From positions 1-44,240 of the forward strand of contig CBDUSZ010000003.1 in assembly GCA_965370015.1 (NCBI GenBank): DNA of 44,240 nucleotides. The letters run 5' to 3'. Below are positions 1 through 44,240 of this stretch, piece after piece (position 1 is the first letter of the stretch; every line of letters begins with the position of its first letter). The position numbers and the translations under genes were made by a program. The notes beneath the pieces were generated by a model that worked only from the letters and a program-made list of their open reading frames with translations, was not told where the DNA came from and did no database searches. Source of the DNA: an uncultured bacterium (GTDB lineage Bacteria > Pseudomonadota > Gammaproteobacteria > GCA-001735895).

Positions 1-120
1 GCCTGATAGGTGGAATATTATTTTTGATCGCATGTTTTGTATTTCTGGTTCCCGTAATTTCAGCGATACTGTCTACGGCAAACCTCAGTAGCGAACCCGA
101 AACCACCAATACCGAGACCA

Positions 121-1428
121 CTAACCGTAATTAAGTGCGGCAGCGTAGATATTCTCGATATCCTGTAAATTAGTCTCACGTGGCGCGTTTGCGATCGCCC
201 GTATCTGTCGCACCGATGAGGCCGCCAAAGGTTTCACATCGGCTTCACTAAACCCCAGGTCGCCCAGGCCATTCGGCATGCCGGTTTTTTTCATCAGTTC
301 GATAATACGCCCTGCCACCACCTCGCCGGCTTCGTCGGGACCGGCATCCCAGGCATTCGCTCCGAGACTATTGGCGGCTTCGAGATGGCGTTCCGGTGCC
401 CCGGCAGCAGTGTAGCGAAAGATTGCCGGTGCCGAGGCAATTACACTAATGCCATGGGGAATAAATGGCGAAGCTACCGAGTAGTCGGCGGTGGTAATGT
501 CCTGCATTAAATGCGTCACCCCGTAAGAAAGTGCATGCGGTAAATGCGTACCCGAATTACCAAATGCCATGCCGGCGAGCGTGGCACCCCACATCAGTTG
601 ATCGCGGGCCTCGCTATCCCCGGCGTCTTTAACACCGCGTTCCAAAAACTCACCCGCCAGTTCTAACGCACGCGTTGCGGCCAGGTCACTCCATGGATTC
701 GCGCCCTGAACATAAGGCCGTTTCAGTGGGTCGTCGACTTTGGCCCAACGCGTATAGGCTTTTGAGGTATAACACTCGATCGCATGACTGAGCAAATCGA
801 AACCGGTAGAGGCCACTATATTACCCGGCAAACTATCGCAACAGGCCGGATCGACCAGCGCTTCGTCGGGTAATAATAACGGGTTACCAAGCACGAACTT
901 GGTGTTTAAATCATTGATTCGAATGACCGACAAGGAGGTGCATTCGGATCCGGTACCAGAAGTAGTGGGACAGGCCAAATGTGGTAGCAAGGTGCCTGGA
1001 ATCGGTTTCCCGGCGCCCAGTGGTGGTGCGAAATAATCGAGAAAGTCACCGGTCGGATACAGGCCATAAACCATTGCAGCCTTGGCGGTATCCATTACCG
1101 AACCGCCGCCCACCGACACCATAGCGTCGAAATCTCCCTCGGCGATAAAACGCGCACCGCTCTTAACACTGCTATCGTCGGCCTCGATGCGGATTTCAGA
1201 AAATATTTCAACCTCCAGGCCGGCTTCACGCAACGATTGCTGCACGATAGCGACATAAGGACCGTCTTGCAGAAATGGGTCGGTGAACAGGGCAATACGT
1301 GTCATGCCTCGTGCGGCGGCCCGGGCACCAACCTCGCTCAGACATCCGCGCCCGAATGTCAACTTCGGTATCGCCACGGTAAATGTTTCTGCGCCGTGGT
1401 CGCAGGGCGCGAAATATTGACAGCCCAT
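121..1428 (-). CDS. Iron-containing alcohol dehydrogenase family, hydroxyacid-oxoacid transhydrogenase (HOT/ADHFE1)-like
   Basis: 435-aa ORF with Fe-ADH motifs GGGSVMD, PTTSGTGSE, DLLSHAIE, HLPHALSY and PHG. The N-terminus and the RPYVQGANPWSD insert resemble HOT-type members. Confidence 0.8.
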   Translation of the reverse strand: MGCQYFAPCDHGAETFTVAIPKLTFGRGCLSEVGARAAARGMTRIALFTDPFLQDGPYVAIVQQSLREAGLEVEIFSEIRIEADDSSVKSGARFIAEGDFDAMVSVGGGSVMDTAKAAMVYGLYPTGDFLDYFAPPLGAGKPIPGTLLPHLACPTTSGTGSECTSLSVIRINDLNTKFVLGNPLLLPDEALVDPACCDSLPGNIVASTGFDLLSHAIECYTSKAYTRWAKVDDPLKRPYVQGANPWSDLAATRALELAGEFLERGVKDAGDSEARDQLMWGATLAGMAFGNSGTHLPHALSYGVTHLMQDITTADYSVASPFIPHGISVIASAPAIFRYTAAGAPERHLEAANSLGANAWDAGPDEAGEVVAGRIIELMKKTGMPNGLGDLGFSEADVKPLAASSVRQIRAIANAPRETNLQDIENIYAAALNYG

Positions 1429-1527
1429 CGTTGATTTCCCCTAGATTTGATAAGTGCTAATACTACCATCACTCGCCATTGAGGTAACCGATTCTATGTA
1501 TCCTTTGACTCCGTTTGATGGCGTCAA

Positions 1528-2118
1528 CTAATGCGTCGCCCGCTCACCCCAAATTTCCCGTAAGCGTTTATCACGCCCACATCCCCATCTATAGTATTTG
1601 TATTTAAGCGGATTACTCTTGTAATAGTCCTGGTGATAGCTCTCGTCACCGCTAATCGGATAAAAGCGCATCGCATCGAGTATCGGCGTAACCACGGCTT
1701 TATCAGGGAACATTTCGATCACCTGCTGCTTCGATTGCTCAGCCAGTTTTCTCTCTTCGTCGCTGGCAACAAAAACGGCGCTTAAGTAGCTATCACCCTT
1801 GTCACAAAACTGACCTCGCGCATCGAAGGGATCGATATTGACCCAGAAATGATCGAGTATGCCCCGATAGTCGACTACCTTCGGGTCATAGGTGATCTCA
1901 ACAGCCTCGTAGTGCCCGCTGTGATTGCCGTTATAGGTGGGATTTTTTAATCTACCACCGGTAAAACCAGATACCACGTCACTCACACCCGGCAAAGATT
2001 CATAATCCGATTCCATACACCAGAAGCAACCCCCGGCGAGGATGGCCTTAGCGGCCGACACGGATTGAGCGGAAATCGCTAACAGAAAAATCATCATAAG
2101 CCGATTTGTTATTTTCAT
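1528..2118 (-). CDS. msrA: Peptide-methionine (S)-S-oxide reductase, probably exported
   Basis: Catalytic GGCFWC, GHYEAV, GQFCD and YHQDYY motifs, plus an N-terminal signal-peptide-like segment ending VSA-A. Confidence 0.92.
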   Translation of the reverse strand: MKITNRLMMIFLLAISAQSVSAAKAILAGGCFWCMESDYESLPGVSDVVSGFTGGRLKNPTYNGNHSGHYEAVEITYDPKVVDYRGILDHFWVNIDPFDARGQFCDKGDSYLSAVFVASDEERKLAEQSKQQVIEMFPDKAVVTPILDAMRFYPISGDESYHQDYYKSNPLKYKYYRWGCGRDKRLREIWGERATH

Positions 2119-2328
2119 AGTTACGCCAATTCATAATATTTAAAAATTAAATTCCATTGGTTTGACTCAAATTGTCGCACCCGGTTCAGTATTATTAAGC
2201 GCACGGAATGTGAACTCGCCACTATTGACGCTTGAATTTCTCTGAGTATATTTGGTCTATAAATCTATATCTGTATCTAAAAAATGCGCCATCATGGAAC
2301 GAGCCCGTTCCAGGCCGGGGAGGAGTCA

Positions 2329-3066
2329 ATGAAAATTATCGTCAGTATGCTACTTAGTCTCGCTTTGTCACCGCTATATGCGGTCGGTATGGCGGTCGAC
2401 TATCAGGTCAATGGAGAGGACTACCAGGGATATTACGTCAGTGCTTCAGCAGACGCCCCGCTAGTGCTATTGATCCATGACTGGGACGGTCTCACCAATT
2501 ATGAAATCAAGCGCGCAGAGATGCTCGCCGAAATGGGTTATTCGGTGTTCGCAGCTGACCTGTTCGGTGCGGGCGAGCGCCCGACAAAAGTCGTAGACAA
2601 GCGGCAACACACGGGGGAGCTTTACAAAGACCGCAAAAAGATGCGCTCATTGATGACCGGGGCACTTGAAAAAGCCGCATCGCTTGGTGGAAATAAAACT
2701 AACGCCATCGCAATGGGTTATTGCTTCGGCGGTGCTGCAGTACTGGAACTCGCCCGTTCTGGTGCCGACCTGAAAGGATTTGCCACTTTTCACGGCGGGC
2801 TTAAAACGCCTGACGGACAAGATTACAGCGATACCAAAGGTAAAGTATTAATCATGCATGGCACCGCGGACACCGCAATCACGATGGATCAGTTTGCTGG
2901 CCTCGCGAAAGACCTGGAAGGTGCCGATATAGCGCATGAAATGATCACCTATAGTGGCGCACCGCATGCTTTTACGGTATTCGGCTCTGACCGATACCGC
3001 GAGGATGCGGATCGAAAATCCTGGGATCGGTTCAGCCAGTTTTTAAAGGAAGTTAGTGCGTGGTAG
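2329..3066 (+). CDS. Dienelactone hydrolase family protein (signal peptide likely)
   Basis: GYCFGG nucleophile elbow, HGTAD, HAF. Start placed at ATG 2329 behind GGAGGAG. Confidence 0.88.
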   Translation: MKIIVSMLLSLALSPLYAVGMAVDYQVNGEDYQGYYVSASADAPLVLLIHDWDGLTNYEIKRAEMLAEMGYSVFAADLFGAGERPTKVVDKRQHTGELYKDRKKMRSLMTGALEKAASLGGNKTNAIAMGYCFGGAAVLELARSGADLKGFATFHGGLKTPDGQDYSDTKGKVLIMHGTADTAITMDQFAGLAKDLEGADIAHEMITYSGAPHAFTVFGSDRYREDADRKSWDRFSQFLKEVSAW

Positions 3067-3079
3067 GATAACATCTGGC

Positions 3080-6034
3080 CTATAGGAGTTTATTTAATAG
3101 CGTTAACGGATGCTGATTCGAAATCTTATGGTGTTGCAACTGGCACCTGCATGAAAACCCACTGCTTAAAAGTTCCCCTTGGTGACTGCTGGCAATATCC
3201 TGCCAGTTGAGTTTGAATATATCATCGCATAGCTTCTGATTTTCGCGCTCGTGTCCGAACAGGCCTGCCATACCGCAACACCCGGCTGACTGGATGTTCA
3301 ACGATAGTCCCAAATGACTGAAGATTGTTCGCCAATCCTGTGCTGATTGTTTGTCGCCAGTCTGTTCCATGCAGTGGGGTAACAGCAAGTACTCTTTCCC
3401 CGGTTTCGCCAGGTCACTGGTTGGTTGATGGGCTTTCAAATCAATCCTGGCTTCGCCGATTTGGGTCGCGATCCAGCTTTCGACCGACCAAATCGTATAA
3501 TCGGGCGCTTGCCCCAGTACCTCGGCGTACTCTTTTTGGTGCAGCAAGCGGGTGACGACCTCGACACTGATCAGTGGTAAACCAGTTTTCGCGAGCCGCT
3601 TTGTGGCCTCGACATGCGCCAGTGCCTGGCGCTTAAACTCATCGCGAAATCCCTTTACGTGTAGCGCCTTGCCATTAGCTAAAACTGGCGCGAACAGCAC
3701 CTTATAGCCAAATTTACCGAGCAAATCGTGGGCTGCCAGCAATACTTCTGCGCTATAACTGGCATTGAAGCTGTCTGGCAGTAAAATCACCTGGTTTTCA
3801 GCACTCGAATCCCTGCTCGGCAATGCATCCAACTCGACAGTTACGGCATTTCGCTTTGCTAAGCCTTTTTGCAGCGAACTCGAAAAACGCGGTGGCGAGA
3901 CAATTCCGACCCCCCACCGGAGCAACGCAATCGAAACAGCATTTTGTGTCAAACTGTTGGCAAGACGTGGCGCACGCCTGCCCAGATTGGCGAAGGTTTC
4001 AAGGTACGCGAATACCCTGTCTCGCAGTTTGCGCCCGTGTTTCCTGGCATAGTGTTGCAGAAAGGACGATTTCAGATCGGGAATATCAACTTTCAGAGGA
4101 CAGCTATAGGAACAGGATTTACACGACAGGCAGGCATTAAGCGAACTATAAATCTCGGCTTCAAGTGCTTGTACCCGTTCAGAGTCGGGTTCGATCGATT
4201 GTAACCTGGCCCATTCGCGCAACATCGCCGCCCGGCCCTTGGGTGACAGGGTTTTGTCTTTAGTTGCCTTATACGAGGGGCACATGGCGTCATTTACCTG
4301 CCAGCTAAAACAGGCCGCATTGCCATTACAGTTAATCGCTGAATTGTAGCGCTTCGCCCAGTCGTGCCTGATCTGTTCATCGAAAGCACCGCGGAAAGGT
4401 ACCTCGTCGATTTTTGCGACCGTGACTGGATTGCCCTCTGGGGTCGCGAGTTTTCCCGGATTGAAAAGATTGTGCGGATCGAATGCAGTTTTAATCTGGT
4501 GTAGCACCGGCATTAAATGTTCGCCAAAAAACAGCGGCGAATACTCGCCCCGATAACCGCGTCCGTGTTCACCCCATAACAACCCGCCATATTGTTTCAC
4601 CAGAGTCGCAACCTGATCGGTGATGCTGCGTATCATCTCGCGGTTCGATTGCTGGGTCATATCCAGCATTGGCCGAACATGCAGACATCCGACATCGGCG
4701 TGCCCGTACATTGCATAGTCGATTTTATGATCATCGAGAATGGCTCGAAATTCCTCCACATAGTCGGCGAGCTGATCTGGTGGTACCGCAGAATCCTCAA
4801 CAAAGGCCAGACCCTGGGGTTTATCCTTCATTGCGGCAAGCAAACCCACCGAGCGACTACGCAGATTCCATAAAGAAGCAATCGCTCCTACATCGGTTTC
4901 CACCAGGCTAGTGACGACAGCGTAGTCCTTGCTGGTGCGCTTGATATGCGCATCGAATTTTTCACATTGCTGCCGGATACTCTCCTCATCGTCACCAATT
5001 ACTTCGATAAAGTTAATTGCCTTGAGCGACTGGTCTAGCGGCTGACCTTTAAAAACGGCCTGGATATCATGCCATATCGGATCACGCTGCGCCTGCGAGA
5101 TAAGCTTGTCATCGAGAATTTCGATTGCCGCCGGATTCGACTCGCATAATTCAGCCACGTGCCGCAGTGCTTTCAGGTAGTCATCGTAGAGTACAACAAT
5201 CAATGCCTTGTATTTTGGTACCCTGGCCAGGCGAAGCGTTATCGATTTGGTAAATGCAAGCGTGCCCTCAGAGCCGGCCAGCAAGTAACTCATGCGAAAC
5301 TGTTGGTCATCGCCCAAAACCTGTTTCAGGTTATATCCGGTCAATCCGCGATTGAGATCAGGAAACACCTTATCGATTTCGTCACGATGCTGCACTACCG
5401 CTTCGTGTACCCGGTGTTGAAGACGATCACCCAGGGAATTGTTTTTTAATGCGGATAATTTTTCTATCGGCGTCGGCTTGACCTGGTAGTCCGAAGCATC
5501 GGATAACACCACATCGAGTGCTTCGATATAAGCCGAGGTTTTGCCATAAATACGTGAGCCTTTACCCGAGGCATCGGTCGCCACCATACCGCCAATGGTC
5601 GCGCGAGATGCAGTCGATACATTGGCTGGAAAAAATAATCCATGGGGTTTTAGAAATTCATTGAGCTGGTCGAGAACCACGCCCGGTTCAACACAAACCA
5701 GTCGTTTTTGTTCATCGAAGCGGATTATTTTGGTCAAAAATCGCGAACAATCGACAATCACACTAGCATTTAACGACTGTCCATTAGTGCCGGTGCCACC
5801 GCCACGCGCGGTAATTGAAATAGTATCGTCAGGCAGGTCACCGACAGCCTCGACAATTCGATTAATATCCTGCCCCGTCGCCGGATACAGAATCGCCTGC
5901 GGCAATACCTGGTAAATACTATTATCCGTAGCCGCGACGATACGTGCACCATAACTGGTTTCAATATCACCCGTGTAGCCCGACTTTTTTAACCTGTTAA
6001 GGAATTGCGTTAGATTATCTTGATCACTAGACAT
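3080..6034 (-). CDS. ydiJ: FAD-binding and Fe-S-binding oxidoreductase, YdiJ/D-2-hydroxyglutarate dehydrogenase-like
   Basis: 984 aa with ATDNSIYQ, RGGGTGTNGQ, GHADVGCLHVRP, GEHGRG, CLSCKSCSYSCP and C-terminal CCGMAG/GFSCRCQ motifs. Confidence 0.85.
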   Translation of the reverse strand: MSSDQDNLTQFLNRLKKSGYTGDIETSYGARIVAATDNSIYQVLPQAILYPATGQDINRIVEAVGDLPDDTISITARGGGTGTNGQSLNASVIVDCSRFLTKIIRFDEQKRLVCVEPGVVLDQLNEFLKPHGLFFPANVSTASRATIGGMVATDASGKGSRIYGKTSAYIEALDVVLSDASDYQVKPTPIEKLSALKNNSLGDRLQHRVHEAVVQHRDEIDKVFPDLNRGLTGYNLKQVLGDDQQFRMSYLLAGSEGTLAFTKSITLRLARVPKYKALIVVLYDDYLKALRHVAELCESNPAAIEILDDKLISQAQRDPIWHDIQAVFKGQPLDQSLKAINFIEVIGDDEESIRQQCEKFDAHIKRTSKDYAVVTSLVETDVGAIASLWNLRSRSVGLLAAMKDKPQGLAFVEDSAVPPDQLADYVEEFRAILDDHKIDYAMYGHADVGCLHVRPMLDMTQQSNREMIRSITDQVATLVKQYGGLLWGEHGRGYRGEYSPLFFGEHLMPVLHQIKTAFDPHNLFNPGKLATPEGNPVTVAKIDEVPFRGAFDEQIRHDWAKRYNSAINCNGNAACFSWQVNDAMCPSYKATKDKTLSPKGRAAMLREWARLQSIEPDSERVQALEAEIYSSLNACLSCKSCSYSCPLKVDIPDLKSSFLQHYARKHGRKLRDRVFAYLETFANLGRRAPRLANSLTQNAVSIALLRWGVGIVSPPRFSSSLQKGLAKRNAVTVELDALPSRDSSAENQVILLPDSFNASYSAEVLLAAHDLLGKFGYKVLFAPVLANGKALHVKGFRDEFKRQALAHVEATKRLAKTGLPLISVEVVTRLLHQKEYAEVLGQAPDYTIWSVESWIATQIGEARIDLKAHQPTSDLAKPGKEYLLLPHCMEQTGDKQSAQDWRTIFSHLGLSLNIQSAGCCGMAGLFGHERENQKLCDDIFKLNWQDIASSHQGELLSSGFSCRCQLQHHKISNQHPLTLLNKLL

Positions 6035-6173
6035 AGGCTTTAATTTTATCCTCTGAACGACCCAAATAGCGAGCCATCGTTTGCGGGTGATAAAATAGCA
6101 GAAAGCTGGGTTACGAAGTTGAATGGCTTTATAATTACTACAGCAATCACTAGTTTATCGCTGGAATAAATAT

Positions 6174-6845
6174 TTGAAGCCTGACAAACACAATGAATGT
6201 GTCATTCTATTGCACGGACTGGCACGCACCAATCGCTCGATGCTGAAGATGGCAAAAGCCCTCGAAACTGCTGGCTACGATGTGTTCAACTGCAGTTATC
6301 CATCTCGTAAAAAAGCAATTGAATTACTCTCTGCAACCACAATCGAACAGGCTATAGCGCATTGCGAGGAAAATATTCAACCCAAATACATTCATTTCGT
6401 CACGCATTCGATGGGTGCTATTTTAATCCGCTTTTTCCTCGAACAGCATGATATCAGTAATCTCGGACGGGTAGTCATGCTCGCACCGCCTAATGCGGGT
6501 AGCGAGCTGGTTGATCGTCTATCGCATTTCCAGCTATTTACCCTGATCAACGGCCCTGCCGGCAAACAACTTGGCACCGATGCTTCGAGTCTACCCAACT
6601 CACTTGGACCCGTCGACTACGAAGTCGGTATTATTGCGGGAAATAAAAGCCTGAACCTGTTATCTTTTGCTTTAATACCTGGCGAAAACGATGGCAAGGT
6701 GTCGACTCGAAATACCAGGCTCGAAGGTATGAGCGATTACATAGTGCTACCCTATACACACACTTTTATGATGAACCAGCCACAGGTCATCGAGCAAACT
6801 ATCTCGTTTTTGCAACATGGGCAGTTTAACCACGATCCTGTTTGA
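6174..6845 (+). CDS. Alpha/beta-fold hydrolase (lipase/esterase-like)
   Basis: LLHGL oxyanion motif, THSMG nucleophile, NDGKV Asp and HTF His. TTG start is uncertain. Confidence 0.8.
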   Translation: MKPDKHNECVILLHGLARTNRSMLKMAKALETAGYDVFNCSYPSRKKAIELLSATTIEQAIAHCEENIQPKYIHFVTHSMGAILIRFFLEQHDISNLGRVVMLAPPNAGSELVDRLSHFQLFTLINGPAGKQLGTDASSLPNSLGPVDYEVGIIAGNKSLNLLSFALIPGENDGKVSTRNTRLEGMSDYIVLPYTHTFMMNQPQVIEQTISFLQHGQFNHDPV

Positions 6846-6939
6846 ACTACCTGAATCATGACTCTAATATTGATCACCATGCCAATTTCAGTTAAATACA
6901 TCAACCGGATCTGCTACTAATCATTCAAACAAAATAACC

Positions 6940-7407
6940 ATGCTAGAAAAAAATCAACCCGCTCCCGACTTCACCGCAGTTAACCAGGATAACGAATGTG
7001 TCAGCCTGTCGCAGTTTAAAAGTAAACAAAACGTCGTATTGTATTTTTATCCAAAAGACGACACACCGGGTTGCACCATCGAGGCCAACGAATTCACTGC
7101 GCTGATAAAAGAATTTGCCAACGCCAACACGGTTGTGCTCGGCGTTAGCAAGGATAGCTGCGAAAAACACCGCAAGTTTATCGCCAAATATGACCTGAAG
7201 GTCGGTTTACTCGCCGACACATCGGGTGACATATGCGAAAAGTATCACACCTGGGGTGAAAAGAAGTTTATGGGTAGAACCTATCTGGGTATAACGCGAT
7301 CGACTTTTCTGATCGACAAATCGGGGACGCTGGTGGAAACGAATTATAAAGTAAAGGCCAAAGGTCACGCGCAGCAAATGCTTGAGTTAGTACGCGGCCT
7401 AAATTAA
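6940..7407 (+). CDS. bcp: Thioredoxin-dependent peroxiredoxin Bcp/PrxQ
   Basis: FYPKDDTPGCTIEA active site and RSTFLID. Confidence 0.92.
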   Translation: MLEKNQPAPDFTAVNQDNECVSLSQFKSKQNVVLYFYPKDDTPGCTIEANEFTALIKEFANANTVVLGVSKDSCEKHRKFIAKYDLKVGLLADTSGDICEKYHTWGEKKFMGRTYLGITRSTFLIDKSGTLVETNYKVKAKGHAQQMLELVRGLN

Positions 7408-7560
7408 GTTATAATTTCCTGCAAGCGATCTACCGATATAGACCAGTAAACAGGGCCGAATAGCCTAATTGCCTGATCAAAAGCGCTTGAATCAACTAAT
7501 GAGAGTAAGTATTTAATCGAAAAACCCTCAAATAAACATGGTGTTGGCTGCTCTACGCGC

Positions 7561-7574
7561 TATAATCGCGCGCC
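7561..7574 (+). promoter_or_regulatory. Probable sigma70 -10 element with GC-rich discriminator for typA
   Basis: TATAAT at 7561-7566 followed by CGCGCGCC, 30 nt before the typA ATG. No good -35 seen. Confidence 0.45.
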
Positions 7575-7596
7575 TTGTAAAAGCTGACAATAGATT

Positions 7597-9447
7597 ATGA
7601 CCTCTAGTAGCCGCTCAGACCTACGAAATATAGCGATTATCGCTCATGTTGATCATGGTAAAACCACGTTGGTCGACCAGTTGTTAAGCCAATCCGGAAT
7701 GCTGGATTCTCGCGCGGACGCACCCGAACGCGTGATGGATTCAAATGATCTGGAAAAAGAGCGCGGCATTACCATTCTCTCCAAGAACACCGCGATCAAC
7801 TGGCACCATGCCGGGCAAAATCAGGATTACCGGATCAACATCGTCGATACGCCCGGGCACGCGGATTTTGGCGGTGAAGTGGAACGCGTACTGTCGATGG
7901 TCGATTCGGTATTATTGCTGGTCGACGCCGTTGACGGACCGATGCCACAAACACGTTTTGTCACCCAAAAAGCTTTTGCAATGGGATTTACGCCAATTGT
8001 TGTGGTGAACAAGATTGATCGCCACGGGGCACGTCCACATTGGGTGGTTGACCAGGTATTTGAGCTATTCGACCAACTCGGTGCCAATGATGAGCAACTC
8101 GATTTTCCGGTGATTTATGCTTCTGCATTAAATGGCTATGCTGGCAATGAAGACACCGTACGCGAAGGTGACATGACACCACTTTTTGAGGCCGTAATCG
8201 AACATGTCGCACCACCACAGGTTGAGATAGACGGACCCTTTCAAATGCAAATATCCAGCCTTGACTACGACAGTTACAAGGGGGTGTTGGGCATTGGGCG
8301 AATAACTCGCGGCACGGTAAATCGTAATACCCCGGTTAAAATAGCTGGCACCGACGGCAAAATCCGTGACGCTCGTTTAATGCAGATTTTCGGTTTCAAA
8401 GGCCTGGAACGTATCGAAATTGAAACTGCGAGAGCTGGCGACATCATCGTATTCTCTGGTATCGAAAAACTTTATATTTCCGACACCCTTTGCGACCGTA
8501 ACCAGATCGAAGCCCTGCCTGCACTCAGTATCGACGAACCCACAGTCAACATGACTTTTAGCGTCAACAGCTCACCCTTCTCTGGTAAAGACGGTAAATT
8601 TCTCACTTCGCGACAAATTGATGAGCGCCTGCAGCGCGAGTGTTTGCACAATGTCGCTCTGCGCGTCAACCAACTGGCTGATTCCGACAAGTTCATAGTC
8701 TCGGGTCGTGGTGAATTACACCTTGGTATTCTGATCGAAACCATGCGGCGTGAAGGATTTGAACTTTCCGTGTCGCGTGCTGAAGTCATCCTGAAAGAAA
8801 TCGATGGCCAACTTTGCGAACCCTACGAAGAACTCACGGTCGATATCGAAGAGCTCTACCAGGGCGCCATCATGGAAGCGCTGGGCGGTCGTAAGGCCAA
8901 CCTGAAAAACATGATACCTGACGGTAAAGGCCGGGTACGTCTCGATTACGTGATTCCATCGCGCGGTTTAATCGGCTTTCAGTCCGAATTCATGACTCTC
9001 AGTTCCGGTACCGGTCTGATATATCACGTTTTTAATCACTACGGCCCCAGGATCGAAGGCGATATCGGCCAACGAAAAAATGGCGTTCTGATTTCAAATG
9101 CAACTGGCAAAGCACTGGCCTACGCCCTGTTTAATCTACAGGAACGCGGCAAATTGATGATCGGACATGCTGAGGCCGTCTACGAGGGTATGGTGGTAGG
9201 TATACACAGCCGCGCAAATGACCTCGTGGTTAACCCGCTAAAAGCCAAACAACTCACCAACATCCGCGCCGCCGGCACCGATGAAAATCTAATCCTGACC
9301 AAACCGGTGAGATTGACTCTGGAGCAAGCACTGGAATTTATCGACGACGACGAACTGGTCGAGGTGACACCGAAAAATATTCGCATCCGGAAAAAAATTC
9401 TGCTGGAACACGAACGCAAACGCGCGTCAAGAAGTAGCGCCGCTTAA
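7597..9447 (+). CDS. typA: Translational GTPase TypA/BipA
   Basis: [40 protein letters not shown] and the BipA C-terminal domain ([13 protein letters not shown]). Confidence 0.98.
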
Positions 9448-9947
9448 TGACTGTTAGCTACTTCGCCTATGGTTCAAATATGGCCAGTCAGCGGCTGCTG
9501 CAACGCCTGCCGAGAGCGAAACACATGAAGCTGGCGATACTCGTCCAACATCGGCTGAAATTCCATAAAAACGATCGTGGGTTATCGGGCAAGTGCGATA
9601 TCGAGTTAACCGGCAGGGTTGACGATGAAGTGGTCGGAGTCATCTATGAGATTAGCCTGGAGGATAAACAAATACTGGACCAGATAGAAGGTCTGGGATG
9701 TGGATACGACGAAAAAACTGTCGAACTAAGAACGCTCTCGGGGCAAACTATATTTGCCGTTACTTATTTTGCCATCGATATCGACAAAAATATGATTCCG
9801 TATCACTGGTACAAACAACACGTGTTACGCGGCGCAATTGAACACAACCTACCACGGGACTATATCAGGCTTATCGAAACAATACCCTCCAAACCTGATC
9901 CGGACGAACGACGTAACCTGCGCGAACTCGCCATCTACGATAATTAA
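9447..9947 (+). CDS. Gamma-glutamylcyclotransferase family protein
   Basis: YFAYGSNM, LDQIEG and Y..HVLRGAIEH motifs. TAATG overlap with typA suggests translational coupling. Confidence 0.85.
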   Translation: MTVSYFAYGSNMASQRLLQRLPRAKHMKLAILVQHRLKFHKNDRGLSGKCDIELTGRVDDEVVGVIYEISLEDKQILDQIEGLGCGYDEKTVELRTLSGQTIFAVTYFAIDIDKNMIPYHWYKQHVLRGAIEHNLPRDYIRLIETIPSKPDPDERRNLRELAIYDN

Positions 9948-10149
9948 TAATATTAAGGGTGCCTCTATTAATCAGGATTTTTTCGTCACAGGCCTGGCGA
10001 TTGCTCCCGCATTGCCCCAGGGCACCTACTGTTGGCGTCTAAAGCGCCTACTATTGGTCTAATAAGTTACATCCATGTAACGATACAAGGGCTGGCCCTG
10101 GCGAAGCTGCTTTGGGTCTCGCGGGAAAAGACGATTAATAGAGTGATAC

Positions 10150-10689
10150 TTACAGCTGCGGGGTAAATCCCAGGACACGTACCTGTCCGGGGAGGCTCGG
10201 ATTGAAAAGATGGTTATGCCAGTAGGTGGCCTGATGCGCTAAATCCTGCTCTGAAATTTCTGTTACAGTGAAATCGAATGCATGTTCGATACTGTTTTCG
10301 ACAAATTTCAGACGACACTCACCCGCCCTGGTCAGTGCATCGGCAAGTGGCGAGTCTAAACTAAATAGCGCCGTCAACTCATTCGAGAAATTGAAATCAT
10401 CCAGGTAGTGGCGCTCAGCCAAAATGCGTAGGCCATTTTTAAGCCATTCGGCTGAATCCTGCGTCTTTCGAATGATGTGCCTTATCTCCGAATTCAGATC
10501 AGCTGACTCCTGCTTGACAATAAGAAAATTCATCCGGCTTTGTTCTTCACCACCGGATATCGAGTACACCCTGGCGTTCATCCCGGAAGTCGGGCGACCA
10601 CCGAGCTCGCGTACACTCACTTTTCGCAGGCGGCACTGCCACGACATGAATCGCTTATATTGATCGGCTGGGGATAATTTCTGATTCAT
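10150..10689 (-). CDS. Hypothetical protein, probably co-transcribed with fhs
   Basis: 179-aa ORF with normal protein composition, starting 66 nt downstream of fhs on the same strand. Confidence 0.7.
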   Translation of the reverse strand: MNQKLSPADQYKRFMSWQCRLRKVSVRELGGRPTSGMNARVYSISGGEEQSRMNFLIVKQESADLNSEIRHIIRKTQDSAEWLKNGLRILAERHYLDDFNFSNELTALFSLDSPLADALTRAGECRLKFVENSIEHAFDFTVTEISEQDLAHQATYWHNHLFNPSLPGQVRVLGFTPQL

Positions 10690-10755
10690 CTTTATTCGCT
10701 AATCATGAAAAATTGGGCAGTGATGCCGGTTAGAAATTACTGCCCCTGCTATCGA

Positions 10756-12429
10756 TTAGAACAAGCCCTCGACCTCACCTTTTTGGTTCAGATGAATATT
10801 ATTGGCTGAAGGAACGCGCGGCAACCCGGGCATTGTCATGATATCGCCACAAACTACGACAATAAATTCTGCACCTGCAGACAGGCGAATTTCGCGAATC
10901 GGCACATCGTGACCGATTGGTGCTCCCATCAGGGCGGGATCAGTAGAAAAGCTGTACTGGGTTTTGGCCATGCAGATTGGAAAATTTCCGTAACCATCAG
11001 TTTCGAATTTGGCGAACTTATCGCGTATCTTTTTATCAGCAATGATGTCGTTCGCGCCATACAGAGTGCGCGCGATGTGACGCGTCTTTTCCAGCAGCGA
11101 TAATTCATCGTCGTACAGGGTTTGGAACTGTGCCTGGCCCAAGTCGGCGACTTCTACCACGTGCTGTGCCAGTTCCAGCGTACCTTTACTACCTTCACCC
11201 CAGTGATTACAGTCGAACGCCTGCACGCCGAATGCCTTGCAAAATTCACTGATCGCTTTAAGCTCGGCTTCGGTATCGGCCGAAAAGCGGTTAATGGCGA
11301 CCGTGACCGGTACCCCGAACTGTTTCAGGTTGCGAATATGCTTGCCGAGATTTTCGCAGCCGCGGATAGTCGCATCGACATTCTCTGTAGTGAGTTTATC
11401 TTTTGCGACACCACCATGCATTTTTAGCGCGCGGGCCGTTGCCACCAGTACAACCGCATCTGGATGCAAACCCGCTTTGCGGCACTTGATATCGAAGAAT
11501 TTTTCGGCACCGAGATCAGCACCAAACCCGGCTTCGGTAACGACATAATCAGCCAGTTTCAGGGCTGTTTTGGTCGCGATAACCGAATTACATCCGTGCG
11601 CGATATTGGCAAAAGGGCCGCCATGAATAAAAGCGGGATTATTTTCCAGGGTTTGCACCAGGTTAGGCATGAACGCGTCGCGTAATAATACGGTCATAGC
11701 ACCCGGGGCATTTACATCGCGAGCGTGTACAGGTTTCAAATCGCGCGTATAGCCGATAACGATATTTCCAATGCGGCGGCTGAGGTCTTCAAGATCCGTG
11801 GCAAGACAGAATATTGCCATGATTTCCGAAGCAACCGTGATATCGAAACCACTTTCGCGGGGCGTTCCATTGGCTGGACCGCCAAGGCCACAAGTTATGT
11901 CGCGCAGCGCCCGATCATTCATGTCCATCACACGCTTCCAGGTCACACGGCGAGGATCCAGGCCCGATTGGTTTTCCCAGTGAATGTGATTGTCAATCAG
12001 AGCTGAGAGCAGATTGTGCGCGGCACCAATCGCATGAAAGTCTCCGGTAAAATGTAAATTTATGTCTTCCATCGGCACTACCTGGGCATAACCACCACCC
12101 GCAGCGCCTCCCTTCATGCCAAAGCAAGGGCCGAGACTGGGTTCACGCAAACACATTACCGCGTTTTTACCAATGCTATTGAGACCATCGCCGAGGCCGA
12201 CGGTAGTTGTGGTTTTACCTTCACCCGCAGCGGTAGGAGAAATTGCAGTGACCAGGATTAGTTTGCCATCTTTTTTGTTGGCTAAAGACTTAATGTAATC
12301 TGGAGTAATTTTGGCTTTGTCGTGACCATAGGGTTTCAGGGCACTAGCTGGAATTCCTATCTTTTCAGCAATCTCTACAATCGGTTTCAGCGTTGCTTCA
12401 CGAGCAATTTCTATGTCACTTTTCGCCAT
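10756..12429 (-). CDS. fhs: Formate--tetrahydrofolate ligase
   Basis: SDIEIA N-terminus, [51 protein letters not shown]. Start reassigned to ATG 12429 behind GAGG. Confidence 0.97.
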
Positions 12430-12453
12430 GTTTTCCTCGTTGGAAATATGTTT

Positions 12454-12470
12454 TGGTATACAATATACCA
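12454..12470. promoter_or_regulatory. Palindromic operator-like site TGGTATA-CAA-TATACCA upstream of fhs
   Basis: 7-bp inverted arms; nearly the same site recurs at 43007-43029. Confidence 0.55.
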
Positions 12471-12729
12471 TACTTGATGCGGCCACAAGTACCCGCTTTC
12501 TATGTGGCGTTATCTTATTTGCAGATCGCCCCTGATAGTATCTCAAAAGCGACATCTAACAGTACGTCGACTTTTAAGAAACGCTTTTATGTACCGTAAC
12601 AAACGGCCTATCGGTGCCTAAATCGACTCGCATAATGTGCTGCCAGTTTCACCATTCGGGAGGGGGACGTACCAACCAAATGACCCGGCTAGGATCGGAC
12701 TGGATGGTTAAATCAGATAACGTGAAGAT

Positions 12730-12765
12730 ATGTCTCAAACACTCGATCCCCGGTGTTTGAGACAT
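12730..12765. terminator. Stem-loop downstream of gmaS (terminator or mRNA-stabilising hairpin)
   Basis: Perfect 13-bp inverted repeat ATGTCTCAAACAC...GTGTTTGAGACAT. The T-tract lies on the + strand, so the functional orientation is unclear. Confidence 0.5.
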
Positions 12766-12791
12766 TTTTTAAAAGAGATTAAAAGCAATCC

Positions 12792-14108
12792 CTAACAATC
12801 GAGTGTATTAGCTCGCTCCCAGTCGCTCAGATTCGAGGTATAACTACTCCACTCGTCCATTTTCAGTTTTACGTAAGCGTCGATTAACGCATCGCCCAGG
12901 CCGGCACGAATTACCTTATTCTTATCGAGCTGGCGTAATGCATCGAGCAGGTTCGACGGAAGTTTTTTCGCATTTTTCACCTTGTGCCCTTCTTCGTACA
13001 TATTAATATCCAGAGGGTCACCAGGGTCGCGATTATTTTCGATACCGTCAAGGGCAGTTGCCAATATGCCTGCCTGCATCAAATACGGATTCGCCGCACC
13101 GTCCATCAGGCGCAACTCAAAGCGTCCGTCGTCAGGCACACGAACCATATGGGTACGATTATTTCCACCGTACGTCACCGCATTCGGTGACCAGGTGGCA
13201 CCCGATGTGGTGCGTGGTGCATTGATGCGTTTATAGCTATTTACCGTCGGATTGAATATCGCCGCCATATCATGCGCACTGTGCATGATGCCGCCCAGAC
13301 ACTGGTAAGCAAGCGGCGACAGACCCAGTCCACGATTATCTTTTTTGCTGGTGGCAAACAGGTTCCTGTTGCCGGTTTTGTCCCATAACGAGATATGCGC
13401 ATGGCAACCATTACCGGTTAGATGGCTAAATGGTTTGGGCATAAAAGTAGCACGCATGCCGTGGTTTTCGGCAATAGTCCTGGTCATATATTTGAAAAAC
13501 ACATGCCGGTCGGCAGTTTTCAGGGCATCGTCGAAATCCCAGTTCATTTCGAACTGACCGTTCGCATCTTCATGGTCGTTCTGGTATGGATTCCAGCCCA
13601 ATTCAAGCATCGAATCGCATATCTGGCCGATGACTGGATACTGACGCATCAGGGCTAGTTGGTCATAGCAGGGTTTTGACTGGGTATCCGCCGAATCAGC
13701 CAGTCGTGTGCCATCGGGGGTAATCAAATGAAACTCGCACTCGACGCCTGTCTTCGCGCGATACCCTTTTTTCAGCGCACGTGCAATCTGGCGCTTCAAC
13801 GCGACCCGGGGTGAAGCTTCAACTTCTTTACCACCCATCCACAGATCCGCCGCAACCCAACCGATCTCAGGTTTCCAGGGTAGCTGAATCAGACTATCGG
13901 CATCGGGAAGCGCAAATAGATCCGGGTGCGCAGGCGTCATATCGAGCCAGGCGGCAAAACCTGCAAATCCGGCACCGTCTTTTTGCATGCCTTTTATCGC
14001 ACGAGCTGGCACCAGCTTCGCGCGCAATACGCCGAATAAATCGACCCAACTCACCAGGAAATATTTAATGCCCCTATCTTTCGCTACCTTTTCGAGATCT
14101 TTTGCCAC
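12792..14108 (-). CDS. gmaS: Gamma-glutamylmethylamide synthetase (GlnT-annotated glutamine synthetase family)
   Basis: GmaS-type segments DLFGVLRAKLVP, GAGFAGFAAW, KPCYDQ, DHEDANGQFEMN, TTSGATWSP and C-terminal WER..TLDC. Adjacent to mgs-like genes. GTG start behind GAGG. Confidence 0.9.
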   Translation of the reverse strand: MAKDLEKVAKDRGIKYFLVSWVDLFGVLRAKLVPARAIKGMQKDGAGFAGFAAWLDMTPAHPDLFALPDADSLIQLPWKPEIGWVAADLWMGGKEVEASPRVALKRQIARALKKGYRAKTGVECEFHLITPDGTRLADSADTQSKPCYDQLALMRQYPVIGQICDSMLELGWNPYQNDHEDANGQFEMNWDFDDALKTADRHVFFKYMTRTIAENHGMRATFMPKPFSHLTGNGCHAHISLWDKTGNRNLFATSKKDNRGLGLSPLAYQCLGGIMHSAHDMAAIFNPTVNSYKRINAPRTTSGATWSPNAVTYGGNNRTHMVRVPDDGRFELRLMDGAANPYLMQAGILATALDGIENNRDPGDPLDINMYEEGHKVKNAKKLPSNLLDALRQLDKNKVIRAGLGDALIDAYVKLKMDEWSSYTSNLSDWERANTLDC

Positions 14109-14164
14109 TCTTATTTACCTCTTGTTATTGTGTTCAGTTTTTATGTTCGATCGATATCTACAGG

Positions 14165-16678
14165 TCAATGCTGGTTCAAACTACCAGCCATTGGCACACC
14201 TGATGCGTGAGAAACTACCAAAGTGATCGCACGAAGATCTTCAGGTTCCAGATTTTGAATATTAGTCTTACCGGTGCAACGCGCCATCATCGTCGACTCT
14301 GCTGTAAACGCCTGCAACAAATTGAAACTACGCTGTTCACGTTCCTGCGCACTCAAGTTGGCGCTATAAACAGGTTCGCCAGTCGAAATATCAGCACCCA
14401 GCGAAAGCGCCGCGGCACTGCCAATGGCCAGAACCTTAGCTCCCAGTGCGAGCATTTTTGCACCGTCTGTGCCGGTACGCAAACCGCCAAAGTAAATTAG
14501 ATCGATTTCTTCTTCGCGGTTTAGCGCTCGTAGCTGAGAAATAGCACGTTTCATAATAGCGATATCCGGGGCGCCGGAAAGCTCTCCCCGCAAGCCCGGC
14601 AATCCATTGCCTGAATCCAGCAGCAGGAAGTCGAGCGCCTGTTCCAGTGCAAAAGGAATCGCCGCTTCCAGGTTCGCGCTCTTGACCAGCAATCCCGCGG
14701 CCTGGGCTTTGCCTGCTCGTGGTACCTTACCGGCTGCTATGGCCTCATCCGCCCGATATAAAACACCATCAGCGTTGGCATCAACAGCTCCCTCCTCGAC
14801 AATTTGAATCCATTTGGCGCCCTCTCCAATTGACCTGGAACCAATGTACGCGGCACCATGTTGTGCAATCGATTTTGCAAAGGCCTGCCGAATCTCGTCC
14901 GGTGCATCATCGAAACCGGTAACGGTGAATGGAATATCCAGTTTAATGCTTTTGATTGCACCCAGGTTAGTCGCTGTCTTGCAACCTTCTCGATAGGGAT
15001 CTATAACCAGGCGAGACAGGTTGGCGGGCAGGAAGACCAGGTCGTCTAATGTCGGCAAGTGTTCCTCGCTGAATGGATTATCGCGATTTTGCAGGCGTGC
15101 ATCGAGGATACTGACCTGTTTTTCGACATCATCCGGGGTCAGGCGGGCCATCGCAAAAATAGACTCACGGCTGCTCACGGTATAATCACCCGAGCCTGTC
15201 TCTGCATCACATCGGAAGCAACGCGCTGCCTCGCATTTTGCTTCTTCGGCGGTATAGGTCGATTCGATTTCTGCAAATTCGACTGGCTTTTCACCCAGAC
15301 CATGGAACTTCTGATCGATACGCAGGTTTAGTTCCCAGTCGGGATCGTTACAAATTGGTACACGACGCGTGCGGTAGGGCGTTCGGTAGGGTAAAGGTTT
15401 AGTGTTACCTTGCAGGTAAGCCTTCATGTAGTAAGCCGCACGGTGACCATGATACATCGCTTCAACGATAGTCGAGCCACCGAAAGCGCCATCACCGGCA
15501 CCAAAAATCATCGGGTCTTCAGTGACCATACCCTCGAACCTGGTTTTTACACGGTCCCACTCCATCAGACCAGGCTTATCGAGTTCAGCGCACTCTGCTT
15601 TTTGACCGACAGCAGCGATTACCAGACCGCATTCGATATCATGTTCTGAGCCTTCCACATCGATTGGTCGTCGACGGCCATCCTCTCCGGGTTCGCCCAT
15701 CTCGGTGCGAATGCAACGTAATGCCTTGCCATCGATAACTTCAACCGGCTGGGTGTTGTAGACGATTTCGATGCCCTCCTCGATAGCACCCTGCAATTCT
15801 TCCTTACGCGCCGGCATGCCTTCAGCATCACGACGATAAATGACTTTGACATTTTTAACGCCGGGCAACCGTTTGGCCACACGGCAGGCGTCCATGGATA
15901 CATCGCCACCACCGATAACCAGAACGGTTTCGGGCAATGTTGGACGTTCACCGGCATTGATACGACACAGAAAACCAACACCGTCTTCTACAAATGGTTC
16001 GGCCTCACCGGGTATGCCAATATTCTTACCGACGAATGCGCCGATAGACAGTAGAACCGCATCGTGTTTGGTTTTCAGGTCTTGCAGAGATATCTGCTCA
16101 CCCAAAGCAGTGTTCAGGTGAATCTTGATACCCGGACAATGGCCGGTGATTCGATCGATATCCTGTTGCACCACACCTTCGGGCAGACGAAAACGCGGTA
16201 TACCCCAGACCATCATGCCACCGAGCCGGTCGCTGGCCTCGTAAACATGCACTTCGTAACCCGCTTCAGCCAGATCGTGGGCGGCGGTTAAACCGGCCGG
16301 GCCGGCACCGACGATAGCGGCAGTCTTTTGCTGTGTTACCTTTACCGCGGGAAGCGCATAACCCGGGCCTAATGTGTCCAGTACGTAGCGCTTCAGGTTG
16401 CGGATAGCGATAGGGCCATCGCTGTCTGCACGACGGCAGGCAGGTTCACAGGGCGCATCGCAAACACGGCCACAAATTGCACTGAACGGATTGGTTGCCA
16501 TAATGGCTTCCAGCGCGGCCTCGTTTTTACCTTCCCAGATATATCCGATATAGGACGGCGCATCCGTGCCAACCGGACAGGCTACCTGGCAGGGTGCGGG
16601 AACGAAATGGATATCCGACCTGTCGTCCAGCAAATCCGATGTTGCAGTGATAGAAAATTCTGGATCGTGTTCAGACAT
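14165..16678 (-). CDS. Fusion of a GltD-like FAD/NAD(P)H/Fe-S oxidoreductase and a degenerate glutamate-synthase FMN-barrel domain
   Basis: PCQVACP, CGRVCDAPCEPAC, GAGPAG, GGGDVSMD and EAARCFRC in the N-terminal part. The C-terminal part has LDDLVFLP, GGLRTGTD and ARCTGKTNIQNLEPEDL. Confidence 0.85.
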   Translation of the reverse strand: MSEHDPEFSITATSDLLDDRSDIHFVPAPCQVACPVGTDAPSYIGYIWEGKNEAALEAIMATNPFSAICGRVCDAPCEPACRRADSDGPIAIRNLKRYVLDTLGPGYALPAVKVTQQKTAAIVGAGPAGLTAAHDLAEAGYEVHVYEASDRLGGMMVWGIPRFRLPEGVVQQDIDRITGHCPGIKIHLNTALGEQISLQDLKTKHDAVLLSIGAFVGKNIGIPGEAEPFVEDGVGFLCRINAGERPTLPETVLVIGGGDVSMDACRVAKRLPGVKNVKVIYRRDAEGMPARKEELQGAIEEGIEIVYNTQPVEVIDGKALRCIRTEMGEPGEDGRRRPIDVEGSEHDIECGLVIAAVGQKAECAELDKPGLMEWDRVKTRFEGMVTEDPMIFGAGDGAFGGSTIVEAMYHGHRAAYYMKAYLQGNTKPLPYRTPYRTRRVPICNDPDWELNLRIDQKFHGLGEKPVEFAEIESTYTAEEAKCEAARCFRCDAETGSGDYTVSSRESIFAMARLTPDDVEKQVSILDARLQNRDNPFSEEHLPTLDDLVFLPANLSRLVIDPYREGCKTATNLGAIKSIKLDIPFTVTGFDDAPDEIRQAFAKSIAQHGAAYIGSRSIGEGAKWIQIVEEGAVDANADGVLYRADEAIAAGKVPRAGKAQAAGLLVKSANLEAAIPFALEQALDFLLLDSGNGLPGLRGELSGAPDIAIMKRAISQLRALNREEEIDLIYFGGLRTGTDGAKMLALGAKVLAIGSAAALSLGADISTGEPVYSANLSAQEREQRSFNLLQAFTAESTMMARCTGKTNIQNLEPEDLRAITLVVSHASGVPMAGSLNQH

Positions 16679-16681
16679 TGA

Positions 16682-18658
16682 TTATCCTGCCATTCGATCG
16701 AGAAGTTCCAGCCCAATTTCTGGGCGTTTATTGCCTCGATGGCTGGGGACATAAGGAAGCCCGGTAATATCTGCTGCTTCGGGGGTCAATGCGACCAGGT
16801 CGTCACGACTCACCTTGTGTACGTCATCGTAACCTAGCGCTTTGGTGATGGCTGCAATCTGCCATCGGAGCGATTCTAAATATCTGTGTATGTTCATCGC
16901 CTGACGATCGAGGTCGTAACGCGCTTCGTGGCTCTTGTCCTGGGTGGCTATACCAACGGGGCAGGTGCCGACATGACATTGCATGCAGGCGATACAACCA
17001 CCGGCGATGATGGCCGAGGTACCAACCGAGGTACAGTGCGCGCCGAGAGCCAGCATTTTGACCACGTCTACACCATCCTTGATGCCACCCATCATCACCA
17101 GATCCATGTCGTTACCGGCGTCGATTTCCTTCAAACCGTCTATCGCTTCCTGGACCGCAGACAGTGTGGGAATTCCCACGTTTTCAAGTACCTCGGTGCT
17201 TGCTGCACCGGTGGACCCCTGTAATCCATCGAGTTCGATGAAGTCAAATCCATCCTTGTAGGCAATTTTGATATCGTCATTAACACGCCCGGCACCCATT
17301 TTGATTCCGAGAGGGACTTTATGACCGGTCGCTTCACGAAACTCTTCTACTTTAATCACCAGATCGTCAGCACCCAGTACGTCAGGGTGGCGTGAAGGCG
17401 AACGCAGGTCGATACCCTGGGGAATACCCCTTATCGCGGCCAGTTCAGGGGTCACTTTTTTTGCCATCAACTGCCCTCCAAGGCCCGGTTTGGCACCCTG
17501 GGAAATATAGATTTCTATCGCATCTGCGCGTTGCATGTCTTTAATGTTCCAGCCGAGCCGACCGGACAGGCACTGGAAGATCAATTGATCGGCTTCCTCA
17601 CGTTGCTCATCCAGCATGCCACCTTCACCGGTGTTTTCTGAAATACCCGACAGACGAGAGGCCCGCGCCAGCGCAATTTTGACCGTGCGACTGAGGGCAC
17701 CAAAACTCATCGGCGCAATCATTACCGGCATCGAAAGACTCAGGGGTTTGGCACCGTAACGACCACCAATTTTTGTTTTTAGATTGATACCTTTCAGGTT
17801 TTCCGGATCAGCTGCTAGCGTGGAAACATCCTTTACGAACGCAATATCGTTCAAATGGGGTACCGGTTTTGAAGCGCCATATCCGCGAATTCGGTAACGG
17901 CCCACTTCGCCTTTAATCCAGATATCTTCCTGGACTTTTGCATTCCAGTAATTGGAAGAATCAGACGATATAAAGAAAGGCTGCGGGCGGGTACGGGGCT
18001 CAACATTGGCGTAACGCAGTTTTTTACCGGCATTGACTATTTTTGTAAACTTGCCGTCGAATTTCATCCCATAGCGATGAAGAAATGCGATGATTTCGTC
18101 ATGTTCTACGGGTTCCATATCGACGATCATGGTGTCGGCACCGAGGCTTTTGATTTCTCCACCGACAAAAATCTCACCCGCGCTCATGTCCGAACCGACT
18201 TTTTCTGCCGCATCGCCAAGAATAATAATGCGGCCACCATACATCATGTAGCCAGCCATAAACGCCGCGTTGCCGCCGCAACACAGGGTGCCCGCTTTCA
18301 TCACCTGACCAGCGCGGCTACCCATATTACCGCGGATCACAATTTCCGCACCGCGGATAGCAACACCGGCAATCGCACCGGCATTACCGCCGACTACGAC
18401 AGAGCCGGAATAGATATTGTCGCCTACAGCCCAGCCCACGTTGTGTTCAATTTTGTAATGCGCACCGTCCGACAAACCGCCGCAAAAATATCCGGCAGAA
18501 CCTTTAATATGGACCGTGATCGGGTCAACCAGGCCAACACCGATATTATGGCGCGCATCTGGGTTGATAACTTCAACGTCCTGGGCTTCACGGCCACAGG
18601 CGCGGATTTTCTTATTCGCATCCCTGATGCTGGTTTTGCTTAAGTCAATCGTGACCAT
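16682..18658 (-). CDS. Fused N-methylglutamate synthase-like B (GXGXG beta-helix) + C (FMN/Fe-S barrel) subunit
   Basis: N-terminal GXGXG repeats, then MSFGALS, TGEGG, SQGAKPGLGG, GCIACMQCHVGTCPVGIATQD. Confidence 0.88.
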   Translation of the reverse strand: MVTIDLSKTSIRDANKKIRACGREAQDVEVINPDARHNIGVGLVDPITVHIKGSAGYFCGGLSDGAHYKIEHNVGWAVGDNIYSGSVVVGGNAGAIAGVAIRGAEIVIRGNMGSRAGQVMKAGTLCCGGNAAFMAGYMMYGGRIIILGDAAEKVGSDMSAGEIFVGGEIKSLGADTMIVDMEPVEHDEIIAFLHRYGMKFDGKFTKIVNAGKKLRYANVEPRTRPQPFFISSDSSNYWNAKVQEDIWIKGEVGRYRIRGYGASKPVPHLNDIAFVKDVSTLAADPENLKGINLKTKIGGRYGAKPLSLSMPVMIAPMSFGALSRTVKIALARASRLSGISENTGEGGMLDEQREEADQLIFQCLSGRLGWNIKDMQRADAIEIYISQGAKPGLGGQLMAKKVTPELAAIRGIPQGIDLRSPSRHPDVLGADDLVIKVEEFREATGHKVPLGIKMGAGRVNDDIKIAYKDGFDFIELDGLQGSTGAASTEVLENVGIPTLSAVQEAIDGLKEIDAGNDMDLVMMGGIKDGVDVVKMLALGAHCTSVGTSAIIAGGCIACMQCHVGTCPVGIATQDKSHEARYDLDRQAMNIHRYLESLRWQIAAITKALGYDDVHKVSRDDLVALTPEAADITGLPYVPSHRGNKRPEIGLELLDRMAG

Positions 18659-19548
18659 GTTTTAAATGTTCCTGGTGCTGGTTCTGTCGAATCAATGGAC
18701 TGGCCTGGAAATAAACGGGTAAGGCTGACTTCTTCAGAGGCGATGGCGATCATCTCGTCGGTTTCGAATAAGACCATCGGTTTTGCCGCCAGATGGTCTT
18801 TGGCATAGCCGATTTCGTTGGGGGTTGAAACCAGGAAAGAGAAAGTACCATCCAGATCGTCAATCGCGGTTTCCAGCACGCTGTCGAGTTTATCACCCTG
18901 TGCCAGTTTGTCGGCGAGATAGACCGCAACAAGTTCACTGTCGTTATCGGTATGAAAGGTGAAATCTCGGCGCTCCAGACGGCGGCGCATCTTCCAGTAA
19001 TTGGTAATCTGGCCATTGTGTACAATGGCGATATCTTCGAAACCAGTCGCCCAGAATGGGTGAGCGGCCTCGGGGCGAACCGCGGATTCGGTGGCGAGAC
19101 GAACGTGACCAATACCATGGGTTCCCCTGATTTCCGAAACCTTGTAGGTCGCATCCAGGTCGTGCGCGGTGCCATCGTCTTTAATAAGATCGAGCGTGTG
19201 ACCGACCGAAACCAGCTTTGCCTGGTCTTCGATATCCTTGGTGAAATCGAGCAGGTCACCTTCAAAGTTAACCGCTATCTGGTATGAACAGCCAACCGAA
19301 TGTTCGGTATCAATGATGGCGCCGTGTTTGGCCAGCAGCGTACCAATATTAGCAATAGCCTGTTTTCTCGCGGCATCGTCCGTTGGCACAATGAAACGCA
19401 ATTGCAAAAGATCTTTTTTGTCACCATACAGTGCAAAGCCAGTACTGTCCGGGCCACGATGCTGGCAGCCATCGAGCATATCGATCAGTGTCTTACCGAT
19501 ATCGTGTGAGCCCTGCTGTTTGTATAAAACGCCTGCTATACCGCACAT
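18640..19548 (-). CDS. mgsA: Class II glutamine amidotransferase, MgsA-like (module A)
   Basis: N-terminal MCG (Ntn nucleophile), HRGPDSTG, GHVRLATES, VHNGQITN, DNDSE. Overlaps the next gene by 19 nt. Confidence 0.82.
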   Translation of the reverse strand: MCGIAGVLYKQQGSHDIGKTLIDMLDGCQHRGPDSTGFALYGDKKDLLQLRFIVPTDDAARKQAIANIGTLLAKHGAIIDTEHSVGCSYQIAVNFEGDLLDFTKDIEDQAKLVSVGHTLDLIKDDGTAHDLDATYKVSEIRGTHGIGHVRLATESAVRPEAAHPFWATGFEDIAIVHNGQITNYWKMRRRLERRDFTFHTDNDSELVAVYLADKLAQGDKLDSVLETAIDDLDGTFSFLVSTPNEIGYAKDHLAAKPMVLFETDEMIAIASEEVSLTRLFPGQSIDSTEPAPGTFKTWSRLT

Positions 19549-19632
19549 GTCAAAATCTCCAGAAAAGCCCAATCAGACCTGGGCAGATAGACTACTAGAG
19601 GCGATTTAGCCTGTCAACTGATGTGAACTATT

Positions 19633-19649
19633 GTTTCCTACGGGGAAAC
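19633..19649. promoter_or_regulatory. Inverted repeat GTTTCC-N5-GGAAAC upstream of mgsA, possible XRE operator
   Basis: 6-bp arms located between the regulator gene and mgsA. Confidence 0.35.
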
Positions 19650-19687
19650 TTTAAGTTCTATCTAAACCTACGGATTCAGGTAATACC

Positions 19688-20332
19688 CTATTCGAAAGAT
19701 TGTGAAACGATAATCGACAAATAACGGCAGGGTGATATTAATATTTCGTCGGGCCCGTGCGACGATTCGGCGTCGAAAAACAGCGTATCGCCCGGCTCCA
19801 TGGAATATATTTTGTTGGCATGCCGATAATTCACTTTGCCTTCAAGCATGTAAATCAATTCCATCCCGGCGTGCTGAAATATTGGAAACACCGCGGATTT
19901 ATCGGAGATCGTTATCACATAGGGCTCTATCGTATATGGCTTACCGATAGTATGCCCTAACAACTGATATTGATGCCCGGCGCCCGACCCCCGTCGCTCG
20001 ATGGGCAAGCCCTCGCCATTTTTGATATAGGTTACATCGCGCTGCTCTTCATAGCCACGAAATAAAGAGGTAACCGGCACATGCAATGCATTCGCCAATG
20101 CATTCAAGGTGGCCAGGGACGGTGAAGTCAGCCCGTTTTCAATCTTCGATAACATGCCCGATGACAACTGCGCCTGCTTCGCCACATTAGCCACAGTCAG
20201 GTTCAGGCGCTTACGCAAGGTTCTTACCTGGCGACCAATCGCAATTTCCAACGCCTTGACTGAGGTATCTTCAATTTCAAAAGCCTGGTCGATCTCTTCG
20301 TCCGGGCGCGCTGGTGTCTCTGGGTTTTCCAT
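19688..20332 (-). CDS. XRE-family HTH + cupin transcriptional regulator
   Basis: HTH segment LSSGMLSKIENGLTSPSL and cupin motifs FQHAGMELIYMLEG, PGDTLFFDAESSHGP. Confidence 0.92.
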   Translation of the reverse strand: MENPETPARPDEEIDQAFEIEDTSVKALEIAIGRQVRTLRKRLNLTVANVAKQAQLSSGMLSKIENGLTSPSLATLNALANALHVPVTSLFRGYEEQRDVTYIKNGEGLPIERRGSGAGHQYQLLGHTIGKPYTIEPYVITISDKSAVFPIFQHAGMELIYMLEGKVNYRHANKIYSMEPGDTLFFDAESSHGPDEILISPCRYLSIIVSQSFE

Positions 20333-20616
20333 TCTATGGTCTTCTAAATAGTGACAAAATTACAGAATAGCAAACATTGAATCTAGTGCATAAACAATGA
20401 AGTGCAAATTTCAGCGAGGCCAACGACCAATAGCCAATAATCTAAAGGGCAAGGCTTTTAACGATTGAGCCCTGATTTATGAGTTCGTAAAAGGTTGCCC
20501 CCATAAGAGCCCGCCTATATTCGAGTTTTTTCTTAACTGGATTTCTCGAGCGCTGCTTAGCTGGCGCCAGGTTCCGCATAAACACCTGGCACTTCCGGGA
20601 ACGGCTCCTGTTAATT

Positions 20617-21495
20617 TTACTCGGGTACCTCTATACCATTAAGCCGACAAGCCTGTTGCAAGGTATTATGTAGCAGGCAGGCAATCGTCATAGGTCCGAC
20701 ACCACCGGGTACGGGAGTAATCGCTCCCGCGACTTCACTGACGCTGGTAAAATCGACATCACCAACCAGCCTGGTACCGCCTTCTTCCTTTTCAATTCGA
20801 TTAATACCGACGTCGATCACCGTAGCCCCTGGCTTGATCCAGTCGCCCTTAATCATTTCGGGCCTGCCTACTGCAGCGATGACAATATCAGCCTGTCGAC
20901 ATTCACCGGGTAAATCAACGGTACGCGAATGCGCTATAGTTACCGTACAGCTTTCTTTCAGCAACAACGCTGCCATCGGCTTACCGACGATATTAGAGCG
21001 GCCCACGACGATCGCTTTTTTGCCCGATAAGTCTCCCAGCTGATCCTTCAACATCATCATCGAGCCGAGCGGTGTACAGGGTACGATTCCCGCGGCACCC
21101 GTCGCCAATTTGCCCACATTGGAGAGATGAAATCCATCGACGTCTTTATCTGCGGCAACCGAGTTGATCACCAACGCTTCGTCGATATGTTTGGGGAGCG
21201 GTAACTGCACCAGAATGCCATGCACGCTCGGGGCATTATTCAGTCGATCAATCAATTCGAGCAATTCATCCTGAGGGGTTTCCGCCGACAGTTTGTGTTC
21301 GTAAGAATTCATCCCCGCTTCTATAGTTTGCTTTCCCTTACTTCGGACATAAACCTGGCTGGCAGGGTCTTCGCCCACCAGTACCACTGCCAGTCCTGGG
21401 GTAATTGAATGATTTTGTTTTAACAGTCCCACCTTGCGTGCGATTTCGCCGCGCAGGTTTGCCGAAAATGCTTTACCGTCGATAATTGTAGCCAA
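20617..21495 (-). CDS. folD: Bifunctional methylene-THF dehydrogenase/cyclohydrolase
   Basis: [56 protein letters not shown] start behind AGGAG, conserved in the second copy. Confidence 0.96.
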
Positions 21496-21650
21496 GGATT
21501 TCACACTCCTAACAGTAAGGTTAATGGTGTTTGCAGCTTTCCTGCCGATCCGGCATGCCTGCCCCAAAAGTTATATTTTACGAATATCGACAATGCAAAA
21601 GCATCGATAAAACGACATTCTTTTATCCATAAGTCAATTTTTACTACAAT

Positions 21651-21676
21651 AAAAAAGGCCGCATTGCTGCGGCCTT
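21651..21676 (-). terminator. Rho-independent terminator of the amt/small-protein unit
   Basis: On the minus strand AAGGCCGCA-GCAA-TGCGGCCTT followed by TTTT. Confidence 0.8.
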
Positions 21677-21693
21677 AAATCACATTTCGGCTG

Positions 21694-21717
21694 TTATCAG
21701 GATTTTAATCCTGATAA
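21694..21717. repeat. Perfect 11-bp inverted repeat TTATCAGGATT-TT-AATCCTGATAA
   Basis: Seen directly just downstream of the 77-aa ORF; function unknown. Confidence 0.5.
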
Positions 21718-21732
21718 ACAATGATAACCTGG

Positions 21733-21966
21733 TTATGGATCTTCCGGATCCTCCCGACCCACTATCTCCAATAGCGTTTCTTTATCGCCAAAACGTTTCA
21801 ATTCTTCGTCATGAATCTGGTTTTCTATCTTGGTTTGTTTAATATGCCACCAAATCCAGAAAACAAGACCCGCGATAGCCAGTAGGCCTTCACTGCCGAC
21901 GAAGGGATATATAGGACCGATATCAGATATTGTACCAGTCCAACTCTCAAAACTACCTGTAGACAT
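21733..21966 (-). CDS. Small single-pass membrane protein downstream of amt
   Basis: 77 aa with a strong GAGGAGG RBS, one hydrophobic helix (GLLAIAGLVFWIWW) and an acidic tail. Confidence 0.8.
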   Translation of the reverse strand: MSTGSFESWTGTISDIGPIYPFVGSEGLLAIAGLVFWIWWHIKQTKIENQIHDEELKRFGDKETLLEIVGREDPEDP

Positions 21967-22047
21967 AGATATGTCCTCCTCTTGTTAGGCGTCCCCCGGC
22001 AATAACCGCGGGCGCCGTTGATTGATTACCTGACTTATCGATTAGCC

Positions 22048-23418
22048 TTACAGATTGGCCAGGTACTGACGTTCTGCTTCGATAATTGACCGTTCATCGT
22101 CGACACTAGCAGTATGAGCACCCATATCGAGACCCATGATTTCAATTTCAGGCGCCACGCGCAGCATACCGAACTTTTTCAGTGTTGATGCTATGACAAA
22201 ACCTGGCAAGAAGCCGAGAACGCCAAACATGATTATCGCACCGATAAAATTACCCAGCGGATTGATAGCAGCGTAGTCGGGATTGGGTGAAGACGGATAA
22301 CCCCAGAGCATAAAGCCAGCTATGACCACACCGAGGAATCCTGCATAGCCATGCACCGCGACCGCACCAACCGCATCGTCTATCTTGAATTTGCGTTCCA
22401 CCCAGTAATGCATCTTGTAGATGACCGGTACAACAGCGGCCGCAATTAACATAGCCTGGATCGGATGGTACAGATCGTTACCCGCAGACGCCGCGATGAT
22501 ACCGGCGAGACCACCCGAGTAAGTCCAGAACGCGTCACCCTTCGAGACGATGTAGGCCGACAACAAACCACCCGACAGCGACATCAGAAAGTTAAAGGTT
22601 ATGCCAGACAAGGTAGTCGGAGTCAGGTAGATAGTGGTGGCTGAAAAGAAAACACCATCCCCAGCCTGAACGTCCCACATAGGAATATTACAGGCGACAT
22701 AAAAACCCCAAAAACCGGTGTAGATCAGGAACAGACCAATCGTAACCAACCAGGGATTACGCGGGCCGATATTGCGTGGCGTTCCATCTGGCGCAAACTT
22801 GCCGATACGGGCACCCAGCGGGATTAAAATGCCCAGTGCAAAACCACCTGCAATTGCATGTATGACACCCGATGCGTATGCATCATGATAACCCAGCACC
22901 TGCACCATCCAGCCGTCTGGATGCCAGCCCCAGGCGGCGTCGATAATCCAGAAAAACGAACCGATCGCAACAGCCAGAATCCAGAAACCGCTGGATTTGA
23001 TACGTTCGATTACCGCTCCAGAGACGATCGATGCTGCAGTCCAGGAAAACAGCAGGAATGCTGCCCAGAACACACCGTTAATGCGTTCCCAGCCGTTGAA
23101 CTCACCCGCACCCATGTGAGGCGCCATGGCTTCACTGTAAATTGTTGCGTGCGGCGCTTCTACCAGGTCACCTACGATCCAGGGACCATTGGGGAAGGCG
23201 AAATAAATCCACCAGCCAAAAAAGAAAAATGTGATCGTCACCAAAGGGATGATCATGGTATTTTTCATCAAGGTGTGCATATGGTTCTTGTGTCGGGAAG
23301 CACCTACTTCGTACATACAAAAGCCGACGTGTATCAAGAACATAAATACCACCGTGCTCCAGTAATAATACTCGGTAAATATAATCCCGAGCGCCGTTAA
23401 TTCATTATCCATCCTCAT
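22048..23418 (-). CDS. amt: Amt/Mep-family transporter, probable methylammonium/ammonium channel
   Basis: Polytopic membrane protein with SIVSGAVIER, DAYASGVIH and IDDAVGAVAVHG (twin His). Confidence 0.88.
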   Translation of the reverse strand: MRMDNELTALGIIFTEYYYWSTVVFMFLIHVGFCMYEVGASRHKNHMHTLMKNTMIIPLVTITFFFFGWWIYFAFPNGPWIVGDLVEAPHATIYSEAMAPHMGAGEFNGWERINGVFWAAFLLFSWTAASIVSGAVIERIKSSGFWILAVAIGSFFWIIDAAWGWHPDGWMVQVLGYHDAYASGVIHAIAGGFALGILIPLGARIGKFAPDGTPRNIGPRNPWLVTIGLFLIYTGFWGFYVACNIPMWDVQAGDGVFFSATTIYLTPTTLSGITFNFLMSLSGGLLSAYIVSKGDAFWTYSGGLAGIIAASAGNDLYHPIQAMLIAAAVVPVIYKMHYWVERKFKIDDAVGAVAVHGYAGFLGVVIAGFMLWGYPSSPNPDYAAINPLGNFIGAIIMFGVLGFLPGFVIASTLKKFGMLRVAPEIEIMGLDMGAHTASVDDERSIIEAERQYLANL

Positions 23419-23742
23419 ATCCTCTCTTATAAGTTAGATTTATAATTTATTTTATTACCAGAACTTCCTGGCATTGCCCTCATTATTAGCTTTAAAATCT
23501 GCTAATAATTTCACTCACATGAAACTATTATGACCCCCAGATAAAAAATTAAAAACCACTTATAACCTGAATTGATCGATCCAACAACTAGAAATTTATC
23601 CAAAATCAGATCGGATCAGCCCCTTTTAGCTCTGAATTTTTGAAGTTTCGAACGAAATTAAACCGACGATTGGTTGTTGATATCAGCTACTGCCGACCTA
23701 TTATCAGTATTATTTGGGGATTCGGGCAAAATTGGGTTGGTT

Positions 23743-24433
23743 GCCGACATCGATGACCGTTGCACCTGGCTTAATCCAGTCGCCCTTGACCATTTCCGGC
23801 CTTCCTACCGCAGCGATGACAATATCGGCCTGACGGCATTCACCGGGCAAATCAACAGTGCGCGAATGCGCTATGGTTACCGTACAGCTTTCTTTCAGTA
23901 ATAACGCGGCCATCGGTTTACCGACAGATGTTAGAGCGACCCACGACGATGGCCTTTTTCCCCGATAAATCTCCCAGATGATCCTTCAACATCATCATCG
24001 AACCGAGCGGAGTGCATGGTACGATACCATCAGCACCAATCGACAATTTGCCCACATTAGAGAGATGAAAACCGTCGACATCTTTATCTGCAGCAACTGA
24101 GTTGATCACCGAACCTTCATCAATATGTTTGGGGAGTGGCAACTGTACCAGAATGCCATGCACTGCCGGGTCATTATTCAATGCATCAATCAATTCTAGC
24201 AATTCATGCTGAGGAGTTTCTGCTGAGAGTTTGTGTTCATATGAATTCATTCCTGCTTCCCCGGTTTGTTTACCCTTACTGCGTACGTAGACCTGACTAG
24301 CGGGATCTTCACCGACCAATACTACTGCAAGTCCTGGGGTGATCGAGTGATTTTGTTTTAGTAACTTAACTTTGCGGGCAATTTCTCCACGTAAATTTGC
24401 CGAAAAAGCTTTACCGTCAATAATAGTAGCCAA
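23743..24433 (-). pseudogene. folD: Second folD copy, frameshifted and 3'-truncated
   Basis: Protein nearly identical to 20617-21495. An extra base at ~23926 splits it into ORFs 23918-24433 and 23710-23913. Similarity is lost after IDVG, so the last ~62 codons including VPGGVGPMT are missing. Confidence 0.85.
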
Positions 24434-24600
24434 GGATTTCGCACTCCCTAATATTAGGTTAATGGTGTTTACAGATATGCTGTCAGCCGGATAGCTCTAC
24501 CAGCTAAATAATATTTTACAAATTTCAACACTATAAAAGCATCGATAAAACAACATTTTTTTAACCAATTGATCAACATCAAGAGTAAAAAAGGCCGCAT
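24431..24600. repeat. Diverged duplicate of the folD upstream region (partner 21493-21664)
   Basis: Shared blocks CAAGGATTTC, AGGTTAATGGTGTTT, AAAAGCATCGATAAAAC and AAAAAAGGCCGCAT in the same order. Confidence 0.8.
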
Positions 24601-24841
24601 AGAATCAGTATTGACTATGCACCTCGAGCCTTTGGTTCGCTGCGAACTAAACTTGGCGACATATTCGCTATCTTCGATTTCCGAAAAAGGAGATCAGTCT
24701 AAGTATCTCAATCTTAAACAACAGGCGGGGTTTGGCAAACGCTTACGACATGGATATCGTCAATATGATTTACTCTTATTTCCTCCAATTTATCGGTCTG
24801 AAGTAGTGAAAAACCCTCTAAAATTGTTCCGGTAAAAAGTT

Positions 24842-25264
24842 TTAGTCAATCCCGCGTTCAGCCACCAGGCGAAAAATGTCTGATTCAGTCACCATACCGA
24901 CAAGCTTGTCAGCGGAATTAACCACCGGGATCCCGCCGAATTTATTCGCCAGCATCATGTTCGCGGCTTTGCTAACGGGTTCGTCCTCGAGAATTGTCAA
25001 AACCGGTGATGCCATAATTTTCTTGATAGTGAGCTTGGCCAACAGATAGTTCAACTCCCAGACGCTCAGGGATGTGGCACCGGACGGCGTTGCCTGTTGA
25101 ATATCCGAAAGCGTCACTATACCCATCAGTTTGTCGTCATCCATAACCGGGAGTCGCCTTATATTATTCCTGATCATCACTTGATGGGCTTCCGGCAATA
25201 CCGTATCCGGAGTAATTGACTCCACCTCTTTGGCCATAATTTCTTTTACTAGTACCTGTGTCAT
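24842..25264 (-). CDS. CBS-domain pair protein (AcuB N-terminal-like)
   Basis: IRRLPVM, LMGIVTLSDI, ATSLSVWELNYLL, LVGMVTESDIF. Confidence 0.9.
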   Translation of the reverse strand: MTQVLVKEIMAKEVESITPDTVLPEAHQVMIRNNIRRLPVMDDDKLMGIVTLSDIQQATPSGATSLSVWELNYLLAKLTIKKIMASPVLTILEDEPVSKAANMMLANKFGGIPVVNSADKLVGMVTESDIFRLVAERGID

Positions 25265-25357
25265 ATCCTATACCTTTAGGTTTGCACGATGATCGAATCA
25301 AGAAGGTTCTGCATAGGTTGCCCTGGGCCGGCCGAGCAGGAAAAAATGCCTGATACC

Positions 25358-26071
25358 CTATATTCCCAAATAAGTTTGGCGAACATTATCATCCTCTTTC
25401 AAGCGATCAGCCTGCCCTTCAAGAGCGATATTACCCGTCTCCAAAACATATCCGTAGTCTGCCAGCGCAAGTGCCAGGCGTGCATTCTGCTCAACCAATA
25501 CAATAGTCCTTCCATGAGCATGAATCTCCCTGATAATCCGTGCAATCTCCTGACACATAATCGGAGATAATCCCAGTGATGGCTCATCCATAAGTATAAG
25601 CCTTGGATTAGACATAAGCGCTCTGCCCAACGCAACCATTTGCTGTTCACCACCACTCATTGTTCCGGCAGCCTGGTTAATGCGCTCTTTTAAACGGGGA
25701 AAGTGAGAAAAGACAATCTCGAAATTATTCGCCACCTCCCTGGAGTCATTTCTTAAATAAGCTCCCATTTCAAGGTTTTCCTTTACACTCATCTGAGGAA
25801 ATACCCGGCGGCCTTCGGGAACATGCGCAATGCCTATACCGGTAATTTCTTCGGGCGGGAGCTCAGCGATTGACTCTCCCTCGAACAACACTTCACCCGC
25901 AGAGGGTCTGACCAGACCAGATATCATTCGCAAGGTTGTACTTTTACCGGCACCATTTGCACCAATCAAAGTGATAACATCACCCTCTGGCACTTTTATC
26001 GATATATTTCGAGTAGCTTCTACTTTGCCAAAATTGACAGCAGTATTTTTGAGTTCAAGCAACAATTTCAT
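25358..26071 (-). CDS. HAAT/Liv-type ABC transporter ATP-binding protein (LivF-like)
   Basis: GANGAGKST, HVPEGRRVF, MSGGEQQM, DEPSLGL, VEQN. Confidence 0.93.
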   Translation of the reverse strand: MKLLLELKNTAVNFGKVEATRNISIKVPEGDVITLIGANGAGKSTTLRMISGLVRPSAGEVLFEGESIAELPPEEITGIGIAHVPEGRRVFPQMSVKENLEMGAYLRNDSREVANNFEIVFSHFPRLKERINQAAGTMSGGEQQMVALGRALMSNPRLILMDEPSLGLSPIMCQEIARIIREIHAHGRTIVLVEQNARLALALADYGYVLETGNIALEGQADRLKEDDNVRQTYLGI

Positions 26072-26822
26072 CTGCTCCCAGGTAAGCCTCAATCACTTTT
26101 TTATTATTGATAATTTCTTCCGGTAATCCCTCTGCCAGCTTCTCTCCAAAATCCAACACGGTTATTTTGTCGCAAAGATTCATGACAGTTCTCATATCAT
26201 GTTCCACTAATAAAACTGTAATACCCCATTCATCCCTTATTTTCTTGACATGATCAACCATGATCGCTTTTTCACCGGAATTCATTCCGGCAACAGGCTC
26301 ATCGAGCATTAACAATTCCGGATCAGTTGCCAATGCCATCGCGACACCCAGTACACGTTGATGTCCGTGTGACAGATTGGCAGCCAGATTATCCTGTTCA
26401 TGTTCCAGACCAAGAAAACTAATAATCTCCATTGATCTTTCCATATTCCCCGCTTCGTCTTTATTTTTATGTCTGAAAATCGCATTCATCAAGGAAGCAT
26501 CGGCATTGAGATGCCGCGCAATAATCACGTTTTCAAGAACGGTAAAGTCAGGAAAAAGCGCTGGCCTTTGAAACGTACGCACAACACCCAGCTTGGCTAT
26601 TTTACTGGAATGCAATCCGGAGATAACTTGTCCTTTAAATTCAACTGTGCCTGAAGACGGCGCATAAAAACCACTAACCACGTTAAAAAACGTTGTCTTC
26701 CCCGCACCATTCGGCCCTATTACACCACGAATCTCCCCTTCTTCAACCTCCAGGTCAATCATGTGATTCGCCTGCAGGCCGCCAAAGCTTTTCGATAGCT
26801 TTTTAACCGAGAAAAAGGACAT
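26055..26822 (-). CDS. HAAT/Liv-type ABC transporter ATP-binding protein (LivG-like)
   Basis: FGGL, GPNGAGKTT, RTFQ, LDEPVAGMN, VEHDM, VIEAYLG. Start at ATG 26822 behind AGGAGG. Confidence 0.93.
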   Translation of the reverse strand: MSFFSVKKLSKSFGGLQANHMIDLEVEEGEIRGVIGPNGAGKTTFFNVVSGFYAPSSGTVEFKGQVISGLHSSKIAKLGVVRTFQRPALFPDFTVLENVIIARHLNADASLMNAIFRHKNKDEAGNMERSMEIISFLGLEHEQDNLAANLSHGHQRVLGVAMALATDPELLMLDEPVAGMNSGEKAIMVDHVKKIRDEWGITVLLVEHDMRTVMNLCDKITVLDFGEKLAEGLPEEIINNKKVIEAYLGADEIVA

Positions 26823-26823
26823 C

Positions 26824-27819
26824 TCAGCTGGCCTCCTTCTTAGCAAACAATTCGACAAAAAATAGTTTAATGCGAGGTATTAATGTTTCCAGCCCACCGG
26901 GCAGGTAGACCAGGAACACAATGAGTATCAAGCCAAACAACAGGGGTCGCCATTCTTCCAAAGGCCGAGACAGCTCAAAAACCAGTGACATGGAAATAAC
27001 ACCAATCAAAGGTCCCCAGAATGTTTTAACACCACCCACGACGACCCAGATAATAAGATATACCATTTCCACCATTTCAAAATTATGCGGATCTATGGAG
27101 CCGATCAGATAAGCCATCAGCGAACCCGCAATGCCCGCGAAAAAGCCGGCAACACAGAAAACCATAACCCGCGCCCGGGTAACATTGATTCCTATACTTT
27201 CGCATAACTCACTGTCCGCATAAATCGCTTTCCAGGCATTTCCGATTCTTGAACGATCAATCCGATACAAGATCACAAGCACTAAAACAGTAAAAATCAG
27301 GGTGAAAAAATAAAAGTTAGTAGAATCCCAGAAATCAACGAAATACCAGTCTCCCGACTGCCCTATTTCCAATTTAGGGATACCATTTACACCGCGAGCA
27401 CCACCGAACGGATTATGAAATTTCAACCAGACGTGACGGACAAATTCTCCTAACGCGAAAGAGGCGATAAAAAAAGCGAAGCCGATGGTCCTGGACAGTG
27501 GCACTGCAAACAATAAACTGACACCGACAGTGATCATTGCGGCCAATGGCATTGCAGCATAAAAAGGGACGCCAAACTTTTTAGCGAGTATCCCGGTAGC
27601 GTAGGCGCCTACGCCCATCAAGATATAGTGACAAAGCGTCCAGTCTCCGGTGGTTGTCATCAACCGATAGCTTTGCGCCAGAATTACGTTGATCAGAAAG
27701 ATGGTTAATAATTCAAGCCTGTAAGCAGAAACAATTTGCGGCGCCACACACAAGAAACCGACAATAATAAATACTGGCAACCAAAATTCTACGAAAGAGT
27801 TAGCGCTAGACTTTAACAT
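26824..27819 (-). CDS. HAAT/Liv-type ABC permease (LivM-like)
   Basis: Hydrophobic protein with GVGAYA, SRIGNAWKAI, VVVGG..TFWGPLIG, YLPGGL. Start uncertain. Confidence 0.88.
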   Translation of the reverse strand: MLKSSANSFVEFWLPVFIIVGFLCVAPQIVSAYRLELLTIFLINVILAQSYRLMTTTGDWTLCHYILMGVGAYATGILAKKFGVPFYAAMPLAAMITVGVSLLFAVPLSRTIGFAFFIASFALGEFVRHVWLKFHNPFGGARGVNGIPKLEIGQSGDWYFVDFWDSTNFYFFTLIFTVLVLVILYRIDRSRIGNAWKAIYADSELCESIGINVTRARVMVFCVAGFFAGIAGSLMAYLIGSIDPHNFEMVEMVYLIIWVVVGGVKTFWGPLIGVISMSLVFELSRPLEEWRPLLFGLILIVFLVYLPGGLETLIPRIKLFFVELFAKKEAS

Positions 27820-28675
27820 TACCGAGTAACCCTGTTGGTTTAACAATTAAAACAATGGCCATAAATAGAACACCGACCATGGTAGCTGTTACCGAGTCGT
27901 ACATTGTAGAGACAAAAGTATGAATAAAACCCAGGATAAATGCCGCCAGTACGGCACCTTCAATACTGGCCATACCACCAACAATAACAACAATAAATGC
28001 GGTAATCGCATAAACGTGCCCCATATAGGGCGTAACCGGAATAATGGGCGCCATCAGCGCACCACCGACCCCGGCAAAACCACCGGACAGAAACATTGCC
28101 AACATAGTCATCTTATTGATACTGATACCCTGCAGAACCGCGGCTTCAGTATCCTGAGCGCAGGCTCTCAGCGCCTTACCGGCTTTGATTTTTTTCAAAA
28201 AGAACCATAATCCCCCAACCATAATAATAGTGGCGGGAATGATGGCCAGACGCTGCCAGCTGACGGCAGCACCAAGAATTTCAGCGCTGCCCTTATACGG
28301 AACGGGTACCGAACGCATCAGTCCGACTCCCCACTGCTGCCCCACCAATACCTGAAAAATAAAACTTGCCCCTGCGGTTGCCATGAAACCGGCAAGAACA
28401 TTACCTCTGGTCGGCCTAAATATGGCCCGTTCCAATAGAACGCCGAGCAAGGCAACAATGGGAAATGCAGCGATTACTGCGATAAAAAATGGCAGGCCCG
28501 CAAGCGAATATAAAACATAAACGACGTAAGCACCGGCCATGAACAGTTCACCGTGAGCAAAGTTAGCCATTTGCATAACACCAAATGCCAATGCCAAACC
28601 CACAGCCACCATGGCGTAAATCGAACCCAGTACTAGTGCATTCGCGAATGATTGTATAAATGTTTCTAGTCCCAT
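27806..28675 (-). CDS. HAAT/Liv-type ABC permease (LivH-like)
   Basis: GSIYAMVAVGL, NFAHGE, GKALRA, VIVGGM.SI.G, KPTGLLG. Confidence 0.92.
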   Translation of the reverse strand: MGLETFIQSFANALVLGSIYAMVAVGLALAFGVMQMANFAHGELFMAGAYVVYVLYSLAGLPFFIAVIAAFPIVALLGVLLERAIFRPTRGNVLAGFMATAGASFIFQVLVGQQWGVGLMRSVPVPYKGSAEILGAAVSWQRLAIIPATIIMVGGLWFFLKKIKAGKALRACAQDTEAAVLQGISINKMTMLAMFLSGGFAGVGGALMAPIIPVTPYMGHVYAITAFIVVIVGGMASIEGAVLAAFILGFIHTFVSTMYDSVTATMVGVLFMAIVLIVKPTGLLGNVKV

Positions 28676-28743
28676 CTTGGCCAGCCTTTACTAGATCACT
28701 GTTTAATAATTCTATTCATAAAAATTCGGAAAGAAGGGATGAC

Positions 28744-28773
28744 ATCGGGAAGTGAATCCATTCACGCCCCGAT
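28744..28773. other. Intergenic stem-loop after the binding-protein gene (likely mRNA stabiliser)
   Basis: ATCGGG..GTGAA-TCCA-TTCAC..CCCGAT between the SBP and permease genes. Confidence 0.4.
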
Positions 28774-28800
28774 ATCCGTCGGTAGATCTAAAATGATCTA

Positions 28801-30066
28801 CTATTGATCATGCATCAGCCCTTTCGAACGGACATGCGCGATGATCTTATCTTTACGCGGTCCAAACCATTCGTAGAAATCAAGTACTTTCTGAACACGT
28901 TTCACACCATCGCGATGCTCATTAACTGGAACCGGTGTGGCGATCATGTTGTCGATACCCCACATATCGGAACCCGTGAATTTGCCCGCGCCTAGCAGAG
29001 TGTCTATTGAGTCAGCCTTTCTTAAAGCGGCGACCACTTTGTCTGCATCAAACGAGCAGGCCAACTGTACACCCTGAGCCCAGACTTCCAACATGATTAC
29101 ATGATCCCAGTCGATACCGGTAATGCCGCGCTTGACATCATCGGGACCACCAGGGCCGTAGCGCTTAATCCATTCATTATAAAATTCCTGTTGCGGGGAA
29201 CCCTTACCCCACCACGGATCATTAAACAACGGGAAACTATCAACCGCGCCTTCCATATACTCTTTCGGAACCTTTGTCAGAATTGATTCAGAATCCAGGT
29301 AGTTGGCCGAGATGCCGCCTTTAAAACCTTGCACATAAAGCTGCTCAATAATGCCAACAACAAAATCGGGATACGACAGATTCAAACTCACGACATCAGG
29401 CTTGGTTGCCAGAACTGCGGTTACAATGGGTGCGAAGTCAATGGTATCCAGCGAATAGTGCTTGTCATAAACCACGTCCCAACCATCGACCATCGCGGAG
29501 CCTACTTCCCATGCCTGCGCAATAAGACCGATCGTGTCATCCTGAGACAAAACCGCCCAACGCTTTAGATCAGGGTTCCTCTGCTTGTGGTATAACGGCC
29601 TCATCATGTCGATACGCGGAGTTACATCCCCACCAGCGATGAGATAAGGCCGGTCGGGTTTGATATCACCAGAAATCAAACTCGCATAAACAACTTTTTT
29701 CCGCGTCAAAAATGGATGTGTTGCATCAGCCGGGTTACCGCCAATCGCACTGATAAACTTCACGTTATGCTCAAGCACCAGTTGCTTGGCACCTTGTAGT
29801 GCTTTTGAACCAGTTGCTTCATCATCAAATGTCACCATGTTCAACTTGTGGCGTTTACCACAAACATCAAGACCACCTTCAGCATTCACTCTGTCGACAA
29901 ACATCTGGTTGCCCGTCAAACCGGGAAGCCCCCAGCCTGCATCCGGCCCTGACAATGCCCCTAGAAATCCAATATTGACTGTTTCTGCCGCTCGACCGTT
30001 TCCCACGGTCAACAGTGTTGAAGTTGCAACTACCGCTGCAAGTAATGTTTTACTGACTTGTTTCAT
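28801..30066 (-). CDS. Periplasmic substrate-binding protein, Leu/Ile/Val-binding fold, ligand unknown
   Basis: Signal peptide, IGFLGALSGP..WG, VNAEGG, DFAPIVT..KPDVV; first gene of a complete Liv-type cassette. Confidence 0.9.
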   Translation of the reverse strand: MKQVSKTLLAAVVATSTLLTVGNGRAAETVNIGFLGALSGPDAGWGLPGLTGNQMFVDRVNAEGGLDVCGKRHKLNMVTFDDEATGSKALQGAKQLVLEHNVKFISAIGGNPADATHPFLTRKKVVYASLISGDIKPDRPYLIAGGDVTPRIDMMRPLYHKQRNPDLKRWAVLSQDDTIGLIAQAWEVGSAMVDGWDVVYDKHYSLDTIDFAPIVTAVLATKPDVVSLNLSYPDFVVGIIEQLYVQGFKGGISANYLDSESILTKVPKEYMEGAVDSFPLFNDPWWGKGSPQQEFYNEWIKRYGPGGPDDVKRGITGIDWDHVIMLEVWAQGVQLACSFDADKVVAALRKADSIDTLLGAGKFTGSDMWGIDNMIATPVPVNEHRDGVKRVQKVLDFYEWFGPRKDKIIAHVRSKGLMHDQ

Positions 30067-30346
30067 AATATTCCTAGCCTCCTAATATAATGGATGGGTA
30101 TTAATGTTAATGTTACCGTTAAAAAAAAGACACAGGGTGAATTGTTGATGTACTCCCCACACTTCTAAATAAAGAATTACTCAGATATATCTTTACTGTT
30201 AACGTCTTGCCACTTATATAAATTATAAGCACTTCTCCCTAAACTGACTTTATTATATCTTACATCTATGCCATGAAAATTTTGACTGCAAGGGAACCAC
30301 CGAGTGACTGGCGACCCCTCAAATCCTGACGCCTGCTAGCAAACAA

Positions 30347-30736
30347 TCAGGAAAATTTCTCGTAAGCGTTTCGAAGATCAACCATCGGATGAGCTTTTGC
30401 CATCTGAAACTTCACCAGCAGCTCACGCGCAATCATGTCACGGTCCTGCTGGTTATCCGGCAATTCTATATTCTCCGGAATGGTTACCCATCCATTGATA
30501 TTCCGATCGAATACCGCCGGGCGACTTTCTTCATAACCCATGTGTACATCTTCCAGCCAGTTCAGATCGCTCCAGCCCATGACTTCCATATACTGGTGCA
30601 GAAATGGCGTACAACGTTCCATATCGGGCACCAGGTTGACATCGTAGCGATAACCGATGTGCTGACCGATTATCTTCTCGCGTTCGGTATCAAGACCATC
30701 GCCTTCGAGGAATTGATCAATATTTTGTTCAGCCAT
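30347..30736 (-). CDS. Hypothetical acidic protein in the module-B operon
   Basis: 129-aa ORF with AGGAGG RBS, 13 nt after the mgsC2 stop. Confidence 0.8.
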   Translation of the reverse strand: MAEQNIDQFLEGDGLDTEREKIIGQHIGYRYDVNLVPDMERCTPFLHQYMEVMGWSDLNWLEDVHMGYEESRPAVFDRNINGWVTIPENIELPDNQQDRDMIARELLVKFQMAKAHPMVDLRNAYEKFS

Positions 30737-30749
30737 ATTTATATCCTCC

Positions 30750-32093
30750 TTAGAAACGTGTCATGTCGGGACGACCGACCGTGTGTTGGGTTCCCGCCAT
30801 CGGCACCTGCGCACAGGCTGATGCTTCCAGTGTCAATGCAGCCAGATCTTCTGGCTCCAGTGAATGGATGTTGGTCTTGCCACAGGCGCGGGCGAATAAC
30901 TGAGCTTCGATAGTGAGTGTATGCAGGAAGTTATATACTCGTATTGCTGCCGAATCAGGATCGAGACGTTTACGCAATTCCGGATCCTGTGTCGCAATAC
31001 CTACCGGACAACGGCCGGTATGGCAGTGGTAGCAGTATCCAGCTTCAACACCCATTTCGTTCTCGAAATCAGCTTCCGGGATATCTTTATTGCAGTTCAA
31101 TGCCATCATAGCCGAATGACCGATAGCGACTGCATCAGCGCCCAGTGCTATCGCTTTAGCCACATCGGCTCCGTTACGGATACCACCGGCATATATCAGG
31201 GTAATTTCTCCAGATTTGCCGACATCATCAAGCGCCTGACGCGCCTGGCGAATCGCCGCAATACCTGGAATGCCCGTTTCTTCAGTTGCCAGGTGAGGGC
31301 CAGCACCGGTACCACCTTCCATACCATCGATATAGATCGAATCAGGACCAGTCTTTGCGGCCATACGCACGTCGTCGTAGACCCGCGCCGCACCCAGTTT
31401 TAACTGAATTGGGATTTGGCCATCGGTGGCTTCACGTACTTCCTGAATTTTCAGCGCCAGATCGTCCGGGCCCATCCAGTCAGGATGGCGCGCCGGTGAA
31501 CGCTGATCAATACCGGCAGGCAGCGAGCGCATTTCAGCCACCTGGTCGGTGACTTTTTGTCCCATCAAGTGACCACCGAGACCCACTTTACAGCCTTGCC
31601 CGATAAAGAACTCAACCGCATCTGCAAGTCGCAGATGATGCGGATTGAAACCGTAACGCGACTGGATACACTGATAAAGCCACTTACTGGAATAACGACG
31701 TTCGTCGGGAATCATGCCGCCTTCACCCGAACAGGTGGCAGTACCAGCCATGGTCGCACCACGTGCGAGCGCGGTCTTGGCTTCGTAACTCAGGGCACCG
31801 AAACTCATGCCGGTGATATATATTGGGATATCGAGTACTAGCGGTTTTTTAGCATTAGGACCGATGATGGTTTTGGTCAGGCACTTCTCGCGATAACCCT
31901 CGATAACGAAACGCGTCAGGGTGCCAGGCATAAAAGTCAGGTCGTCCCAGGTCGGTATTTTCTTGAACAGAGAGAAACCACGCATGCGGTAGCGACCCAG
32001 TTCGGACTTTATGTGGATATCGTTAATTACCTCGGGCGGGAAGATAAAGCTTTTCCCCAGGTGGTATGGATCTTTTTTTAATTTTTCAGACAT
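30750..32093 (-). CDS. FMN-binding glutamate synthase family subunit, MgsC-like (module B)
   Basis: GMSFGALS, SGEGG, GQGCKVGLGG, IDQRSPARHPDW, CYHCHTGRCPVGIATQD, ARACGK...LEPEDL. Confidence 0.9.
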   Translation of the reverse strand: MSEKLKKDPYHLGKSFIFPPEVINDIHIKSELGRYRMRGFSLFKKIPTWDDLTFMPGTLTRFVIEGYREKCLTKTIIGPNAKKPLVLDIPIYITGMSFGALSYEAKTALARGATMAGTATCSGEGGMIPDERRYSSKWLYQCIQSRYGFNPHHLRLADAVEFFIGQGCKVGLGGHLMGQKVTDQVAEMRSLPAGIDQRSPARHPDWMGPDDLALKIQEVREATDGQIPIQLKLGAARVYDDVRMAAKTGPDSIYIDGMEGGTGAGPHLATEETGIPGIAAIRQARQALDDVGKSGEITLIYAGGIRNGADVAKAIALGADAVAIGHSAMMALNCNKDIPEADFENEMGVEAGYCYHCHTGRCPVGIATQDPELRKRLDPDSAAIRVYNFLHTLTIEAQLFARACGKTNIHSLEPEDLAALTLEASACAQVPMAGTQHTVGRPDMTRF

Positions 32094-32123
32094 ATTTGTT
32101 CTCCAGGAGCTCTTACCAGTGCT

Positions 32124-32960
32124 TTAAAGCACCAGTTTTTTCTCACTAGGTTCGAGGTTGTCGTAATTCCACAGCTGCTTACCCGAGGTTAGCTTGACCA
32201 TGTTTTCTACGCCGCTGGGTGCTTCCAATCCGTAAAGCTCAAGTTTTCCGCGCAGATAGCGCTGATCGAGATCGGTCATCTCGGTTTCGACACAGTCAAC
32301 ACCGAGGCTGGCAATCTTGCCGGCCACATAAATCGTCCCGTCATACATCGAATCGCCGAGGTTATCTCCGGCATCACCAAGGATAATCATACGGCCACGT
32401 TGCATCATGAAACCGGTAAAAGCACCGACGCTGTCGCCAACGATAATCGTGCCACCTTTCTGGTCGATACCAACCCGGGCACCCGCCTGGCCTTTACAGA
32501 CCAGGTCGCCACCGCGTATCGCAGCGCCAAATAATGAACCCGCGTTCTTTTCGATCACCACGGTGCCAGCCATCATATTTTCCGCACAGGACCAACCGAC
32601 ACGGCCGCTGATACGGATATTGGCACCGTCGTTTAAACCACAGCCGAAGTAACCCAGGCTGCCTTCAAAATTCAGATTCAAACGGTTGAGGACACCCACA
32701 CCTAATGAGTGCTTGGCGCGGGGGTTTTTCACTGTAATCGTGCCGTGACCCGACTTCATCAATTCCCGAATCTTGAGGTTGATAGCCGTAATTTCCATAT
32801 CCGCGGCATCGAACTCGGCCGACTTGTCGATGTCGACTTCGTAGGCCCAGGGGTAAGTAAAATTCTCCTCTTCAGTTGCCGAAAAGAACATTTGCTGGCT
32901 ACGACCAGCCAATTGTTCCTCGTGCAGACCCATGTCATGGGATGTAGTTACGCTGCCCAT
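32124..32960 (-). CDS. GXGXG beta-helix subunit, MgsB-like (module B)
   Basis: HSLGVG, GSLGYFGC, AENMMAG, GFMMQRG repeats of the GltB C-terminal/FwdC fold. Confidence 0.88.
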   Translation of the reverse strand: MGSVTTSHDMGLHEEQLAGRSQQMFFSATEEENFTYPWAYEVDIDKSAEFDAADMEITAINLKIRELMKSGHGTITVKNPRAKHSLGVGVLNRLNLNFEGSLGYFGCGLNDGANIRISGRVGWSCAENMMAGTVVIEKNAGSLFGAAIRGGDLVCKGQAGARVGIDQKGGTIIVGDSVGAFTGFMMQRGRMIILGDAGDNLGDSMYDGTIYVAGKIASLGVDCVETEMTDLDQRYLRGKLELYGLEAPSGVENMVKLTSGKQLWNYDNLEPSEKKLVL

Positions 32961-33886
32961 ACTTTTACCTCCCCTTGATAAGGATCCCAGGTATCTATTT
33001 CACGTGGGAAAATACTTCGAATGGCCACTTCTTCCGAAGCCAGGCCGACAAATTCGTCGCTCTCGTAGAGCACCATCGGCTTCGCACCCATCACGTCTTT
33101 TGCCATGCCGAGCTGGTTACCGGTTGCCACCAGATAAGTAAATACGCCGTCAAGCTCATGGATCGAACGCGCCATCGCCGCTTCCAGCTCATCACCCTGT
33201 TCGATGCGATTAGCAATATAAACCGCGATCAGCTCCGAGTCACAATCGGACATGAAACGATGACCGCGGCGCTCAAGATCACGCCGATTAGTCCAGTAAT
33301 TGGTCAGTTGGCCGTTGTGAACCACCGATACATCGTTAAATGGGTAGGCCCAATAGGGGTGCGCAGAACGAATATCGACATCGGATTCGGTAGCCATACG
33401 CGTATGCCCGATAGCATGAGTGCCGACAAAACCATTCAGGCCGTATTGCGTGGAAACTTCGTCGGCGTCACCCAGGTCCTTGATCAGTTCCAGCGCGGTG
33501 CCAACCGATAAAATTTCAACCCCGTCGAGGTCTTCGATGAAATCGATCAATCGTTTCAGATCACCGTCAAATTCAAAGTGATAACGAAATGCATACTCGG
33601 TAGCTTCTTCACGCTCGGTGACTTTTGCGCCCAATTCCTCGAGACGCGCATCAACAGCTGCTTTACGTTCAATCACCTGTCGATGAATATCGAAACCAGT
33701 ACTCATTTCTTCCTGCTCGGCTACCTTGAAGCGTAACACCTGTACGCCTTTTTCCGGTTTACCGTAAAGTGCAAATCCGGTCGAATCTGGCCCACGGTGC
33801 TTCAATGCCTGAAGCATCTGGGTCATTTCGCTACCGATATCACTGCTTGCACCACCTTTCCAGATAAGTCCAGCAATACCACACAT
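32948..33886 (-). CDS. Class II glutamine amidotransferase, MgsA-like (module B)
   Basis: MCG N-terminus, HRGPDSTG, GHTRMATES, VHNGQLTN, DCDSE. 13-nt overlap with the next gene. Confidence 0.9.
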   Translation of the reverse strand: MCGIAGLIWKGGASSDIGSEMTQMLQALKHRGPDSTGFALYGKPEKGVQVLRFKVAEQEEMSTGFDIHRQVIERKAAVDARLEELGAKVTEREEATEYAFRYHFEFDGDLKRLIDFIEDLDGVEILSVGTALELIKDLGDADEVSTQYGLNGFVGTHAIGHTRMATESDVDIRSAHPYWAYPFNDVSVVHNGQLTNYWTNRRDLERRGHRFMSDCDSELIAVYIANRIEQGDELEAAMARSIHELDGVFTYLVATGNQLGMAKDVMGAKPMVLYESDEFVGLASEEVAIRSIFPREIDTWDPYQGEVKVWAA

Positions 33887-33964
33887 TAGAATATCCTCTT
33901 AAAATTAATAATTTGTTGTTGGGTAATTACCAGGCACAAATGCGCCTGGCGGCTATCAATCAGT

Positions 33965-35434
33965 TTATGGCAAGCAATCCAGGTACGTTTCCATGTCCCA
34001 ATCGGTGACTGTAGCGTTGTATCGCTCCCATTCATCGCGTTTGTAATGCTCGAATACCCTGTACATCTCGCCCGGCATCGAAGACTTGATCACTTCGTCG
34101 TTACGCAGTTCTTCGAGCGCATCACCAAGTGACATCGGCAACTTCTTGACGTTTTTACCAGCGTCGATAGCATCGTAAATGTTGCGCTCTTCAGCTTCAC
34201 CCGGATCAAGCTTGTTATCCATACCATCGTCAAAAGCTTTCAACAGCGCAGTACCCATCAGGTATGGGTTCACCATCGAGTCAACCGAACGGTATTCGAA
34301 GCGACCCGGAGCCGAAACACGCAATGCACAGGTACGATTCTGATAACCCCAGTCGGCGAAGATAGGCGCCCAGAAACCGGTATCCCAGAGGCGACGATAC
34401 GAGTTAACCGTCGAAGACCCGATCGAAGTCAGCGCACCGAGGTGCTTGATAACACCGCCAATACAGTGCAGGCCAATCGGACCTGGCGCTCGATCATCGA
34501 TCGAAGGATCGGGCATAAATGTGTTTTCGCCACCAACCCGGTAGGTAAAGGAACCTTCCATGCCTGCCAGGTCCTCGAAACCGAGCTTATTAACTACGTC
34601 TTCACCGCCACGCCATAGCGACATATTATGATGGCAGCCTGAAGCCGAAACGCCCATGAATGGCTTTGACATAAAACAGGCAATCAAATTGTCTTCACGT
34701 GCGACCTGGGCACAGATCTGGCGGTAGGTAGTCAAACGGTCCGCGTTACGCAGAACATCGTCGAACTGGGTATTCAATTCGAGTTGACCAGGCGCATCTT
34801 CGTGGTCGCCCTGAATAATATCGAGGCCCATTTGTTGAGAGTATTCGATAACTTTCATGAAAGTCGGGCGCAGTTCTTCAAACTGATCTATGTGGTAGCA
34901 ATTAGGCTTGGTTACACCGCCGTTTGGCTTGCCATCCTCACCACGCTTTAACCACATCATTTCTGGTTCTGTACCGCAACGCATCTCAAGACCGTGCTTG
35001 TCCTGAAACTCATTGTGAATACGACGCAGATTTCCGCGGCAATCCGAAGACAAAGCGCCGCCCGGGTTTTCCCGCTCTTCACGATTACGAAATAGTGTAC
35101 AGAACACACGACCGACGCGCTTGTCCCAGGGCAACTGACAAAAAGTTTCCGGATCAGGAATACCAATTAATTCCCAGGACTCCGCACCATAGCCAATATA
35201 ATCCCCATGGCGGTCGACAAACAGGTTTGCAGTCGATCCGTACACCAACTGGAAGCCTTTTTCCGCCAGTCGCTCCCAGTGCGCAGCGGGAATACCTTTA
35301 CCCATAATTCGTCCGGTGACCGAGACGAACTGGTAATAAATATAATCCACACCAGTTTGCTTGATCTTCTCGCTGACCTGCTTGACCAGGTCAGCGCGAC
35401 CAGGTGCTTCAACGTGCGCTTCTAAATCAGTCAT
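33965..35434 (-). CDS. Divergent glutamine synthetase-family gamma-glutamyl ligase
   Basis: GTEPE, DHEDAPGQLE, SKPF..SGCHHN, NSYRRL, NRTCALRV, FEYR...NPYL, and a C-terminal YLDCLP resembling GmaS. Confidence 0.9.
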   Translation of the reverse strand: MTDLEAHVEAPGRADLVKQVSEKIKQTGVDYIYYQFVSVTGRIMGKGIPAAHWERLAEKGFQLVYGSTANLFVDRHGDYIGYGAESWELIGIPDPETFCQLPWDKRVGRVFCTLFRNREERENPGGALSSDCRGNLRRIHNEFQDKHGLEMRCGTEPEMMWLKRGEDGKPNGGVTKPNCYHIDQFEELRPTFMKVIEYSQQMGLDIIQGDHEDAPGQLELNTQFDDVLRNADRLTTYRQICAQVAREDNLIACFMSKPFMGVSASGCHHNMSLWRGGEDVVNKLGFEDLAGMEGSFTYRVGGENTFMPDPSIDDRAPGPIGLHCIGGVIKHLGALTSIGSSTVNSYRRLWDTGFWAPIFADWGYQNRTCALRVSAPGRFEYRSVDSMVNPYLMGTALLKAFDDGMDNKLDPGEAEERNIYDAIDAGKNVKKLPMSLGDALEELRNDEVIKSSMPGEMYRVFEHYKRDEWERYNATVTDWDMETYLDCLP

Positions 35435-36114
35435 CTCTATACTCCAAAGGGATTAAATTTTGGTGATTCAATTTCAATCTTTAAGCAACTCAACTTACAT
35501 TTACTAAAAATAGATATTCTTCGATTCTGCTACCCGGCCTGGCTCCGGGGTAATGCACGACCAGATACCAGTTTTAATTTTCCTTTGAGGTCGGTTTCCC
35601 ATACAACTCAACTGTGCGCCATGAGTCCTTGCATTACGGTTGGGGAATTCGCCGTGCTACTAATTAATTATTGATTGTTGTACCAGCACAAGGCCAATGG
35701 TATACCCATATATTGATCCATTACAATACCTAATTCAAATTATTTTGTACAGAAGCTAATTTTTCAATCATTTTGCCAAACCAATTGACATTAAATCCGA
35801 TGCTTACATCTTCGGGAAGGGTCAATATAGTGCCATTAACTCCCCTTTTCCAGGCTTAAAACCTATGCCGTATATTAATAATAGTTGTTTAAATACAATA
35901 TATTACATACGGGTAGTTAATCTAAAATCTAATTTCCGCTGATAAATTAATGAGAATAGTTATATTTAGCCAATATGCTACAAGTGGTAGGTTATTCTGC
36001 AAATAAAATGATCGCTTTAACGCTATTAATGCTTGATTTAAGTCTCTATAAAATGTTATTTTGTACCAATTATTATACCAATCCAATAAATTTGGAACTA
36101 AGTGGGGACTCGAA

Positions 36115-36855
36115 ATGTCATCAAAGGAGAATAGAGGTCAGCATTCGTCTGGCCTCGAATTGAAATCAGGCGAAATAGGCAACAGGCCCCGTTTGGGAGT
36201 AACGACAGGCAACGTCGTGTCCAGATTACGTCGCATGATCCTTGAAGGCCAATATTCACACGAAGAACGTTTACCTGCAGAACGGAATCTAGCTGAGGAA
36301 TTCGAAGTTTCTCGGGGCACCATTAGAACGGTGCTGCAAATCCTCGAGGAACAGAACCTGGTGACACGCAAGGTTGGTAGTGGGACCTATGTGACACATA
36401 GAAAGGCTAGCCATCAACAAGATATCTCCAGTATCACTAGCCCATTAGAAATGGTAGAAGTGCGCATTTCCATCGAGCCTCAAATGGTACGACTGGCAAT
36501 TACCAATGCCAGTCATAGAGACCTCGAGGAGTTACGCAAGGCGCTACGCGAATGTGAGGATGCTGGTGCCAATGCGGAAAAATTCGCCAGTGCAGATACC
36601 GCTTTTCACATTGCCCTGGCGCACTGTTCCGGGAACAAACTGATGTTCTGGATTTACGAACGAATTAGTGAAGTTCGTAATTACGCGCAATGGCGCACAA
36701 TGAAATCCAAGCTGCTAACACCAGAACGAATCGAATTTTACAACAAACAGCACCGTGCTCTATACGATGCCATCGTCTCGCGCGATGCCAACGAAGCTGT
36801 CAAAATTATCAAGAACCATCTATATGGTGTCCAGGACGACCTGCTTGAAACTTGA
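36115..36855 (+). CDS. GntR/FadR-family (FCD domain) transcriptional regulator, divergent from module B
   Basis: LPAERNLAEEFEVSRGTIR, GSGTYV, ADTAFHIALA..SGN, QHRALYDAI. Confidence 0.93.
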   Translation: MSSKENRGQHSSGLELKSGEIGNRPRLGVTTGNVVSRLRRMILEGQYSHEERLPAERNLAEEFEVSRGTIRTVLQILEEQNLVTRKVGSGTYVTHRKASHQQDISSITSPLEMVEVRISIEPQMVRLAITNASHRDLEELRKALRECEDAGANAEKFASADTAFHIALAHCSGNKLMFWIYERISEVRNYAQWRTMKSKLLTPERIEFYNKQHRALYDAIVSRDANEAVKIIKNHLYGVQDDLLET

Positions 36856-36955
36856 CAGGCAGGTTATGCTCCATTTTTAATGTTCTAGTGAAGCTGTACT
36901 AGCCGCATAACAGTGTTTCGCTTCCCCAATAACCTGTCGGGATTATCCGCCAGAT

Positions 36956-37399
36956 TCAACGCACGATTAAACAGTTAGATTCGGCACTATTGGCAATCTT
37001 GCGTGAAACACTGCCCATTAGAACTTCCTTGATCTTACCGAGGCCACGTGTACCGACAACAATAATGTCGATATTTCGACGCTTGGCAAAACCTATAACA
37101 CTGGAAGCCGGATCGCCACTACCTATTGCGGTTTGTATGTTTTTTGCACCACCCTTTTGGGCGCGAACTTCGGCCTCGTGCAATATTTTTTCGGCCACCT
37201 GTCGCAGGATTTCCTCGCGCGCGTTGGCGAAGTCTTCCAGATCCGGGGCCTTCTTCATTAAGGCGGGTACCTGCATATCCCTGATAACGTGCAGAATGAG
37301 TAATTCAGCTTCGTGGCATGCGGCCATATAGGCTGCCATACTCACCGCACGATTCGACGCAGCCGAAGCATCGGTTGCCACCAGAATCTTTTTAATCAT
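36956..37399 (-). CDS. Universal stress protein (single domain)
   Basis: KILVATDAS, GDPA, VVGTRGLG...LMGSVS. Confidence 0.93.
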   Translation of the reverse strand: MIKKILVATDASAASNRAVSMAAYMAACHEAELLILHVIRDMQVPALMKKAPDLEDFANAREEILRQVAEKILHEAEVRAQKGGAKNIQTAIGSGDPASSVIGFAKRRNIDIIVVGTRGLGKIKEVLMGSVSRKIANSAESNCLIVR

Positions 37400-37469
37400 T
37401 TAGATTTGATGCTCGCTTGAAATTAATAGACATCCACTTCGAAAGCACTATCGAGTCCTGACCCAATGC

Positions 37470-37799
37470 TTACGGCGCGCTCTCGCGCGCTATCCGTATG
37501 ATCATCTGGTCGACGCTCAGCGCCATAAATGAAATGCATAACCCTGGTTTTAAACCCTTACCCAGGTCACTTTCCGACAAGGCCTCGAAAATCGCCTGAC
37601 GAGGGCGAATAGTAACAATAAATACAGCAATATCCAGCAGAGATAATACAACCCTCATGGTTTGATTAATACCGGGCAAAATGTGCGATATAACTAGCGC
37701 GGGCTAAATACCAACGCAGTGTTGCTGACCACCCGATAAATGACAAGGACAATCATTTTCATCACCGTTTAGCGCCACGAGTTTTATCACCTTCCGGGC
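37470..37799 (-). pseudogene. Collapsed remnant of a ProV/ProW-type (betaine/proline/choline) ABC transporter
   Basis: One minus-strand frame reads ARKVIKLVALNGDENDCPCHLSGGQQHCVGI*PALV (degenerate ABC signature with a TAG at 37704-37706). It continues directly into HILPGINQT...ALSESDLGKGL..GLCISFMALSVDQMI, which resembles a ProW C-terminus. Confidence 0.65.
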
Positions 37800-37983
37800 T
37801 ACTACAAAACATTAACCCTTTATCATATCGCTTATATGTAATTGAAAAGAAATGCTTTAACAAACCACAGACTATTTGCGGAGGCATACAACATCCTTGC
37901 AACTTTGTTCCTGAATTCGCCCGAGAATGTTATCCTCCGCCGATATCTTTACTGCCCATAACCGACTCGGCTATTCCACTATT

Positions 37984-39318
37984 ATGACTCCGATCACAGA
38001 CCAGACACCAATACAGTACGAGGCTGAATTACCCGCCGCTACCGATATCGTCGTTATTGGCGCTGGTATTATCGGCATTGCCACCGCATGGTATTTATCC
38101 AAACAGGGGCATAAGGTCGTGGTTTGCGAAAAAGGCAGAGTTGCAGGTGAGCAGTCGAGTCGAAACTGGGGCTGGATTCGCCAGCAGGGGCGCGATGAAG
38201 CCGAACTTCCGATTATGATGGAAAGTATGCGTATCTGGGAAAACCTGGCCAGAGAAATTGGTAAAGATGTCGGATTTCGTCGAGAAGGTAGCCTTTACCT
38301 GTTTAACAGCGAATCTGAAACTGCGCGTTATGACCATTTTCGCTCATTTGCACCGAATTACGGATTGCAAAGCGAGCTAATTGACGCTAGCAAGTTATAT
38401 GGGTTAGTCAAAAATTGTCCTGAACACTGGGTATCAGCCTTACATACCTCCAGCGATGGACGCGCCGAACCAGAAATAGCAGTTACCGCCATTGCCGACG
38501 CTTGCGTACGCAATGGCGTAACTATTATCGAAAATTGCGCAGTCCGTACCGTTTCAGTCGCCAACCGGGAAATTGATGGCGTATTCACCGAAAACGGATT
38601 CCTCAAGTGTTCATCGGTTGTCTGTTGCGGTGGTGCCTGGAGCTCTAGCTTTCTAAATAACTGCCAAATCCACCTGCCACAACTAGCAATCAAGGCCAGT
38701 GTAATCAGTACCGCCAGCGCACCCTTGATATTCGCCGGGAATGCGTCTGACCAACAACTAGCTTTTCGTCGCAGGGAAGATGGCGGTTACACGATCGCCA
38801 TGACCGATTACCTCGAGGTCTTCCCATCGTGGCATGGATTGCAGTTGTTGGGGAAATTTCTACCCCTTTTGCGTACGGCTTATAAGAAAATTAAAATTCG
38901 CTTAAACGGCGGGTCGCAAGAGCAATATTACACCGGGCGATCCTGGAGTGGTGAGGACACAACCGCGTTTGAAAAAAGCCGCGTGTTAAATCCCGTGCCA
39001 ACAAATAGAGCAATAAATCGGCTCAGATCGATTCTCGATAATCGCCTGCCGATTCTAAAAAATATTGCCATCAAACAGAGTTGGGCTGGCATGATCGACG
39101 CGACACCCGACGCAGTACCGGTAATGGATGCTGCACCAGGCGTGAACGGGTTGTTTGTTGCCAGTGGTTTCAGTGGCCATGGATTTGGAATTGGTCCAGC
39201 CGCGGGTAAGATAATGGCTGATCTGGTGCAGAATAATAATATCGAATATGATTTGTCGCGGTTTCGATTCTCGCGCTTCAGTGACGGCAGCACACTGAAG
39301 CTCGGTCCTTCGATATAG
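37984..39318 (+). CDS. FAD-dependent oxidoreductase, D-amino-acid oxidase/dehydrogenase (DAO) family
   Basis: VIGAGIIG, EQSSRNWGWIRQQGRD, WAGMID.TPD, GFSGHGFGIGP. Confidence 0.9.
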   Translation: MTPITDQTPIQYEAELPAATDIVVIGAGIIGIATAWYLSKQGHKVVVCEKGRVAGEQSSRNWGWIRQQGRDEAELPIMMESMRIWENLAREIGKDVGFRREGSLYLFNSESETARYDHFRSFAPNYGLQSELIDASKLYGLVKNCPEHWVSALHTSSDGRAEPEIAVTAIADACVRNGVTIIENCAVRTVSVANREIDGVFTENGFLKCSSVVCCGGAWSSSFLNNCQIHLPQLAIKASVISTASAPLIFAGNASDQQLAFRRREDGGYTIAMTDYLEVFPSWHGLQLLGKFLPLLRTAYKKIKIRLNGGSQEQYYTGRSWSGEDTTAFEKSRVLNPVPTNRAINRLRSILDNRLPILKNIAIKQSWAGMIDATPDAVPVMDAAPGVNGLFVASGFSGHGFGIGPAAGKIMADLVQNNNIEYDLSRFRFSRFSDGSTLKLGPSI

Positions 39319-39413
39319 TGGCGAAGCGATGTTTATCGTTTATAGTATCCCTGCCTGCTACGACTGAGTTCGGAACATAACCGGGACTTCTTCTATCATT
39401 GGATACGCCTTAT

Positions 39414-40559
39414 ATGACCCAACAATCCATCCCCGAGAACAAAGACGATCCAACAGAATTTCGATTTTTCGACAATCGTCAAAAGTATCTACTTTTTGTT
39501 AACACCTGTTCCGAGAAATGGGTAATTGGTGAACGCGTCGCGCGTGAACTGAAAAATATAGTGCCAACCCCGCCATCGATTCGTATTTTTGACGCGGGCG
39601 TCGGCGATGGCACAGTGCTATCACGCGTTTGGCGGGCTATGCACCATAGCTTCCCGACCATGCCGTTTTCCATCCACGGCAAGGAAGTCAGCCTCGAAGA
39701 CGTTCGTCTGACACTCGACAAATTACCCGATCGCCTGTACGAGCATCCGGCCAGCGTCGTGGTTTTGACCAATCTATATTATGGCGAAGCGCCCTGGTTA
39801 ACCCCGCGTTCACCGCAAGCGGTGAAAGACATGGTATGGAAGGAGGTTCCTTTGGAAGGTAATAGCGCACACGAATTTGCGCAACAGATTGTCGGCCTAC
39901 AGGAATTTCTAACTGAGAACTGGCAGGCGCGTACTGGCAAACATGGCAATCCAGTTTACGAGAAGCCGGTTGTCCTGGTGCTATACCGCGATGATCACCG
40001 CTTCCTGCTCGATACCGTGATACCCAGGCGCGAGTCCCCGGAGGCAAATTTTGATTTAATCATCGCATCACAGCCCTACCGGGCCATCGCTTCCGCCGCA
40101 TCGAAAGCAAAGAATGTCATCACACCACTTTCTCGTGCATTGGCACCGAACGGTCGTTTGATAGGCATTCATTCGATGGGTAAGGATCCAGGCATGGAAA
40201 TCATTGAAGCTGTCTGGCCGGGGCAAAACCCATTCACCGTTAGTCGCCAGGAAATTTTGCAGGCAGTAAAAAACGAGATGGGTAGCGAGGCGACCAATTT
40301 TAATTTTTCCGCTGGCAGTAATACCGATTCACTGTTTAACTACGAGATGCACACCTTACCGAATGAGATCGTCAACTCGATTGGCACCTCCACACTACTG
40401 GCTGCCTGGAACGCGGCAACCTACGTCGCCCAGATCGAGGACGATAGACTAGAAGCAGCATTGCATGATGATGCCTATATTTCTGCCACGCGTAGTGTGC
40501 TGGAGAAGCGTGGCGGTCTGTGGTTTCAAAACGAGTCGTATACCATTACACGAAAGTAG
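39414..40559 (+). CDS. Hypothetical protein with a class I SAM-binding-like motif
   Basis: ~381-aa ORF with IRIFDAGVGDGTVL (motif I-like), FDLIIASQPY and ALAPNGRLI. Confidence 0.75.
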   Translation: MTQQSIPENKDDPTEFRFFDNRQKYLLFVNTCSEKWVIGERVARELKNIVPTPPSIRIFDAGVGDGTVLSRVWRAMHHSFPTMPFSIHGKEVSLEDVRLTLDKLPDRLYEHPASVVVLTNLYYGEAPWLTPRSPQAVKDMVWKEVPLEGNSAHEFAQQIVGLQEFLTENWQARTGKHGNPVYEKPVVLVLYRDDHRFLLDTVIPRRESPEANFDLIIASQPYRAIASAASKAKNVITPLSRALAPNGRLIGIHSMGKDPGMEIIEAVWPGQNPFTVSRQEILQAVKNEMGSEATNFNFSAGSNTDSLFNYEMHTLPNEIVNSIGTSTLLAAWNAATYVAQIEDDRLEAALHDDAYISATRSVLEKRGGLWFQNESYTITRK

Positions 40560-40627
40560 TTTGCGAAATACCAGGCTAATTGATAGCTTTCACAACCTCA
40601 TCCATATTTAACTGCAGGCGTAACGCA

Positions 40628-41887
40628 ATGTCTGGATTTTTTCATAACGGTATAGCCGTCAGCGATCCACTAATTAGCGATGCACTTGATCGCGAACTGC
40701 ATCGCCAGCAAAACCAAATCGAATTAATCGCATCGGAAAACATCGTCAGCCAGGCAGTACTGGACGCATTGGCACATCCAGTCACCAATAAGACACTGGA
40801 AGGTTACCCGCGAAATCGCTTTCATGGTGGCGGTGAATTTGTCGATATTATTGAACAAGCTGCGATCGACCGGGCGAAAGAATTATTCTGCTGCGACTAT
40901 GTTAACGTGCAGCCGCATTCCGGCACCCAGGCGAACCAGGCTGTTTTTTTCGCTACCGTCAAACCTGGCGATAAAATACTCAGCCTGAATCTTGCTGCTG
41001 GTGGCCACCTTAGCCATGGAGCGGCCCCCAACCTGTCGGGTCGCTGGTTTGACTCTCACCACTATGGTGTCGATAAAGAATCGGGGTTGATCGATTACGA
41101 CGAAGCCGGGCGACTCGCCCGTAAGATTCGGCCAGGGTTATTGATAGCCGGAGGGTCGGCCTATCCTCGCACTATCGACTTTGAGCAATTAAGTCATATC
41201 GCAAATTCGGCGGGCGCCTTATTTTTGGTTGATATGGCCCACTTTGCCGGACTGGTTGCAGCAGGCGTCCACCCTTCACCTCTGCCATATGCCGATATTG
41301 TCACCTGCACAACCACCAAAACCATGCGTGGCCCTCGTGGCGGAATGATTCTGTCACGCGATTCTAAATGGGCCAGCAAGTTACAATCCGCCATATTCCC
41401 AGGCGTGCAGGGCAGCCTGCACAGCCAGATCATAGCGGCAAAAGCGGTGTGTCTCGGCGAGGCCCTTGGCGACGAATTCAAACTCTATGGTAAACAGGTA
41501 GTCGAGAACGCGAAAACGCTGGGGCAGGCATTGTCAGCCAGGAATATCAAATTAATTAGTGGTGGCACCGATACTCACATGGTATTACTCGATTTTTCAG
41601 CCAGGAACCTGACCGGACAGCAAGTCCAGGATGCCTTGAACGAGGCCAATATCACATCGAATAAAAACCCGATCCCGTTTGATTCTACAAAACCCTCCGA
41701 GTGGTCTGGGCTGAGGCTCGGTGTCGCTGCTGCTACGACCAGAGGCCTTGGTGACAAGGATTTTAAGATCCTGGGAGAAATAATCTCGCAGCTGATTAAT
41801 AACTGCGAGTCGAAAAATGACGCGTTGATTGCAGAAAATAGAAACAAAATCCTGGCGCTTTGCGAGCGCTTTCCGATTTATTGTTAG
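40628..41887 (+). CDS. glyA: Serine hydroxymethyltransferase-family enzyme, 2-methylserine hydroxymethyltransferase-like
   Basis: LIASEN, NVQPHSG, GGHLSHG, DMAH, GGTDTH, NKN, with non-canonical TLEGY, FHGG, TTTKT and QGSLH. Confidence 0.88.
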   Translation: MSGFFHNGIAVSDPLISDALDRELHRQQNQIELIASENIVSQAVLDALAHPVTNKTLEGYPRNRFHGGGEFVDIIEQAAIDRAKELFCCDYVNVQPHSGTQANQAVFFATVKPGDKILSLNLAAGGHLSHGAAPNLSGRWFDSHHYGVDKESGLIDYDEAGRLARKIRPGLLIAGGSAYPRTIDFEQLSHIANSAGALFLVDMAHFAGLVAAGVHPSPLPYADIVTCTTTKTMRGPRGGMILSRDSKWASKLQSAIFPGVQGSLHSQIIAAKAVCLGEALGDEFKLYGKQVVENAKTLGQALSARNIKLISGGTDTHMVLLDFSARNLTGQQVQDALNEANITSNKNPIPFDSTKPSEWSGLRLGVAAATTRGLGDKDFKILGEIISQLINNCESKNDALIAENRNKILALCERFPIYC

Positions 41888-42009
41888 CCCTTACCACTGT
41901 TAAGGCAAAAATAACATTTTCTGTTTGTCGTCTACTGTGATTTCATAGAGAAATGAATCCTACAGATTCCAGGGTATATTTTTAGTCATTACATGACAGG
42001 TACAACATT

Positions 42010-42990
42010 ATGAAGGCGATTACATTAACTGATTTCGGTGGCACTGAAATGATGCGCTTTACCGAGGTAGAAACCCCGACTCCCGGAGAAAATCAGGTTT
42101 TGATTCGAGTCAGGGCGACTTCAGTAAACCGCCCGGATATAATACAACGCCAGGGTAACTATCCGGCGCCACCAGGAGATTCAGAAATATTGGGGCTAGA
42201 AGTTGCTGGCATCGTTGAGGCCATCGGACAAAATGTAACCCGCTATGTGCCGGGTGATTCCGTGTTCTCGCTGGTCGGCGGTGGTGGCTACGCCGAGTAT
42301 GCGCTTGCGCTTGAAACCCATACCATGCCAGTTCCTGAATCAATAAGTTTTGCGCAAGCCGCCTGTATCTGCGAAACCTATATTACGGCTTACTTGAACC
42401 TGTTTTTAATCGCAGAGCTTCAGGCTAAACAATCGGTACTCATTCATGGCGGCGGCGGCGGTGTTGCCAGCGCTGCAATTCAACTGTGTCAGTCACTCAC
42501 CGCGGATACAGAAATAATTGTTACCGCCTCACCGGCAAAAATCGAACGCGTCGAACAACAAGGCGTTCACCATGTCATCGACTATCAAAACCAGAATTTC
42601 GCCGCCGAAGTGAAGCGAATTACCGAAAAGCGTGGTGTCGATGTAATTCTCGACCATATCGGTGCTAAATATCTGGAATCCAATCTAAAGTCGCTTGCGG
42701 TCGGTGGCTGTATCATGCTGATTGGCGTCATGGGTGGCATAAAAGCTGAAATCAATTTAGCCATGATGATGGTCAAACGCCAGCGTATTATCGGTTCCGT
42801 GCTACGCTCACGACCCGTTGACGAAAAAGCTTCTATCATTAAACAATTTGAGCAAACCGTGGTGCCTTTATTCGCGTCTACAACAATATCACCGCTGATA
42901 CACGCGTCATTTCCTTTGAGCGAAGCTGCACAAGCGCATGATTTGATGGAACAGGGGGGGCATTTTGGCAAAATTGTCCTGTTGCCATAA
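42010..42990 (+). CDS. NAD(P)H:quinone oxidoreductase, PIG3/zeta-crystallin family
   Basis: VNRPDIIQRQG.YP.PPG, GLEVAG, HGGGGGV, GSVLRSR, GKIVL. Confidence 0.92.
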   Translation: MKAITLTDFGGTEMMRFTEVETPTPGENQVLIRVRATSVNRPDIIQRQGNYPAPPGDSEILGLEVAGIVEAIGQNVTRYVPGDSVFSLVGGGGYAEYALALETHTMPVPESISFAQAACICETYITAYLNLFLIAELQAKQSVLIHGGGGGVASAAIQLCQSLTADTEIIVTASPAKIERVEQQGVHHVIDYQNQNFAAEVKRITEKRGVDVILDHIGAKYLESNLKSLAVGGCIMLIGVMGGIKAEINLAMMMVKRQRIIGSVLRSRPVDEKASIIKQFEQTVVPLFASTTISPLIHASFPLSEAAQAHDLMEQGGHFGKIVLLP

Positions 42991-43006
42991 AACTAGTGCT
43001 GGATTA

Positions 43007-43029
43007 TTTTGGTATACCGTATACCAAAA
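43007..43029. promoter_or_regulatory. Perfect palindromic operator-like site TTTTGGTATAC-C-GTATACCAAAA
   Basis: 11-bp perfect arms about 85 nt upstream of the USP gene; related to 12454-12470. Confidence 0.65.
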
Positions 43030-43113
43030 AAGCAAAAATAGTGTATCATTTTGATAATCGATATTATCTTATCCTTCTAGGGAACCTATCATTCATTTCG
43101 TTGGATCTTAACT

Positions 43114-43977
43114 ATGGCATTTAAGACAATCTTATTGCCCATTCGTGAAAGCAGCACCGCAGCCTCACTAATGGAAACATCAATCAGTATGGCGATTCGT
43201 AACCAGGGTCATCTCGACTTGCTATATGTTCAGAGCGATCCCGAGCACATGATTCCATTCAGTACCATCGGATTATCGGCGAGCATGCGTCAAACCATTA
43301 TCGAATCAACTGCAACCGCTGCCAAACAGCAGAGCGATGATCTCGAACAAAGGTTTATTGAATTATGCGAGCGCTATAAGATAAGTATACAACCGCGAGG
43401 CACTGGAACTGGCAAGCCTAGCGCAGATTTCCTTATCCGCACTGGTCGCCGTGACGACCTGATTGGCAAATATAGTCGCCTTGCAGATCTGATCATAGTA
43501 CCGCAACCTACCAAGACGACACCCCCTCCCAGTTCATTCGAGGCAGTGCTGCGGGATAGCGGTCGTCCAGTATTAATGGTGCAACGCAATAAGGTTCTTG
43601 AGGTACCCGGCAAACGCCTGGCTATCGGCTGGAACAACAGTAAAGAAGCCGCTCAGGCTATCTCCGCGATGCTGAGCAATTTAAAAAGAGCCGATAAGGT
43701 GTATGTGCTGAGCTCAGAAAAGCGCATGAAACAATCCCTCAATGCGGACGATGTATGTGTTTACCTGGGCTGCCATGGGATATCTGCCGAGACCGCGATT
43801 ATTGACAGAAAACGAAAATCAGCCGGTGACGCTTTGCTTGCCAAATCGGGTGAACTGGAATGTGATCGACTGATTGTGGGCGGCTACAGTCGACCGAAAA
43901 TTCGCGACATAATCATGGGTGGTGTCACCGGGCACCTATTGAAACACGCCGCTATGCCGGTAATTTTCGTACACTAA
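43114..43977 (+). CDS. Universal stress protein (tandem domain)
   Basis: ADLIIV, SGRPVLMV, IGWNNSKEA, IVGGYSRP...MGGVT. Confidence 0.9.
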   Translation: MAFKTILLPIRESSTAASLMETSISMAIRNQGHLDLLYVQSDPEHMIPFSTIGLSASMRQTIIESTATAAKQQSDDLEQRFIELCERYKISIQPRGTGTGKPSADFLIRTGRRDDLIGKYSRLADLIIVPQPTKTTPPPSSFEAVLRDSGRPVLMVQRNKVLEVPGKRLAIGWNNSKEAAQAISAMLSNLKRADKVYVLSSEKRMKQSLNADDVCVYLGCHGISAETAIIDRKRKSAGDALLAKSGELECDRLIVGGYSRPKIRDIIMGGVTGHLLKHAAMPVIFVH

Positions 43978-44240
43978 TCCTGGCATTCCCTGACAGTTAA
44001 TTTGGCATATTGATTATTGGCTTAAGTAAAATCTGACCGTTCGAGATACATAGGTGCCACGAAGCGGGCATTGACGAGTGACTCCAAAAACGACCGAAGA
44101 GTGCCCGAAGCGGGTATTGGAGTTTCGATTTCTGTAAGGTTTTCAATAAATAAATCGTCCCTTTTTTGCCCGGCGCCAAGTGCGCCAGGCAGTCCTTGAG
44201 TCACAATATCCAAATTCGTTAGAACTTATCAATCAGCCAA

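What the first reader, a model, noticed from the sequence alone, without database searches (positions are those of the whole stretch)
24842..36855. A second, parallel GS + Mgs-like module with its own regulator, transporter and orphan gene: candidate undescribed amine-glutamylation pathway
Seen: a self-contained unit (divergent FadR; GS-like ligase, amidotransferase, GXGXG subunit, FMN subunit, 129-aa unknown, 5-gene Liv-type ABC importer, CBS protein, then a folD copy) sits beside a typical gmaS module. Each enzyme is clearly diverged from its module-A counterpart. Known: GmaS plus MgsABC convert methylamine via gamma-glutamylmethylamide to N-methylglutamate. Inference: module A already covers methylamine, so module B probably applies the same logic (gamma-glutamylate, hydrolyse and channel, transfer to 2-oxoglutarate) to a different amine imported by the ABC system. 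The substrate cannot be determined from sequence.
Basis: partly seen in the sequence, partly recalled or inferred. Interest (0 to 1): 0.88.

Follow-up and report, generated by a model that had tools for sequence, protein, structure and literature searches.

The report
Candidate missing dimethylamine pathway module
A conserved set of enzyme genes beside the known methylamine genes sits next to the TMAO-demethylase gene in many abundant ocean bacteria, and is a strong but untested candidate for the long-missing step that breaks down dimethylamine.

Summary
The "folD copy" is a frameshifted, truncated pseudogene.

In 56 of 57 related loci with enough sequence, the order GS-like ligase, amidotransferase, GXGXG, FMN subunit, 129-aa protein is kept. 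The Liv-type ABC/CBS block accompanies it in only 4 genomes.

The recurrent neighbours are different:
- TMAO demethylase Tdm and a TmoXWV-like importer
- a divergent Amt transporter
- a sarcosine-oxidase-fold flavoprotein, here called DAO8
- FolD and formate-THF ligase

The ligase forms its own clade outside GmaS. It still keeps GmaS's amine-pocket residues and lacks the ammonium-binding residues of true GS.

In two genome samples, 21 of 25 Tdm-bearing genomes carry the 129-aa marker, and 3 of the other 4 carry the known DMA-monooxygenase family.

Best reading: a second glutamate-mediated methylated-amine pathway, most likely for dimethylamine, the step reported missing in SAR11 and in abundant marine Gamma- and Deltaproteobacteria. 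The substrate is inferred, not shown. A second methylamine route is the main rival.

The parts
36061..36855 (+). GntR-family regulator with FCD effector domain, divergently transcribed from the ligase operon
   Evidence: PF00392 73.8 bits plus PF07729 98.3 bits. A GntR homologue is divergent from GS_B in 40 of 80 loci.
35435..36060 (.). 626-base divergent intergenic region, presumed promoter/operator
   Evidence: Position only. Promoter-like consensus matches (such as 35767-35739 on the - strand) are not clearly above the shuffled background: 32 found against 22.8 +/- 4.6 expected. No convincing palindrome. No Rfam match.
33965..35434 (-). GS_B: glutamine-synthetase-fold ATP-dependent glutamate-amine ligase of a distinct clade, 489 aa, with an insertion of about 28-30 aa
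   Evidence: PF00120 265 bits. Below the cut-offs of TIGR03105, GlnA and gamma-glutamylputrescine synthetase. 172 bits to GmaS 7CQL against 208 bits to an archaeal GS. Separate clade. GmaS pocket residues kept; Asp50' is Tyr and the flap Glu is Trp.
32948..33886 (-). GATase_B: class-II (Ntn) amidotransferase-like subunit, MgsA-like
   Evidence: PF13537/PF13522. N-terminus is MCGIAG, so Cys follows the initiator Met. 44.7% identical to the module-A amidotransferase.
32124..32960 (-). GXGXG_B: GXGXG-motif subunit, MgsB-like
   Evidence: PF01493 59.7 bits. 36.9% identical to the GXGXG part of module A. 77% mean column identity across 20 sequences.
30750..32093 (-). FMN_B: glutamate-synthase FMN-domain subunit, MgsC-like, with four invariant Cys
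   Evidence: PF01645 310 bits. 91% mean column identity in 19 sequences, with C334, C354, C357 and C362 invariant. A 17-residue insertion relative to module A lies between the first Cys and the others.
30347..30736 (-). u129: 129-aa acidic protein of no known family or fold; obligate last gene of the core
   Evidence: No Pfam or NCBIfam hit. 55 invariant columns in 29 sequences. AF2 model at pLDDT 79 with no fold match: Foldseek E > 1, best VIA Z 3.2. Profile search of 1.84 billion proteins gave 306 hits; the 150 listed are 45-317 aa, many matching only part of the profile, and the five longest (P0239 317 aa, P0263, P0175, P0195, P0188) were not examined. Follows FMN_B in 56 of 57 loci.
28801..30066 (-). 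Periplasmic binding protein (Peripla_BP_6) of the lineage-specific ABC importer
   Evidence: PF13458 124.7 bits. The only PDB sequence relatives are urea-binding proteins at E about 5e-6. Orthologues found only in G008 (93%), G010 (73-76%) and L043 (71%).
25358..28675 (-). LivH/LivM-type permeases (27806-28675, 26824-27846) and LivG/LivF-type ATPases (26055-26858, 25358-26092)
   Evidence: PF02653 twice, PF00005 twice, PF12399.
24842..25264 (-). CBS-pair protein, 140 aa, travelling with the ABC block
   Evidence: PF00571 twice, 112.8 bits. Also present with the ABC block in G008 and L043, but not seen in G010.
23744..24600 (-). folD pseudogene: frameshifted, 3'-truncated remnant at the junction of the ABC block
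   Evidence: 82% DNA identity over 862 bases to the folD region 20807-21664. The reading frame breaks after about 171 aa. The C-terminal domain matches only positions 2-47 of the 160-position profile.
22048..23418 (-). Divergent Amt-family transporter; the usual gene after u129 in relatives
   Evidence: PF00909 175.8 bits. TIGR00836 scores 176 bits, below its 343 cut-off. An Amt gene is present in 33 of 80 loci and directly follows u129 in about 10 of them (L002, L006, L009, L014, L016, L023, L061, L066; also L026 and L070), upstream in the SUP05-type loci.
20617..21567 (-). Full-length FolD (methylene-THF dehydrogenase/cyclohydrolase)
   Evidence: PF00763 plus PF02882. FolD follows the module in many loci, and FolD-FTHFS directly follow u129 in Arenicellales-type loci.

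Best explanation
Module B is the core of a second, self-contained, glutamate-mediated pathway for methylated amines. It runs parallel to GmaS/MgsABC, and its most likely substrate is dimethylamine (DMA).

The full unit, as seen across genomes, has six genes: a sarcosine-oxidase-fold flavoprotein (DAO8; in this genome on contig C186), GS_B, three Mgs-like subunits, and u129.

Proposed steps (all inferred):
1. The amine enters through the divergent Amt channel, or through the Liv-type ABC importer that occupies the Amt slot in this lineage. In most other genomes it is made inside the cell from TMAO by Tdm.
2. GS_B uses ATP to join it to the gamma-carboxyl of glutamate, giving N5,N5-dimethylglutamine.
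3. The Cys1 amidotransferase releases the amine into the GXGXG/FMN subunits. There it is condensed with 2-oxoglutarate and reduced by FMNH2 to N,N-dimethylglutamate. Alternatively, DAO8 first demethylates the gamma-amide to gamma-glutamylmethylamide, which the trio converts to N-methylglutamate.
4. DAO8 and SoxBDAG-type enzymes remove the methyl groups as methylene-THF.
5. FolD and formate-THF ligase oxidise the C1 units.

The GntR/FCD protein regulates the operon. u129 is probably an extra subunit or assembly factor.

Confidence that the module belongs to methylated-amine catabolism is about 0.85. Confidence that DMA is the substrate is about 0.45, which is the figure given.
For: Shown by sequence:
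- The domain set matches GmaS+MgsABC, including the Cys1 nucleophile.
- GS_B keeps the positions that the RhGmaS paper names as the methylamine pocket and catalytic residues: Tyr147, Gln175, Asp177, Glu179, Glu186, Asn188, Lys30' and flap Trp300 (passages of PMC7948447). It shows ...CYH..., QGDHEDAPGQLELN and GFWAP, conserved in 57 GS_B sequences.
- GS_B lacks the ammonium residues of GS: Asp50' is Tyr and the flap Glu is Trp.
- GS_B is a separate clade.

Context:
- The ordered core is present in 56 of 57 loci.
- ORF clustering of the 80 loci gives Amt in 33, a Tdm-type protein in 27, DAO8 in 26, u179 in 23 and an OpuAC-type binding protein in 15. The representative of the Tdm cluster scores 1116 bits against the 1100 cut-off of NF053776, TMAO demethylase.
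- DAO8's model matches sarcosine oxidase beta and monomeric sarcosine oxidase over their full length, and the flavoprotein domain of dimethylglycine oxidase (TM 0.65-0.72 normalised to the query, E about 1e-26 to 1e-22).
- A 1.4-Mb single-contig genome (G068) keeps both modules in one island: TmoXWV, Tdm, a classical Mgs trio, DAO8, GS_B through u129, u179, GmaS, Amt.

Phyletic pattern:
- Sample of 251 genomes (class of G036): u129 is in 13 of 16 genomes with a Tdm-type gene against 12 of 235 without. DAO8 is in 21 of 25 u129-positive genomes against 3 of 226 others. Within the 41 GmaS-positive genomes, u129 and PF11927 (the Dmm alpha family) overlap in 1, with 18 u129-only, 9 PF11927-only and 13 neither.
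- Sample of 201 genomes (the window's own class): 8 of 9 Tdm-positive genomes have u129, and the ninth has PF11927.
- This genome has neither PF11927, DUF1989/Tdm nor an FMO/Tmm match.

Literature (passages read):
- dmmDABC is absent from SAR11 and from abundant marine Gamma- and Deltaproteobacteria (PMC5520151).
- HTCC1062 is reported to grow on TMAO as a nitrogen source without dmm and 'may recruit an isoenzyme' (section heading and passages of PMC8918994).
- RhGmaS can glutamylate DMA, but with a Km of 16 mM against 27 uM for methylamine. The chemistry is therefore feasible, but the known enzyme is unsuited to DMA.
Against: - No experiment bears on the substrate.
- All seven pocket residues named for methylamine are conserved in GS_B, so the sequence does not separate DMA from methylamine.
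- Exclusion from the known DMA monooxygenase family is not strict. G039, G294, G382 and G471 have both u129 and PF11927, and G068 has a weak match.
- PF11927 is wider than Dmm: only 3 of 27 PF11927-positive genomes in the 251-genome sample have a Tdm-type gene.
- Across the whole 251-genome sample, u129 against PF11927 is not significant (p = 0.49).
- Related genomes are not independent, so the Fisher values overstate the case.
- Tdm was defined differently in the two samples: DUF1989 in an open frame of 700 aa or more, against NF053776 at E <= 1e-100.
- This genome lacks Tdm and Tmm, so here the amine would have to be imported.
- A secondary amine can form only an iminium with 2-oxoglutarate. 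I know of no precedent for that reaction in a glutamate-synthase-type FMN subunit.
- 6 of 25 u129-positive genomes lack a GmaS above cut-off. That also fits module B being a stand-alone methylamine route.
- Equating module B with SAR11_1305-1309 rests only on published gene names and gene order.
Confidence: 0.45

Rival explanations
1. Module B with DAO8 is a second, complete monomethylamine pathway. GS_B acts as an isofunctional GmaS, the trio as an N-methylglutamate synthase, and DAO8 as a single-subunit N-methylglutamate oxidase or dehydrogenase. It would differ from module A in affinity, regulation or electron acceptor.
For: - The seven methylamine-pocket residues and the flap Trp of RhGmaS are conserved in GS_B.
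- An Amt-family (ammonium/methylammonium-type) transporter is a frequent neighbour (33 of 80 loci).
- 6 of 25 u129-positive genomes have no GmaS above cut-off, 4 of them with Tdm.
- Ligase + synthase + sarcosine-oxidase-fold enzyme mirrors GmaS + MgsABC + MgdABCD one for one.
Against: - 19 of 25 u129-positive genomes also carry a true GmaS. These include a 1.4-Mb genome that keeps both sets side by side, and SUP05 and Arenicellales genomes. Redundancy of five to six genes in streamlined genomes is unlikely.
- The module tracks Tdm, which produces DMA (21 of 25 Tdm-positive genomes across both samples). This reading would leave the DMA step in those genomes unexplained.
- GS_B has been a separate, very tightly conserved clade (76-95% identity to the window's protein in the 80 best loci, whose record titles span Gamma-, Alpha- and Deltaproteobacteria) with its own insertion of about 28 aa.
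Confidence: 0.3
2. One reading: the module handles some other small amine, such as ethylamine, ethanolamine, hydroxylamine or an amide-derived amine, and the Liv-type ABC importer defines which one.
For: - The binding protein matches no characterised equivalog. LivJ-type scores 38.6 bits and UrtA 28.3 bits, both far below cut-off. Its only PDB relatives are urea-binding proteins at E about 5e-6, which hints at a very small polar ligand.
- The same binding protein (71% identity) sits next to module B in a differently arranged locus, L043.
- RhGmaS itself accepts ethylamine and hydroxylamine.
Against: - The ABC block is found in only 4 genomes: 1 of the 80 fetched loci and 3 of 19 genomes of the window's genus, G000 included.
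- It looks like an insertion. It is flanked by a folD pseudogene here and by a second u129 copy in G008.
- Conserved neighbours are C1 and methylated-amine genes (Tdm, TmoXWV-like, FolD, FTHFS, BHMT-like).
- In G010 the ABC block replaces Amt between u129 and FolD, so it looks like an alternative door for the same substrate.
Confidence: 0.1
3. Module B is an ammonium-assimilating GS-GOGAT of split, archaeal-like type.
For: - GS_B's best PDB sequence hit is an archaeal glutamine synthetase (208 bits).
- The three downstream proteins correspond to the three domains of the glutamate-synthase large subunit.
- Amt is a neighbour.
- FMN_B keeps a Cys cluster like the Fe-S site of GOGAT.
Against: - GS_B lacks Asp50' (Tyr instead) and the flap Glu (Trp instead), which are needed for ammonium (passages of PMC7948447).
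- It scores below the GlnA cut-off: 250.8 against 429.
- No GltD-type or ferredoxin partner is found in the core.
- The genome has a normal GlnA (462 bits).
- The context is C1 and methylated amines.
Confidence: 0.03

Closest known systems
N-methylglutamate pathway: GmaS + MgsABC + MgdABCD (Methyloversatilis, Methylocella, Ruegeria; RhGmaS structure 7CQL)
   Same: - Same enzyme families in the same roles: a GS-fold ligase, a class-II amidotransferase with Cys1, a GXGXG subunit and an FMN subunit.
- Same GmaS pocket residues and flap Trp.
- A sarcosine-oxidase-fold partner.
- Linked to Amt, FolD and FTHFS.
   Different: - The ligase is only 29.8% identical to the window's own GmaS, below the TIGR03105 cut-off, and in a separate clade.
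- It carries an extra insertion of about 28-30 aa and a longer Asp50'-region loop.
- Gene order is ligase first, not last.
- The demethylase partner is a single 447-aa protein (DAO8), not a four-subunit MgdABCD.
- There is an obligate fifth gene, u129, with no known fold.
- It coexists with a true GmaS in 19 of 25 carriers.
Dimethylamine monooxygenase DmmDABC / heme-dependent oxidative N-demethylase (PF11927 alpha subunit)
   Same: Proposed to fill the same place in the pathway, between Tdm and methylamine or N-methylglutamate metabolism. In Tdm-bearing genomes one or the other is almost always present: 24 of 25.
   Different: There is no sequence relationship, and no PF11927 match in this genome. 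Dmm is an O2- and NADPH-dependent haem enzyme that releases free methylamine (PMC5520151 passages; the enzymology is partly recalled). Module B would be ATP- and glutamate-dependent and might never release free methylamine.
Glutamine synthetase + glutamate synthase (GS-GOGAT)
   Same: Same folds, and the same three GltB domains as separate proteins. A Cys cluster sits next to the FMN site.
   Different: The ammonium-site residues are replaced. There is no reductase subunit. The context is catabolic.
Other gamma-glutamylation routes for amines (PuuA for putrescine, IpuC for isopropylamine, gamma-glutamylanilide synthetase); recalled, not tested here apart from the PuuA model
   Same: A GS-fold ligase activates an amine as a gamma-glutamyl amide before it is oxidised.
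   Different: The gamma-glutamylputrescine synthetase model scores 213 bits against a 650 cut-off. Those pathways use a gamma-glutamyl hydrolase and dehydrogenases rather than a Mgs-like trio.

Membership tests
GmaS (gamma-glutamylmethylamide synthetase; NCBIfam TIGR03105) | Whole-protein score above the curated cut-off (469.6 bits) | tested here: not met
   GS_B scores 294.6 bits in two stretches. The window's GmaS_A scores 659.5.
GmaS | Groups with characterised GmaS in a tree or by similarity | tested here: not met
   172 bits to 7CQL and 171 bits to 9QUR, against 629 and 360 bits for GmaS_A. 73 GS_B rows are separated from 10 GmaS rows by a branch with SH-aLRT 99. This was a quick tree with midpoint root, and no characterised sequence was itself in the tree.
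GmaS | Methylamine-pocket and catalytic residues (Tyr147, Gln175, Asp177, Glu179, Glu186, Asn188, Lys30', flap Trp300 of RhGmaS) | tested here: met
   Residue list taken from passages of PMC7948447. The aligned positions are conserved in 57 GS_B and 9 GmaS sequences. The mapping is by sequence alignment, not by structure.
GmaS | Kinetic preference for monomethylamine | not testable with these tools
   Needs an enzyme assay.
Glutamine synthetase type I (ammonium-dependent) | Asp50' and the flap Glu (Glu327/Glu304), which bind and deprotonate ammonium | tested here: not met
   Tyr aligns with Asp50' (HMMER alignments). Trp aligns with the flap Glu in GFWAP, where this genome's own GlnA has FEAP. 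TIGR00653 scores 250.8, below the 429.15 cut-off.
N-methylglutamate synthase MgsABC | Three subunits next to a GS-fold ligase: a class-II amidotransferase with N-terminal Cys, a GXGXG protein and an FMN glutamate-synthase-domain protein | tested here: met
   Pfam matches. MCGIAG start. Contiguous in 56 of 57 loci.
N-methylglutamate synthase MgsABC | Orthology to experimentally characterised MgsABC | tested here: inconclusive
   Only 37-45% identical to module A. G068 has a further classical-looking trio whose FMN subunit is 55% identical to FMN_B. No characterised Mgs sequence was available to compare.
DmmDABC / HODM dimethylamine monooxygenase | PF11927 alpha subunit (with reductase and GcvT-like subunits) | tested here: not met
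   No PF11927 match in G000. The search does find the family elsewhere: G039 at 219.8 bits, 27 of 251 genomes and 17 of 201 genomes. Module B is therefore at most a functional analogue.
Sarcosine oxidase / dimethylglycine oxidase flavoprotein family (for DAO8, contig C186) | Two-domain FAD amine-oxidase fold | tested here: met
   Foldseek against 3ADA_B: E 1.6e-26, TM 0.70/0.78, aligned over the full length. The model has pLDDT 82.
Sarcosine oxidase beta subfamily (TIGR01373) | Score above the 529.45-bit cut-off | tested here: not met
   71 bits. DAO8 is a distinct family of that fold.
Liv/Urt-type (HAAT) ABC importer | Peripla_BP_6 binding protein, two BPD_transp_2 permeases and two ATPases | tested here: met
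LivJ or UrtA equivalogs (known ligand) | Score above the curated cut-off | tested here: not met
   38.6 bits against 477, and 28.3 bits against 492.75.

The most novel reading that the evidence does not exclude
DAO8, GS_B, the Mgs-like trio and u129 together are the missing dimethylamine-catabolic route of bacteria that carry Tdm but lack DmmDABC, among them SAR11-like, SUP05-type, Arenicellales and SAR324-labelled genomes.

In this reading DMA is ATP-dependently gamma-glutamylated, passed as a glutamate-bound (di)methylamine, and demethylated to methylene-THF without free methylamine ever being released. The reported 'metabolic bottleneck' for DMA in the ocean would then be largely an annotation gap.

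u129 would be a new subunit type specific to this enzyme. The Liv-type system in this genome would be the first ABC importer for DMA or methylamine.
Probability: 0.4. Interest if true: 0.9.

Novelty: new variant of a known kind. Interest (0 to 1): 0.8.

Why it matters
Methylated amines are a major marine nitrogen and C1 pool, and they are precursors of climate-active aerosols. Since 2013-2017 the literature has recorded that SAR11 and abundant marine Gamma- and Deltaproteobacteria have tmm, tdm and gmaS but no DMA monooxygenase. This has been read as a 'metabolic bottleneck' that lets DMA escape (PMC3870248, PMC5520151 and PMC8918994, passages read).

A conserved, unassigned enzyme set that sits between tdm and gmaS in exactly those genomes turns the question into a few bench assays. 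If it degrades DMA, three things follow:
- Gene-based estimates of oceanic DMA turnover would need revising.
- gmaS-like marker surveys would need to separate two ligase clades.
- A new small subunit (u129) and a new flavoprotein family (DAO8) would gain functions.

If it proves to be a second methylamine route, it is still a widespread paralogous pathway in need of explanation.

Tried and rejected
- u129: ESM Atlas gave no usable hit. Foldseek against PDB gave nothing below E = 1. VIA-align over 48,161 chains gave a best Z of 3.2. The profile search of 1.84 billion representatives gave 306 hits; the 150 listed are 45-317 aa, many matching only part of the profile, and I did not examine the five longest. 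No function could be read from any of these.
- u179: Atlas gave no usable hit, and there is no Pfam hit.
- Complex prediction with FMN_B + GXGXG_B + u129: verdict 'no answer'. The score was 0.88, but a control with FMN_B replaced scored 0.75. I do not use this for or against binding. The pairwise runs the tool suggested could not be done because the cap is one job.
- Rfam over the whole window: no match.
- Promoter and terminator scans and inverted-repeat search in the intergenic regions: nothing clearly above background.
- RNA evidence: two marine-sediment metatranscriptome runs hold only 6-7% of the sampled words. Short contigs (at most 324 bases among the pieces listed), mostly 90-95% alike, lie on the binding-protein through ligase genes. 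These are relatives' contigs in RNA libraries. They are not proof of transcription and show nothing about an operon.
- The idea that the Liv block replaced Tdm as the source of substrate: G000, G010 and the genome of L043 lack a Tdm-type gene, but G008 has both on one contig. It is not a rule.
- Strict mutual exclusion of module B and PF11927: rejected (see evidence against).
- Ammonium GS-GOGAT reading: rejected on active-site residues.
Table S3 of PMC5520151, which lists which genomes lack dmm, could not be checked.
- Paper searches that found no functional assignment of this module: dimethylglutamate, dimethylglutamine, glutamyl-dimethylamide; SAR11_1305-1309. Subscription-only papers are not covered.

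Full report
**What is in the window.**
The window is the whole of contig C3 of a 3.5-Mb genome that is 99.6% complete. On the minus strand between 35434 and 24842 lie:
- a glutamine-synthetase-fold ligase (GS_B, 489 aa)
- a class-II amidotransferase
- a GXGXG protein
- a glutamate-synthase FMN-domain protein
- a 129-aa protein without any family (u129)
- a Peripla_BP_6 binding protein, two permeases and two ATPases of the Liv/Urt type
- a CBS-pair protein

A GntR/FCD regulator is transcribed divergently at 36061-36855.

Downstream follow a folD fragment, an Amt-family transporter, a full folD, an XRE-cupin regulator and 'module A'. Module A consists of an amidotransferase, a fused GXGXG+FMN protein, an 837-aa GltD-like protein and GmaS. 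Formate-THF ligase comes after it.

Module A's ligase is a true GmaS: 629 bits to the solved Rhodovulum enzyme 7CQL, and 659.5 bits on TIGR03105 against a cut-off of 469.6. The one real correction is that the folD copy is a frameshifted, 3'-truncated pseudogene, only 82% identical in DNA to the intact gene.

**The ligase.**
GS_B is 29.8% identical to GmaS_A. It scores below the cut-offs of the GmaS, GlnA and gamma-glutamylputrescine synthetase models. It is about equally distant from archaeal GS (208 bits) and GmaS (172 bits) among solved structures.

No characterised sequence was itself in the tree. GmaS_A anchors the GmaS group through its match to 7CQL.

GS_B is nonetheless mechanistically GmaS-like. 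It keeps the residues that the RhGmaS paper names as the methylamine pocket and catalytic residues: Tyr147, Gln175, Asp177, Glu179, Glu186, Asn188 and Lys30'. It also keeps the Trp that replaces the GS flap glutamate (passages of PMC7948447). These positions are conserved across 57 GS_B sequences. The Asp50' of true GS is a Tyr.

GS_B differs from GmaS by an insertion of about 28-30 residues after the HHNMSLW strand and by a longer loop in the Asp50' region.

It is therefore an alkylamine ligase, not an ammonium GS, but the sequence alone does not name the amine.

**The conserved unit.**
A scan of one genome per GTDB species found 596 stretches encoding a relative. The best 80 are 76-95% identical to GS_B. 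Their record titles include Arenicellales, SUP05/Thioglobus, Thiotrichaceae, Poriferihabitaceae, Rhodospirillales, Thalassospiraceae, Rhizobiaceae and a 'Deltaproteobacteria' MAG. Metagenomic homologues are labelled SAR324.

Of the 57 loci that reach at least 4.3 kb beyond the ligase, 56 carry the ordered set GS_B, amidotransferase, GXGXG, FMN, u129.

u129 is remarkable. It has 55 invariant columns in 29 sequences and a confident alpha/beta model (pLDDT 79), yet no fold match. A profile search of 1.84 billion representatives gave 306 hits; the 150 listed are 45-317 aa, many matching only part of the profile, and the longest were not examined.

FMN_B is 91% conserved on average. It keeps four invariant cysteines next to the PVGVATQDP motif, as module A's FMN part does.

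**The Liv block is an add-on.**
The binding protein has orthologues only in L043 among the 80 loci (71% identity). Within the window's genus it is in 3 of 19 genomes, G000 included.
- In G010 the block lies between u129 and FolD, where other genomes have Amt.
- In G008 it is flanked by two u129 copies.
- In the window it ends in the folD pseudogene.

This looks like recombinational insertion of an alternative importer into the transporter slot of the operon. Its binding protein resembles only urea-binding proteins, and only weakly (E about 5e-6).

**What really travels with the core.**
Clustering all ORFs of the 80 loci gave these recurrent neighbours:
- an Amt transporter (33 loci)
- a 772-aa DUF1989+GcvT protein (27 loci); its representative scores 1116 bits on NCBIfam's TMAO demethylase equivalog, cut-off 1100
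- a 447-aa FAD protein directly upstream of GS_B, here called DAO8 (26 loci)
- an OpuAC-type binding protein with a fused permease and an ATPase, like TmoXWV (15, 8 and 25 loci)
- an unknown protein, u179 (23 loci)
- FolD and FTHFS
- in SUP05-type loci, a homocysteine S-methyltransferase-type protein

DAO8's model (pLDDT 82) superposes over its full length on sarcosine oxidase beta and monomeric sarcosine oxidase, and on the flavoprotein domain of dimethylglycine oxidase (E 1e-26 to 1e-22, TM about 0.7).

In this genome DAO8 lies on another contig (C186, 74-80% identical to the locus copies).

In the closest relatives Tdm lies between the Usp gene and the GntR gene. In the window those two genes abut, and the genome has no DUF1989, no FMO-type Tmm and no PF11927 match.

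**Phyletic pattern.**
In an even sample of 251 genomes from the class of G036 (the genome of L071, titled Thalassospiraceae):
- u129 occurs in 25, PF11927 (the alpha-subunit family of DMA monooxygenase/HODM) in 27, and both in one, where the PF11927 match is weak.
- A Tdm-type gene (DUF1989 in an open frame of at least 700 aa) occurs in 16. Of these, 12 have u129 alone, 1 (G068) has u129 plus a weak PF11927 match, 2 have PF11927 only and 1 has neither.
- GmaS above cut-off occurs in 41. Of these, 18 have u129 only, 9 PF11927 only, 1 both and 13 neither.
- DAO8 orthologues are in 21 of 25 u129 carriers and in 3 of the 226 others.

In an even sample of 201 genomes of the window's own class (one per family):
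- u129 is in 11 and Tdm (NF053776, E <= 1e-100) in 9.
- 8 of the 9 Tdm genomes have u129, and the ninth has PF11927.
- 3 of the 11 u129 genomes also have PF11927.

SUP05 and Arenicellales carriers have a true GmaS elsewhere in the genome and no PF11927. Njordibacter (G039) has both module B and PF11927.

Kin are not independent, the two samples used different Tdm criteria, and PF11927 is broader than Dmm. The association of the module with Tdm is nevertheless strong and was seen twice.

**A streamlined genome.**
G068 (1.4 Mb, one contig) carries, within about 40 kb:
- a TmoXWV-like importer and Tdm
- GcvT-like genes and a soxB-like gene
- a classical Mgs-like trio
- DAO8, GS_B, the module-B trio and u129
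- a u179-like gene, GmaS, Amt and a third GS-like gene

Published tables for Pelagibacter HTCC1062 list SAR11_1304 sox, 1305 glnT, 1308 gltB2, 1309 hypothetical, 1310 amt, 1313-1315 glxBCD and 1316 glnT (passages of PMC3870248 and PMC2704228). By names and order, 1305-1309 look like module B and 1313-1316 like mgsABC-gmaS. This is an inference; I could not compare the sequences.

**Link to an open question.**
Three papers record the same gap.
- Smith et al. 2013 wrote that the absence of DMA monooxygenase leaves SAR11's DMA pathway 'in question'.
- Lidbury et al. 2017 showed that dmmDABC is absent from SAR11 and from abundant marine Gamma- and Deltaproteobacteria, and called this a metabolic bottleneck.
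- Gao et al. [quoted passage not shown]

RhGmaS glutamylates DMA only with a Km of 16 mM, against 27 uM for methylamine.

Eight literature searches found no paper that assigns a function to this module. Only open-access papers and bioRxiv preprints are covered, and supplements were closed.

**Most likely mechanism.**
Shown by sequence and comparison:
- the folds and catalytic residues
- the gene order
- the neighbours
- the phyletic pattern

Inferred:
- the amine is DMA
- GS_B makes N5,N5-dimethylglutamine
- the Cys1 amidotransferase, GXGXG and FMN trio passes the amine on to 2-oxoglutarate; alternatively it acts after DAO8 has removed one methyl group from the gamma-amide
- DAO8 and SoxBDAG-type enzymes release the methyl groups as methylene-THF (two soxD loci in G000)
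- FolD and FTHFS oxidise the C1 units

In this genome, which lacks Tdm and Tmm, the amine would have to come from outside through Amt or the Liv-type importer.

I put about 0.85 on membership in methylated-amine catabolism, 0.45 on DMA, 0.3 on a second methylamine route, 0.1 on another small amine and 0.03 on ammonium assimilation.

**Verdict.**
The unit must be redrawn, however. The Liv/CBS block and folD fragment are lineage-specific baggage, while DAO8, Amt and Tdm are the real companions. This makes the finding more interesting rather than less, because it points at a named, long-standing gap in marine nitrogen cycling that a handful of assays could close.

Noticed in passing
window 12792-19572 (-): Module A is not a textbook mgsABC-gmaS. 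GXGXG and FMN are fused into one 658-aa protein. An 837-aa GltD-like Fe-S flavoprotein (Fer4_20 + Pyr_redox_2 + a C-terminal FMN/DHODH-like stretch; NF009410 at 408 bits, below cut-off) sits between it and gmaS. The same layout occurs in L058, L073 and L074 (Rhodospirillales-type). It could be an NAD(P)-linked alternative to MgdABCD.
   Followed up: partly
window 23744-24600 (-): The folD pseudogene is only 82% identical in DNA to the intact folD 2.3 kb away. It is probably a remnant brought in with the Liv block from another genome, not a local duplication.
   Followed up: yes
L090 (G008:C425) 4351-4737 and 10443-10829: A same-genus genome has two u129 copies (81% and 86% identical to the window's) flanking the Liv-CBS block, and it still has Tdm on the same contig.
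   Followed up: partly
window 36855-36956: The Usp and GntR genes abut here. In the closest related loci (L002, L007, L009, L014, L023, L026) a Tdm gene lies next to GntR, and in four of them (L007, L009, L023, L026) a Usp gene was seen on its other side. This genome has apparently lost Tdm, and no DUF1989 match exists anywhere in it.
   Followed up: yes
window 10150-10689 (-): u179 is a 179-aa protein with no family and a conserved N-terminal W-Q-C-R-x-R-Q motif. It co-localises with module B in 23 of 80 loci, next to u129 or GntR. In the window it is about 20 kb away, beside FTHFS. Function unknown.
   Followed up: partly
window 9447-9947 (+); L021 after u129: A gamma-glutamyl(amine) cyclotransferase-like protein (AIG2_2/GGACT) lies near u179. 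A 34%-identical one follows u129 in L021. It may act as a salvage or proofreading enzyme for gamma-glutamyl amides.
   Followed up: no
window 37927-41887 (+): A DAO-family oxidase (463 aa; weak ThiO, N-methyltryptophan oxidase and soxB similarity), a 386-aa protein with no Pfam or NCBIfam hit, and a second SHMT (49% identical to the one on C332) form a possible further C1/amine cluster.
   Followed up: no
L078:7143-7640 and 7 other loci: A 165-aa protein with no Pfam hit recurs between Amt and FolD or DAO8 in 8 loci. No homologue was found in this genome by tblastn.
   Followed up: no
G031:C12, G033:C8, G034:C12; L088:2927-4261: SUP05 genomes and G068 carry a third GS-like type close to their GmaS: 365-374 bits on TIGR03105 in SUP05, and about 31% identity to GmaS_A in G068. 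These genomes thus hold up to three amine-ligase paralogues besides GlnA.
   Followed up: no
tree; record titles: GS_B sequences 76-95% identical to the window's are spread over loci whose record titles name Gamma-, Alpha- and Deltaproteobacteria, and one MAG labelled Acidimicrobiia. Branch lengths are very short, and the branching only partly follows the taxa in the titles (L021, a Parasphingorhabdus MAG, and L009, the Acidimicrobiia-labelled MAG, sit among gammaproteobacterial rows). That suggests horizontal spread, very strong constraint, or both.
   Followed up: no
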